Part shown: piece by piece, positions 1 through 48,259 of the stretch | How positions within the stretch are numbered: the stretch's first letter is position 1 | Layout of the letters: each line of letters starts with the position of its first letter | DNA from: Deltaproteobacteria bacterium | Lineage (GTDB): Bacteria > Myxococcota_A > Polyangia > JAAYKL01 | Reading direction: 5' to 3' | Length of the DNA stretch: 48,259 nt | Assembly: GCA_016937935.1 (NCBI GenBank) | Contig: JAFGVO010000264.1 | Location: 1-48,259, forward strand | Program-made: the position numbers and the translations under genes | Notes under the pieces: generated by a model | Seen by the model: only the letters and a program-made list of their open reading frames with translations | Database searches by the model: none | Told to the model about the DNA's origin: nothing

Positions 1-102
1 TCCCCAACCACCGCTCTCGACCTGCTTTTCCAGGGAAAACTCCCGGATTTCGAATCCTGTCTGCCAACTACCGCTGAATAGTTACAACTTTTCTTATATT
101 AC

Positions 103-130
103 TTGACTAAATATCAACCGTGCTTACATT
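103..130 (+). promoter_or_regulatory. candidate sigma70-type promoter upstream of dnaK
   Basis: TTGACT (103-108), a 16-nt spacer, then TACATT (125-130), about 80 nt upstream of the dnaK ATG. An AAGGAG RBS lies at 196-201. No CIRCE-like inverted repeat was seen. Confidence 0.3.
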
Positions 131-209
131 TTGTCCACCCTAAAGTAGGGGCAGGTTAAATTAAGCAAATTTCGAAAATAAATATATCGACGAATAAGGA
201 GATTTTGTA

Positions 210-2126
210 ATGGGAAAAACTATAGGTATAGATCTTGGAACTACTAACAGCTGTGTGGCTGTTATTGAAGGAAACGAACCAATTGTTGTTACAAATGAAG
301 AAGGTACAAGAACAACTCCTTCAGTTGTTGCGTGGGATGAGCAGGGTGAAACACTTGTTGGTCAGGTAGCCAAAAGACAATCCATTACCAATCCGGAAAA
401 TACAATATTTTCAATTAAAAGATTTATGGGGCGTAAATTTAATGAAGTTGGAGAGGAAGCTAAAATGGTTCCCTACAACATCGAGAAAGCGGCTAACGGT
501 GATGTTGCTGTTGATGTCAGAGGCAAAAAATTTGCTCCCCCTGAAATTTCTGCAAGAGTATTGATGAAATTAAAAAAGGCTGCTGAAGACTATCTTGGAG
601 AAGAGGTAACTGATGCTGTTATTACTGTGCCGGCCTATTTTAATGACTCTCAGCGTCAGGCAACCAAAGATGCGGGAAGAATTGCCGGCCTTGATGTTAA
701 AAGAATTGTCAATGAGCCAACAGCTGCAGCTCTTGCCTATGGACTTGATAAAAAAGAGGAAGAGATTATTGCCGTTTTTGACTTTGGCGGAGGAACTTTT
801 GATATTTCCATTCTCGAAGTTGGTGACAATGTTGTACAGGTTATTTCCACAAATGGTGACACACACCTGGGTGGTGACAATGTTGACAAAGTAATTATTG
901 ACTATCTCATAGCCGAGTTCAAAAAAGATCAGGGAATAGATATTTCTAAAGACAAAATGGTGCTTCAACGTTTGAAAGAGGCTTCTGAAAAAGCAAAAAT
1001 CGAACTGAGCTCTGTTATGGAGACACACATCAATCTTCCATTTCTTACTGCAGATGCAACAGGCCCCAAGCACCTTGACATTAAACTCTCCAGAGCAAAA
1101 TTTGAATCAATGATTTCTAATCTTGTTGAGCGCTCACTTATTCCGACCAAAAAAGCACTTGATGATGCGGGTAAAAGTACCAGCGAAATTAATGAGGTTA
1201 TTCTTGTTGGCGGTTCTACCAGAATCCCTGCTGTGCAGGAGGCTGTTGAAAAATTCTTTGGCAAAAAACCTCATAAAGGTGTTAATCCCGATGAAGTTGT
1301 TGCCCTTGGTGCAGCAGTTCAGGCAGGTGTGTTAGCCGGTGACGTTAAAGATCTCCTTCTTTTAGATGTTACCCCTCTCTCCCTTGGTGTTGAAACCCTT
1401 GGTGGAGTAACAACAAAGATGATTGAACGAAACACAACAATTCCTGCAAAAAAATCAGAGATTTATTCTACTGCTGCTGATAACCAGACATCTGTTGAAA
1501 TTCACGTTCTTCAAGGTGAACGCCAGATGGCTGCGGACAATAAAACTTTAGGCAAATTTCATCTGGAAGGAATTATGCCAGCCCCGAGAGGTGTTCCCAA
1601 AGTTGAAGTTACTTTTGATATTGATGCAAACGGAATTGCACATGTTTCTGCAAAAGATCTCGCTACAGGTAAAGAGCAGAAAATTACAATTACCGCATCT
1701 TCGGGTTTATCTGAAAATGAAATTGACCGTATGGTTAGCGATGCTGAGAAAAACAAATCAGCAGATGAGAAGAAAAGAAAAGAGATTGAGACCCGCAACA
1801 AGGCTGAACAGCTGGCTTACGGAATTGAAAAAACCCTTAGCGAAAATAAAGACAAGCTTCCCGCTGAAGAGGTCACTAATGTTGAAAAAGCTATTGTAAC
1901 ATTAAGAGAAGCGATAAAATCTGAAGATACTGCAAAAATTGAGACTGAAATGGAAAATCTCACAAAAGCATCACATAAAATTGCAGAGCTGGCATATCAG
2001 CAGGCCGGAAGCCCTGAAGGTGCTGGTGTTGCCGGAGCAGCACCAGGAGGAACCGCACCCGGTGGTGAAAATCCTGCTGCCGATGGTGACAGTGATGTAA
2101 TCGATGCTGAGTTCGAAGAAAATTAA
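210..2126 (+). CDS. dnaK: molecular chaperone DnaK (Hsp70)
   Basis: 638-aa ORF with Hsp70 signatures [17 protein letters not shown] and [11 protein letters not shown], plus a Gly/Ala/Pro-rich acidic C-terminal tail. AAGGAG RBS. Confidence 0.98.
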
Positions 2127-2214
2127 GCCTGATTTTCACATCTAATCAATAATAATTCCCCCATTTTAATATCTTTAAATTTAAAAAAATCTAAATAAAT
2201 AAAACCTGAACTTT

Positions 2215-2385
2215 ATCCAAATGGCCTCCGTCCGGATATGATAAGCCAGAAACTATCAACAAGTAATTTAATGTATAATTTCAACACATTACCAATCTTT
2301 AGAAATGGACTCCGTCCGGATATGCTATCCAAATAGAAATGGCCTCCGTCCGGATATGCTATCCAAATGGCCTCCGTCCGGATAT
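2215..2385 (+). repeat. array of four direct copies of a GC-rich motif GG(C/A)CTCCGTCCGGATAT (28-nt unit GGCCTCCGTCCGGATATGCTATCCAAAT)
   Basis: 17-mer copies lie at 2223-2239, 2307-2323 (one mismatch), 2341-2357 and 2369-2385, so start spacings are 84, 34 and 28 nt. Two copies are followed by the palindrome GGATA-TGC-TATCC. The array is intergenic between dnaK and rex. Confidence 0.85.
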
Positions 2386-2486
2386 AGTCGGTTGGTAAAT
2401 TGTACAAATCGTCATAAACTTTATACATCTCCCGCCGTATTTCCTCGCAGGGTTCAATTTTTATTAGTTTGAACTAAAAAAATCAG

Positions 2487-2516
2487 TTGACTTGAAAAAT
2501 AATTAATGCATATTGT
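2487..2516 (+). promoter_or_regulatory. candidate sigma70-type promoter of the rex-hyd cluster
   Basis: TTGACT (2487-2492), a 17-18 nt AT-rich spacer, then ATATTG/TATTGT (2510-2516). It lies about 55 nt upstream of the rex ATG at 2571. Confidence 0.4.
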
Positions 2517-2528
2517 TTCAATGTGAGC

Positions 2529-2544
2529 TGTGAAAAAAATAACA
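2529..2544 (+). promoter_or_regulatory. candidate Rex operator (TGTGAA-N4-TTCACA-like)
   Basis: The site reads TGTGAA-AAAA-ATAACA. One half-site is perfect and the other matches 4/6 of the published Rex box half-site. It sits between the candidate -10 and the rex start codon. Confidence 0.35.
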
Positions 2545-2570
2545 GCGTTACAAAAATAACGAGGTCGAAA

Positions 2571-3194
2571 ATGACACCAAAGAAAATCGCAGAAAAAACA
2601 GTAGAAAGACTAATTGTCATTCATCGAATTCTTGTATCCCAAAAAGCAAATAATATTAAGTTTATCTATTCCCATGAAATTGCAAAACTTTCAGGTTTAA
2701 GCGCTCCACAGATAAGGCGGGATCTCATGCTGGTAGGATACTCGGGAAGCCCGGCCAAAGGCTACGATGTCAGTAAACTTAAAAATACGATAAATACATT
2801 TTTGGGCTTCAAGAAAAATAAAGAGGCTGTACTTGTTGGACTGGGATACCTTGGACGGGCACTTTTAGGATATTTTAACGGTCAGGATTCAAACATCAAA
2901 TTCTCCATGGCTTTTGATATTAATCCCGAACGGGTAAATCGAATCATCTCAGGTGTAAACTGCTATCATATTGATGAAATGGGCTCCCGATTAAGCTCAT
3001 CAAACATAAATATATGCGTTATTGCAGTACCAAAGCAAAGCGCCCAGGAAGTTGCCTGGACCGCTGTGGATAATAAAATAATCTCAATCTTGAACTTTGC
3101 CCCCCAACATTTACGGGTTCCTGAAAATGTTCACGTTGAAAACCTGGACCTCATGACAATGTTAGAAAAAGCGGCTTATTACTCAATGGAATAA
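2571..3194 (+). CDS. rex: redox-sensing transcriptional repressor Rex
   Basis: The ORF track starts at GTG 2523, but ATG 2571 has a GAGG RBS about 7 nt upstream. The N-terminus is a winged helix (SHEIAKLSGLSAPQIRRDLMLVGYSGSPAKGYDV), followed by a Rossmann GLGYLGRAL NAD(H) motif. Confidence 0.9.
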   Translation: MTPKKIAEKTVERLIVIHRILVSQKANNIKFIYSHEIAKLSGLSAPQIRRDLMLVGYSGSPAKGYDVSKLKNTINTFLGFKKNKEAVLVGLGYLGRALLGYFNGQDSNIKFSMAFDINPERVNRIISGVNCYHIDEMGSRLSSSNINICVIAVPKQSAQEVAWTAVDNKIISILNFAPQHLRVPENVHVENLDLMTMLEKAAYYSME

Positions 3195-3216
3195 TTTTTT
3201 ATAAAGGGTGGAATAT

Positions 3217-3708
3217 ATGAGTGAAATTAAACAGATAGAAAACATTTTAGAAAATTACAAAGACTCAGGGAGAGAAATGCTGATTCCTGTTCTTCAAGAG
3301 GTTCAGGAAGAGATCGGCTATCTTTCAAAAGATGCAGTAATTATTATTGGAAAGAGCCTTAAACTCCCCACAAGTAAAATATACGGGGTGGCTACATTTT
3401 ATAATCAGTTCAGGTTTCAGAAACAGGGAGCCTGTCATCTTCAGATATGCAGAGGAACAGCTTGCCATGTTAAAGGTTCAGCAAATATTCTCGAATCTTT
3501 TGAAAGAAATCTGAATATTAAAGCCGGTGAAACTACAAAAGATGGAAAATTTTCCATCGAAGTTGTCGCCTGCATCGGTGCTTGCGGTCTGGCTCCTGTC
3601 ATTGCTGCAAACGGGGAATTTCACGCAAGGCTTAAAGAAGACAATGTAAATGGAATAATTGATAGCTACAAATCAGATGAACCAACTGAAAAGAAGGTAA
3701 AACAGTGA
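3217..3708 (+). CDS. hydC: [FeFe]-hydrogenase NuoE-like [2Fe-2S] subunit (HydC/HndA type)
   Basis: Thioredoxin-like [2Fe-2S] ferredoxin pattern C-x4-C ... C-x3-C (CRGTACHVKG ... ACIGACGLAP). ATG 3217 is preceded by AAGGGTGG. The ORF track starts 9 nt earlier at GTG. Confidence 0.9.
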   Translation: MSEIKQIENILENYKDSGREMLIPVLQEVQEEIGYLSKDAVIIIGKSLKLPTSKIYGVATFYNQFRFQKQGACHLQICRGTACHVKGSANILESFERNLNIKAGETTKDGKFSIEVVACIGACGLAPVIAANGEFHARLKEDNVNGIIDSYKSDEPTEKKVKQ

Positions 3709-5711
3709 TGAATTTAAAACCTCTTACAAAAATATTTAACGACGAAAGATGTACTCATAAGATTGAAACACCCTGCAGACACCTTTTAACATGTTTAAAT
3801 GAAGGACCTGTCTGTTATAAAAGTGACGATTCAATCAAAAATGTTGAAAACTGGAAAAGTGAAACCCTTAGAACAGCAACCCAAAAACCTCTAATAATTG
3901 TAGGTTCGGGCACCTGCGGTTTAGGAGCAGGATCACAAAGCAGTTATGATAAAATAAAAGAGTATCTTGAAGCTAACAATATTGATGCGGAACTCGCAAA
4001 AACCGGATGCATCGGTCTTTGCGCCAAGGAACCCATTGTTGATATTCAACTACCTGGAAAAAACAGAATCTCTTTTGGAATGGTAACGGAAAAAAGAGTT
4101 GAAAACCTGCTCGAATCAGTATTGGCAGGAACCCTGCCTAAAAAAGGTGTTGAAATATTATATCAGCATAGAAACGATAATGAAAGTTTTGCGGATGTTC
4201 CTTTTATTGATGAACATCCGTTTTTTAAATTTCAGAAAAGAGCGGTTCTTCTAAATTGCGGAGTAAATGACCCCGTAAGTATTGCAGACTATATTGCAAG
4301 AGGAGGCTATGCATCCCTCAGTAAAATTCTTCATTCTAAAACCAGAGATGAAGTTTGTGATGATGTTGAAAAAAGCGGTCTCAGAGGACGAGGTGGTGGC
4401 GGTTTCCTTGCGGGCAAAAAATGGAAGTTCGCTAAAAATACAGCTGCAGATCAAAAATATATGATTTGTAATGCTGATGAGGGAGATCCAGGGGCATTTA
4501 TGGATAGAGCCGTAATTGAAGGTGACCCCCACTCCCTGCTTGAAGGCCTTTCTATAGCAGCCTACGCAATTGGAGCATCTGTTGCGTACATTTATATCAG
4601 AGCAGAATACCCCCTTGCAATCAAACATCTTAATATTGCAATTGAGGACTCAAAAGCAAATGGCCTTTTAGGTTCCAATATTTTAGACAGTGGTGTTAAT
4701 CTGGAAATTAAAATCAAAAAAGGTGCCGGCGCTTTCGTATGTGGTGAAGAGACTGCTCTTATTAACAGTATCGAAGGTAAGCGGGGAATGCCGAGGCCAC
4801 GTCCGCCCTTCCCCGCTGTTAGTGGTCTGTTTGGCAAACCCACAATTATCAACAATGTCGAAACCCTTGCAAATCTTCCCGGAATTTTCAGAAACGGTGT
4901 AGAGGTATTTGCAAAATCAGGCACAGCCACAAGCAAAGGTACAAAAGTTTTTGCACTCTCGGGAAAAGTTGAAAATACAGGTCTTGTTGAAGTTGAGATG
5001 GGCACCACCATGAGAAAAATAGTTTTTGATATTGGAGGTGGTATTCCTTTTAACAATGAGTTCAAAGCTGTACAGATTGGGGGACCGTCCGGTGGCTGTA
5101 TTCCCCTTAGCCATTTAGATACTGAAGTTGATTATGAATCAATAAAAGAACTTGGTGCCATGATGGGTTCAGGAGGGCTTGTTGTAATGGATAACAAAAC
5201 CTGCATGGTTGATGTTGCAAAATTCTTTATGGATTTTATTCAATCAGAAAGTTGCGGCAAATGTATCCCCTGCAGAGAAGGCACTAAAAGAATGCTTGAG
5301 ATTCTTGAGAGAATAACTAAAGGAAGAGAGTCTGAAAGCAATATTGATGCTCTGGACAGATTCAAAGGCATTACCGAAATTGAAAAATTATCAAAAGTAA
5401 TTCAGAGCACAAGTCTCTGCGGACTTGGACAGACTGCACCAAACCCGGTTTTAAGTACACTCAAGTGGTTTAAAAATGAATACGAAGAACATGTCTTTGA
5501 ACGAAAATGCAGAGCAGGTGTCTGCAGAGAACTCGTTAAATATGAAATAAACAGCGACGCATGTACAGGGTGTATGCTCTGTATGAAAAAATGCCCTGTG
5601 GATGCGATCATGGGCGCAAAAAAGACAGCTCATTATATTATTGAGGATAAATGTATAAAATGCGGTGTCTGCTTTGATGTATGCAAACAAAATGCTGTTA
5701 AAGTAGCCTGA
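3705..5711 (+). CDS. hydB: [FeFe]-hydrogenase NuoF-like flavoprotein subunit (HydB/HndC type)
   Basis: N-terminal Trx-like [2Fe-2S] region. NADH/FMN motifs GLRGRGGGGF and CNADEGDPGAF. NuoF [4Fe-4S] motif SCGKCIPCREG...LCGLG. C-terminal 2x[4Fe-4S] ferredoxin (CTGCMLCMKKCP, CIKCGVCFDVC). The start overlaps the hydC stop (GTGATG). Confidence 0.92.
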   Translation: MMNLKPLTKIFNDERCTHKIETPCRHLLTCLNEGPVCYKSDDSIKNVENWKSETLRTATQKPLIIVGSGTCGLGAGSQSSYDKIKEYLEANNIDAELAKTGCIGLCAKEPIVDIQLPGKNRISFGMVTEKRVENLLESVLAGTLPKKGVEILYQHRNDNESFADVPFIDEHPFFKFQKRAVLLNCGVNDPVSIADYIARGGYASLSKILHSKTRDEVCDDVEKSGLRGRGGGGFLAGKKWKFAKNTAADQKYMICNADEGDPGAFMDRAVIEGDPHSLLEGLSIAAYAIGASVAYIYIRAEYPLAIKHLNIAIEDSKANGLLGSNILDSGVNLEIKIKKGAGAFVCGEETALINSIEGKRGMPRPRPPFPAVSGLFGKPTIINNVETLANLPGIFRNGVEVFAKSGTATSKGTKVFALSGKVENTGLVEVEMGTTMRKIVFDIGGGIPFNNEFKAVQIGGPSGGCIPLSHLDTEVDYESIKELGAMMGSGGLVVMDNKTCMVDVAKFFMDFIQSESCGKCIPCREGTKRMLEILERITKGRESESNIDALDRFKGITEIEKLSKVIQSTSLCGLGQTAPNPVLSTLKWFKNEYEEHVFERKCRAGVCRELVKYEINSDACTGCMLCMKKCPVDAIMGAKKTAHYIIEDKCIKCGVCFDVCKQNAVKVA

Positions 5712-5732
5712 AATCAGTCTGGAGTTAATAAG

Positions 5733-7457
5733 ATGTGTAAAATACAAATAAATGGAAAAATTGTTGAAGCTGAAGAAGGGACAATGCTTCTTGATACCCT
5801 TAGAAATAATGGAATCAAAGTACCTACCCTTTGCAATGTGAAAGGCCTTTCACCAACTGGTGCATGCAGAATGTGTGTTGTTGAAGTAGAAGGAATGAAT
5901 AATCTTGTTCCAAGCTGTGCATTTCCCGTATCTGACGGAATGAGCGTTAAATCCCACTCTCCAAGAGCCCTTGAGGCCAGAAGAACAATTATAGAACTGC
6001 TTCTTTCAAGTCACCCCGATGATTGTAACTACTGCTCCCGGAATGGAAGCTGCGAACTTCAGTCAATGGCTGTAGAGCTTGGCATCAGACAACGAAGATA
6101 CAAGGGAAGTTACAAAAAAAGAGATCTTGACGTGTCAAATCCGGCAATTGTCAGAGACCCTGAGAAATGTATCCTCTGCGGAAGATGTGTACGCGTCTGT
6201 GAAGAGATTCAGCACGTTGCAGCAATAGATTTTACAGGAAGAGGGAGCGGTTCGGTTGTTGAGACATCATTTAATCAGGGGCTGAATGTTTCGAGCTGTG
6301 TTAACTGCGGTCAATGTCTGCTGGTCTGCCCGACCGGTGCCCTTGTTGAAAAAAGCAATGTTGATGATGTAATGAAAGCTATTATGGATAAAGACAAGCA
6401 TGTTGTATTGCAGCATGCCCCAAGTGTCTCTGTATCTCTTGCAGAAGAGTTCGGTGTAAAAGCTGGTAAAAATATTGAGGGAGAACTCGTAGCAGCAGCA
6501 AGAATCATTGGCTTTGACCGGGTTTTTGACACATCGTTCAGTGCGGACTTAACAATAATGGAAGAGGCTGCCGAACTTGTAGACAGAGTTGTAAATGGCG
6601 GAAAACTTCCCATGATGACGTCATGCTCCCCTGGATGGATTAAATTTGTAGAGCAGTTTTATCCTGAATTCATCGACAATTTGAGCACCTGTAAAAGTCC
6701 ACAGCAGATGATGGGCGCAATAATAAAAAGTTATTATGCACAAAGAGAAAACATCAATCCTGAAAATATAATCAGCGTTGCTGTTATGCCCTGTACCGCT
6801 AAAAAATTTGAAGCCAGCCGTAACGAGATGACGGTTAACAATATTCCTGATGTTGATTATGTATTGACAACAAGAGAGTTTGCAAAACTCATAAGGTGCC
6901 ATGGAATAAATATTGAACACATAGCACCAGAAGAACCTGATACTCCTTTTGGCGAGAGAAGCAGCGCAGGCAAACTGTTTGGAGCTTCGGGGGGAGTTAT
7001 GGAGGCAGCTATAAGGACAGCATACTTCATGATTACCGGAAAATCCATGACTGATTTAAAAGTTCAAATATTAAGAGGTCAAAAGGATCTGAAAGAAACA
7101 AGTGTTACAATTGGAGATAAAACAATTAATGTTGCTGCGGTAAGCGGACTTGAAAACGCTCAAAAACTTTTAGATGATATTAAAAACAAAAAAAGAGATT
7201 ATCAGTTTATCGAAGTTATGACATGCCCCGGAGGTTGTATCAATGGTGGAGGTCAGCCATTTAACATGGACATTGAAACTGTTAAAAAAAGAGCCTCCGC
7301 AATTTATAATGTTGATAAAAATGAGACGCTTAGACAGTCCCACGAAAACAGATCAATAAAAAGACTGTACGATGAATTTTTAATTGAGCCCCTGTCACAC
7401 AAAAGTCATGTGCTTCTTCACACAAAATATATGGACAGATCTCAGATATTAAAGTGA
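5733..7457 (+). CDS. hydA: [FeFe]-hydrogenase catalytic subunit (CpI-like M3 architecture)
   Basis: N-terminal [2Fe-2S] domain, His-ligated [4Fe-4S] (HPDDCNYCSRNGSC) and 2x[4Fe-4S] (CILCGRCVRVC, CVNCGQCLLVCP). H-cluster motifs are L1 TSCSPGW (non-canonical), L2 MPCTAKKFE and L3 EVMTCPGGCINGGGQP. GGAG RBS. Confidence 0.93.
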   Translation: MCKIQINGKIVEAEEGTMLLDTLRNNGIKVPTLCNVKGLSPTGACRMCVVEVEGMNNLVPSCAFPVSDGMSVKSHSPRALEARRTIIELLLSSHPDDCNYCSRNGSCELQSMAVELGIRQRRYKGSYKKRDLDVSNPAIVRDPEKCILCGRCVRVCEEIQHVAAIDFTGRGSGSVVETSFNQGLNVSSCVNCGQCLLVCPTGALVEKSNVDDVMKAIMDKDKHVVLQHAPSVSVSLAEEFGVKAGKNIEGELVAAARIIGFDRVFDTSFSADLTIMEEAAELVDRVVNGGKLPMMTSCSPGWIKFVEQFYPEFIDNLSTCKSPQQMMGAIIKSYYAQRENINPENIISVAVMPCTAKKFEASRNEMTVNNIPDVDYVLTTREFAKLIRCHGINIEHIAPEEPDTPFGERSSAGKLFGASGGVMEAAIRTAYFMITGKSMTDLKVQILRGQKDLKETSVTIGDKTINVAAVSGLENAQKLLDDIKNKKRDYQFIEVMTCPGGCINGGGQPFNMDIETVKKRASAIYNVDKNETLRQSHENRSIKRLYDEFLIEPLSHKSHVLLHTKYMDRSQILK

Positions 7458-7465
7458 TTTAAATT

Positions 7466-9478
7466 ATGGTTACAGGTAAAGACATCAATAAGGCATTTGT
7501 TCGTACTGCAAAAGAAAAATGCAGAGTGTGCTACACCTGCGTACGAGAGTGTCCCGCAAAAGCAATACGAATTTTTGACGGTCAAGCAGAAATAATTGCA
7601 GACCGCTGTATTGCCTGTGGTAATTGCGTTAAAGTATGCAGCCAGAATGCAAAACAGATAGTTGATTCTTCGGAGTGTATTAATGAAATTTTAAACAGTT
7701 CTAAAAAAGTTGCCGCCTGTATAGCACCAAGTTTTCCAGCAGATTTTTCTGATGTTGAACCAGAAATTTTAGTGGGAATGTTAAGTAAACTTGGCTTTGA
7801 TTATATAACAGAGGTCTCTTTTGGTGCTGATCTTGTTGCTTATAAATATAAAGAACTCATTGAAAATAGTCATGGAGAAAAATTTATTGCAACAACATGC
7901 CCTGCAATTGTTGCCTATATTGAACGATATCAGGTTGACGCATTTAAAAATCTGGCTCCAATAGTTTCACCGATGATTGCACACGCCAAAGTTTTGAAAC
8001 AGGAGTATGGGGAAGAAGTTAAATTAGTTTTTATTGGTCCATGTATCGCAAAAAAAATGGAGGCTGCATCACATAATCTTTCCGGCTATATTGATTGCGC
8101 TATAACTTTTAAAGAATTAAAACAGCTCTTCGAAGATAAAGATATTACTGCTCAAAATTCATTTAAGAAAAATTTTGACCCGCCTTATCCAGGTCTTGGT
8201 TCTCTGTTTCCTCTTAACGGTGGAATGCTGCAGGCATCAGACATCAAAGAAGATCTTGTTCTTGGGGATATAGTGGCAGCAGACGGATTATCAGAATTTG
8301 TAAGTGCAATTGGAGAATTTGCAGATGGCAATATGGATGTAAAATTACTTGAAGTTCTCTCATGCGAAGGATGCATTATGGGACCGGGTATGACAACGGA
8401 CGAGCCAAAATTCAGAAGACGTTCCAGGGTTAGCAACTATGTTAGAAACAGTGGCTACAATACAAACAACAAAGAACATCTGCTTTATTTCAACAAATAT
8501 AAAAATATTGATCTCTCAAGAAATTATACACTTTTTGATCAGAGAATTCCTTCCCCGTCAAACGAAGAATTGAACGCACTTTTAAAACGACTTGGAAAAG
8601 AGAGTGAAAAAGATGAACTTAACTGTCAGGCCTGTGGATATACAACATGCCGTGAACATGCTATCGCAATTCATAAAGGTCTTGCAGAAGATGAAATGTG
8701 TCTGCCCTTTGTAATTGAAAAATTAAAAAATACGGTTAACGCCCTCTCTGTTTCACATAAGCATCTTGAAGATACAAAAGATCAGCTTCTCCACTCGGAA
8801 AAACTGGCAAGCATGGGACAGCTTGCCGCAGGTGTTGCTCACGAGCTTAATAACCCCCTTGGTGTTGTTTTAATGTATTCACATCTGCTATTAGATGATC
8901 TGGATAAAGATACCGAACTCTATCAGGATCTGAAAATGATAACTCAACAGGCGGAACGGGGTAAAAAAATAGTGGCAAATCTTTTGGATTTTGCAAGAGA
9001 GAATAAAGTTTTAATTGAAGAAGTTGATATAAAAACCATACTCAAAAGAGCAGTTCAAAGCACAATTATTTCTGATAACATTAATGTTTCATTTAATTTT
9101 AATCACAAAAGCAAAACGTGCGAAATGGACAGGGATCAGATGCTTCAGGTGTTTACCAATATAATTTCAAATGCAAATGCGGCAATGGAAAATGGTGGTA
9201 AACTTATTATTTCAACGGATGACAATGAGGCGGAATTAAGAATAAGATTTAGTGACAATGGAGAGGGAATTGAAAAAAATAATTTAGATAAAATTTTTCA
9301 ACCATTTTTCACAACCCGCAAAATGGGTAAAGGTACCGGCCTTGGACTTGCTGTCTCTTATGGAATCGTAAAAATGCATAGAGGTCGGATTGAAGTAAAA
9401 TCGAATGCAGACAAAGAAAAAGGTGAGACAGGAAGCGAATTCCAGGTATGTCTCCCCAGGTTTGCAAAACTTGGATAA
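7466..9478 (+). CDS. hydS: HydS-type (putative sensory) [FeFe]-hydrogenase domain fused to a histidine kinase
   Basis: Domains in order:
- 2x[4Fe-4S] ferredoxin (CRVCYTCVRECP, CIACGNCVKVC).
- Short H-domain with variant motifs TTCPA, GPCIAKKME and EVLSCEGCIMGPG.
- A Cx2Cx4Cx16C motif (aa 387-412).
- HisKA H-box GVAHELNNPL.
- HATPase N-box NIISNANAAM, G1 DNGEGI and G2 GTGLGL.
I noticed no TM helices and no PAS domain. Confidence 0.85.
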   Translation: MVTGKDINKAFVRTAKEKCRVCYTCVRECPAKAIRIFDGQAEIIADRCIACGNCVKVCSQNAKQIVDSSECINEILNSSKKVAACIAPSFPADFSDVEPEILVGMLSKLGFDYITEVSFGADLVAYKYKELIENSHGEKFIATTCPAIVAYIERYQVDAFKNLAPIVSPMIAHAKVLKQEYGEEVKLVFIGPCIAKKMEAASHNLSGYIDCAITFKELKQLFEDKDITAQNSFKKNFDPPYPGLGSLFPLNGGMLQASDIKEDLVLGDIVAADGLSEFVSAIGEFADGNMDVKLLEVLSCEGCIMGPGMTTDEPKFRRRSRVSNYVRNSGYNTNNKEHLLYFNKYKNIDLSRNYTLFDQRIPSPSNEELNALLKRLGKESEKDELNCQACGYTTCREHAIAIHKGLAEDEMCLPFVIEKLKNTVNALSVSHKHLEDTKDQLLHSEKLASMGQLAAGVAHELNNPLGVVLMYSHLLLDDLDKDTELYQDLKMITQQAERGKKIVANLLDFARENKVLIEEVDIKTILKRAVQSTIISDNINVSFNFNHKSKTCEMDRDQMLQVFTNIISNANAAMENGGKLIISTDDNEAELRIRFSDNGEGIEKNNLDKIFQPFFTTRKMGKGTGLGLAVSYGIVKMHRGRIEVKSNADKEKGETGSEFQVCLPRFAKLG

Positions 9479-9488
9479 AGGTAAAAAT

Positions 9489-9914
9489 ATGAGTAAAACA
9501 GAAACTGAAAACAAAAAAATGGAAATATTGCTTGTTGACGATGATATTGATTTTTTAGAACAGCAGAAAATAATGCTGACATCTAACGGGTATGATGTAA
9601 TTTTAGCAAATACCAGAATTGATGCCGAAAAGATTCTGGAAAATAAAAAACCGGACTTCGCTATTATTGATCTGATGATGGCTGAAAAAGATGATGGATT
9701 TGTTTTAAGCTACCATATTAAAAAATTGTACCCTGATGTTCCTGTGATAATTCTTACAGCTGTTACAAGCGAGACCGGCCTTGAATTTGACCTTACCGGA
9801 AAAGATAGTGCCTGGGTAAAAGCTGATGCTCTAATGTCGAAACCCGTAAGATTTGAACAGCTTCAAAGGGAGATTGAAAGACTCTGTAAAAATAAAGTAT
9901 CTACCGATTTATAA
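9489..9914 (+). CDS. single-domain CheY-like response regulator (no output domain)
   Basis: The ORF track begins at 9405 inside hydS. ATG 9489 lies 10 nt after the hydS stop. Receiver residues: LLVDDD, phospho-acceptor in AIIDLMM, LTAV and SKP. About 141 aa with no DNA-binding domain. Confidence 0.85.
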   Translation: MSKTETENKKMEILLVDDDIDFLEQQKIMLTSNGYDVILANTRIDAEKILENKKPDFAIIDLMMAEKDDGFVLSYHIKKLYPDVPVIILTAVTSETGLEFDLTGKDSAWVKADALMSKPVRFEQLQREIERLCKNKVSTDL

Positions 9915-9944
9915 ACTTCTTGGATTTTCTACAACTGCTTTTTA

Positions 9945-11123
9945 ATGCAGGCAGTAAAGGTTAGTGAGATGAAATACCAGTTTAAAATAGTTATTACTGA
10001 TGATGAAGAGGGTATGCGTCTTGGAATCAAGCGGGCATTGGAATCAGAGGAGTGCAGAGTCTTTGATCAGGATGTTGAAGTTTCATTTGAAATATTTACA
10101 GCCGCAACAGGTGAAGAGTGCCTTGAAATTGCAGAAAAAGAATCTCCTCATCTCTACTTTTTAGATTATAAATTGCCGGGTATCAACGGCATTGAAACCC
10201 TTTCGAAGCTTAAACAGATTAATACGGACAATAATTATCTGGTAATAATGATGACAGCCTATGCGTCACTTCAAACTGCTGTAGCTGCAACAAGAGAAGG
10301 GGCATATGATTTTCTGGCGAAGCCATTTACCCCCAAAGAGGTAAGAGTCGCTTTAAAAAAATCAGTCCGTACTCTAATTTATCAGCTCCAGGCACAAAGA
10401 TTAAGAGAAGAAAAAAAGCAGGTAAGATTTGAATTTATTTCAGTACTCTCCCATGAATTAAAAGCCCCGATCGGCGCAGTGGAAGGATATTTAGATCTCA
10501 TAAGCGAAGGATATGTAACAGATAAAGAGTCAACAGACCGTATTTTAAGCAGATGCAGAACCAGGTTAAACGGAATGAGGAAACTCATTTTCGATCTTAT
10601 TGATATGACCAGGATTGAGGCTGGCACAAAAAAAAGGAATGTCAGTTTAATCAATTTCTACCCTGCTTTAAGTGAGGCAGTTGAACTTGTGGAAGCCCCA
10701 AGACAGAAACGAAATATTAAAATAAATATTACCTGCGATGAAACATTAACTTTCAATTGTGACAGAACAGAAATTGATATCGTTTTGAACAATCTAATTT
10801 CTAACGCAGTAAAATATAATAAAGACAATGGTACAGTTTCTATCACTGTTTACAAAAGAGAGACTCAACTTTTTATTGAAGTTTCAGACACTGGAATTGG
10901 CCTTACACAAAAAGAGGCAGACAAACTTTTTGGCGAATTTGTACGAATTAAAAATTCAAAAACAACTTCCATTGAAGGCTCAGGACTCGGCCTGTCAACT
11001 GTAAAAAAGATTGCGGAACTCTATAAAGGATCTGCTACTGTAAAAAGTGTTCCGGATGAGGGAACTACATTTACTGTTATTTTAAACGAGGGGGAGCATG
11101 AAGGGGCAGGTTATGAAAACTGA
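9945..11123 (+). CDS. hybrid receiver-histidine kinase (N-terminal REC, then HisKA + HATPase)
   Basis: REC domain (ITDDEEG, FLDYKLPG, MMTAY, AKPF), then H-box SVLSHELKAPI, N-box NLISNAVKYN, G1 DTGIGL and G2 GSGLGLS. An alternative start is ATG 9969 (MKYQF). No sensory or TM region. Confidence 0.85.
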   Translation: MQAVKVSEMKYQFKIVITDDEEGMRLGIKRALESEECRVFDQDVEVSFEIFTAATGEECLEIAEKESPHLYFLDYKLPGINGIETLSKLKQINTDNNYLVIMMTAYASLQTAVAATREGAYDFLAKPFTPKEVRVALKKSVRTLIYQLQAQRLREEKKQVRFEFISVLSHELKAPIGAVEGYLDLISEGYVTDKESTDRILSRCRTRLNGMRKLIFDLIDMTRIEAGTKKRNVSLINFYPALSEAVELVEAPRQKRNIKINITCDETLTFNCDRTEIDIVLNNLISNAVKYNKDNGTVSITVYKRETQLFIEVSDTGIGLTQKEADKLFGEFVRIKNSKTTSIEGSGLGLSTVKKIAELYKGSATVKSVPDEGTTFTVILNEGEHEGAGYEN

Positions 11124-12513
11124 GAATACAGAACAGAACATAATTGATGAGAATAAAATTTATTCTATTCTTCATAAAGGTTCTAAATATTCATCACAGG
11201 AGATACTTGATATCCTTAAAAGTGCCAGGGACCTGAAGGGCCTTAACATGGATAGTGTTTCAGCATTAATGACTGTTGAGGATGAAACACTTTTAAACGA
11301 AATTTTTAAAACAGCAAAAGAGATCAAAAATAAAATTTACGGACAGCGGCTGGTTATTTTTGCACCTTTATACGTTTCTAATTTATGCAATAATGAATGT
11401 ACCTATTGTGCATTTCGTGCTGGTAACAAAAACATTAAAAGAGTTGCTCTGACACAGGAACAAATTCAAGATGAAACACTTCACCTTATCAATGAGGGGC
11501 ACAAGCGAGTTCTTCTTGTAGCCGGAGAATCATATCCCCAAAACAAGTTTGAATATATTCTCCATGCAGTTGATTCTGTTTATAAAACAAAACATGCAAA
11601 TGGAGAAATAAGACGAGTCAACGTTAACATCGCGCCACTTGATCTTGCCCAGTTTAAAGAGCTGAAAAAAAGGGACATCGGCACTTATCAGCTTTTTCAG
11701 GAGACCTATCATAAGGCTACCTACAAAGATGTTCATACCAAAGGTAAAAAAGCAGATTACGATTATCGCCTTACTGCAATGGACAGGGCCATAGAAGCAG
11801 GTATTGACGATGTTGGAATTGGTGTTCTGTTTGGACTTTACGACTGGAAATTTGAAGTACTGGCACTGTTACAGCATACACAACATCTTGAAAATAAATT
11901 TGGTGTAGGTCCTCACACAATAAGTGTTCCAAGGATTGAACCTGCAGGAGGCTCAAGTTATTCTCTTAATCCCGAAAATGCGGTTTCTGATTCTGACTTT
12001 AAAAAGCTTATTGCAATCTTAAGAATAGCTGTCCCCTATACCGGAATCATAATGTCCACAAGGGAGAACAGCGAATTAAGAAGTGAAACCTTTGCCCTAG
12101 GTGTTTCACAAATATCCGCAGGAAGCCGAACAAACCCTGGAGGCTATAGTGACGAGAATGCTGATGCCCAGGCCCAGTTTTCACTTGGTGATCATCGCTG
12201 CCTTGATGAAGTTATAAAAGACATAGCATCAATGGGTTACTTCCCATCATTTTGTACGGGCTGTTACCGCCTTGGACGAACAGGTGCTGATTTTATGGAT
12301 CTTGCAAAACCCGGAGATATAAGAAATCACTGTGACCCCAATGCCATTTCAACATTCATGGAATACCTTATGGACTATGCTTCTGATGAAACAAAAAGTG
12401 CAGGATTAAAAGCAATTGAAAAAGCGTGTAAAACCATGGAGCCCATACCTGCCCAAAGATCCCGCAAATTTATTGAAAAAATTAAAAGTGGTGAACGTGA
12501 TGTCTACTGTTGA
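11098..12513 (+). CDS. hydG: [FeFe]-hydrogenase maturase HydG (radical SAM tyrosine lyase)
   Basis: Radical SAM CNNECTYC (CX3CX2C) plus the C-terminal CX2CX22C motif (CTGCYRLGRTGADFMDLAKPGDIRNHC) diagnostic of HydG. The start could be ATG 11113. It overlaps the end of the kinase gene. Confidence 0.9.
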   Translation: MKGQVMKTENTEQNIIDENKIYSILHKGSKYSSQEILDILKSARDLKGLNMDSVSALMTVEDETLLNEIFKTAKEIKNKIYGQRLVIFAPLYVSNLCNNECTYCAFRAGNKNIKRVALTQEQIQDETLHLINEGHKRVLLVAGESYPQNKFEYILHAVDSVYKTKHANGEIRRVNVNIAPLDLAQFKELKKRDIGTYQLFQETYHKATYKDVHTKGKKADYDYRLTAMDRAIEAGIDDVGIGVLFGLYDWKFEVLALLQHTQHLENKFGVGPHTISVPRIEPAGGSSYSLNPENAVSDSDFKKLIAILRIAVPYTGIIMSTRENSELRSETFALGVSQISAGSRTNPGGYSDENADAQAQFSLGDHRCLDEVIKDIASMGYFPSFCTGCYRLGRTGADFMDLAKPGDIRNHCDPNAISTFMEYLMDYASDETKSAGLKAIEKACKTMEPIPAQRSRKFIEKIKSGERDVYC

Positions 12514-13915
12514 AAATAAAATTTTGACCAGACTTGAAAGTGATCAGCTTGGACAACTTGAAATACCTGCAGATGCCCTTTATGGAATTCATACTTTAAG
12601 GGCACTTGATAATTTTAAAATATCAAATCGCAAAGTGAATCCGGTTCTGGCAAAAGCTGTTGCCACAGTCAAGCTTGCAGCTGCGAGGACAAATCGAAAT
12701 ATTGAAAAAAACGGGGAAAATTTATTAAAGTGGGATGGGATTATTAATGCCTGTGAACAACTTGCAGGTGGTGTCGGACTTGATCAGATAATAGTAGATG
12801 CTTTAAGTGGCGGAGCCGGAACAAGCATCAACATGAATGTAAATGAAGTTATCGCCAATATCACCCTCAAAGATATGAATTTAAATCCGGGAGACTATGA
12901 TAAAATATCACCTTTAAACCATATAAACTTACACCAGTCCACCAATGATGTTTTTCCGACAGCTATTAAACTGGCTTCAATTTGGGAGATTCAGTTACTT
13001 GAACAGAGCATAATTTCCCTTCAGGAGGAGTTTCAGAAAAAAGAGAAAGAGTTTTCTGATGTAGTTAAAATTGGACGCACGGAATTTCAGGATGCTGTGC
13101 TTACAACTTTAGGAAAAACAATGTCTGCAGCGGCTGATGCATTTGCCAGAGACAGATGGAGAGTTTATAAATGCATTGAACGACTCCGTGTAATAAATTT
13201 AGGCGGTACTGCTATCGGCACAGGAATTGGTGCTCCTAAAAAATACATATTTCAGATCTGTGATGAATTACGGGCAATAACAGGAATCGGTTTCGCAAGA
13301 GGTGAAAACCTCATGGATACAACACAAAACTGTGATGTCTTTGTTGAGGTATCAGGTATTTTAAAAGCCCTTGCAACATCCCTGATAAAAATATCAACGG
13401 ATTTAAGAATTCTTTCAAGCGGACCTGACAGCGGTTTTGGAGAGATTATTATTGAAGCAAAACAGGCAGGCTCATCCATTATGCCTGGCAAAGTTAATCC
13501 CGTAATTCCGGAAGCTGTTACCCAGGGTGCCATGCAGGTTATTGGAAACGACACAGTTATAACAATTGCAGCATCTTCGGGGAATCTTGAAATTAATCAA
13601 TTTTTACCATTGATTGCGGATAATCTCTTAACATCAATACAGCTTCTGACAAACAGTGTTACCTCACTAGGTGAAAACTGTATTTCAACTTTAAAGGCAG
13701 ATAAAAAAAGATGCCGCAAAAATATTGAATCCGGCACAGCTATCGCAACTGCCATTGTTCCTGTTTTAGGTTATGATGAGGTCTCAAGATTGACATCCAA
13801 AAGCATTAAAGAGGGTATTCCTCTTATACAGCTTGTTGTAAATGAAACCTCTTTATCAAATGAAGATATTGAAAAATTAACAACTCCTACAGCAGTCTGC
13901 AAACTGGGATATTAA
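12500..13915 (+). CDS. aspartate ammonia-lyase / fumarase-family lyase homolog
   Basis: The ORF track starts at 12416 inside hydG. ATG 12500 (MSTVENK) overlaps the hydG stop by 14 nt. Class II fumarase/aspartase signatures are TNDVFPT and GSSIMPGKVNP. No radical SAM motif. Confidence 0.85.
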   Translation: MSTVENKILTRLESDQLGQLEIPADALYGIHTLRALDNFKISNRKVNPVLAKAVATVKLAAARTNRNIEKNGENLLKWDGIINACEQLAGGVGLDQIIVDALSGGAGTSINMNVNEVIANITLKDMNLNPGDYDKISPLNHINLHQSTNDVFPTAIKLASIWEIQLLEQSIISLQEEFQKKEKEFSDVVKIGRTEFQDAVLTTLGKTMSAAADAFARDRWRVYKCIERLRVINLGGTAIGTGIGAPKKYIFQICDELRAITGIGFARGENLMDTTQNCDVFVEVSGILKALATSLIKISTDLRILSSGPDSGFGEIIIEAKQAGSSIMPGKVNPVIPEAVTQGAMQVIGNDTVITIAASSGNLEINQFLPLIADNLLTSIQLLTNSVTSLGENCISTLKADKKRCRKNIESGTAIATAIVPVLGYDEVSRLTSKSIKEGIPLIQLVVNETSLSNEDIEKLTTPTAVCKLGY

Positions 13916-13916
13916 A

Positions 13917-15155
13917 ATGTCAAAAAAAATAAGAACACCAAAAGGTATGCGGCTTCACATTGGTATTTTTGGCAGGCGCAATGTGGGAAAGTCCACAGTA
14001 TTAAACGCGCTTACAAATCAGAATGTGTCAATAGTTTCAAACCAGGCCGGCACAACAACCGACCCTGTTGAAAAACCAATGGAGCTTTTGCCATTAGGCC
14101 CGGTTATTTTTATTGATACCGCAGGAATCGATGACGAAGGTGATTTGGGTGAACTAAGAATTCAAAAAAGCATGAACGCTGTAAAGCGAACAGATATTGG
14201 TATTATAGTTTCTGACAGCGGAAAAATTGAAAAATTTGAACAGAGACTCATTACAATCTTTAAAGAATATAAAATTCCATTTTTTATAATTTTTAACAAA
14301 AGTGATCTTCAGGAGATTTTTCAGGAGACCGCTAATTATCTTGAAAATGAAAAAATATCATACGTAAAAACAGGTGCTAAAGATGGCATTGGAATAAACC
14401 TGATTAAAAACGAAATTATAAAGACCGCCCCTGAAGATTATCTTGCAGGCCAGCCAATTGCAGGTGATTTGGTTCCTCCTGGAGAGACCGCAATACTTGT
14501 TGTACCAATAGATAAAGAGGCTCCCAAAGGCCGTCTTATTCTTCCTCAGGTGCAGACAATCAGAGATCTTCTTGATTCTGACACAGTGGTAATGGTTGTA
14601 AAAGAGCGTGAACTCTCCCATGCATTGGATAACCTCAAACGTCCCCCTGCCCTTGTCATTACAGACTCTCAGGCATTTTTAAAAGTTGCCGCCGACACTC
14701 CTGACAATATACCAATAACAAGTTTTTCAATTCTTTTTGCCCGCTTAAAAGGAGATCTTGCCACCCAGGTAAAAGGAACCTTTGCAATTGACACATTAGA
14801 AAACGGAGACAAAATTCTTGTGGCAGAAGCGTGCACTCACCATCCAATCGGAGAAGATATCGGAAGAGTAAAAATACCAAGATGGATTACATCCTACTCA
14901 GGTAAAGATATTATTTTTGACACAGTCCAGGGACACGATTTTCCACCAAACTTAAAAGATTACAAACTGGTAATCCACTGCGGCGCATGCATGTTTAATA
15001 AAAAAGCCGTACTATCAAGAATCCTCGAGTGCAGTCTGGCGGGCGTACCAATAACCAACTACGGTCTAATAATAGCAAAAAGCCTTGGCATCTTAAAACG
15101 AGTCCTTAAACCATTCCCCGCCGCATACAATATCTTTGAAGAACTGGACGAGTAA
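13917..15155 (+). CDS. hydF: [FeFe]-hydrogenase maturase GTPase/scaffold HydF
   Basis: GTPase motifs GRRNVGKST, DTAG and NKSD. C-terminal cluster-binding CTHHP ... HCGACMF (CxH...HCxxC). The start is 1 nt after the preceding stop. Confidence 0.9.
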   Translation: MSKKIRTPKGMRLHIGIFGRRNVGKSTVLNALTNQNVSIVSNQAGTTTDPVEKPMELLPLGPVIFIDTAGIDDEGDLGELRIQKSMNAVKRTDIGIIVSDSGKIEKFEQRLITIFKEYKIPFFIIFNKSDLQEIFQETANYLENEKISYVKTGAKDGIGINLIKNEIIKTAPEDYLAGQPIAGDLVPPGETAILVVPIDKEAPKGRLILPQVQTIRDLLDSDTVVMVVKERELSHALDNLKRPPALVITDSQAFLKVAADTPDNIPITSFSILFARLKGDLATQVKGTFAIDTLENGDKILVAEACTHHPIGEDIGRVKIPRWITSYSGKDIIFDTVQGHDFPPNLKDYKLVIHCGACMFNKKAVLSRILECSLAGVPITNYGLIIAKSLGILKRVLKPFPAAYNIFEELDE

Positions 15156-15245
15156 TTTCTACTGTTAAATTTTAGGCTTAAATTTCAAGATTTAAAGAGA
15201 GTTGATATTGGTAGTATTTTTTCATCGCCAACAAGGACAAAGATG

Positions 15246-17189
15246 CTAATCTATTATAATGCCTTTATCTTTATTTAGACAATTAGCGCTGCAGGTAGAG
15301 GTACCGCTACCGTTATTGTAGCCCTCGTCGCATTGCTCGTCACCGTTTAGTATACTGTCACCACAATAAGGACCCATTTTACACTCCACACTGCATTCAT
15401 CGTATCCAGGGTCACCTTCAACGTTGTTATCCCCGTGGTCACATTCCTCTTCGCCAATGACTATTCCATCTCCGCACACCGAGTTACAACTGGTTTGGGA
15501 AGACTGAAATCCGTTGAGGGTAAGCATGTAGTTTGATGCGCCAAACATGCGTTCTGCATGAAACACCTTGAGTTCGTAGAGTTGGCCTTTTTCGAGTCCG
15601 AGATTCACCTCAAGGGTTCCGATTGATACCCCTGTAGATGTTCCGTCTGCGTTTAATGTCAGCGTACCTTCAAGCCTGGAATGCATTCCCCCAAGATCTA
15701 AAACCAGTGTGTTTTTGATAAACACCCACACATCATCATCACCTGAAAAAGTCAGCTCTTCGCCGCCCTTGAATTCAAACCAGGTGGTCACCACAGAGGT
15801 AAAGGCACCGCCGCTCGAATTTGTTCCACTGACATCGGTTGTATGCCACCCGCCGTTTTCATCACCTGCCAGGGGAACAAATGAGTTGACGGTTGAGGGT
15901 TCACATGTGTAGGGATCCATATTTCTACTGTCAAACATGTACACATCGTCAGATCCGTCTTGCCTGGCCAAACATAAATTTTTCAGCACTGTGTAGGCAG
16001 GATGCCACTCAACATAGTCCGGGGTTCCGTAGTTTTGTCCGGGGGTGCCCGTATACCACTCTGCAAATGATTCTGCACTGTAAAATTGATTGCCAAAAAG
16101 ACAGTCTGAAGCGGCGCCGCCGGGGGCGCCCAAACAATTTCCGCTTGCTACAGGAATGCCGTTTTTTAATTTGTTTTCTACAAGCCCGGCTGTTCCCTGA
16201 CCACTATATATTTGAAAATCCGGATGGGCCAGATCTGTGTTTGAACTGTTCCCGTAAATAAAATCTCTGTACACAATAGGAACCAGCAATTTATCGGGAA
16301 GCGCCTCTGTTTCCAGTTCGCACTGCCATCCTTTTTCAATTTTGCATTCGCTGCTGCAGCCATCGTTGTCGATATTATTTCCATCATCGCACTCATATGT
16401 GTCCCCCGGCAGAATCATACCATCGCCACACCGAGAAGAGCATTCGCCATCTACACACACCGGCTCCATTTTACAGGTAGGCGAGCATCCGCTGCCGGGC
16501 ATATTGGAACCCGTATCGCATGCCTCGTCGCCTTCGACCACACCGTCACCACACTGCGTACGCCTGCACACCCAATCCTCTTCCGCCGGGCAAATCCAGT
16601 ACCGAGGCCGATCTTCGGAATCATAAATAATATCAGTTTCAACCTCACAGATGTCGCTGCACCCCGCCCCGGTTATCTTGTTATTGTCCGTATCAACACC
16701 GTCATCACATTTCTCAGGACCCGAAACAACACCGTCACCACACATACCGGTTAACGCATAGCAGTAATCTGCACACTGATCACACGCACCTTCGGACATA
16801 AAGGGGGAATCCCATGCGCACATACCGGCATTTTCTGAACCTTCCTGCCCGCAGACGCACGGAATGCAACTATTGGGAGAGTAATTGTTCGTGTCTGCAA
16901 CTTGCGTATCCGCATCTATGTTTTGTGTGTCGGTGTCTGTATTTTTTTTACTAGCCAGACTACCGTCCCAGTAAAATTCACCCTTGGGGCATGATGGGGT
17001 TACTGTTATGGTATCGCTGTCAGTACTTATACCGGTTGTATCTGGATTGACACCGCGGCTATCTGTATCAGAATCGTTAATACTATCACTATCATTTTCG
17101 TTTTCTTCACTCAAGTCATCGCTGCAGCCAGCCAGAAAGGTGAAGACAAAAAGTGTCATCATCCAAATTAATACAAATATATTTCTCAT
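15246..17189 (-). CDS. secreted lipoprotein with Myxococcus-type cysteine-rich repeats and a fibro-slime (PA14-like) domain
   Basis: The likely start is ATG 17189 (MRNIFVLIWMMTLFVFTFLAGC, with lipobox LAGC and a GGAGGAG RBS); the ORF track extends to 17243. Content: an Asp/Ser/Thr-rich linker, repeated CGDG..(E/D).CD.G....DGCS..C units, and a central VPIVYRDF...HPDF...FSGDDDVWVFIKNTLVLDLGGMH segment typical of the fibro-slime domain. Confidence 0.8.
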   Translation of the reverse strand: MRNIFVLIWMMTLFVFTFLAGCSDDLSEENENDSDSINDSDTDSRGVNPDTTGISTDSDTITVTPSCPKGEFYWDGSLASKKNTDTDTQNIDADTQVADTNNYSPNSCIPCVCGQEGSENAGMCAWDSPFMSEGACDQCADYCYALTGMCGDGVVSGPEKCDDGVDTDNNKITGAGCSDICEVETDIIYDSEDRPRYWICPAEEDWVCRRTQCGDGVVEGDEACDTGSNMPGSGCSPTCKMEPVCVDGECSSRCGDGMILPGDTYECDDGNNIDNDGCSSECKIEKGWQCELETEALPDKLLVPIVYRDFIYGNSSNTDLAHPDFQIYSGQGTAGLVENKLKNGIPVASGNCLGAPGGAASDCLFGNQFYSAESFAEWYTGTPGQNYGTPDYVEWHPAYTVLKNLCLARQDGSDDVYMFDSRNMDPYTCEPSTVNSFVPLAGDENGGWHTTDVSGTNSSGGAFTSVVTTWFEFKGGEELTFSGDDDVWVFIKNTLVLDLGGMHSRLEGTLTLNADGTSTGVSIGTLEVNLGLEKGQLYELKVFHAERMFGASNYMLTLNGFQSSQTSCNSVCGDGIVIGEEECDHGDNNVEGDPGYDECSVECKMGPYCGDSILNGDEQCDEGYNNGSGTSTCSANCLNKDKGIIID

Positions 17190-17481
17190 TTTACTCCTCC
17201 GAACATTATTGGTGAGGGACAAACACATCCCCATACCATTCATTATTACTTTTAGTTGTTATTTTCCTTATAAATAACGAAACAAAAGCAAAAACCGCAC
17301 ATAGGTAAAACAAAGTATCTTTTTCTGATTTCTGAATGTGGCATTTGCCCTCCTAAACGCATATTATATTGTTCATGAAATAAATATCGCATTTAAGCGG
17401 GAAAATTAACAAAGAAACTTTATGTTTTGTATAAATCTGAGGAACCAGGACCTTTCAGAAAAGAGCTTTTTATCTGTTTGT

Positions 17482-17961
17482 CTATAATGACAAAGGGATT
17501 TTCTTTTTAGCTCGTGATAATACTACGAGATGATCTCGTTCTTCTTTTATAATCTTGTCAATTATTGGTTGATATTTATCTCCCAATGCTTCGCCAATAT
17601 CTTTTTGAAGGGACAGTTGCTCTTTTTCAAACTCAATAGAAAGATTTAGCAACTCCACATCATCTTTACTTGCATCAATTCGTGCAAAGGCATCACTTTT
17701 TCCTCCTTCTGCACTCAACGCTTCCAGATAGTCGACATATTCATCAGGGTATGCCCCTTTGGAAGGATCTTTTTTAAGTTCATCATTCATAGTTTCAAAT
17801 TGAGAACAATGTACTTCTTCAACAGCGCTTAACGTATTAAACACGCCTTTAAGTTCTTCATTTTTAGCTTTATTGGCCAGTGCTTTATAAAGCTCAATGC
17901 CACTTCGTTCATCAGCAATCGCAACATCAATTAACTTTGTAATATCAAAACTAGTACCCAT
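17482..17961 (-). CDS. rubrerythrin/ferritin-like diiron four-helix-bundle protein
   Basis: ATG 17961 (MGTSFD) is preceded by AAGGAG; the ORF track extends to 18000. Paired E...ExxH-type motifs (ADERSG, EEVH, EFEKE, EERDH) match rubrerythrin-like diiron sites. Confidence 0.7.
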   Translation of the reverse strand: MGTSFDITKLIDVAIADERSGIELYKALANKAKNEELKGVFNTLSAVEEVHCSQFETMNDELKKDPSKGAYPDEYVDYLEALSAEGGKSDAFARIDASKDDVELLNLSIEFEKEQLSLQKDIGEALGDKYQPIIDKIIKEERDHLVVLSRAKKKIPLSL

Positions 17962-18071
17962 ATAAATCTCCTTAACTGTTAACAAAACTTGTTTTATCAT
18001 AATTAACTATTTTCTAATTTAAACCTAACCACCACTTTTGAAATGACAAACTTAAAATTCAGAAACTATTC

Positions 18072-18084
18072 CCGGACGGAGGCT
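18072..18084 (-). repeat. isolated inverted copy of the GCCTCCGTCCGG repeat core
   Basis: The plus strand reads CCGGACGGAGGCT, so the minus strand reads AGCCTCCGTCCGG(GAAT). Twelve consecutive nt are identical to the 2.2-kb array core. It lies about 107 nt upstream of the rubrerythrin-like ATG and in the same orientation as that gene. Confidence 0.7.
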
Positions 18085-18413
18085 GAATAATTATTCCGAT
18101 AACAACAGCATAATTTAGACTGTAGTGAATCAGAATTTGCGTCTTTATTATCTACACGCACGTCCATTAGCATCCTGGTGTCCATACCGTCCATTGTGCC
18201 AATAATAATTAAAGCGCAAAATTCAATAAGCTTATAATTTATTTAATTTCTCAGTCCATAACCCTAAAATTATTTGCAAATTCACAATGACTAGAGTAAA
18301 TATTTCCCTATGGATAACAATCAAAAAAAAAATTTCCGCCCCCTATTTCTTTATAAGAAAGAACCAGCTATAAAGAATTGGATTTTTGAAAGTAACCTCT
18401 AAAGAAACACCTC

Positions 18414-19931
18414 ATGGGATACGACCAGGAACTTAAAAAAGGCGCTATTATAAATCTGTTTGGTCTTTTGGCCAAATTGGTCCATCCCCTTCTTCTGCTG
18501 ATCATTCCCTGGTTGTTCGGTACCGAAGTGATGGGACTCTACTTTCTGGCTGTATTCCTGATAGATATAATTAATTACCTCATTTATTCCGGATACTGCG
18601 ATGCCACCTCTATTTTTGCCAGCAAGTACGCCGATAAGAGCGACCCGGCCAGTAAGAAGGAATTGTATCGCATTTTTTCCAACGCTTTTGCAATTCCTAC
18701 CGGACTTGGAATCATTATCGTTGCCATTGGCCTTTTTGTTGTAGAACCCTTTGTGGGGCTGGTTTACCCGGACAGACCCGAGCTGGTTAATGCTCTTAAG
18801 ATTTTGGTGTGGACAGTTCCCATGTTAAGCCTTTCGTCCATTTGTATTGCCGGAACAAAGGCTCTAATGAAAATGCAATACGATGTTCTGATCAATTCAA
18901 CCATGTATCCCTTGTTATTGCTCGCCCTGATGGTGGTGGCCTGGTGGCTGAATTTGGGGCTGATTGGATTAATGATTGCCAGATTGATTTCGCAGATTGT
19001 AGTGCTGGTGTTGTCCCTTTGGGCCTATGGCAAACACTTCTCACTGGGAGTGACATTCAAAAATATAATGCAATTCAAATTTGATAGAGAGATGTTCCGC
19101 TTTGTGCTGCCGCAAAACCTGAATATGACTTTTAATCGCTATATCACCCGTCTTGATGTGTTGATGCTGGGAGCGTTTGGTTTTTCTAATCATGCAGTTG
19201 CGTTCTATTCAGCTGGTGCGCTGATTACTAGTAATGTGCGTGAGGTTAAACAGATATTCACGTCAATTCTAGGACCGATTATCGCACGCCATCACGCCTC
19301 CGGTTCGTCTTCACTAATGACCGATGATCTTAGCAAAGTCGTTAGATGGACAACATCGTTGGGGGTACCCGTGATTCTCACCATCCTTATTTTACGAAAC
19401 GATGTACTGTTACTGATGGATAAAAGCTTTAATGGAGATACACTTTTTATGGCCATCCTGCTGATGTCGCCGTTTTTAAGCTGCGCCATGGGAATGGCGG
19501 GAAATTGTATTGTCTGGACCAGGCACAGTAGCTGGAATCTGGTCAATAGCCTCTCTGTAGCCGGCATTAACACCTTGCTCAATTGGGTGATGATTCCATG
19601 GCTTGGACTTACCGGAGCGGCACTGGCAACTATAACCGCCAGTACAATTGTCTCTTTTGCACAAGTTGCTGAGCTTTATTATTTGGAGAAAGTCTATATT
19701 CGCCCGAGCGCAGTATACAAACCCTGGATTGGCCTGGGGATATTCATGGCTGCTATTTTTATATTTGGAGATCCGTCCAAAGTGAGCAGTATTTGGATTC
19801 GAGTCGCCATGGTTCCAGGGATGATTCTCTTGTTCTTTTTTCTTATGGTTCTGATACGTCATCCAGAAGCTCTCTCTTATGCAAAGCGACTAAAGCAGAT
19901 GAAGTTCTTAAATTGGTTTTCCGGAAACTAA
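18414..19931 (+). CDS. polysaccharide flippase, MOP/Wzx family
   Basis: 505 aa, highly hydrophobic with about 12-14 predicted TM segments. The overall look is that of oligosaccharide/polysaccharide transporters, and it neighbours glycan-phosphate transferase genes. Confidence 0.65.
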   Translation: MGYDQELKKGAIINLFGLLAKLVHPLLLLIIPWLFGTEVMGLYFLAVFLIDIINYLIYSGYCDATSIFASKYADKSDPASKKELYRIFSNAFAIPTGLGIIIVAIGLFVVEPFVGLVYPDRPELVNALKILVWTVPMLSLSSICIAGTKALMKMQYDVLINSTMYPLLLLALMVVAWWLNLGLIGLMIARLISQIVVLVLSLWAYGKHFSLGVTFKNIMQFKFDREMFRFVLPQNLNMTFNRYITRLDVLMLGAFGFSNHAVAFYSAGALITSNVREVKQIFTSILGPIIARHHASGSSSLMTDDLSKVVRWTTSLGVPVILTILILRNDVLLLMDKSFNGDTLFMAILLMSPFLSCAMGMAGNCIVWTRHSSWNLVNSLSVAGINTLLNWVMIPWLGLTGAALATITASTIVSFAQVAELYYLEKVYIRPSAVYKPWIGLGIFMAAIFIFGDPSKVSSIWIRVAMVPGMILLFFFLMVLIRHPEALSYAKRLKQMKFLNWFSGN

Positions 19932-19933
19932 AT

Positions 19934-21046
19934 TCAGCTAAAAATTTTATCCAGCATTGCTCCCAACATTCGGTTGCACCATGAAACGGTATGTGCAATT
20001 TGGCTAATCACTGCACCAAGTTTGGGGCGGGCCGGTTGGAAACGTGATCCAGGGCGGGATGAATCATTTAAATGGTGGGGCAAATGATGGGAGAGGTATC
20101 GCTGCAATCTGTTCAGGTGACCAGGAGAGGGAGTACACATATCGTCGTTGATACAATAAAACCTGGGTTGCAAATTTTTCAATGCACAGAATTCAGGGCC
20201 AAGAACCGAACGGTCAAACAGTTGGATAACAACATCTTGCTGACGTACTATTCGCGCTTTTTTTTCAATCAAAATCATATTCGAAAATAATTCGATAGGA
20301 GGAATATTAGACAAATCTCTAAATTTATCTTTGGCAGTACAAATTAACAGATCTTTAAATTCTCTGTTTTTCCAAGCATTTAGACAAGATGATTTTAGCA
20401 GGGTTCTGCATTGGTGCGCAGTATCATAAACAGATATACCGGGAAACTGTTTTTTCAGATGCCCGTAGAGGTTTCCTCGATAATTGCGCCAGGCCTTTTT
20501 GTGAGTTTGCCAAAACGCTTCCACTTCTCCTCTAATCCGTACTATTGCAGTGCCGTCCGGGTCAAAGAAATCTTCAGAGGTAACCGGGGCCCCTAAAAAC
20601 ATGTCATCGTTAAAGTATACAAAGCGTTCGGACAGCCCTGGAATAAACGGAAGCATTGCCTCAATAGAGTGAGAATTAAATGTTGGTAACATGTCTGCGT
20701 ACTCCACGCCAAACAGTTCCGGATGAAACACCATCTCGACATCGGGGTAATCGTTTGAGTTATACCAGTCTGGAACCTGACCCTCTGCTGCAACGATAAA
20801 AATTTTGCGAACAAAGGGGGCAAATCGATGCACTGAATTGATAGATTGAATAATTTCCCGGTTGTCTCTGAAACGGTTGAGAATGTTAATATCCCTTGAG
20901 GTCACATTGGCTTTGTCACCAGCCTCTGAATTGATCTGTGCAGCGGCAAACTGCTCTCTTAAGGCAGCATTTTTTTCACCGTCAACCCAGGTGTAAACAA
21001 AGTCAATCTCCTCAGAAACGGGAGAAGTTGTCATTTTTGAATCCAC
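19934..21046 (-). CDS. Stealth-family capsular polysaccharide phosphotransferase (hexose-1-phosphoryltransferase)
   Basis: Stealth conserved regions: CR1 IDFVYTWVDG and CR2 RFVYFNDDMFL, plus downstream conserved blocks. Its start overlaps the upstream gene's stop by 16 nt. Confidence 0.75.
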   Translation of the reverse strand: MDSKMTTSPVSEEIDFVYTWVDGEKNAALREQFAAAQINSEAGDKANVTSRDINILNRFRDNREIIQSINSVHRFAPFVRKIFIVAAEGQVPDWYNSNDYPDVEMVFHPELFGVEYADMLPTFNSHSIEAMLPFIPGLSERFVYFNDDMFLGAPVTSEDFFDPDGTAIVRIRGEVEAFWQTHKKAWRNYRGNLYGHLKKQFPGISVYDTAHQCRTLLKSSCLNAWKNREFKDLLICTAKDKFRDLSNIPPIELFSNMILIEKKARIVRQQDVVIQLFDRSVLGPEFCALKNLQPRFYCINDDMCTPSPGHLNRLQRYLSHHLPHHLNDSSRPGSRFQPARPKLGAVISQIAHTVSWCNRMLGAMLDKIFS

Positions 21047-22203
21047 TGTTTAAAATATTGCTCTAATCTTTCGCACGATTCACCGTTGGGTTGTTCAATG
21101 TGGCGGGCAATATAGTCGGTGGCGATGTCAACACAACAGTCCTTTTCGTTGACCGCTTTATCTACACATTGCAGCAGTTCATCAAAACTGAACGCACGCA
21201 GGCCTCCCATGTCTTCGGGGGGGTGCTTCCAGAAACCCTCCTGGTTATGAACTAATTCTGTAGAAATTCCTTTTTGGGACCATTGGCGCATTACCAGCCC
21301 TTCTCCTGCATCGGGAGGCACAATATGAATAGAGGGACGTAGCGTGTAATAGAACAGGTTGGCAAAGGAGGAGTAGTTGGTAATCAACAGATCACTGATA
21401 AGAATATCAACAAGTGAATCGGGGGACTCTGATTTAAACTTGAGTATCACCCCATCTCTTTTGCTACAGAACCTGGTGATAGCATCCAGGTAGTCTGCGT
21501 CGTATCGTTTTCGATCGTGCATTCGCAAAATAGCATTTGCACCAAGCTTATTAATGTGATTGAGCAATTTGTCAAGGAGCTCCCACTCTTCGCCCCAATG
21601 ACCAAGCAGCCCGCCGTGGTGCCAGGTCATGCCTATCAACACATTGGGGCGGTTTACCACATCAATGCCAGGGTAACCATCTGCCATCAACTCGCGATTG
21701 AAGTTTTTGGAAAGGAGGCTCTCCGGACGCAACAGATCAGAATATGGTGACCCAAGAGTAACAAGATTGTCTTTGTGAATACCACGGTGACCTTTTGTAA
21801 AGTCATAATCAAACGGTCCCAAGGCCTGCCAGCGGAAGCGATCATTGGGCTGTGTTACCTCTCCCACCCGTTTTGACATGTTGCGGCGCATTCTTTCGGG
21901 GTGATCCATTCGCCATCCATAACCGTGCCAAAGTACATACATTCGCTTGGGGCGGTAGTGGGGTAAATGATTGTCTACCACCAGAATATCCGGATTGAAA
22001 CGCATAAGACGCCACCAGGCTTTGAATGTGTCTCTCTGGATAATCTCTCCTTTAAAAGGCAGAATTTTTTCAACAGGTTGTTGTTTATATTGTTCAGGAT
22101 TCTTGAGCGCCACTAATACTTCATTTTCTTCTTTATTGGCAAGGTGACATGCCATCGCCTGAATGTCAGCTTGAAATGTACTGGCCCAAAAACAAATTTT
22201 CAT
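21031..22203 (-). CDS. putative TagB/TagF-like polyol/glycosyl-phosphate transferase
   Basis: Blocks resembling CDP-glycerol glycerophosphotransferase-family motifs: NVLIGMTWHHGG (compare YAPTWR), ILRMHDR, and DILISDLLITNYSSFANLFYYTLRPSI (compare LITDYSS..FD...L.KPII). This is a weak, by-eye assignment. Confidence 0.5.
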   Translation of the reverse strand: MKICFWASTFQADIQAMACHLANKEENEVLVALKNPEQYKQQPVEKILPFKGEIIQRDTFKAWWRLMRFNPDILVVDNHLPHYRPKRMYVLWHGYGWRMDHPERMRRNMSKRVGEVTQPNDRFRWQALGPFDYDFTKGHRGIHKDNLVTLGSPYSDLLRPESLLSKNFNRELMADGYPGIDVVNRPNVLIGMTWHHGGLLGHWGEEWELLDKLLNHINKLGANAILRMHDRKRYDADYLDAITRFCSKRDGVILKFKSESPDSLVDILISDLLITNYSSFANLFYYTLRPSIHIVPPDAGEGLVMRQWSQKGISTELVHNQEGFWKHPPEDMGGLRAFSFDELLQCVDKAVNEKDCCVDIATDYIARHIEQPNGESCERLEQYFKQWIQK

Positions 22204-22440
22204 CTTCGTTCTCCATATATTTTTAGATTGGTCGGTACCTTTTGTGTGTTTTTAAAATAGTACTAACATTTGGGTTTATTAAAAATCATTCAAACATGTA
22301 ACCAGCAAAATTAATCGTTGTCAATATCTGGTACATCATTATCTGCCAATCACCTGGATCATCAGAGCCATGCTATACCGAACATATAATTACGAATTCG
22401 GTTCAGTTTTAATCATCGAAACATAACAGTATTTTGATGA

Positions 22441-22460
22441 GACCCATACAGGGTATGGTC
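22441..22460 (-). terminator. candidate hairpin downstream of oadB
   Basis: GACCATAC-CCT-GTATGG(G)TC on the minus strand, about 35 nt after the oadB stop. The stem is 8 bp with one bulge, and the following tract is not clearly U-rich. Confidence 0.25.
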
Positions 22461-22495
22461 ATTGTAAACGGAAGTCAGTTTTACAGGGAATTAAA

Positions 22496-23950
22496 TTATA
22501 CCAGAGCCAGGAGGATACCTGCGGCAACAGCTGACCCGATAACTCCGGATACGTTTGGTCCCATTGCGTGCATTAAAAGGAAGTTTTGAGGGTTGTTGTC
22601 AAGTCCCACTTTGTTTGCAACCCTTGCAGCCATAGGAACAGCCGAAACACCAGCAGCACCAATCAATGGATTAATGGGCTTGCTTGAGAGCTTGTTCATA
22701 AGTTTGGCTAAAAGCACACCTGCTGCGGTTCCTATTGAGAATGCAACTGCTCCAAGGAAGAGGATTCCTAAAGTCTCTGCGCTTAAAAACTTTTCTGCAG
22801 AAAGTTTTGATCCAACTGATAATCCAAGAAGAATTGTTACAATGTTAATAAACTCATTCTGAATAGTCTTGCTTAAACGGTCAACAACACCTGACTCTTT
22901 TGCAAGGTTGCCAAACATGAGACAACCAATAAGAGGCGTTGCATCAGGCAGAAGAATGATACACATGAAAAGCACAATCAGAGGAAATGATATTTTCTCA
23001 AGTTTTCCCACCGGACGAAGCTGATCCATCTTAATCATTCTCTCTGCTTTTGTTGTAAGCAGATTCATAATCGGAGGCTGAATAATTGGTACAAGCGCCA
23101 TATACGAGTATGCCGCAACAGCTATAGCCCCAAGCAGGGATGGCGACAGCCTGCTCGCCACAAAGATAGACGTTGGCCCGTCAGCACCTCCGATGATTCC
23201 GATTGCAGCAGCATCATTAATATTATAATGAATCAAATCAGTAATGCTGCTGAGCCATAAAGCACCAATGAGAGTTGTAAAAATTCCAAACTGTGCAGCA
23301 GCTCCAAGGAGTGCAGTTTTTGGATTGGCCAATAGTGGTCCAAAATCAGTCATAGCTCCAACTCCCATAAAAATGAAGAGAGGGAAAAGACCGTTTTCGA
23401 TACCCATTGAATATATGATATGCAAAAATCCATCCGGCTCAGTCACAATCTCTGCGGCATGGGCCATTCCAATAACAGGAATATTGGCAAGAATACCGCC
23501 AAATCCAATTGGAAGAAGAAGGAGAGGCTCAAACCCTTTTGCAATAGCAAGATAGATAAGAGCAAGTCCTACTAAAAGCATTATAATCTGACCGACGCCC
23601 TGAGGAAGAAGACCTTTTTTATGAAGTGTAGCTTCATCAGCCTTCTGCTTACGCTCAACTGCAGCGGCATTAACTGCAGCAAGTTTTTCCTCTTTTGCAG
23701 CTTTATATTCTGCAACCTGCTCTTCGTTCATTCCCAGTTCCTGAAAGCCTTCAATAAATGCTTTGATACCGGTTTTATCGATGAGCTTATCAATATTGCT
23801 CTCTTGAGCAGGAAGCGCTAGAGCTTCAGCTCCTGTTGAACTGTCCTCGGATTTCATTCCCAAAAAGAAGGTAGCAAAAATTATAGTGCCAAATGTTATC
23901 CACCAGGCTTTATTTACTCCAAAAGGAAATTTTAATTTATTATTATTCAC
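22496..23950 (-). CDS. oadB: Na+-translocating decarboxylase beta subunit (OadB/MmdB family) with N-terminal extension
   Basis: The canonical beta core starts near [45 protein letters not shown]. The GTG start at 23950 has a GGGAGG RBS 7 nt upstream. About 110 extra N-terminal residues carry one TM helix. Confidence 0.9.
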
Positions 23951-23961
23951 AATAAGCCTCC

Positions 23962-25761
23962 CTAGTTAAGCTCAACAAGTACTTGTTCGGCTGTAACCTG
24001 GTCACCTTTGCCAACATTAATCGATGCAACTGTTCCTGCGGCATGAGCAGTAATCGGAGACTCCATTTTCATGGCTTCAAGAACAATTACAACATCACCT
24101 TCAGCAACAGAATCACCAACTTCAACCTTAATATCTAAAACAAGTCCAGGCATTGGAGCAACAATTGTACTTGCACCACCACCAGCTGCAGGAGCAGCTG
24201 ATTTACTAACACCGGCTGTTACATCAACATCATAGTTCTTGCCGTTAACTGTGGCCTTGTTTCCGTTTAATTTAACTTCAAATTTCTTGCCTCCGACAGT
24301 TACAGTGTAACCCTCGGCAGAGCTTGCACCACCAGCTGCAGGAGATGCTGCACCGCCGGCATTTTTACGAACGCCAACTTTAGCTTCCCCTTTAAGGTAC
24401 ATAATACCTTTCTCTTTACAGGTAGCAGCAATAAAAACATTCTCGTCACTTACAGGAAGATTCTCTGCTTCGAGAATTTTCTTTGCCTGAGCAAGACCTT
24501 TAGCAGGATCAGCGTCATTAATTTCAAGTGCAGTCTTTTGGGTTGGCTCAAGGCTTAACTGCTCAGCGGCAATTTTAACAATCTCCTGATCGGGAGTTGT
24601 AGGAGTTTTTCCAAAATAACCTAAAACCATCTTGCCGTATCCGTCTGCAATTTTCTTCCATGGTCCAAACATTACATTGTTAAATGCCTGCTGAAAATAA
24701 AACTGAGAAACAGGAGTAACGGATGTCCCGTAACCGCCTCTTTCAACAACCTCTTTCATGGCTTTGATAATCTCAGGATATCTATTCATAAGATTATTGT
24801 CTCTAAGCATCTGGGTATTAGCTGTCAAAGCACCACCGGGCATTGGACTCCATGGAATAAGAGGCTCAACCATTGTGGCTTCGGGAGGAAGAAAGTAATC
24901 TTTCATACACTCTTTAAAAACATTCTCAGCTTCGAGTACTTTATCAATATCAACACCCAAATCATAATCAGTACCGCGAAGGGCATGCCACATTGTAGCA
25001 ACGTCAGGCTGACATGTACCACCGGATGCAGGAGCTAAAGAGAGGTCGATTGCATCTGCGCCCGCATCAAGAGCGGCTTTATATCCCATAACACCGATAC
25101 CAGCGGTCTCATGAGTATGAAAATGAATGAGAGTTCCCGCAGGAAGCATTTTGCGGGCACGTTTAATTGTTTCATAAACAACTGAAGGAACAGCTGTTCC
25201 TGAAGCATCTTTAAAACATACTGAATCATATGGAATGCCTGCATCAAGAATCTGTCTGAGAGTTTTCTCATAAAATGCAGGATCATGAGCGCCTTCACAT
25301 CCGGGAGGAAGAGCCATGAGAGTAACCGAAACCTGGTGTTTAAGACCGGCATCAGTAATACATTTACCACTGTAAATAAGATTGTTCACATCATTTAAAG
25401 CATCAAAGTTTCTGATTGATGTAATTCCGTGTTTCTTAAAAAGATCAGCATGAGCCTTAATAACGTCAGATGGCTGAGATTCAAGACCAACAACATTTAC
25501 ACCCCTTGCAAGAGTCTGAAGATTGGCATCTTTTCCCGCTGCTACACGAAACTGATCCATCATATCAAATGCATCCTGGTTGCAGTAAAAATAGAGGGAC
25601 TGAAATCTGGCACCGCCGCCGGCCTCAAACCAGTCAATACCAGCTGCTCTTGCAGCTTCCACTGCAGGAAGAAAATCTTCAGTTAATACCCTGGCTCCAT
25701 AGACAGACTGAAAACCATCTCTGAATGCCGTACACATAAATTTAACTTTTTTCATAGCCAC
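23962..25761 (-). CDS. oadA: oxaloacetate decarboxylase alpha subunit / carboxyltransferase with C-terminal biotinyl domain
   Basis: HMGL-like carboxyltransferase domain ([10 protein letters not shown] ... [11 protein letters not shown]), an Ala/Gly-rich linker and a biotinyl-lysine motif EAMKME near the C-terminus. Confidence 0.9.
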
Positions 25762-25774
25762 TGTATAATTCCTT

Positions 25775-25984
25775 TCAGCCTTGCGTATGATTTTTTACAA
25801 CTGCAATTGCAGCTGCGATCATTGCTAATTGTTCATTTCCGCCGGTACCGCTCTCAATTGCAGCTTCGGGTTTTTCAAACTTTTTTAACACCATTGATGC
25901 AAGATACATGATAAGCACCATCAATGATAAAAAGAGAAAAACCCCTCCCATACCGGCAACCAATAATTCCAAACCTTTTTCCAT
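25775..25984 (-). CDS. oadG: decarboxylase gamma subunit (OadG-like)
   Basis: 69 aa with a single N-terminal TM helix (GMGGVFLFLSLMVLIMYL). It is the first gene of the oadG-oadA-oadB arrangement. Confidence 0.75.
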   Translation of the reverse strand: MEKGLELLVAGMGGVFLFLSLMVLIMYLASMVLKKFEKPEAAIESGTGGNEQLAMIAAAIAVVKNHTQG

Positions 25985-26185
25985 TATGATTGCTCCTTAT
26001 TAAAATATTTTTTTTTGATTTTTAATTGAGACATGATTCTTAGAAAATACTATTTAAAATATGGAATTCAATTTCCAAATTTGAGGGGAAAATACACCCG
26101 TAGCTCAAATTTCTCAACCTAAAACAGCTACTTTTTTTATTTTTTCCAGATAGTTAAAACATAAATGTAATTTTAAAAAAAACAG

Positions 26186-27778
26186 TTAACCATTTTGTGG
26201 ATTCAGCTCCTCTTTTTTGGCCTGTACAAATGAAAGTGTGTTTATATCCTGAGCCTCTTCTTTTAAAAAATTAACCGTTTTATTCAGTTTCTTTTCAAAC
26301 ATATCAAGATGCTCAGTTTCCATAATTCCCCTTAGACTTTCCATCTCTATTGAGAGTTCGATAATTACTTCATGAAGATGAACCTCGGCTTTCATTTTTC
26401 CATCAACAATATCAGTTTCATGAACATAAAAACCATCAGTTCTCAAATCTTCGAGAAATTCTCTAAACACAATCAATGCAGCCTTTTTTGACGAAAAAGA
26501 GTAAAATATTTTAACAAAAGGCCTATCTATAAAATGGGACAGATCCTTATGAATTTTAAGTTTCTTCATAACAGCAGACATTGTTGTGCCCTGAAATAAC
26601 AGTGTAAACAGAATATACCCCATAGTTAAATGAATTAAAAATGAGCGGTATTCAAGTGATGCGGGAATCATAAGAACAAGAGCCACGGGAACAGCCCCCC
26701 TCAGCCCTCCCCACAACAGCACGAACTGGGTTTTTCCGTTTATCTTATACTGGCTGGTCAATCTGTTGTACAAAGGTATAAGAGCATAAATAACAACAAC
26801 ACGAGCCCCTGTAATAATTACAACCGCAACGGCAATGTCTCCGACCATTTTACCAAAATCTTTAATATCCGAAAAAACAGCCGCCTCAGTTAAACCTAAA
26901 AGGAGAAATATCAGGCTGTTTGCAACAAATGAAAAATAGTTCCAGAAATTACTTATGGATTTAAGATCCCCATATCGAAGCTTCTTTTCAAGTCTATTCC
27001 TCAAAATAATACCCGCACTCATAGTTGCCATAACACCTGAGACATGAAAAAAATGGTCCGCCACAATAAAAGAGACATATGCAATTACCAGAGAAAGTGT
27101 AAGCATATATATGCGATTGCTCGAATTTATCAAAACCATGGCTAGCCCCATTACAGCAACTACTGTCCCAACCAGAACTCCTCCGATTAAAGTAGTAAAA
27201 AATGAAGTTGTTGCATCAAAAAAGTTGAGACTTTTTCCAAGGGCCAAAGATATTACTACATTAAAAAGAACAATAGCAGTGGCATCATTAAAAAGACTCT
27301 CCCCGTCAACAAGGGTTTTTAGGCGCCTTGGGGCTCCGGCCTCCTCAAAAAGAGCTATTACAGCAACAGGATCAGTGGCAGATATTAAAGCACCAAAAAC
27401 CAATGCTCCGGCAAAGGATATGGGTAAAAATGCAGAAATTCCAGCCCCTGTAATAATTGCGGCAATTGCAACACCCACAATTGCCAGAAGCAGCACAGGA
27501 AAAAGGTTTTTCTTTAAAACATAAGTGTGAATATGTATTGACGCATCAAATATTAAAACCGGAAGAAAAAGATACAAAATCAAATCAGGTGTAAGTGAAA
27601 ACTCCTGCAAAAAAAAGAACACTGATATTTGTTTAGACAAAATACCAAGAACAAGCCCAATAATTACAAGCCCCACAGTAAAAGGAAATTTCAGCCTTGC
27701 AGTAAGCAGCAAAGAGAGCGCCGCCACCCCCATAAAAAAAATAATACCAAGCATATCCAACGCAAAATGTTCCTGCAC
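26186..27778 (-). CDS. nhaP: Na+/H+ antiporter, CPA1 (NhaP-type) with cytoplasmic C-terminal domain
   Basis: About 12 TM segments with CPA1-like motifs (LISATDPVAV, ESLFNDATAIV) and a soluble tail of about 130 aa. Confidence 0.85.
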   Translation of the reverse strand: MQEHFALDMLGIIFFMGVAALSLLLTARLKFPFTVGLVIIGLVLGILSKQISVFFFLQEFSLTPDLILYLFLPVLIFDASIHIHTYVLKKNLFPVLLLAIVGVAIAAIITGAGISAFLPISFAGALVFGALISATDPVAVIALFEEAGAPRRLKTLVDGESLFNDATAIVLFNVVISLALGKSLNFFDATTSFFTTLIGGVLVGTVVAVMGLAMVLINSSNRIYMLTLSLVIAYVSFIVADHFFHVSGVMATMSAGIILRNRLEKKLRYGDLKSISNFWNYFSFVANSLIFLLLGLTEAAVFSDIKDFGKMVGDIAVAVVIITGARVVVIYALIPLYNRLTSQYKINGKTQFVLLWGGLRGAVPVALVLMIPASLEYRSFLIHLTMGYILFTLLFQGTTMSAVMKKLKIHKDLSHFIDRPFVKIFYSFSSKKAALIVFREFLEDLRTDGFYVHETDIVDGKMKAEVHLHEVIIELSIEMESLRGIMETEHLDMFEKKLNKTVNFLKEEAQDINTLSFVQAKKEELNPQNG

Positions 27779-27927
27779 AAAGGCCTCCTAAACTCTTAAA
27801 AAATACTTTCTCAAAAAGAAAATAAAACAACAACGCTTATAAAATAAAATAAAAATAATTAAACTAAAAAGAGTCCCAATATTTATCCAAACCTAATCAC
27901 ATCCAAGGGATTTACAGCAAAAACAGC

Positions 27928-28521
27928 CTAAAAGGTTCCTTGAATCATCAGGCCTAAGTTGCTGCCATTTTTTTGAGGTTGAATCATTGGAGAGATTCCC
28001 CAGGACACTTTTTTTAACTGTTCGTTCTTTTTAATGGTCTTTCTTTTAATAACTGCCATGTCAACAATTACTGAAATCAGGGAAACTGTCAGAATTATTC
28101 CCCCAAGGGGTGGATATACATAATGAAAAACAAGAGCACCTGCTCCGGTCATCAGGAATCTAAAACCGATACCTTTAAAACCTCGTTTAATTTCGTGAAT
28201 GTAAAAATAGCCTAGACCCGGAAAGAGTACAGCGCTCACACCGATTGTTGTTAAACCGGCAGCCCTCCCCTCACTCGAATCAGATACACCTGCCACAATT
28301 CCACCAACTGCAAAGCCGACAAGTGTCGGTATTAGAGAGAGACTAACAGCAGCAGCAGGTTTATAAAGCTGCTTTTCCAAATCGCATGTGCACGGGGCGC
28401 ATGTGGATGGAATGGCAACATTTTGTTCCGACTCAAAGGAATGTGAATTGCCGGAAAACATCACAATGCCTATCACTAAGGATAAAACCAGCATACCAGG
28501 TATATTAATCTTTACAGTCAT
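27928..28521 (-). CDS. hypothetical membrane protein
   Basis: 197 aa with an N-terminal signal/TM segment, a CAPCTC motif and about 4 TM helices. I recognise no family. Confidence 0.5.
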   Translation of the reverse strand: MTVKINIPGMLVLSLVIGIVMFSGNSHSFESEQNVAIPSTCAPCTCDLEKQLYKPAAAVSLSLIPTLVGFAVGGIVAGVSDSSEGRAAGLTTIGVSAVLFPGLGYFYIHEIKRGFKGIGFRFLMTGAGALVFHYVYPPLGGIILTVSLISVIVDMAVIKRKTIKKNEQLKKVSWGISPMIQPQKNGSNLGLMIQGTF

Positions 28522-28632
28522 TTCAATTTTTAGTCATCCAACATTATTCTCAGTTATAGCCAATTGGTTTAACATGAAAATAAATTGTTCTCAAACAACA
28601 CCCGTCTCAGAACAAACTATTTATAAAAATTT

Positions 28633-31224
28633 TTATATTCCTATTTTTATGAGTTCTATTAATGGGAGGGATTCGTCTACCGGGCGGGAGAGGTCTATTT
28701 TGCATTGTATTGTGTAGACTGTTTCATCTGTTGACTCTTCTTCAGATTCAAAATTGGTTTCTATTGTTGATTCTTGTGCCGGGCTTACTATTTTCTGATA
28801 AACAGTCCAAACTTTATGTGACTCTGATTTAAAAATTGTATTACAGGCGCTTCTGGCTTTGGGGGTTAAATCCACCTGTCCATATTCATTAAAATATGAC
28901 TCCATGGCCTCTTCCATATCTTTTTCATTATACAGGGGCTCTTCAGGTACTCTTGTTAACGAAAGTGCCTCTTCCCAATCCTTTATTGCCAGAGCTCTTA
29001 ACAGTGCGTGCATCTCGTTTCTTACTCTTGCCCTAAATGCCCTCATGTCGTCAGTTATTGATACTGGCTTTTCAATTTTTTCAACACCCGTATCAGACGG
29101 GGCGCTGCTTAAAAGTGCCCACTCGTCGATAAGTGTTGAATCAACCCGCTTTACAAGGCCGTAAAAAAACGCAAGAATATTTTCAAACTCTTCACTCCAC
29201 AGATTCTGGGGCACATTCTGGACTGCCACTTTATAAAACTGACTTAAATATCTTAAAAGTATTCCTTCACTTCTCCCTAGGCCAAGCTGACTTACGTAGT
29301 AATTAAAATCATAACAATTTTCATAAATCTCTCTGGCTATATTTTTAGGATGAATATACCCCTCTTCAAGCCAGGGATGACTTTCCGAAAAGGTCTTGTA
29401 CGTCTCTGTAATAAATTCCAGATCCGGCTTGGGATGCTCAACCTTTTCAAGCTCCTCCATTCGCTCTTCGTATGGCATTCCTTCCATTTTCAATTTACCG
29501 ATGAGTTCAGATTTTTCTCTGTCTATCTGCTTATACAATATGGCTCGAGGGTCTTCTAAAATTGCCTCAATAAGAGTAATCATTGTAAGCTCTTTTAAAT
29601 CATCATTTTCAAGGTACTCAATAGTGGTTGCCAGATATAAAGAGAGATCATGATTCAATGAAAAATTATCCTGCAGCTTGTCACTTAAAACAAACTGTTT
29701 ACTAATTCCATTTACAACCTGCTTTTTTTCAACAAGGTTTGCATTTACAAGTGATTTCATTAGAGATGCAGCTTTTTTTCGCCTCTCACTTTTTTGCTCA
29801 TCAGTTCCGTGTGATCTGTAAATGAGATCAACAAGACGCCTGTATCCATTATCACTGTTTAAAATTAAATTAACAATCATCCCATGAGTCACATCAAACC
29901 GAGGAACCAGAGCTTCGGGCTCTGAAGCTATCAATTTATCAAACGTGCTCTTATCCCAGGGAATTGCATTTAACGGAGGATTTCTTTTTCTAAGCTTCTT
30001 CTTAAGGTGAGGGTTTTTTAACAACTTAATCTCAATCTGTTTGTTTTCAACAACCCACTCCGGAGCAAGGCAGACAACCAGTCCACTATCATCAAAACCT
30101 TTTCTGCCCGCTCTTCCGGAAATCTGATGAAACTCTCTTGCCGTTATTATTGTCTGTTTGACACCATTATATTTGTGTAAAAGTCTTATAACCACAGTGT
30201 GAATGGGAATATTAACACCAACACCCAAAGTGTCTGTTCCGCTTATTACCTTTATCAAACCTTTGGCTGATAATTTTTCAACAACTCTTCTGTATTTAGG
30301 CAGCAGTCCTGCGTGATGAACCCCGATGCCATGTCTGATAAATCGTGAAAACTCCTTACCATATGGAGTATTAAATTTAATATCTGCAATCTCCTTGGAT
30401 ATTAACTGTTTTTCCTCCTTGGTAGTAATGTTTACACTCATTAAATTGGAAGCCTGCTCCGCACAATCTCTTTGAGTAAAACTTACAAGATATACAGGTG
30501 CAAGCCCGGCACTTGAAAGAGATTCAACAATCTCATGGGTATGATTTTCCCGATATTCAAACTCTAATGGAACAGGCCTCAAATCGCTTTTAACAACGGC
30601 AACATCCCTGTCAGTATAATTTTGCAGATTATTTACAATGTCATCCGTGTTACCAAGAGTTGCACTCATCAAAAGGAAAACTGAATCCTTCATTGTAATT
30701 AAAGGTATCTGCCATGCAACCCCTCTGTCTCTGTCCCCATAGTAGTGAAACTCATCCATAACAACATAATCAACAGCTATATTATCTTCCCGTAACGCCT
30801 TATTTGATAGTATTTCAGCAGTACAGCAGATAACAGAAGCATCATTGTTTACTGCTCCGTCTCCAGTCAAAAGACCAACATTCTGAGCACCTAAAACCTC
30901 ACAAAGCCAAAAAAATTTCTCATTAACAAGTGCTTTGGTGGGGGCTGTATAATATGAAATTCTTCCCTCTGCCATTGCCTGAAAATGAAGGGCCAGAGCC
31001 ACCATGGATTTTCCTGAACCTGTGGGGGTTTTTAAAATAACATGTTTGTGGCTTAAAAGTTCAAGAACAGCCTCTTCCTGGGCCGGATAAAGCTCAAGAT
31101 TTATGGAGTCAATATAATCCATAAACTCCATTAAAATATCATCCGAAGTAATGGCTTTATTATCTGTTTTGAGAAGCTTTAATTTTGTTAAAAGAGGGGG
31201 GAGCGTTTTTTCATTTTCATCCAT
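28633..31224 (-). CDS. DEAD/DEAH-box (Ski2/HelY-like) helicase with large C-terminal DUF3516-like region
   Basis: Walker A KTPTGSGKS, DEFH box (VVMDEFHYY), SAT (MSATLGN), HHAGLLP and QISGRAGRKG. The start is 2 nt after the fmt stop. Confidence 0.85.
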   Translation of the reverse strand: MDENEKTLPPLLTKLKLLKTDNKAITSDDILMEFMDYIDSINLELYPAQEEAVLELLSHKHVILKTPTGSGKSMVALALHFQAMAEGRISYYTAPTKALVNEKFFWLCEVLGAQNVGLLTGDGAVNNDASVICCTAEILSNKALREDNIAVDYVVMDEFHYYGDRDRGVAWQIPLITMKDSVFLLMSATLGNTDDIVNNLQNYTDRDVAVVKSDLRPVPLEFEYRENHTHEIVESLSSAGLAPVYLVSFTQRDCAEQASNLMSVNITTKEEKQLISKEIADIKFNTPYGKEFSRFIRHGIGVHHAGLLPKYRRVVEKLSAKGLIKVISGTDTLGVGVNIPIHTVVIRLLHKYNGVKQTIITAREFHQISGRAGRKGFDDSGLVVCLAPEWVVENKQIEIKLLKNPHLKKKLRKRNPPLNAIPWDKSTFDKLIASEPEALVPRFDVTHGMIVNLILNSDNGYRRLVDLIYRSHGTDEQKSERRKKAASLMKSLVNANLVEKKQVVNGISKQFVLSDKLQDNFSLNHDLSLYLATTIEYLENDDLKELTMITLIEAILEDPRAILYKQIDREKSELIGKLKMEGMPYEERMEELEKVEHPKPDLEFITETYKTFSESHPWLEEGYIHPKNIAREIYENCYDFNYYVSQLGLGRSEGILLRYLSQFYKVAVQNVPQNLWSEEFENILAFFYGLVKRVDSTLIDEWALLSSAPSDTGVEKIEKPVSITDDMRAFRARVRNEMHALLRALAIKDWEEALSLTRVPEEPLYNEKDMEEAMESYFNEYGQVDLTPKARSACNTIFKSESHKVWTVYQKIVSPAQESTIETNFESEEESTDETVYTIQCKIDLSRPVDESLPLIELIKIGI

Positions 31225-31226
31225 AT

Positions 31227-32168
31227 TTATACCAGTATTGTCCCCTGTTCCACTCTTGTACCTGAAAAAAACTGTTTTGCAGTGAGTGCATTTTTTCCCG
31301 GAAGCTGAAGATTTATAACTCTTATAATCCCTTTGCCGCAGGAGATATCAATTCCACTTTTACTGTGTTCAATTACTTCACCGGGATTTGGAGCAGAACT
31401 CTCATCAGTGTTCAAAACCTCGCATTTGTGAATTTTAACAACTTTGTCACCCCATAAAGTATAGGCTCCAGGCCAGGGATTAACACCTCTTATATGGCAA
31501 TCAATCTGCCTTGCACTTTTAGACCAGTCAATTTTTCCATCAATTTTTAAAAGCTGTGAGGCATAGGATTTATTATCGTCACTCTGTTTAACAGGTATAA
31601 TATTCTCAAAATTTAAAATAACCTCTAATAATGCCGCAGCGCCAAGCTGTGAGAGTCGTTTTGTCAGTTCGCCTGCAGTTTCACTTTTTCCAATCTCAAG
31701 TTTTTTAATGAGGTACACATCTCCGGCATCTAGTTCCAGGACAGTTTTCATTATTGAAACACCAGCCTCTTTTTCACCGTTAATTATTGCATGATTAATG
31801 GGCGCTGCACCTCTGTAACGAGGTAAAATCGAAGCATGAACATTCAGACATCCAAGTATTGGAACATCAAGCAGAGAAGGTCCTAAAAGTTTTCCATAGG
31901 CTGCAGTAACAATTAAATCAGGTTCAAACTCTTTTATTTTAGAAGCAAATTTTTTGCCTTTTACAATTTCAGGTTGAATTATATCAACTCCAAGCTCAAG
32001 TGCTTTGTCCTTAACAGGAGAAAAAACCACTTTTTTACCACGGCCCTGCTTCTTATCAGGTTGAGTAACAACAAGTTTTAAATCAGTGTGTTCATTTAGA
32101 ATCTCAAGAGTTGGAACCGCAAAATCAGGAGTCCCCATAAAAATGGTTTTCATTTTAGTCAATGTCAT
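31227..32168 (-). CDS. fmt: methionyl-tRNA formyltransferase
   Basis: IFMGTPDFAVP, HASILPRYRGAAPI and a C-terminal Fmt domain. It follows def. Confidence 0.95.
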   Translation of the reverse strand: MTLTKMKTIFMGTPDFAVPTLEILNEHTDLKLVVTQPDKKQGRGKKVVFSPVKDKALELGVDIIQPEIVKGKKFASKIKEFEPDLIVTAAYGKLLGPSLLDVPILGCLNVHASILPRYRGAAPINHAIINGEKEAGVSIMKTVLELDAGDVYLIKKLEIGKSETAGELTKRLSQLGAAALLEVILNFENIIPVKQSDDNKSYASQLLKIDGKIDWSKSARQIDCHIRGVNPWPGAYTLWGDKVVKIHKCEVLNTDESSAPNPGEVIEHSKSGIDISCGKGIIRVINLQLPGKNALTAKQFFSGTRVEQGTILV

Positions 32169-32180
32169 TAATACCCGGTT

Positions 32181-32687
32181 TTATTTTTTAGAATTTTTAA
32201 TTTTAGTAAGTTCCTTAATCATCATCTTCTTTTTAAGATAACCAACCTTGTCAGCAAGTGATTTACCATTTAGATGGTCAAGTTCATGTTGAATAGCAAC
32301 GGCAAAAAGACCTTCAGCTGTAAGTTCAAAAAACTCCCCATCTGTATTTTGTGCTTTTACAGTAACTTTTGCTGCTCGTTCCACGTCAATATACATGCCT
32401 GGAAAACTCAAACATCCCTCTTCCCAGACTAAATCACCTTCAATATCAATAATTTCCGGGTTTATAAAAACATTAAGATCAGACTGATTATCTTCGGCAA
32501 TATCAATAATAAATATTCTTTTTGAAATTCCCACCTGATTTGCAGCGAGACCTACTCCAGGGGCGGCATACATGGTTTCTGCCATATCCTCAGCAAGCAC
32601 TTTTAATTGATCATTAAAATCAGTTACAGGCTCACAATTTTTTTTTAAAACTTCATCGGGATAAATTACTATATTTTTTAATGCCAT
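32181..32687 (-). CDS. def: peptide deformylase
   Basis: The three PDF motifs GVGLAANQ, EGCLSFPG and QHELDHLNG. Confidence 0.96.
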   Translation of the reverse strand: MALKNIVIYPDEVLKKNCEPVTDFNDQLKVLAEDMAETMYAAPGVGLAANQVGISKRIFIIDIAEDNQSDLNVFINPEIIDIEGDLVWEEGCLSFPGMYIDVERAAKVTVKAQNTDGEFFELTAEGLFAVAIQHELDHLNGKSLADKVGYLKKKMMIKELTKIKNSKK

Positions 32688-32702
32688 AAATCCTCTTTAC
32701 TA

Positions 32703-34589
32703 TTAATTATTTAAAGCTTCTTTATAATGCTGTAATACTTCAGAATTACCTAAAAGTTCTTTAGCTTCATCAACCACTGATAAAATTGTATCTATTTTTT
32801 CAGCTAAACTATCCTCTATTTCAATATTGGTTTTATACTCTTCATATTCTTTTTTTAACCGATTATATGAAAAAAGAACCTCTTTAACAGTTGAATCCTC
32901 GGCAATTTCAAGAATATCAAAATAAGTTCCTTCTACTATTTCTTTATATTTTTCGTCAATAAGTGAATCATTAAAGCTGCTTATTGTTGTAGATAAATTT
33001 TCAGTTTCAACAAAAACAGCACTCTCTGTTAAAAATTGATTATCAGCTTTTGCAGGAGTAAAATTTTCACTCTTAACCATTTTAATAACAGTAAGCGCTG
33101 CTAAAAAAGGCTCAATATATAAATAGGTCGAGTCAATTTTATTAGTAATATCTTTTATAGTATTTTGTCCATTACACATTTTAAGAATATTATATTCATC
33201 TGCAGAACAATTTATTACATTACTGATATAGCTAATCTCTTTACTCAAGCTTATAGGATAAGAATCATCAATGATATTTTTAAACTCAATTATATCATAA
33301 AATCTTTTAAAACCATTTAAAATTAAAACTTCAACTGGTTGTATAATTAAAATATTCTCATTTAAAATAATCTCTTCTTCTTTAAAAGAACTTAAACCAT
33401 CTCTCCAGGTAAACGTATCAAAAAGAAGATATTCATAGTGCTCTCTTACAACAGGAAAAAGTTCACGGGAAGATATAACACCATTATCAACCAGGACTAC
33501 ACCGGCTTTTCTTCCACTCTCTTCAATAATTTCACATATTTCATTATATTTATCATCACTAATTTTTTTATTATTGTATAAAATTTCTACAAGTCGATCC
33601 TGGGGTGAATCTGAGTAAACAATCAATGGCTGACCTGAATCTATTATAATTTTTCTTTCAACTTTACCATTTTGAGCAGTTATAGTTCCTGTTAATACTT
33701 TTTCACAAACTTCATATAGCAGTTGATAAAATGGCTTATAGTTATTCTCTGATATATCATCAATAACATGCTTTGAAGATGAAAAGAATGACTGTATCTC
33801 AGTTTTGACATTACTCTTATCGGTAAAAAAAGAGTAATCAGCTTTATTGCTATCATCTTTTATATGCTGTTTAATGTTATTATCTTCAATATTTTCAGCA
33901 TTTACAGATTGAAACTGATTTTTTTCTTTATGGTTTTGATGCTCATCTTTATCATCAAGTAAAATTGATTCGCCAACTCCGCTTGAATCATTTATATATG
34001 CCTGAATATCAATAGATTCCAATCCTTCAGCAAAATCAGGAGGCATTGTAGTTTTAAAATCAGGATCCATACTATTTTCAACAAGTGAAATAAACTGCTT
34101 TAATGACATTGAATCATCAGGATAAAAGTCATTCTCATTTGTTGAATTTTTTCTATTTAATATCGGAAGCTGCCTTGCGCTATTCATAGCCTGAAGAAAA
34201 GAAGAGGAACTACCAACACGTTTATAATTACTTTTTGAATTGTTAAACAAAAATGATACTTGAGAAAAAAATTTATCCTCTGATTCACTTATATCAATAA
34301 ATGAATCAGCCCCTGCTTTAAAAAGTATTTCATGTCGGGAGTTTTTTGTAATTACAATAAGTGGTATACCATTAAATTTTGAGGATGATTTTATTTTATA
34401 AATAATATTTTCAGCGTCTTCATTAGAATCTCCAATAATACATAACCCTGTCAATTCAAAATTTATTTCATCATTATCAAGAGAAGAAAATAGAATATTT
34501 TTTTTAATCTCATAAGAGGTGGTCTGAAGTAATTTTTCAAAATATTCGGGTAAATTAAATGAAAGTATTATGTTTTTTTCATTTTCCAT
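32703..34589 (-). CDS. hypothetical multidomain protein: receiver-like N-terminus, low-complexity linker, DUF4388-like segment, degenerate J-like C-terminus
   Basis: 628 aa and very AT-rich. The N-terminal roughly 115 aa look like a receiver fold without the acidic DD pair. The central part (FYQLLYEVCEKVLTGTITAQNGKVERKIIIDSGQPL) resembles DUF4388. The C-terminal YFDILEIAEDSTVKEVLFSYNRLKKEYE lacks an HPD tripeptide. Confidence 0.45.
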   Translation of the reverse strand: MENEKNIILSFNLPEYFEKLLQTTSYEIKKNILFSSLDNDEINFELTGLCIIGDSNEDAENIIYKIKSSSKFNGIPLIVITKNSRHEILFKAGADSFIDISESEDKFFSQVSFLFNNSKSNYKRVGSSSSFLQAMNSARQLPILNRKNSTNENDFYPDDSMSLKQFISLVENSMDPDFKTTMPPDFAEGLESIDIQAYINDSSGVGESILLDDKDEHQNHKEKNQFQSVNAENIEDNNIKQHIKDDSNKADYSFFTDKSNVKTEIQSFFSSSKHVIDDISENNYKPFYQLLYEVCEKVLTGTITAQNGKVERKIIIDSGQPLIVYSDSPQDRLVEILYNNKKISDDKYNEICEIIEESGRKAGVVLVDNGVISSRELFPVVREHYEYLLFDTFTWRDGLSSFKEEEIILNENILIIQPVEVLILNGFKRFYDIIEFKNIIDDSYPISLSKEISYISNVINCSADEYNILKMCNGQNTIKDITNKIDSTYLYIEPFLAALTVIKMVKSENFTPAKADNQFLTESAVFVETENLSTTISSFNDSLIDEKYKEIVEGTYFDILEIAEDSTVKEVLFSYNRLKKEYEEYKTNIEIEDSLAEKIDTILSVVDEAKELLGNSEVLQHYKEALNN

Positions 34590-34597
34590 AGAGTATA

Positions 34598-34626
34598 ATT
34601 TTATGACCCGGCAGAAAAAACGTCAA
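34598..34626 (-). promoter_or_regulatory. candidate sigma70 promoter between rplQ and the 628-aa gene
   Basis: The minus strand reads TTGACG (34626-34621), an exactly 17-nt spacer, then TAAAAT (34603-34598). Only 8 nt (TATACTCT, no SD) separate the -10 from ATG 34589. Confidence 0.45.
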
Positions 34627-34653
34627 ACTTGTAATTGAAAATTATAATAAAAA

Positions 34654-35094
34654 TTATTGAAGTAGTTCAATTCTTGCAATTGGTGCGCAATCGCCTTTTC
34701 TAGTACCTAAACGTGTAACCCTTGTATAACCACCGGGACGTTCTTTAAAACGTGGTACTAACACATTAAAAAGTTTATCAATCAAATCTACAGATCCGGA
34801 ATCTTCAATACCATCATGATATTTTTGAGGTAAAAATTTAGAAACGATGCTTTTCGCATGAATTTCTTTACGAATCTCTTCAATTGAAAGACTCTTTTTA
34901 TCTTTACCGATAGAATCCTGAGCCTTTGAAGCCTGAGTGATTAAACGTTCTACTATTGAACGTAATTCCATTGCTTTAGCATGTGTTGTATCAATCTCTT
35001 CATGCAATATCAATGCTGCAGCCATATTTCTAAAAAGAGCTCTGCGATGGCTTGAATTACGACCTAATTTTCGTCCACTTTTATGATGTCTCAT
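34654..35094 (-). CDS. rplQ: 50S ribosomal protein L17
   Basis: MRHHKSGRKLGRNSSHRRALFRNM hallmark N-terminus. It follows rpoA. Confidence 0.95.
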   Translation of the reverse strand: MRHHKSGRKLGRNSSHRRALFRNMAAALILHEEIDTTHAKAMELRSIVERLITQASKAQDSIGKDKKSLSIEEIRKEIHAKSIVSKFLPQKYHDGIEDSGSVDLIDKLFNVLVPRFKERPGGYTRVTRLGTRKGDCAPIARIELLQ

Positions 35095-35105
35095 AACTAT
35101 ACCTT

Positions 35106-36131
35106 TTATGCGCCTTGTTGTTTTTTCCAGCGTTCTGTAAGCTGATCCCAGTTATCAATTCTAAGTCCAAGCTGTAAATCCATTTCAGCAAGAATATCTC
35201 TAATTTCTTTAAGAGATTTTCTACCAAAATTCTTTGTCTTAAGCATTTCACCTTCAGATCTTTGAACCAGCTCACCAATTAATTTAATTCCTGCATTCTG
35301 AAGACAATTTGATGATCTGACAGAAAGTTCAAGTTCATCAACAGGACGAAACAGATTATCATTTACCTGATGTTCCGGTTCTTCCTCTTCAAACATTGGA
35401 AGCTCATCTTCTTCTTCAAAATTTATGAAAATATTTAAATGTTCTTTTAAAATTTTTGCAGAATATGCTAAAGCATCTTCTGGTCTTACACTTCCATCTG
35501 TCCATACTTCTAAAACAAGTTTATCATAATCTGTAATTTGACCAACCCTGGCATTAGTTACAGAATAATTAACTTTGCGTACAGGTGAATAAAGTGCATC
35601 CATTTGAATCCAGCCAACATCAACTGCCGGAGTATCGTCTTCCATAGCCTCTTTACGATCAGAAGGAAGATAGCCTCTACCAGGTCCAATAACTACTTCA
35701 AAAGCAAATCTTCCACCATCAGCAACTGTAGCAATATGCTGAGAAGGATTTAAAACTTCCACAAGAGGATTGCCAGATAAATGAGCAGCTGTTACCTCTA
35801 CAGGTCCTTCAATATCAACACGTACAACAACATCTTTGGGTTCACTTATTTTTAAAACAATTTCTTTTAAATTTAATACTATATCAGTTACATCTTCGAC
35901 AACATCAGGAATAGCGGTAAACTCGTGTGAAGCATCATCAAATTTTACTGCTGATATAGCTGTACCTTGCAATGATGAAAGAAGAACTCTTCTAAGAGAG
36001 TTGCCAAGTGTTATTCCAAAACCTCTTTCCAAAGGTTCACAGCTGAAACGACCATAAGTATCGCTTAAACTTTCCTGATCACCAACTAGTGCTCTTGGTC
36101 TTATAAGCTCACGCCAATTGCGTTGAAACAT
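35106..36131 (-). CDS. rpoA: DNA-directed RNA polymerase alpha subunit
   Basis: [29 protein letters not shown] and [19 protein letters not shown]. Confidence 0.97.
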
Positions 36132-36150
36132 GGTTGTCTCCTCTCTCCTA

Positions 36151-36777
36151 CTATCTTGAGTAGAACTCTACAATTAATTGTGGATCGATAGGAATTTGCA
36201 TATCAGCAAAGTCAGGAATTTCTTTTAAAACACCCGACATTTTAGGTGCATCAACTTCTATCCAGGCATCCCATCCCTGACGTCCTTTTCCTTCTAGAGC
36301 CTCAGCTATCGCTACTATCTTTTTAGAACGTTCTCTAATCGTCACAACATCACCCGTTTTTACTAAAAACGAAGGCCTGTTTACTTTTTGACCATTAACT
36401 AAAATATGGTTATGACTTACCAGTTGTCTTGAAGAACGACGAGTATTTGCAAAACCCATTCTAAAAACTATATTATCAAGACGTCTTTCTAAAATTTCAA
36501 AAAGATTATCGCCAGTTACACCTTTTGAAGAATCAGCCTTTTTGAAATATAAAGAAAATTGTTTTTCTAATATACCATAAATACGACGAGCTTTCTGTTT
36601 CTCACGCAAATGCCTGGAATATTCAGAAAATTTAACTCGTCTTTGACCATGTTGGCCTGGTGCATATGGTCTTCTGTCATATGAGCATTTATCAGAAAGA
36701 CATCTGTCACCTTTAAGGAATAATTTCATTCCTTCGCGCCTACACTGTTTACATACCGCGCTTATATCACGTGCCAC
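36151..36777 (-). CDS. rpsD: 30S ribosomal protein S4
   Basis: [19 protein letters not shown]-terminus and an S4 RNA-binding domain. Confidence 0.96.
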
Positions 36778-36801
36778 TTTAGACTCCTCTTTAAATTTTA
36801 A

Positions 36802-37188
36802 CTAAACTCTACGACGTTTAGAAGGCCTGCATCCATTATGTGGAATAGGCGTTACGTCGCGGATATATGTAATTTTCATTCCAGTTGATTGAATCGCTCT
36901 TAATGCAGATTCACGACCGGACCCCGGACCTTTCACTAAAACAGCGAGCTGTCTCATGCCATGATCCATAGCTTTTTTAGCAGCATCTTCTGCTGTAATC
37001 TGAGCTGCAAATGGTGTTGCTTTTCTGGAACCTTTAAAACCCATAGTACCGGCTGTGCACCAGGAAATAGTATTTCCTGCTGTATCAGTAATAGTTACTG
37101 TAGTATTGTTAAAAGTTGATTGAACATGCGCAATCCCATTAGGCACATTCTTTTTTTCTTTTTTTTTGCCGCTTTTATTAGTAGCCAT
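36802..37188 (-). CDS. rpsK: 30S ribosomal protein S11
   Basis: [18 protein letters not shown] and the C-terminal [13 protein letters not shown]. Confidence 0.96.
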
Positions 37189-37207
37189 AATTTTATTCCC
37201 GATTAAA

Positions 37208-37570
37208 TCAGCGTTTTACTGACCCTCTTTTAGGTCCTTTTCTTGTTCTTGCATTAGTTTTGGTTCTTTGTCCTCTGCAAGGCAAACCTCTCCTATGCCT
37301 GAGACCACGGTAACAACCAAGATCCATTAAACGTTTTATATTTGCATTTAACTCTCTTCGTAAATCACCTTCAACTTTGTATTCATCGTTGATAAGATCT
37401 CTAATAGATTTAACTTCACCTTCTGTCAATGAATCTGAATTAGTTTCAGGTTTAACCTGAGCTTTATCACAGATATCAAGGGCAGTTTTACGTCCAATGC
37501 CGTAAATGTAGGTTAACGCAATTTTAATATGCTTTTTTCGTGGTAAATCCACACCAGCAATACGTGCCAC
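37208..37570 (-). CDS. rpsM: 30S ribosomal protein S13
   Basis: [26 protein letters not shown]. Confidence 0.96.
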
Positions 37571-37579
37571 TTTAGCCTC

Positions 37580-37693
37580 CTAACCCTGTCTCTGTTTATG
37601 ACGTGGGTTTTCACAAATTACTCGTACAACACCTTTACGTCTAACAATTTTACATTTATCACAAATCTTTTTTACCGAAGGTCTAACTTTCAT
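37580..37693 (-). CDS. rpmJ: 50S ribosomal protein L36 (zinc-ribbon type)
   Basis: Not in the ORF track because it is under 60 aa. Hand translation of the minus strand gives [37 protein letters not shown] then a stop (TAG). Confidence 0.9.
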
Positions 37694-37716
37694 GACTTCC
37701 TCCAGTGCACCCAAAA

Positions 37717-38364
37717 TTAAAGAGAAAAAAGCTCTTTAATTTCTTCAAACACTTGTACAGGACTTTTTCCTGTCCCTTTTATAGTTTTTAACAAATTAAA
37801 TTCTCTATAATAATCACTCAACGGAGATGTCTGTTTATGATAGGCATCAAGCCGATTAATGACTGTTTCTTTATTATCGTCAGCCCTATGAGACAGACCT
37901 TTGTGACCACAATTGCACAAATCTTCTGCAGGAGGCTTATTATATTTTAAATGATAGATTGCACCACATTTTGGACAAGTTCTTCTACCAGTAATTCTCT
38001 CTACTATTTCATTATCATCCACGTCAAGCAAAATAACATAATCAATATGTTTAGAAGCTTCTTTTAACACAGAATCGAGAGTTTCTGCCTGTTTTACAGT
38101 ACGTGGAAAACCGTCAAGCATAAATCCGTTGTCACAATCAGACTCAAATAACCTCTCTTTAACCAGTCCAATTACAACAGAATCAGGAACTAATTGACCA
38201 TTATCCATAAATTGCTTTGCTTCTAAGCCTAATTTAGTCTCTTTGTTTACTGCGACTCTAAGCATATCGCCTGTTGAAATTTGTGGTATTGAGACAAGAT
38301 CAACAATCTGCTTAGCCTGAGTACCTTTACCGGCACCAGGAGGACCTAGCAAAATAATATTCAT
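37717..38364 (-). CDS. adk: adenylate kinase
   Basis: P-loop [17 protein letters not shown] and a Cys-containing lid (CPKCG...CNCG). Confidence 0.96.
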
Positions 38365-38366
38365 GG

Positions 38367-39671
38367 TTATCTTCTTCCTCTAATTCTGGCACCTTTAGGA
38401 CCTGTGAATCCATCATAATGTCTTGTGATTAAGTGAGATTCAATTTGCTGAGCAGTATCTAAAGCTACACCAACAACAATCATAAGACCAGTACCACCAA
38501 GATAAAAAGGAATATGAAATTGAGTAATCATAAATGAAGGCAGAATACAAACAGCAGCAACATATAATGCACCACCAAAAGTTATCCTGTTCATTACTTT
38601 ATCAATATATTGAGCAGTTCTTTTACCAGGTCTGATGCCAGGAACAAACGCTCCCTGTTTTTTTAAATTATCAGCAACATCAGTTGGTTGAAAAGTTATA
38701 GCTGTATAAAAATAACAGAAAAAGATAATTAGAAGACCATAAATTGTATTATATTGCCATGTACCAAATGCAACGAGAGAATTTAACCAATCCTGATGGG
38801 TAAAGCTTGCAAGTGTATTAGGAAACATAAGAAGAGTTGATGCAAAAATTGGAGGTATAACACCTGCCTGATTAACTCTTAATGGCAAAAATGTTGAATG
38901 ACCTCCATATACTTTTCGACCTACCATTCTTTTGGCATGTTGTATTTGTATACGTCTTTGCCCTCTTTCAAAAAATACTATTGTAGCAACTACTGCAAGT
39001 AGTGCAACAGCAACAAGCATAAGTTGAATTGGATTTAACTGACCTACAGAAGCAGATTTTAAAGTTTGTACAATTGCATCAGGCAGAGCAGCAACGATTC
39101 CGGCAAAAATTATAAGAGAAATACCATTACCAATACCGCGCTCTGTTATTTGTTCCCCAAGCCACATAATAAATGCAGTCCCTGTGGTGAGCGTTAACAT
39201 CGTCATAAAAGTAAATCCCCAGCCTGGATTTAACACAACAATTCCTGAACCTTGATTATTCAAACTTTCAAGGTATCCAGCCATTGCAAATGATTGTATA
39301 AAACTTATAATAACAGTTCCATATCTAGTGTACTGATTTATTTTCTGATTACCAGCTTCACCCTCTTTTCTTAATTCTGCAAGAGTAGGTACAACAGAAG
39401 TCATTAATTGCAGAATAATAGAAGCACTAATGTAAGGCATAATACCCAATGCCATAATTGACAATTGCTCAAGGGCACCACCAGAAAACATGTTAAACAA
39501 CCCCATAAAGGTTCCGGAACTTTTTCTAACAAGTTCTCCCATAACCTCTCTGTCAACGCCTGGTGTTGTAACAAAAATACCTATTCTATACACTGCAAGC
39601 ATTGAGAGTGTATAAAATATTCTTTTTCTTAATTCAGGTATCTTTCCAATATTTGCAATTCCACTTGCCAC
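38367..39671 (-). CDS. secY: preprotein translocase subunit SecY
   Basis: 434 aa with 10 TM segments and [15 protein letters not shown]. It sits in the conserved position after rplO. Confidence 0.96.
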
Positions 39672-39692
39672 TTTAAAGCCTCAATATTCCGG

Positions 39693-40148
39693 TTATTTTA
39701 ACCCGACAGGTTCAAATGAACCTCCGTTTTTCTCAATTTTAGAAACTGCACCACCTGATGCTTTTTGAACGCGAACAGTTAACTTCTTAGTAAGTTCACC
39801 ATTACCTAGAATTTTAACACCATCTCCAATATTTGAGATAATACCGTGTTTACCTAAGGATTCAAGATCTACTACATCGCCATCTTTAAATACTTCAAGT
39901 TTTTCAACATTGATAATTACCCAATCTTTTTTAAAGATATTTGTAAATCCACGTTTAGGCATTCTACGTTGAAGAGGCATTTGACCACCCTCAAAACCGC
40001 GGGCAATAGAACCACCAGATCTGGATTTCTGACCATTTTGGCCTCTACCAGCTGTTTTACCCCAGCCAGAACCAGGTCCTCTACCAATTCTTTTACGTTT
40101 TTTTCTTGATCCTGCTGGAGGAGCAAGTTTACTTAAAATATCAGACAT
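39693..40148 (-). CDS. rplO: 50S ribosomal protein L15
   Basis: GRGPGSGWGKTAGRGQNGQKSR. The likely start, ATG 40148, overlaps the rpmD stop; the ORF track extends to 40160. Confidence 0.93.
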   Translation of the reverse strand: MSDILSKLAPPAGSRKKRKRIGRGPGSGWGKTAGRGQNGQKSRSGGSIARGFEGGQMPLQRRMPKRGFTNIFKKDWVIINVEKLEVFKDGDVVDLESLGKHGIISNIGDGVKILGNGELTKKLTVRVQKASGGAVSKIEKNGGSFEPVGLK

Positions 40149-40332
40149 CAGCTTCCTCAACTTTTACCAAATGGATTACTTTTTTTATCATTCCACGAAA
40201 AGCCGGTGTATTTTCTATAATTACACTTTTTCCTATTTTAGTCAGTCCAAGTCCTTTTACAACTGCTCTGTTACGACTATTTTGACTGATAAGGCTTCTT
40301 ACCTGGGTTACTTTTAATTTTAAACCAGCCAT
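40141..40332 (-). CDS. rpmD: 50S ribosomal protein L30
   Basis: LKVTQVRSLISQNSRNRAVVKGLGL, 63 aa. Confidence 0.93.
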   Translation of the reverse strand: MAGLKLKVTQVRSLISQNSRNRAVVKGLGLTKIGKSVIIENTPAFRGMIKKVIHLVKVEEADV

Positions 40333-40354
40333 AATTTTATCCTTCCAGGGTAGA

Positions 40355-40873
40355 TTACCTTAAATCTTCTACCTGTTTTCCTCTTCGTTTAGCAACCATT
40401 TGAGCACTTTCAATATTTTTGAGCCCATTAATGGTTGCACGAACAACATTAATAGTTGTGTTGGTACCTAAACATTTAGTTAAAACATTATGAATTCCAC
40501 ATGCTTCAACAACCGCACGCACAGGACCACCTGCAATAACACCAGTACCAGCACTGGCTGGTTTTAAAAGTACGGAACCTGCACCTGCATTACCAATAAC
40601 TTCATGGGGAATTGATCCTTCGATAATTGGAACTTCAAACATGGCCTGTCTTGCTTTAGCATTTCCTTTTCTTATAGCTTCAGGAACTTCACTTGCTTTA
40701 CCATATCCAATTCCAACTTTTCCAGCGCCATCACCAACAACAACCAGAGCTGAAAAATTAAATCTTCTACCCCCCTTAACAACTTTGGCAACCCTATTGA
40801 TATGAATAATTTTTTCAATAAGATCATCGCCTTCTTCCTGAAGTTCCTGCTGTTTTTCGTCTACTTGTGACAT
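40355..40873 (-). CDS. rpsE: 30S ribosomal protein S5
   Basis: [28 protein letters not shown] 40873 (MSQVDEK) lies just after the rplR stop. The ORF-track extension to 40966 overlaps rplR and is rejected. Confidence 0.94.
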
Positions 40874-40886
40874 ATCACTTGTACTC

Positions 40887-41240
40887 CTAGAACTGTAACC
40901 CGGCTTCGCGGGCTGCTTCAGCAAGAGCCTTAACTCTGCCATGATAAACAAAGCCGTTTCTATCAAAAACTACTTTGTCAATATTATGTTCAAGACATAT
41001 TTTTGCTACAAGGGCTCCGACTTTTTTAGCCACTTCTGTTTTATTTCCTGAAATATCTTTTAATTCAGGGGATAAAGATGAAGTAGCGAAAAGAGTTTTT
41101 TGCATTTCATCATTTATAACCTGCGCATAAATATGTGATGAACTTCTAAAAACTGTTAGTCTTGGGCGCTCATTGCTACCTTTAACTTTTTTGCGTATTC
41201 TAAGTTTACGCCATTGTCTGATTTCTTCTTTTGTTTTCAT
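40887..41240 (-). CDS. rplR: 50S ribosomal protein L18
   Basis: [20 protein letters not shown] and C-terminal REAGLQF. Confidence 0.95.
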
Positions 41241-41251
41241 CTCAAGTACCT

Positions 41252-41794
41252 CTACTTGACTCCCGCTTTTCCTGCTTTGCGGCGTATTTGTTCATTGGCA
41301 TAACGAATTCCTTTTCCTTTATAAGGTTCGGGTGCGCGAAGTTCCCTTATAGTGGAAGAAATCTGTCCAACGAGCTCTTTGTCAATTCCATTTATAGTAA
41401 AAACCAAACCTTTGTCTTCAACGTCCGCTGAAATTCCTTCAGGAAGAGGAAAGTCAACAGGAGAAGAGTATCCCAAGTGGAATACAAGACTTTTACCTTG
41501 CAAAGCAACTCTGTAACCGACGCCTTCAATCTGTAATTTCTTTTGAAATCCAGTTGAGACACCAGTTACCATATTGTTTACAAGTGATCTAGTTAGACCC
41601 TGGTATGCTCTAGCTCTTTTTTCGCTACCAACTGGTTTAACTATAAGATTAGAGTTTTCCTGTAAAACTTCAACATTTGGAGGTAATACTCTTTCAAGAT
41701 TACCCTTTGGTCCTTTTACGGATATTGAAGTCTTACCTATATTAACCGTTACACCGGACGGAACATTTATTGGCTGTTTGCCTATTCTTGACAT
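41252..41794 (-). CDS. rplF: 50S ribosomal protein L6
   Basis: [17 protein letters not shown]. Confidence 0.95.
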
Positions 41795-41820
41795 TTAATC
41801 ACCTATTAACCATCTAAGAA

Positions 41821-42213
41821 TTACCAGATTTCGCAAAGAAGCTCTCCGCCAACAGATAATTGACGTGCTTCTTTATCGGTAATTATACCTTTAGATGTTG
41901 ATAAAATTGTAATACCTAATCCCTGATTTATTTTAGGAATATCTTTTACTCCGGAATATACACGACATCCGGACTTACTGACTCTTTTCATTTTTTTAAT
42001 AGCAAATGAAAATTTATCATCATACTTCAATTCTAAATTTAAAATCTTTTTAACGCCTTCACCTTCTTCAGTAAAATCTGAAATATAACCTTCATCTTTT
42101 AGAATTGAAGCGATTTTAACTTTTAATTTAGAATGTGGTAATGTTGTAGTTTTATGTCTGGCCATGCCAGCATTACGAATTCTTGTTAACATATCTGATA
42201 CGGGATCTAACAT
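41821..42213 (-). CDS. rpsH: 30S ribosomal protein S8
   Basis: DPVSDMLTRIRNA and C-terminal GGELLCEIW. Confidence 0.95.
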   Translation of the reverse strand: MLDPVSDMLTRIRNAGMARHKTTTLPHSKLKVKIASILKDEGYISDFTEEGEGVKKILNLELKYDDKFSFAIKKMKRVSKSGCRVYSGVKDIPKINQGLGITILSTSKGIITDKEARQLSVGGELLCEIW

Positions 42214-42226
42214 AATTTAACCTATT

Positions 42227-42412
42227 CTACCAGCTTGCTTTAATTACACCAGGCAACTCACCTTTATTGGCAAGCGTCCTGAGACAAATTCTACACATAT
42301 CAAATTTTCTATAATATCCTCTAGAGCGACCACAAATAGGACATCTATTCTTAAATCTGACATGAAATTTTGGTTTTTTATCCATTTTAGCGATAAGGCA
42401 TTTTCTAGCCAT
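42227..42412 (-). CDS. rpsN: 30S ribosomal protein S14, type Z (zinc-binding, 61 aa)
   Basis: CPICGRSRG...CRICLR (CxxC...CxxC) and C-terminal KASW. Confidence 0.94.
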
Positions 42413-42426
42413 TATAAACTCCTAAA

Positions 42427-42978
42427 TTATTTGCTAAAGGGCATTCCAAGATGTTTCAAAAGCATAAAACTTTCTTCGTCACTCTTGGCTGTTGTTACAA
42501 ACGTAATGTTTAAACCCTTAATTTTATCAACTTTATCGTAATCGACCTCAGGAAAAATTATCTGTTCTTTAATACCAACAGAATAATTTCCTCTGCCATC
42601 AAAACCTTTTTTATTGACGCCCTTAAAATCTCTCACGCGGGGAAGTGCATATGAAATAAATCTATCTACAAATTCCCACATTTGATCTTTTCTTAAAGTC
42701 ACTGAACACCCAATAGGCATACCAGCACGAAGTTTGAAATTGGCAATGGCTTTTCTTGCTTTTCTAACAACTGGTTTTTGACCTGTAATTGCCTCAAGTT
42801 CAGTTACCGCAGAGTCAATAATTTTTGAATTTTGAATTGCTTCACCCAAACCCATATTTAATACGACTTTTTGAAGCTTTGGAACCTGCATTGTATTGGC
42901 GTACTTAAACTCTTCCATAAGTTTCGCATGAACAACTTTTTGATATTTATCCCACATCCGGGGCATTGTCTTATCCAT
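42427..42978 (-). CDS. rplE: 50S ribosomal protein L5
   Basis: [23 protein letters not shown] 42978 follows a GGTGGA RBS. The ORF-track start, GTG 42987, lies inside that RBS. Confidence 0.94.
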
Positions 42979-42991
42979 TTTATCCACCTGA

Positions 42992-43300
42992 TTATATTAC
43001 TACACCGGATTTAACACTAACCCGGGATTTTACGCCATCATTACCAACCTGTATACGAACCCTTGTTGGTTTATTAACCTTAGTATCAAGCAACATTACA
43101 TTTGATACGTGAATCGAAGCTTCTACTTCATCAATTTTGCCAGTAGGGTTTCCTTCAGAGGCCTTTAAATGTTTTTTTACAACATTTATCTGCTCAACGA
43201 TTATTCTATCCTTTTTAGAAAGAATTTCTAAAACTTTACCAGTTTTACCTTTGTATTTACCGGCTATAACAATAACTTCGTCATTTTTACGAATCTTCAT
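42992..43300 (-). CDS. rplX: 50S ribosomal protein L24
   Basis: [22 protein letters not shown] (KOW motif). Confidence 0.95.
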
Positions 43301-43316
43301 TTTATCACCAATTCTT

Positions 43317-43685
43317 TCAAAGGACTTCAGGAGCCAATGAAACTATTTTCATAAACTTTTTAGCTCTTAATTCCCTGGCAACAGGTCCAAAAATACGTGT
43401 TCCAATCATCTCGTTTTGAGAATTAACAAGGACAGCAGAATTTTCATCAAACCTGATATAGGAACCATCTGCTCTTTTGAGTTCTTTTTTAGTTCTTACA
43501 ATAACAGCTTGTGCAACATCGCCTTTTTTGACTTTAGCATTGGGTATTGTTTCTTTAATCGAAACAGTAATAACATCACCAACAGTTGCATATTTACGTT
43601 TAGAACCACCCCGAACTTTAATACAGAGCAATTTTCTGGCACCAGAATTATCAGCCACATTCAACCTAGTTTCCATCTGAATCAT
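43317..43685 (-). CDS. rplN: 50S ribosomal protein L14
   Basis: [18 protein letters not shown]. Confidence 0.96.
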
Positions 43686-43687
43686 GA

Positions 43688-43948
43688 CTACACCTCTACT
43701 GCTTTACGCACTATTTCAACAAGCATCCAGCATTTTTCTTTTGAAATTGGCGTATGTTCTTTAATTTTAACAATATCGCCCTGTTTACACTCATTTTTTT
43801 CATCATGAGCTTTAAAACGAGAACGTTTAATAACTACTTTTTGATACTTAGGATCTTTAACCCGACGGGATACTTCAACCACAATGGTTTTATCCATTTT
43901 TGCTTTAAATACCTGGCCGGTCATGACTCTTTTGCGTTCATCAGCCAT
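43688..43948 (-). CDS. rpsQ: 30S ribosomal protein S17
   Basis: [16 protein letters not shown]...[15 protein letters not shown], in the conserved position. Confidence 0.94.
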
Positions 43949-43951
43949 GAC

Positions 43952-44164
43952 TTACTCCTTACCTTCACTGTTAGAAGAATTTTTTCGCTGATTAATAATA
44001 GTATTAATTCTTGCAATCTCTCTTCTGTTTTTTAATAAAGTGCTGCTGTTAGTTAACTGATGAGTCGCATTTTTTATACGCGCTTCAAATAGTTTATTTT
44101 TAGTTTCAATGAGGAGCTCTGACAATTCACTATCAGTTCTTTCTCGTAACTGTTTAGCTTTCAC
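43952..44164 (-). CDS. rpmC: 50S ribosomal protein L29
   Basis: [26 protein letters not shown]. It overlaps rplP by 4 nt. Confidence 0.93.
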
Positions 44165-44577
44165 AATGCACCTCCCCTTTTTATCATTTTAGTAGGTATT
44201 GCAAGTTTATGTGAAGCCATAGTAAATGCTCTTTTAGCATCTTCTTCAGATACACCACTTATTTCATAAAGAACTTTACCTGGTTTAATAACAGCAACCC
44301 ATTCTTCAGGACTGCCTTTACCTTTACCCATTCTTGTTTCTGCAGCAGTTGCAGTTACTGGTTTGTGAGGAAAAAGTCTTATCCACATTTTACCAGTTTT
44401 TTTAACATGACGACTGATTGCCATACGAGCAGATTCAATCTGTCTTGATGTTATCCAGCCACTTCCGAGTGCCTGTAATCCATATTCACCAAAAGAGACA
44501 TCACTTCCACGGTAAGATTTACCACGGTTTTTGCCCTTTTGTTGTTTTCTATATTTTACTCTTGCAGGACTAAGCAT
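44161..44577 (-). CDS. rplP: 50S ribosomal protein L16
   Basis: [19 protein letters not shown]. Confidence 0.96.
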
Positions 44578-44588
44578 TATGCCACCTC

Positions 44589-45242
44589 TTAATTACCCTG
44601 TTTTACAAGGGGAGCTTTTTTAAGAACTTCACCTTTAAATATCCAGGTTTTTACACCGATAATACCATATGTAGTATTAGCTTCTGCAAAACCATATTCT
44701 ATATCACCTCTTAGAGTATGCAATGGAACTCTGCCCGCACGATATTTCTCTCTTCTGGACATTTCGGCTCCACCAAGTCTTCCTGCACATTCAATACGAA
44801 TACCTTTTGCTCCGAACTTTAGCGCAGTAGTCAATGACTTTTTCATAGCTCTTCTAAAAGCGACTCGTCGCTCAAGTTGAGTTGCAATATTTTCGGCAAC
44901 AAGCTGTGCATTTGTTTCAGCCTTGCGAACTTCTTGAATTTCAACAAAAACTTCATTTGATGTTAGCTTCTGTAGATCTTTTTTCAAAGTCTCAACACCG
45001 GCACCACGCTTACCAATAATAATACCTGGTCTAGAAGTTTTAATAATAATTTTACATTTATTAGCTGCACGCTCTAAAACAACATCAGCTATACTTGCAT
45101 GTGCAAGTTTTGATGTTACATGTTTTCTAATTTTTAAATCTTCATGTAGCCAGGATGCATATGATTTATCCTGGTACCAAGTTGATTTCCAAGGTCTAAT
45201 AATTCCTAGTCGAAATCCATATGGATGTACTTTTTGACCCAC
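44589..45242 (-). CDS. rpsC: 30S ribosomal protein S3
   Basis: [14 protein letters not shown] and a KH domain. Confidence 0.96.
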
Positions 45243-45252
45243 GATAATCCTC

Positions 45253-45594
45253 CTAGCGGATATCTAAAACCACTTTAATGTGGCTTATACCTTTGTTGAT
45301 TCTCGTTGCACGACCCATAGCACGCGGTCTCCAACGTCTCATATTCTTAGTAGGTCCCATATCAACCTGCAATTCTTTGATATAAAGGGATTCTACATCT
45401 AAAGCTGAATCTTGATTCTGTGCATTGGCAACTGCTGATTCAAGTAGTTTTTTTACTGGAATGGCTGCTGCCCTCTTTACAAATGCAAGTGTTTGAATTG
45501 CTCCACTTACATTTTTTCCGCGAACAAGATTTGCCACAACTCTAATTTTTCTTGGCGACATTTTAACATATCGCGCACTAGCTTTGGCTTCCAT
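45253..45594 (-). CDS. rplV: 50S ribosomal protein L22
   Basis: [30 protein letters not shown]. Confidence 0.95.
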
Positions 45595-45732
45595 ATCTCA
45601 CCTTGGGTATTACCCGTTGAAATTATTATACTTTTTATCTTCTATAGCGTATCCGCATTAAAGAACGGAGGTTCTTATCATGCAAGTTTAATACAGTCAA
45701 GAAGAGTTTTAATAAAAAACTAAATTAAAAAT

Positions 45733-46005
45733 TTATTTACCTTTACGGTCACCAGAGTGACCACGAAAGGTACGAGTTGGAGCAAATTCTCCAAATTTAT
45801 GACCGACCATATTTTCTGTTACAAATACAGCAATAAACTTTTTACCATTATGAACTGCAAAAGTTAAACCAACTGCCTCAGGAATTATTGTGGAACGCCT
45901 GGACCATGTCTGAATAACTTTTTTATCATTAATCTCAATAGCTTTTTCAATTTTGACCAGTAGATGTTGATCCACAAAAGGCCCTTTTTTTAGCGATCTA
46001 GCCAT
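45733..46005 (-). CDS. rpsS: 30S ribosomal protein S19
   Basis: [16 protein letters not shown] ... [13 protein letters not shown]. Confidence 0.96.
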
Positions 46006-46017
46006 TATGAGTGCCTC

Positions 46018-46848
46018 TTACTTTCTTTTCTTACGTCTTCTGATTATAAATTTATCAGTTTGACTGTTATTACGAGTTTTATATCCTTTAGTAGGTTTAC
46101 CCCATGGTGTACAAGGCTGTCTACCACCTGCGGAATGGCCTTCACCACCACCCATCGGATGATCTACAGGATTCATAGAAACACCACGAACTTTTGGTCT
46201 TCTGCCAAGCCATCTAATTTTGCCGGCTTTTCCAATTTCAATATTAGCATGTTCAATATTTGAAACCTGACCGATAGTAGCTCTACAATCTACATTAACC
46301 AGCCTGACCTCAGAGGAGGGCATTTTAATATGTGCATAATGATCATCTTTAGCCATAAGTTGTGCACTTGTTCCGGCACATCTAACAAGCTGACCACCTT
46401 TACCTTTTTTAAGTTCCACATTATGTACTAATGTACCAAGTGGAATGAAACGTAAAGGAAGCGCATTTCCTGGTTTAATGTCAGCATGACGACTGGAAAG
46501 AATAGTATCACTGACTTTAATTTTATCCGGAGCCAAGATATATGACTTTTCACCATCTGCATAATGCAATAATGCAATTCTTGCAGAGCGATTGGGATCA
46601 TATTCAATAGCTTTTACAGTTGCCGGCACGCCAATTTTATTACGTTTAAAATCTATTAAACGATAACGACGTTTGTGGCCACCGCCTCTGTGACGACAGG
46701 TAATTCTGCCGTTTGAATTTCTTCCACCTGTTTTTGATAAAGGCATAAGAAGTGATGATTCCGGAGTTGATTTAGTCAGATCTGAATAATCTGAACCGGT
46801 CATACCTCTACGGCCTGCTGATGTTGGTTTATATACTTTAATACTCAT
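46018..46848 (-). CDS. rplB: 50S ribosomal protein L2
   Basis: [15 protein letters not shown] and [13 protein letters not shown]. Confidence 0.97.
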
Positions 46849-46852
46849 GGTG

Positions 46853-47146
46853 CTATGCTCCCTCGAAGAATTCTATCTCATCGCCATCATGTAAAGTAAC
46901 AACTGCTTTTTTCCAGTTAGGTCTTTTTCCAACATGACGACCAAGACGTCCGGGTTTTCCTCGCACTATCATGGTGTTTACATCTTTAACATTAACTTTA
47001 AATAATTTTTCTATTGCTGATTTTATTTCAGGTTTAGTAGATTTAAAAGCAACCTTAAAGAAATACTGATTATTCTCTTCTTTTAAAATTTCACCTTTTT
47101 CAGTTAAGACTAAAGGTTTAATTATTACATCATGAAAAGTCTTCAT
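46853..47146 (-). CDS. rplW: 50S ribosomal protein L23
   Basis: 97 aa in the conserved position between rplD and rplB, with an L23-like KPLVLTEKG start. Confidence 0.92.
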
Positions 47147-47790
47147 TTGTCTCCGCCTTTCCCTGAGGCAGAAGTTAACGCATCCTGAATCTTAAGAGCA
47201 GCATCTTTTGAAATTACAAGCTGATCATGTTTTAATAAATCATATACATTCAAACCTTCTGGAGGTAAAAATATGTGATTTGAAAGATTTTTTGCGCTAA
47301 TCTTTAAATTTTGATTTTCTTTAGTGTCAACAATTACAGCTTTGCTGGCGCCAATCACTCCAAGTGCTTTAGATAGTTTAGCAGTTTTAATTTCGGAAAA
47401 ATCCAAATTATCAATTACTAAAATCCTATCTTCCTTACAAAATAAGGATAATGCACTTTTCATTGCACCTTTTCTTACTTTTTTAGGCGGCTTAAACTCA
47501 TAAGATCTGGGATGTGGTCCAAACACTGTACCACCACCTCTTTGATTAGGAGCTGTAAGTGTTCCCTGTCTGGCATTTCCCGTACCTTTTTGTCTAAAAG
47601 GCTTCTTACCTCCACCGGCTACCGAATGACGCTCTTTAGTGCTGGCAGTACCTGCACGTTTTTTATTGCGCTGCATCCTTACAACCTCGTGAAGAAGATA
47701 AGTGTTTACCTCAATACCGAAGACGTCATCGCTAAGCTGGATTTCTCCAACGTCTTCATTTTTAAGGTTTTTAACTTTTAAATTCGGCAT
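47143..47790 (-). CDS. rplD: 50S ribosomal protein L4
   Basis: GGGKKPFRQKGTGNARQG hallmark loop. AGTGGAG RBS. Confidence 0.95.
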   Translation of the reverse strand: MPNLKVKNLKNEDVGEIQLSDDVFGIEVNTYLLHEVVRMQRNKKRAGTASTKERHSVAGGGKKPFRQKGTGNARQGTLTAPNQRGGGTVFGPHPRSYEFKPPKKVRKGAMKSALSLFCKEDRILVIDNLDFSEIKTAKLSKALGVIGASKAVIVDTKENQNLKISAKNLSNHIFLPPEGLNVYDLLKHDQLVISKDAALKIQDALTSASGKGGDK

Positions 47791-47850
47791 TTTAATACTC
47801 CACTTAACTGGTTGGTTTACCCAGTATAGTCACTTTCTTTAGGAATTAAA

Positions 47851-48156
47851 TTAACTCCTGATTTCCACATCAACACCAGCACTTAAATCTAATTTCATAA
47901 GTGCATCTAGAGTCTGCTGTGTGGGTTCAACAATGTCTATTAGACGCTTATGAGTACGAATCTCAAATTGCTCACGTGATTTTTTATTCACATGAGGCCC
48001 ACGTAAAACAGTATATCTATTAATACGTGTTGGCAGTGGGATTGGACCTGCTACTGATGCGCCGGTTCTTTTTGCTGTATCCACAATTTCAGATGAGGAT
48101 GCATCTAATAATTTGTGGTCATACGCTTTTAATCTGATTCTAATTTTATTGGCCAT
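47851..48156 (-). CDS. rpsJ: 30S ribosomal protein S10
   Basis: [21 protein letters not shown] 48156 lies 17 nt after the tuf stop. The ORF-track extension to 48177 would overlap tuf. Confidence 0.95.
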
Positions 48157-48173
48157 GTTTTTGATGTCTCCAA

Positions 48174-48259
48174 TCACTCAATAATTTTAGAAAGAACACC
48201 TGCACCAACTGTGCGGCCACCTTCGCGGATTGCGAAACGCATTCCATCTTCCATGGCAA
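48174..48259 (-). CDS. tuf: elongation factor Tu, 3' end only (truncated by window edge)
   Basis: Hand translation of the minus strand gives ...[27 protein letters not shown] then a stop (TGA at 48174-48176), which is the conserved EF-Tu C-terminus. Confidence 0.9.

Follow-up and report, generated by a model that had tools for sequence, protein, structure and literature searches.

How a hydrogenase that runs directly into a histidine kinase could report H2, and to which partner, was the question raised by a 670-aa protein, HydS::HK, encoded in the window (the whole stretch of DNA analysed, 48,259 nt). In the original prediction it was read, together with two adjoining receiver genes, as a candidate H2-sensing phosphorelay. 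The protein is identical to P0001, an NCBI entry from the MAG 'Deltaproteobacteria bacterium' labelled '4Fe-4S binding protein'. The locus was assigned to a widely distributed family of sensory [FeFe]-hydrogenases fused to a histidine kinase; together with the H2-gated relay proposed below, this reading was given a probability of about 0.6.

Gene content of the apparent operon

Features are collected in Table 1. The order rex-hydCBA-hydS::HK-rec-rec::HK-hydG-aspA-like-hydF is apparently a single operon, with intergenic gaps of 8–30 nt or gene overlap, and no strong-stemmed terminator-like site was found on the + strand between the genes from 2523 (an upstream GTG, the alternative start of rex) to 15155. 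NCBIfam scores were above the cut-offs for Rex (NF003995, 183 vs 126 bits), HydA (NF040763, 'NADH-dependent [FeFe] hydrogenase, group A6', 824.8 vs 765), HydG (TIGR03955, 533.8 vs 312), the aspartate ammonia-lyase-like product (NF008909, 572 vs 510) and HydF (TIGR03918, 553.7 vs 325). For hydC, PF01257 was present in the orthologues at loci L081, L083 and L085; the position of the lyase-like gene is likewise occupied in L081. Within the 48 kb neither hydE nor any output-domain regulator other than Rex was found, and the 22-kb loci L081, L083 and L085 likewise yielded no output-domain regulator. Searches upstream for a sigma-54 promoter and a Rex operator gave nothing that exceeded chance. The predicted lack of an output in cis stood for the domains of the three signalling proteins and did not stand for the operon, since rex, whose product is DNA-binding, heads it, beyond the limits of the stretch 7466–11123 first described.

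Table 1 Features of the hydS::HK locus (positions in the window)
Feature	Position	Strand	Basis
rex, redox-sensing repressor, first gene of apparent operon	2571..3194	+	Pfam Put_DNA-bind_N + CoA_binding
hydC, NuoE-like 2Fe-2S subunit	3208..3708	+	ORF; conserved synteny by tblastn
hydB, NuoF-like flavoprotein subunit	3705..5711	+	Pfam Complex1_51K, NADH_4Fe-4S, Fer4
hydA, catalytic group A [FeFe]-hydrogenase subunit	5733..7457	+	Pfam Fer2_4, NADH-G_4Fe-4S_3, Fer4, Fe_hyd_lg_C (E 5.4e-96), Fe_hyd_SSU
hydS::HK, sensory-type [FeFe]-hydrogenase + histidine kinase fusion, 670 aa	7466..9478	+	ORF, Pfam, alignment, AlphaFold2, Foldseek
N-terminal 2x[4Fe-4S] ferredoxin module, aa 15-62	7508..7651	+	Pfam Fer4_10, Fer4_9; CxxCxxCxxxC from aa 19, aa 48
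H-domain, aa 80-307	7703..8386	+	Pfam Fe_hyd_lg_C E 2.9e-48; TmHydA alignment; Foldseek
C-terminal Cx2Cx4Cx16C, aa 387-412, putative extra [4Fe-4S] site	8624..8701	+	Regular expression; PF04060
Continuous signalling helix, aa 413-478, C412 through His459	8702..8899	+	AlphaFold2; conserved spacing
HisKA (aa 450-512) + HATPase_c (aa 555-664), AtoS/ZraS (NtrB)-type core	8813..9457	+	Pfam E 3.5e-15, 3.1e-21
Stand-alone receiver, CheY-like, 141 aa	9489..9914	+	Pfam Response_reg E 1.6e-14, REC at aa 13-129
Receiver-kinase hybrid, REC aa 15-137, HisKA 163-227, HATPase 273-381	9945..11123	+	Pfam
hydG, H-cluster maturase, overlaps 3' end of receiver-kinase gene	11113..12513	+	TIGR03955
Aspartate ammonia-lyase-like gene, between hydG and hydF	12530..13915	+	NF008909; Pfam Lyase_1
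hydF, H-cluster maturation GTPase	13917..15155	+	TIGR03918; Pfam HydF_dimer, HydF_tetramer

Hydrogenase part of HydS::HK

The domain order proposed for the fusion was recovered by Pfam (Fer4 dicluster, Fe_hyd_lg_C, FeS, HisKA, HATPase_c), and the residue numbers given earlier for TTCP, GPC, SCEGC, the Cx2Cx4Cx16C motif and His459 were all exact. The suggested check of the H-domain by profile and structure came out positive: besides the Pfam match (Table 1), Foldseek returned CbA5H, TmHydA and CpI, with E values between 1e-18 and 1e-21 and a probability of 1.0. H-cluster ligands are C145 (TTCP, 143–146), C193 (GPC, 191–193) and C300/C303 (SCEGC, 299–303). In the alignment with T. maritima HydA (7p5h), T144/C145 pair with the CC of TSCCP, GPC with MPC, and EVLSCEGC with EVMACNYGC; the last pairing takes a one-residue gap, so that the third motif of HydS::HK is Cx2C, not Cx3C. 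The replacements foreseen around the 2Fe site were visible in the same alignment, with T144 in place of the proton-relay Cys and with G191 and L298 replacing Met353 and Met497 of CpI. Residues 125–134 read KYKELIEN against EEAHEFYER in TmHydA, and the acidic and Arg residues of the latter are therefore lost; we take the Glu, Glu and Arg of that segment to be the group A proton-pathway residues, as mapped from CpI. The PF04060 FeS match spans aa 385–414.

Among 32 homologues, C145, P146, G191, P192, C193, K196, E199, L298, C300, G302 and C303 were invariant, as were C387, C390, C395 and C412 of the C-terminal motif, and the relay position was occupied by T, S, N, P or A, in none by Cys. Sequence conservation thus supports the earlier assignment of group C (HydS-type) hallmarks, shared by the relatives.

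Kinase part and connecting helix

For the kinase core, the top PDB match was ZraS (9jfj, E 6.6e-33), and NCBIfam AtoS/ZraS matches were partial. The phospho-acceptor His459 lies within HELNNP (codon 8840–8842). H459, E460, N462, N463 and P464, the N, G1, F and G2 box residues and the ATP-lid glycines were invariant in the 32 homologues, which suggests that the kinase is live.

In the AlphaFold2 model (pLDDT 84.1), residues 413–478 form one helix, residues 437–451 of it at pLDDT <50 in the monomer, and 310–412 are wholly helical. The linker had been described as about 40 aa of helix running straight into the H-box; the model agrees with a continuous helix, and the length of the linker was corrected to the 46 residues between C412 and H459. 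No PAS domain was found in HydS::HK by Pfam, in the all-helical 310–412 model or in the 46-residue stretch, and no membrane segment by hydropathy (highest 19-residue Kyte–Doolittle mean 1.49), both as anticipated. Counted from the final Cys of the C-terminal motif, the phospho-His lies 47 residues on in 119 of the 120 best database matches and at 8 further loci; three sequences have 40 residues instead, and the one at L102 has 33. Against 47, these values indicate that the helix changes length in evolution by whole heptads only.

Receiver proteins, relatives and synteny

Coordinates and Pfam agreed with the predicted receiver-only gene 10 nt past the hydS::HK stop codon and the REC-HisKA-HATPase hybrid that follows it. 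Orthologues of the stand-alone receiver keep the DDD, D, T and K residues and a family motif, ETG..F...W.KAD; its top PDB matches were WalR/MicA/PhoP receivers. The hybrid has a PnpS/PhoR/WalK-like kinase core (NCBIfam), with SHELKAP as the H-box in 13 short orthologues.

The best 120 database matches share the architecture of HydS::HK at 53–63% identity and come from several phyla. About 20 loci had sufficient flank, and 18 of them showed the three-gene module, whose co-occurrence had been proposed as a check, in the order hydCBA-hydS::HK-rec-rec::HK; by this synteny both receiver genes are true partners. Carriers included Polyangiaceae, Actinomycetota, Hydrogenedentota-like and other MAGs and unbinned metagenome contigs; a Hydrogenedentota-type homologue (P0113, 53% identical) shares the gene order. 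Of 14 informative loci, 12 have rex with the cassette, placed either before hydC or immediately behind the receiver-kinase gene; rex was absent from the flanks of L098 and L099. In L091 the tblastn Rex match overlaps the end of the receiver-kinase match, and in four further loci rex lies about 6–310 nt downstream.

A further HydS-like gene, without a kinase part, is found in divergent orientation upstream of the same hydCBA cassette in L089, L091–L094 and L101. In L091 the gene after it encodes a SpoIIE/PP2C phosphatase, and the HydS-like product of this locus is 38% identical to HydS::HK over residues 12–474.

Two loci, L102 and L095, carry the kinase fusion without HydABC. In L102 the order is rpoN, hydS::HK and an overlapping gene for a REC-Sigma54_activat-HTH_8 regulator, adjoined by a [NiFe] hydrogenase operon; the family, as judged from gene content, therefore includes a member with a canonical output regulator. 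The receiver of this NtrC-type partner is 34.6% identical (E 2e-29) to the REC of the receiver-kinase, scoring 91.7 bits against it and 40.4 bits against the stand-alone REC. These similarities favour a two-tier route, from the HydS-kinase to the receiver-kinase, over a simple branch; the nearest PDB structure to the receiver-kinase REC is Spo0F, so that pairing at family level is weakly informative.

Proposed mechanism and alternatives

The system is likely, on sequence grounds, to be an H2- or redox-gated two-tier phosphorelay controlling hydrogenase expression. The relay-less H-cluster, presumably slow in turnover, would react with H2, as TmHydS and TamHydS do, and electrons, a conformational change or both would reach the C-terminal Cx2Cx4Cx16C cluster, whose role in signalling is uncertain. 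C412 caps the helix bearing His459; as this is a single helix changing length by heptads only, the state of the cluster may be passed along it as a coiled coil to set the kinase/phosphatase balance without a PAS domain, the anatomy being that of the model and the switching conjectural. The phosphoryl group would then pass to the REC of the receiver-kinase, by homology to the NtrC-type partner in the distant relative L102. Phosphorylation there could gate the second, PhoR/WalK-like kinase, which may act on the stand-alone receiver, an unlinked response regulator or both. Hydrogenase and maturase expression would be controlled in this way alongside NADH sensing by Rex, to judge from gene context. 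The locus is of use mainly as a simple system for testing bacterial H2 sensing.

A role as a general sensor of redox state or of the ferredoxin pool, in which the kinase would report cellular electron pressure and the Fe-S clusters would equilibrate with reduced ferredoxin or HydABC whether or not a mature 2Fe subsite is present, was judged unlikely. The three accessory [4Fe-4S] sites around the H-domain, the position directly after hydA in the company of rex and the lack of hydE from the window all fit such a sensor. However, conservation across phyla is complete for the four H-cluster Cys and for Lys and Glu in GPCxxKKxE, which an empty 2Fe subsite would hardly explain, hydG and hydF lie within the same operon, and both cofactor binding and reaction with H2 are established for the characterised relatives TmHydS and TamHydS (PMC8163306, PMC10055695). 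An even more doubtful possibility is that HydS::HK is an extra catalytic or structural HydABC subunit with a vestigial kinase; we consider it highly improbable. The subunit name 'BfuT' given in PMC11406978, the metabolic role for group C1 brought up in PMC8542988 and the constant adjacency of hydS::HK to hydA speak for it, but no relative has the proton-relay Cys, the 2Fe site has lost its flanking Met residues, all catalytic kinase motifs are invariant, the two receiver genes are co-conserved, and L102 and L095 have the fusion and lack HydABC.

The route downstream could also close on itself, from HydS::HK through the receiver-kinase to the stand-alone receiver and on to contact with Rex or HydABC, with no unlinked DNA-binding regulator. 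Strict co-inheritance of two His and two Asp sites with no fourth conserved signalling gene points this way, as do the lack of output-domain regulators in the window and in L081, L083 and L085, the position of rex at or shortly behind the end of the receiver-kinase gene in L091 and the four further loci, and the likeness of the second kinase to PhoR/WalK and of the stand-alone receiver to WalR/MicA/PhoP receivers. Yet we know of no precedent for a receiver acting on Rex, Rex commonly regulates fermentative hydrogenase operons without such a relay, L098 and L099 lack rex in their flanks, and the family-level similarities are weak; a closed relay of this kind was considered rather improbable, and the H2-gated two-tier relay was retained as the preferred reading.

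Comparison with known systems

TmHydS (group C, M2f; PMC8163306) shares with HydS::HK the N-terminal 2x[4Fe-4S] module, the replaced relay Cys, Gly for Met353, the C-terminal Cx2Cx4Cx16C motif and a gene near a bifurcating hydrogenase; it differs in the PAS domain that follows the Fe-S motif, where the helix of HydS::HK enters the DHp His directly, and in Ser at position 497, an invariant Leu here. TamHydS of Thermoanaerobacter mathranii (group D, M2e; PMC8163306) likewise lacks PAS, has Leu for Met497 and the same four-Cys motif, and has a histidine-kinase-like ATPase gene nearby, but no signalling domain is fused to it and position 353 is Ser, in contrast to the invariant Gly and complete HisKA-HATPase of HydS::HK. 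In the phosphatase-linked systems (Ruminococcus albus HydS; Thermoanaerobacterium HfsB with HfsC and HfsD), a sensory hydrogenase homologue regulates fermentation and hydrogenase genes, a role backed by genetic evidence (PMC5707799), whereas signalling there uses PAS and Ser/Thr phosphatase-kinase partner switching instead of His-Asp phosphotransfer. HoxBC-HoxJ-HoxA of Ralstonia eutropha, a low-activity hydrogenase acting through a histidine kinase on an NtrC-type hydrogenase-gene regulator (summarised in PMC5707799), follows the same logic as proposed here, and as in L102, in which the sensor is of the [FeFe] type beside a [NiFe] operon; its metal site and fold are unrelated to those of HydS::HK, its sensor and kinase are separate chains bridged by PAS and not one chain, and the system in the window comprises two kinases but lacks an NtrC-type output in cis.

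The kinase-linked class itself is not new. HydDB lists group C1 as 'histidine kinase-linked (putative)' [FeFe]-hydrogenases (PMC5037454), and direct HATPase fusions that take the place of PAS, beside a trimeric group A hydrogenase and Rex, are described both for an Elusimicrobia lineage V protein (10.1101/765248) and for Hydrogenedentota and Caldithrix abyssi, where the kinase-bearing C3 protein of subtype V HydABC clusters is called 'BfuT' (PMC11406978). In line with the earlier remark that such members had only been inferred from genomes, no biochemically tested one was found in the searchable literature. The accessible portions of PMC5037454, PMC11406978 and 10.1101/765248 do not mention a conserved receiver and receiver-kinase pair or a heptad-quantised linker. 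With its H-domain, HK/HATPase in place of PAS, position beside group A hydCBA and Rex nearby, HydS::HK has the architecture and setting of the catalogued kinase-linked group C enzymes and does not differ from them in kind, the placement being at the level of group C. To these the present analysis adds the three-gene synteny with hydCBA, the fixed Cys-His spacing, the NtrC-type link in L102 and Rex as the only output regulator in the 48 kb.

Domain architecture and conservation of HydS::HK

Pfam placed a 4Fe–4S dicluster module at aa 15–62 of the 670-aa HydS::HK protein, Fe_hyd_lg_C at aa 80–307 (E 2.9e-48), the PF04060 Fe–S motif at aa 385–414, HisKA at aa 450–512 (E 3.5e-15) and HATPase_c at aa 555–664 (E 3.1e-21), with Cys motifs at aa 19–29 and 48–58 (N-terminal 2x[4Fe-4S]) and at aa 387–412 (Cx2Cx4Cx16C). 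The hydrogenase domain was aligned with HydA of Thermotoga maritima (TmHydA, PDB 7p5h) using HMMER. T144–C145 were located under the two Cys of TSCCP, GPC under MPC, and EVLSCEGC was aligned to EVMACNYGC with a one-residue gap; C145, C193, C300 and C303 match the H-cluster ligand positions of TmHydA. According to this alignment, the relay Cys (CpI C299) is replaced by Thr (T144), Met353 by Gly (G191) and Met497 by Leu (L298). The TmHydA segment EEAHEFYER, which by mapping from CpI presumably holds the acidic and Arg residues that serve the group A proton pathway, was aligned to residues 125–134 of HydS::HK (KYKELIEN).

An AlphaFold2 model was calculated with 32 homologues (mean pLDDT 84.1, pTM 0.63). 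Residues 310–412 were modelled as helices only, followed by one uninterrupted helix at 413–478 with His459 within. About 430 model columns were aligned by Foldseek to the [FeFe]-hydrogenases CbA5H, TmHydA, DdHydAB and CpI at E 1e-18 to 1e-21 (best 8.8e-22), and the alignment with ZraS (PDB 9jfj) spans residues 438–658. A PAS or other sensor domain concealed in residues 310–440 was ruled out by Pfam, by the model and by the hydrogenase coverage of the Foldseek alignment; Pfam returned no PAS match in HydS::HK, C412 and H459 are separated by only 46 residues, and the model leaves no space for a PAS domain and shows no such fold. Membrane anchoring was ruled out as well, with a maximum 19-residue hydropathy of 1.49, which is below transmembrane-like values. 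The original prediction, made from the sequence without database searches, is thereby confirmed in its description of the protein: domain order and every residue number (C145 in TTCP, C193 in GPC, C300/C303 in SCEGC, 387–412, His459 in HELNNP) were reproduced by script, the PAS domain and transmembrane segment it had failed to find are absent, and the H-domain passed the profile-HMM and structure comparison it had proposed.

In an alignment of the 32 homologues, the four H-cluster Cys, P146, G191–P192, K196, E199, L298 and G302 were all invariant, as were the four C-terminal Cys of Cx2Cx4Cx16C. The relay position was occupied by Thr (19), Ser (8), Asn (2), Pro (2) or Ala (1) and never by Cys; the positions of CpI M353 and M497 were Gly and Leu, respectively, in 32/32. 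In the kinase, H459, E460, N462, N463, P464, N565, N569 and D597 were invariant, along with G599, G601, F611, G621, G623, G625 and G627 of the ATP-binding domain, and HydS::HK has the marks of the HisKA class, i.e. an H-box His in a DHp helix and N, G1, F and G2 boxes. This pattern of invariance fits a protein that binds an H-cluster but has no fast proton pathway, fused to an active kinase.

Linker between the C-terminal cluster and the kinase

The phospho-His follows the final Cys of the C-terminal motif at a distance of 47 residues in 119 of the 120 database relatives and eight related loci (L001, L002, L004, L089, L091, L095, L097 and L101), 40 in the one other database relative and in loci L098 and L099, and 33 in the distant relative L102. 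The three spacings differ by steps of exactly seven, which, together with the single AlphaFold2 helix, is the signature of a register-keeping coiled-coil signalling helix. This heptad-quantised linker is the best evidence in this analysis for a putative mechanical coupling between the C-terminal cluster domain and the kinase.

Two Lachnospiraceae hybrids of about 1000 aa, 27% identical and with the H-box HEIRTP, were found in loci L011 (10001–12955) and L013. The L011 protein reads HydS-HisKA-HATPase-REC in Pfam, and the Cys-to-His spacing is 34 in both, outside the 47/40/33 series.

Hydrogenase gene row and apparent operon

The hydS::HK gene lies in a tight row on the forward strand from about 2.5 kb to about 15.2 kb of the window. 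Intergenic gaps from rex to hydF are 8–30 nt, or the genes overlap; a sigma-70-like promoter match precedes rex, and no convincing forward-strand terminator was found before position 15155. For these reasons the row is likely a single operon.

Features of the hydrogenase gene row and its flanks (window coordinates)
Feature	Position	Strand
Four direct copies of AATGGCCTCCGTCCGGATAT, between dnaK and rex	2216–2395	
Sigma-70-like promoter match	2487–2514	
rex	2571–3194	+
hydC	3208–3708	+
hydB	3705–5711	+
hydA	5733–7457	+
hydS::HK	7466–9478	+
Stand-alone receiver, 141 aa	9489–9914	+
Receiver-kinase, 392 aa	9945–11123	+
hydG	11113–12513	+
Aspartate ammonia-lyase-like gene	12530–13915	+
hydF	13917–15155	+
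665-aa Cys-rich secreted protein	15246–17243	−

Upstream of the operon, candidate sigma-54 promoters (TGGCAC-N5-TTGCW) and Rex operators (TTGTGAA-N6-TTCACAA) were rejected, as matches to either pattern did not exceed the level of shuffled sequence and none was located in the promoter region. The four copies of AATGGCCTCCGTCCGGATAT (20 nt each, one with a single mismatch) occur nowhere else in the window, at a chance expectation of 0.02. They may represent operator sites, or else a small repeat between genes; a conserved operator array was rejected, since the rex upstream regions of six related loci contained nothing equivalent.

The aspartate ammonia-lyase-like gene separates hydG and hydF, an arrangement also seen in the related locus L081, and hydE is absent throughout the 48-kb window. 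HydA, named 'NADH-dependent [FeFe] hydrogenase, group A6' by NCBIfam, has TSCSPGW as its first H-cluster motif (near aa 296–302) versus the usual form TSCCPxW, with Ser at the cluster-ligating position of CpI C300 and the relay Cys retained; TSCSPGW is invariant across four orthologous cassettes. The Ser variant is described as common in a Hydrogenedentota study (PMC11406978) and is mentioned for Melainabacteria (PMC3787301). Convergent with hydF, the 665-aa protein carries DUF4215 repeats and a PA14 domain, and its gene appears unrelated to the hydrogenase genes.

Partner genes across related loci

Neighbourhoods were collected by exact-protein look-ups and a tblastn survey of 25 loci. The hydCBA genes lie directly upstream of hydS::HK, and the receiver and receiver-kinase genes downstream; the order hydC-hydB-hydA-hydS::HK-REC-REC::HK was kept in 18 of the roughly 20 loci whose flanks were long enough, so that the co-occurrence of the three-gene module, which had been put forward as a check, was borne out. 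In L083 the small receiver gene is relocated to just upstream. The rex gene precedes hydC in seven loci and directly follows the receiver-kinase gene in five; in L091 the tblastn matches of rex and receiver-kinase overlap. Six loci carry a longer receiver-kinase with PAS between REC and HisKA. The H-box of the receiver-kinase in the window, HELKAP, has Ala where these PAS-containing orthologues have Ser or Thr; a reading of this Ala as lost phosphatase activity was set aside.

Both receivers downstream of hydS::HK are CheY-like (Response_reg, E 1.6e-14 and E 2e-22, Pfam), and the motifs DDD...D(L)...T...K and DDE...D(Y)...T...K were conserved among 19 orthologues each, with acidic pocket, acceptor Asp, Thr and Lys retained in both. 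A search for response regulators carrying an output domain found none in the window, including 20 further ORFs, or in the 22-kb loci L081, L083 and L085.

Some loci depart from this scheme. A divergent kinase-less HydS-like gene was present in six (L089, L091–L094 and L101), where a single hydCBA is flanked by two sensor hydrogenases, kinase-less upstream and kinase-fused downstream. In L083 (4600–7761), HydB reaches 1053 aa and includes an additional GltD-like Fer4_20/Pyr_redox_2 module, suggesting that this sensor-linked hydrogenase uses a different electron partner. In L095 (7503–10076), the hydS::HK gene occurs on its own, with DDE transposase genes and fragments after it, and may be a relocated or decaying copy.

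Proposed order and mechanism of the relay

The distant relative L102 (6543–18906) encodes a 645-aa protein of the same architecture, 40% identical to HydS::HK, whose gene is preceded by rpoN and overlaps that of a canonical NtrC-type regulator (REC-Sigma54_activat-HTH_8); a second receiver protein then follows. These genes and a [NiFe] hydrogenase/MvhD/HdrA-like operon face each other, which suggests an [FeFe]-type sensor apparently wired to a [NiFe] enzyme. Compared with the window, the receiver of the NtrC-type regulator scored 91.7 bits against the REC of the receiver-kinase (34.6% identity, E 2e-29) and 40.4 bits against the stand-alone receiver (E 6e-10). The kinase core of HydS::HK is AtoS/ZraS-like, i.e. 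of the NtrB class, and that of the receiver-kinase PnpS/PhoR/WalK-like. Nearest solved structures were Spo0F for the REC of the receiver-kinase and, at only about 1e-9, the OmpR-family receivers WalR/MicA/PhoP for the stand-alone receiver. Weak but concordant, these sequence clues (the likeness of the L102 receiver, the NtrB-class first core, the PhoR/WalK-like second core and the WalR/MicA/PhoP-like receiver) favour a putative order from HydS::HK to the receiver-kinase and from there either to the stand-alone receiver or to an unlinked regulator, in preference to a simple branching at the first kinase. Autophosphorylation and transfer to a cognate receiver are putative, with indirect evidence from the co-inherited receivers and the NtrC-type partner in L102.

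In the proposed mechanism, H2 would react at the H-cluster, the C-terminal cluster would report this event, the helix would switch the protein between kinase and phosphatase activity, and the relay would control hyd gene expression. Rival readings take HydS::HK as a general redox sensor, as the start of a closed relay ending on Rex or HydABC, or as an extra catalytic subunit. Caution about the cluster step comes from the sensory-type hydrogenase TamHydS of Thermoanaerobacter mathranii, in which the C-terminal cluster was found dispensable for catalysis and earlier signalling proposals were questioned (PMC13104023). The analysis itself shows the anatomy, its conservation, the heptad-quantised helix, the co-inherited partners and the canonical partner in L102; the mechanism is inferred. 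The closed-relay reading appears unlikely: a His-Asp-His-Asp cascade in which the PAS-less, heptad-registered helix from Fe–S ligand to phospho-His would be the input and the terminal stand-alone receiver would act on Rex or HydABC. If it were true, a single repressor or enzyme would integrate the partial pressure of H2 with the NADH/NAD+ ratio.

Distribution and comparison with known sensory hydrogenases

The best 120 database matches to HydS::HK were 595–695 aa long (one partial entry) and 53–63% identical, with the same Pfam architecture throughout, and were labelled Deltaproteobacteria, Latescibacteria, Phycisphaerae, Verrucomicrobia, KSB1, Myxococcales and Hydrogenedentes. The identical NCBI entry, from a 'Deltaproteobacteria bacterium' MAG, is named only '4Fe-4S binding protein', and the full-length protein reached no NCBIfam model. 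A single-sequence scan of genome contigs, whose patterns were too specific, recovered about four relatives of full length, its other matches being ordinary kinases; the relatives' loci were therefore taken from an alignment-based metagenome scan and exact-protein look-ups. Being widespread among uncultured anaerobes from several phyla, the cassette probably influences how H2 is produced and consumed in sediments, digesters and guts. Carriers named in the literature are Caldithrix abyssi, Ignavibacterium album and Tenuifilum thalassicum.

The kinase-linked form is not rare: its family is large, and both databases and genome papers already record it. Group C1 is defined in HydDB as 'histidine kinase-linked (putative)' (PMC5037454). 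In the Hydrogenedentota study (PMC11406978), a group C3 'BfuT' with a histidine-kinase domain is described from subtype V clusters and as common to Caldithrix, Bacteroidota clusters with two bfuT genes are reported, and kinase-bearing relatives are placed in C3 (Hydrogenedentota/Caldithrix) or C1. The literature search found no paper on the biochemistry of a kinase-fused member; in view of this and of the earlier descriptions, HydS::HK adds a member to a kind that is listed and still uncharacterised.

The predicted assignment to the HydS-type, putative sensory group C is correct, given the H-domain with its four H-cluster Cys, the replaced relay Cys and Met, both sets of Fe–S motifs including the extra four-Cys motif, and the regulatory neighbourhood. 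HydS::HK is not M2f in the strict sense, in which a PAS domain follows the C-terminal cluster as in TmHydS, since only the 46-residue helix stands there. Nor does it belong to group D (M2e, TamHydS-type), as it carries a fused kinase, and Gly is invariant at position 353 where group D has Ser/Thr; Leu at position 497 is the only resemblance (PMC8163306). The classical arrangement of phosphatase-linked systems is seen in L091 (2211–5290), where the gene of the upstream kinase-less HydS-like protein (626 aa) precedes one for a SpoIIE/PP2C phosphatase.

The locus is less a surprise than a good starting point for experiments on how putative sensory [FeFe]-hydrogenases pass their signal on. The strict 47/40/33-residue spacing is a concrete structural hypothesis that can be tested by mutation. 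Characterised sensory [FeFe]-hydrogenases have either a PAS domain or nothing at their end and therefore have no assayable output; the kinase-fused form would allow the signal to be read directly as His phosphorylation from ATP, with versus without H2, and supplies defined partners for phosphotransfer profiling.

Follow-up and report, generated by a model that had tools for sequence, protein, structure and literature searches.

The gene between hydG and hydF in the 48,259-nucleotide stretch of DNA analysed here (the window) probably codes for a functional aspartate ammonia-lyase, a member of a clade devoted to the maturation of [FeFe]-hydrogenase, for which it would be the likely source of ammonia. 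Where the H-cluster obtains its bridgehead nitrogen was long an open question, but the link to aspartase now belongs to the accepted maturation scheme; the locus is therefore one further example and brings no new idea. Both the hydG-aspA-hydF arrangement (2012) and its ammonia explanation (2024) are already published, and the locus in the window is an ordinary one; what we may add, modestly and from sequence comparison, is a separate clade of lyases and an invariant signature patch within it.

Organisation of the gene unit

The source MAG is of low GC content, probably belongs to the Myxococcota and is 95% complete in 493 contigs. Ten co-directional genes on the forward strand form the unit, in the order rex, hydC, hydB, hydA, hydS (kinase), a receiver (RR), a receiver-kinase hybrid (RR/kinase), hydG, the lyase gene and hydF, the last three being intact and closely packed. 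At the head stands rex (2523..3194; NF003995, 183 bits against a cut-off of 126), a redox-sensing repressor whose product senses the NADH/NAD+ ratio. The client hydrogenase hydCBA follows at 3208..7457 and comprises the NuoE-like hydC (3208-3708) and the NuoF-like hydB (3705-5711), each with a match to the respective family, and hydA (5733-7457), which reaches 824.8 bits with NF040763 (cut-off 765) and 502.9 bits with TIGR02512. Sensory and receiver genes fill the space between hydA and hydG (7466..11123): hydS (7466-9478), whose product joins a sensory H-domain protein and a histidine kinase in one chain (Fe_hyd_lg_C, HisKA and HATPase_c), the receiver (9486-9914; Response_reg) and the hybrid (9945-11123; Response_reg, HisKA and HATPase_c).

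The gene at 11098..12513 encodes HydG, the tyrosine lyase of the radical-SAM type responsible for the Fe(CO)2(CN) synthon; its profile score is 533.9 bits (TIGR03955, cut-off 312), its CX3CX2C motif reads CNNECTYC (residue 97), and CX2CX22C follows at residue 386. The start of hydG could alternatively be the ATG at 11113, because the Shine-Dalgarno spacing is better there than at 11098; with either start, the kinase gene upstream ends inside hydG. HydF (13917..15155), a GTPase that serves as the scaffold for completing the 2Fe subcluster and its dithiomethylamine (DTMA) bridge, scores 553.7 bits against TIGR03918 (cut-off 326), matches MMR_HSR1, HydF_dimer and HydF_tetramer in Pfam and contains the P-loop GRRNVGKS together with CTH and HCGAC.

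The lyase gene occupies 12500..13915. Its true start is the ATG at 12500 and not the TTG at 12416, as homologues start there; this ATG lies 14 nt within hydG, whose TGA ends at 12513, and the lyase TAA ends at 13915, leaving a gap of 1 nt before the hydF ATG at 13917. Thus the overlap and the gap that the original prediction had reported on the two sides of the lyase gene stand in the sequence, and the identities and motifs it had given for HydG, the lyase and HydF agree with profile scores, motif positions and ORF coordinates. A promoter and terminator scan of 2100-15500 gave no internal signal ahead of hydG and was uninformative, with 47 promoter-like sites where 36.5 were expected, and 15 terminator-like sites where the expectation was 11.

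Identity and active site of the lyase

The 471-residue product is an aspartate ammonia-lyase homologue of the fumarase/aspartase (class II lyase) superfamily, matching Lyase_1 (PF00206, 264 bits) and FumaraseC_C (PF10415, 36 bits) in Pfam, with TNDVFPT at residue 148 and GSSIMPGKVNP at residue 324. It passes the 'aspartate ammonia-lyase' subfamily model NF008909 with 573.7 bits (cut-off 510), a model that is not specific for the hyd type, E. coli AspA itself scoring 823. It stays below the cut-off of the aspA equivalog TIGR00839 (454.9 against 681.2 bits), a score useless as a discriminator in this middle range, where the genome's own FumC reaches 438 and the lyase 455. Three other members of the hyd-linked clade likewise pass NF008909 and fall short of TIGR00839, whereas both models are passed by E. 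coli AspA and by AspB. In the PDB the lyase matches best the aspartases 3OCF, 1J3U and 1JSW (phmmer E-values of 1e-110 for 1J3U and 8e-103 for 1JSW), and identity to canonical AspA of the same phylum is about 41-44%.

All AspB active-site residues compared (T101, S140, T141, N142, T187, S318, M321, K324 and N326 in AspB numbering) are kept in the window lyase and invariant in 81/81 clade members. At position 188 the window lyase has Glu, E. coli AspA has Gln and AspB has His, and within the clade either Gln or Glu is found. A fumarase was considered and rejected: the protein reads NPVIPE instead of NPTQxE and GRT[QE] instead of GRTH, it groups with the aspartases, and the genome carries its own FumC beside sucC. 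Apart from that fumarase, the window lyase is the sole class II member in the 95%-complete MAG, and it is its sole aspartase homologue. We infer that the enzyme of the hyd-linked clade is an aspartase with an ammonia-supply role in vivo. A literature search retrieved no published assay of an enzyme from this clade and no in vivo knock-out evidence.

hydE and pathway partners elsewhere in the genome

The window holds no HydE-like gene, as had been predicted: in a whole-genome scan with TIGR03956, only hydG is matched on the window contig, at a sub-cut-off 69.9 bits. Of the two possibilities raised originally, that hydE lies elsewhere or is replaced, the first proved right. Another contig of the same bin (C57) encodes an intact, canonical HydE with 354.6 bits (curated NCBIfam threshold 254.6) and the CX3CX2C motif, and its composition fits the bin (GC 37.4% against 38.3%, tetranucleotide correlation r = 0.97); therefore, nothing replaces HydE, and the genome encodes the full set, HydG and HydF in the window and HydE on C57. 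Nor is a cluster without hydE unusual, contrary to the original framing: 35 of the 80 related loci also lack it within 8 kb.

The genes of the glycine-cleavage proteins are present as well, gcvT (381.9 bits) and gcvH (164.9 bits) lying adjacent on a further contig (C430) with scores above their cut-offs. In the same MAG (95% complete, 493 contigs) there was no PF03313 match for sdaA, and ilvA was not found, the best TIGR01127 match reaching 59 bits against a cut-off of 379.

A proposed route for ammonia into the H-cluster

The lyase gene would share a transcript with hydG and hydF, and it is translationally coupled to either neighbour where the unit closes, so that the lyase would be produced when and where the maturases are. 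From L-aspartate it would release NH4+ and leave fumarate; in the glycine-cleavage system, the T-protein could then convert NH4+, methylene-THF and the reduced lipoyl-H-protein into aminomethyl-lipoyl-H-protein, which would give the CH2-NH-CH2 unit of the dithiomethylamine bridge assembled on HydF. The GTPase activity of HydF may in addition be stimulated by NH4+. HydE, whose gene lies outside the window, would remain necessary.

The supply of ammonia for the azadithiolate bridge, proposed originally from the sequence, agrees with published work in which the 15N of aspartate was transferred to DTMA in vitro with E. coli AspA, and in which aspA in hyd clusters is explained as a source of NH4+ for the bridge by way of the H- and T-proteins (Pagnier et al. 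2024, J Biol Chem 300:107760, PMC11736057); current maturation schemes repeat this explanation (PMC12501116). The accompanying statement that no role had been assigned to the lyase is thus outdated. Free NH4Cl also supported maturation in the 2024 experiments (PMC11736057), so that maturation in vitro has no strict need of the lyase.

A separate clade of lyases tied to HydF

Neighbourhood statistics, proposed as a check of the original prediction, place one or more hyd maturase genes no further than 8 kb from the lyase in 69 of 80 clade relatives, spread over more than 15 phyla, and hydF itself in 63 of the 80. Cultured organisms that carry close members of the clade include Syntrophotalea carbinolicus, Solidesulfovibrio, Paenibacillus wynnii and Clostridium caldaquaticum. 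Where the available sequence suffices, hydF lies directly downstream of the lyase gene at 50 of 71 loci, the median distance from the lyase stop to the start of the hydF match being 9 nt (53 loci), and this stop-start coupling is kept across phyla. Many loci combine lyase and hydF without hydA within 8 kb. Co-occurrence points the same way: in 151 evenly sampled same-phylum genomes, 16/25 of those encoding HydF carry the hyd-type lyase, against 0/126 of those without HydF (Fisher p = 1.3e-15), all 16 carriers are HydF-positive, and in 12 of these 16 the lyase gene stands directly upstream of hydF. The nine of 25 HydF-encoding genomes that manage without it mark the lyase as an accessory. By contrast, canonical AspA genes of the same phylum belong to the other clade, and none of them is hyd-linked.

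In the phylogeny the window lyase falls within a separate clade of 81 rows (SH-aLRT 100), distinct from the housekeeping AspA clade (E. coli, 3OCF and the same-phylum genes; SH-aLRT 99), albeit on a long terminal branch (0.62 against a median of 0.25). Two findings had been named in advance as speaking jointly against the ammonia explanation, a canonical hydE elsewhere in the genome and a lyase grouping with housekeeping aspartases free of hyd linkage; the former is what we observe, the latter is not. The hyd-linked aspartases appear to be a distinct orthologous family, confined, among the genomes sampled, to those encoding HydF. About 15 near-invariant residues of the clade are missing from canonical AspA, among them A214, R217, R219, W220, K224, E227 and R228 (motif A..RDRWR..K..ER) and further Q175, Q179, E182, R267, E269, N277, D279 and E283. 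The C2 motif variant QDAVL of the window lyase, found in place of QDAVP, does not mark all hyd-linked lyases, only the window's subclade.

Such residues invite the suggestion that the protein is a specialised maturation factor and does more than raise bulk NH4+, either docking on HydF or on the T-/H-protein and handing over NH3 locally, or catalysing a subtly different reaction, such as a related addition or elimination with another substrate. The conserved coupling to hydF would suit this idea, as would E188, which is present in 36/81 clade members and 0/9 canonical sequences at a position that adjoins the substrate amino group in AspB. We nevertheless consider it rather unlikely: the known aspartate-binding and catalytic residues are all unchanged, favouring the ordinary reaction, and E. 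coli AspA suffices in vitro (PMC11736057). The signature residues may form a tetramer interface instead of a docking surface, and no lyase-HydF fusion, which would be Rosetta-stone evidence, occurs among 65 same-strand pairs; the long open frames recorded are in different reading frames.

Somewhat less probable still is a metabolic coupling unconnected with cofactor synthesis, by which aspartate catabolism would be coordinated with H2 metabolism, with fumarate taking up electrons or supplying carbon, and aspartate supplying nitrogen. This explanation was put forward for hydG-aspA-hydF by Aklujkar et al. (2012, PMC3543383), and the value of fumarate to anaerobes was raised by Pagnier et al. (2024, PMC11736057); the genome encodes a class II fumarase, and rex, with its NADH/NAD+-sensing product, heads the whole unit. 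The stop-start linkage, however, is specific to hydF and not to hydA, as the many lyase-hydF loci without hydA nearby underline, and aspartate fermentation would need no separate clade restricted to HydF-encoding organisms from over 15 phyla whose metabolisms differ widely. That a housekeeping aspartase came to lie between hydG and hydF by chance, with no functional link, is highly improbable, for linkage and co-occurrence far exceed chance and the canonical genes of the phylum stand apart, although as the sole aspartase homologue of the MAG the lyase may therefore also serve general metabolism. An aspartase acting in maturation, with ammonia as its contribution, remains the explanation that we favour.

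Maturation experiments have so far been done with E. coli AspA, whereas the genes of hyd operons form a clade of their own with their own invariant residues. For work on defined or heterologous maturation, or on the channelling of ammonia to HydF, an enzyme from the hyd-linked clade should be chosen.

Comparison with known systems

The order hydG, aspartate ammonia-lyase gene, hydF was described by Aklujkar et al. (2012, PMC3543383) for Pelobacter (Syntrophotalea) carbinolicus. Its hndD2 cluster resembles the window in having this order among hydrogenase genes, and copies of hydE lie either apart from the cluster or next to it. It differs in its client, an Hnd-type hydrogenase, and in containing hydE2, whereas the window cluster combines rex and hydCBA with a sensory hydrogenase-kinase relay and has its hydE on another contig.

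With the aspA-hyd clusters of Pagnier et al. (2024, PMC11736057) the window shares an aspartase-family gene directly beside hydF and a genome that contains gcvT and gcvH. The AspA used in that study, however, was the housekeeping enzyme of E. coli, from a different clade than the hyd-linked genes, and the paper contains no phylogeny of the lyases, the separate clade being shown in the present analysis. According to the same authors, aspA-carrying organisms always have sdaA or ilvA too; in the window MAG, at its 95% completeness, neither was found.

The window lyase shares its fold family, the SS-loop motif GSSIMPGKVNP and all substrate-binding residues with aspartases that have been characterised, namely AspB from Bacillus sp. 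YM55-1 (1J3U, 3R6V) and the AspA of E. coli (1JSW). The window lyase is set apart from them by its position in a separate clade, its score below the aspA equivalog cut-off, its clade-specific residues and QDAVL, and also by its genomic context, which consists of hyd genes where that of E. coli AspA consists of dcuA or ansB.

The hydG-lyase-hydF trio and its gene surroundings

The original prediction had placed an aspartase-family lyase gene between two hydrogenase maturase genes, and hydG (11098-12513), the lyase (12500-13915) and hydF (13917-15155) do lie where it put them; all motifs quoted for the three proteins were found. HydG (533.9 bits against TIGR03955, cut-off 312) contains CNNECTYC and CX2CX22C, HydF (553.7 bits against TIGR03918, cut-off 326) contains GRRNVGKS, CTH and HCGAC, both with concordant Pfam results, and the lyase carries GSSIMPGKVNP and TNDVFPT. 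With its start at ATG 12500, the lyase gene overlaps by 14 nt with hydG, whose TGA ends at 12513; its own TAA ends at 13915, followed by the hydF ATG at 13917. The start of hydG may be ATG 11113 instead of 11098, and with either start the gene begins before the end of the kinase gene ahead of it.

The trio forms the 3' end of a tightly packed co-directional unit headed by rex (2523-3194), followed by the NuoE-like hydC (3208-3708), the NuoF-like hydB (3705-5711), hydA (5733-7457; NF040763, 824.8 bits), a gene encoding a fusion of a sensory H-domain protein with a histidine kinase (7466-9478), one for a receiver (9486-9914) and one for a receiver-kinase hybrid (9945-11123). Throughout the unit, genes overlap or are spaced by at most 30 nt, and a consensus scan revealed no convincing internal promoter or terminator. 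The order hydA-H-domain-kinase-receiver-receiver-kinase is seen again 5' of the maturases in several phyla (loci L016, L026, L031, L022, L047 and L034 of relatives). HydA reads TSCSPGW (6618-6638) where CpI-type enzymes have TSCCPxW, Ser replacing the second Cys; since TSCSPGW or TSCSPAW occurs in 12 of the 31 HydA genes adjoining hyd-type lyases, among them all of the nearest relatives (59-64% identity; Kuenenia, Myxococcales, Planctomycetota, Calditrichota) as well as Smithella, this is a clade trait, not an error. Convergent with hydF, behind a 90-nt spacer, lies a minus-strand gene (15246-17243) for a predicted secreted Cys-rich repeat protein of 665 aa, with a GC content of 42% vs ~38% in its surroundings.

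Identity of the lyase

The closest solved structures are aspartases (3OCF, 383 bits; AspB 1J3U, 371 bits; E. coli AspA 1JSW, 348 bits), class II fumarases reaching ~289 bits. The aspartate-binding and catalytic residues of AspB (T101, S140, T141, N142, T187, S318, M321, K324, N326) are kept in the lyase and throughout its clade of 81 members; position 319 is Ser here and Ser or Thr among the clade. At position 188, the lyase has E, the clade Q (45 rows) or E (36 rows), E. coli AspA Q, and AspB and fumarases H. Apart from the lyase, the genome encodes a single class II member, a fumarase (GRTHLQDATP, NPTQAE) whose gene adjoins sucC. Among NCBIfam models, the lyase and three further hyd-linked lyases pass the aspartase subfamily model NF008909 and fail the aspA equivalog TIGR00839, while E. 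coli AspA and AspB score above the cut-offs of both.

Linkage to hyd maturases and phylogeny

Relatives were collected by a scan with one genome per species, the best 80 showing 44-59% identity and covering more than 15 phyla, and the window's own proteins served as tblastn queries to locate hyd genes within 8 kb. Of these 80 relatives, 69 have one or more hyd maturase genes in that range and 63 have hydF; all three maturases are present at 35 loci, and the exact order hydG-lyase-hydF at 21. Where enough downstream sequence was available, hydF directly follows the lyase at 50 of 71 loci, and a median of 9 nt separates the lyase stop from the point where the HydF match begins (53 loci). In 65 same-strand pairs of lyase and hydF, no fusion of the two was found. 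In a sample of 151 genomes drawn evenly from the window's phylum, a hyd-type lyase (at least 46% identity to the query) was found in 16, all of them HydF-positive, whereas the 126 HydF-negative genomes have none (Fisher p = 1.3e-15); in 12 of the 16 carriers it lies directly upstream of hydF. Canonical AspA (TIGR00839, at least 635 bits) is also enriched with HydF in this sample (6 of 7 carriers, Fisher p = 7e-5), never sharing a contig with hydF, and this enrichment may stem from a shared anaerobic lifestyle or shared ancestry.

In a fumarase-rooted maximum-likelihood tree of 113 sequences, all hyd-linked genes fall into one clade (81 rows, SH-aLRT 100), separate from the clade that unites E. 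coli AspA and 3OCF with the phylum's canonical AspA genes, which all lack hyd linkage. The linkage between hyd genes and the lyase is real and ancient. About 15 residues, including A214, R217, R219, W220, K224, E227 and R228, are near-invariant in the hyd-linked clade and absent from canonical AspA; they could make up a surface for docking, or no more than an interface particular to this clade. The terminal branch of the window lyase is unusually long (0.62 vs a median of 0.25) and its amino-acid composition departs from the rest of the alignment, both probably owing to the genome's GC content of 38%. Its nearest neighbour in the tree comes from a Pirellulales MAG, DnaK places the bin in Myxococcota, and within the phylum sample HydF is encoded by none of the ~30 genomes from the bin's own class but by 24 from other classes; lateral acquisition of the entire hyd unit is therefore possible.

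The location of hydE

No HydE is encoded in the window, where TIGR03956 matches only hydG, and weakly. Across the whole genome, a single gene exceeds the curated cut-off of this profile (354.6 bits vs 254.6), located on another contig of the bin (C57). It encodes 341 residues matching the model nearly end to end, with CTQDCLYC present, and C57 is compatible with the bin in GC (37.4% vs 38.3%) and tetranucleotide correlation (0.97, exceeding the median of similarly sized contigs). Of the two proposed explanations, hydE lying elsewhere or being replaced, the former therefore holds and the latter falls. In relatives sharing the hydA-hydS-RR-RR/HK layout, hydE lies between the receiver-kinase gene and hydG; this slot is empty in the window, from which hydE has been lost. 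Scattered maturase genes are common, 35 of the best 80 related loci being without hydE within 8 kb. The original prediction had named, as findings that would tell against it, a hydE elsewhere together with a lyase clustering with housekeeping aspartases without hyd linkage: the first was found, whereas the second is contradicted by the separate clade and its conserved linkage and co-occurrence.

Comparison with published maturation systems

In a defined maturation system supplemented with E. coli AspA, the 15N of aspartate ends up in the nitrogen of the dithiomethylamine (azadithiolate) bridge, NH4+ entering via the glycine-cleavage T- and H-proteins, and among ammonia-lyase genes it is aspA that shows the closest association with hydF (Pagnier et al. 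2024, PMC11736057); a 2025 maturation scheme carries the same aspartase model (PMC12501116). The ammonia supply for this bridge, as suggested beforehand for the lyase, matches this published model, which fits the window locus with its putative aspartase; gcvT and gcvH are adjacent in the genome (contig C430). According to the 2024 study a second ammonia-lyase is always present (PMC11736057), whereas in this MAG (95% complete) neither SdaA (Fe-S L-serine dehydratase, PF03313) nor a threonine dehydratase above cut-off was found, and of the three ammonia-lyase types considered there, the organism may have the hyd-linked aspartase alone. For Pelobacter carbinolicus, an identical gene order had been reported and read metabolically (Aklujkar et al. 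2012, PMC3543383). Hence the gene arrangement is confirmed and its interpretation supported, both being already known; the 2024 paper contains no lyase phylogeny (PMC11736057), and a modest novelty lies in recognising the hyd-linked lyases as a clade of their own with their own near-invariant residues.
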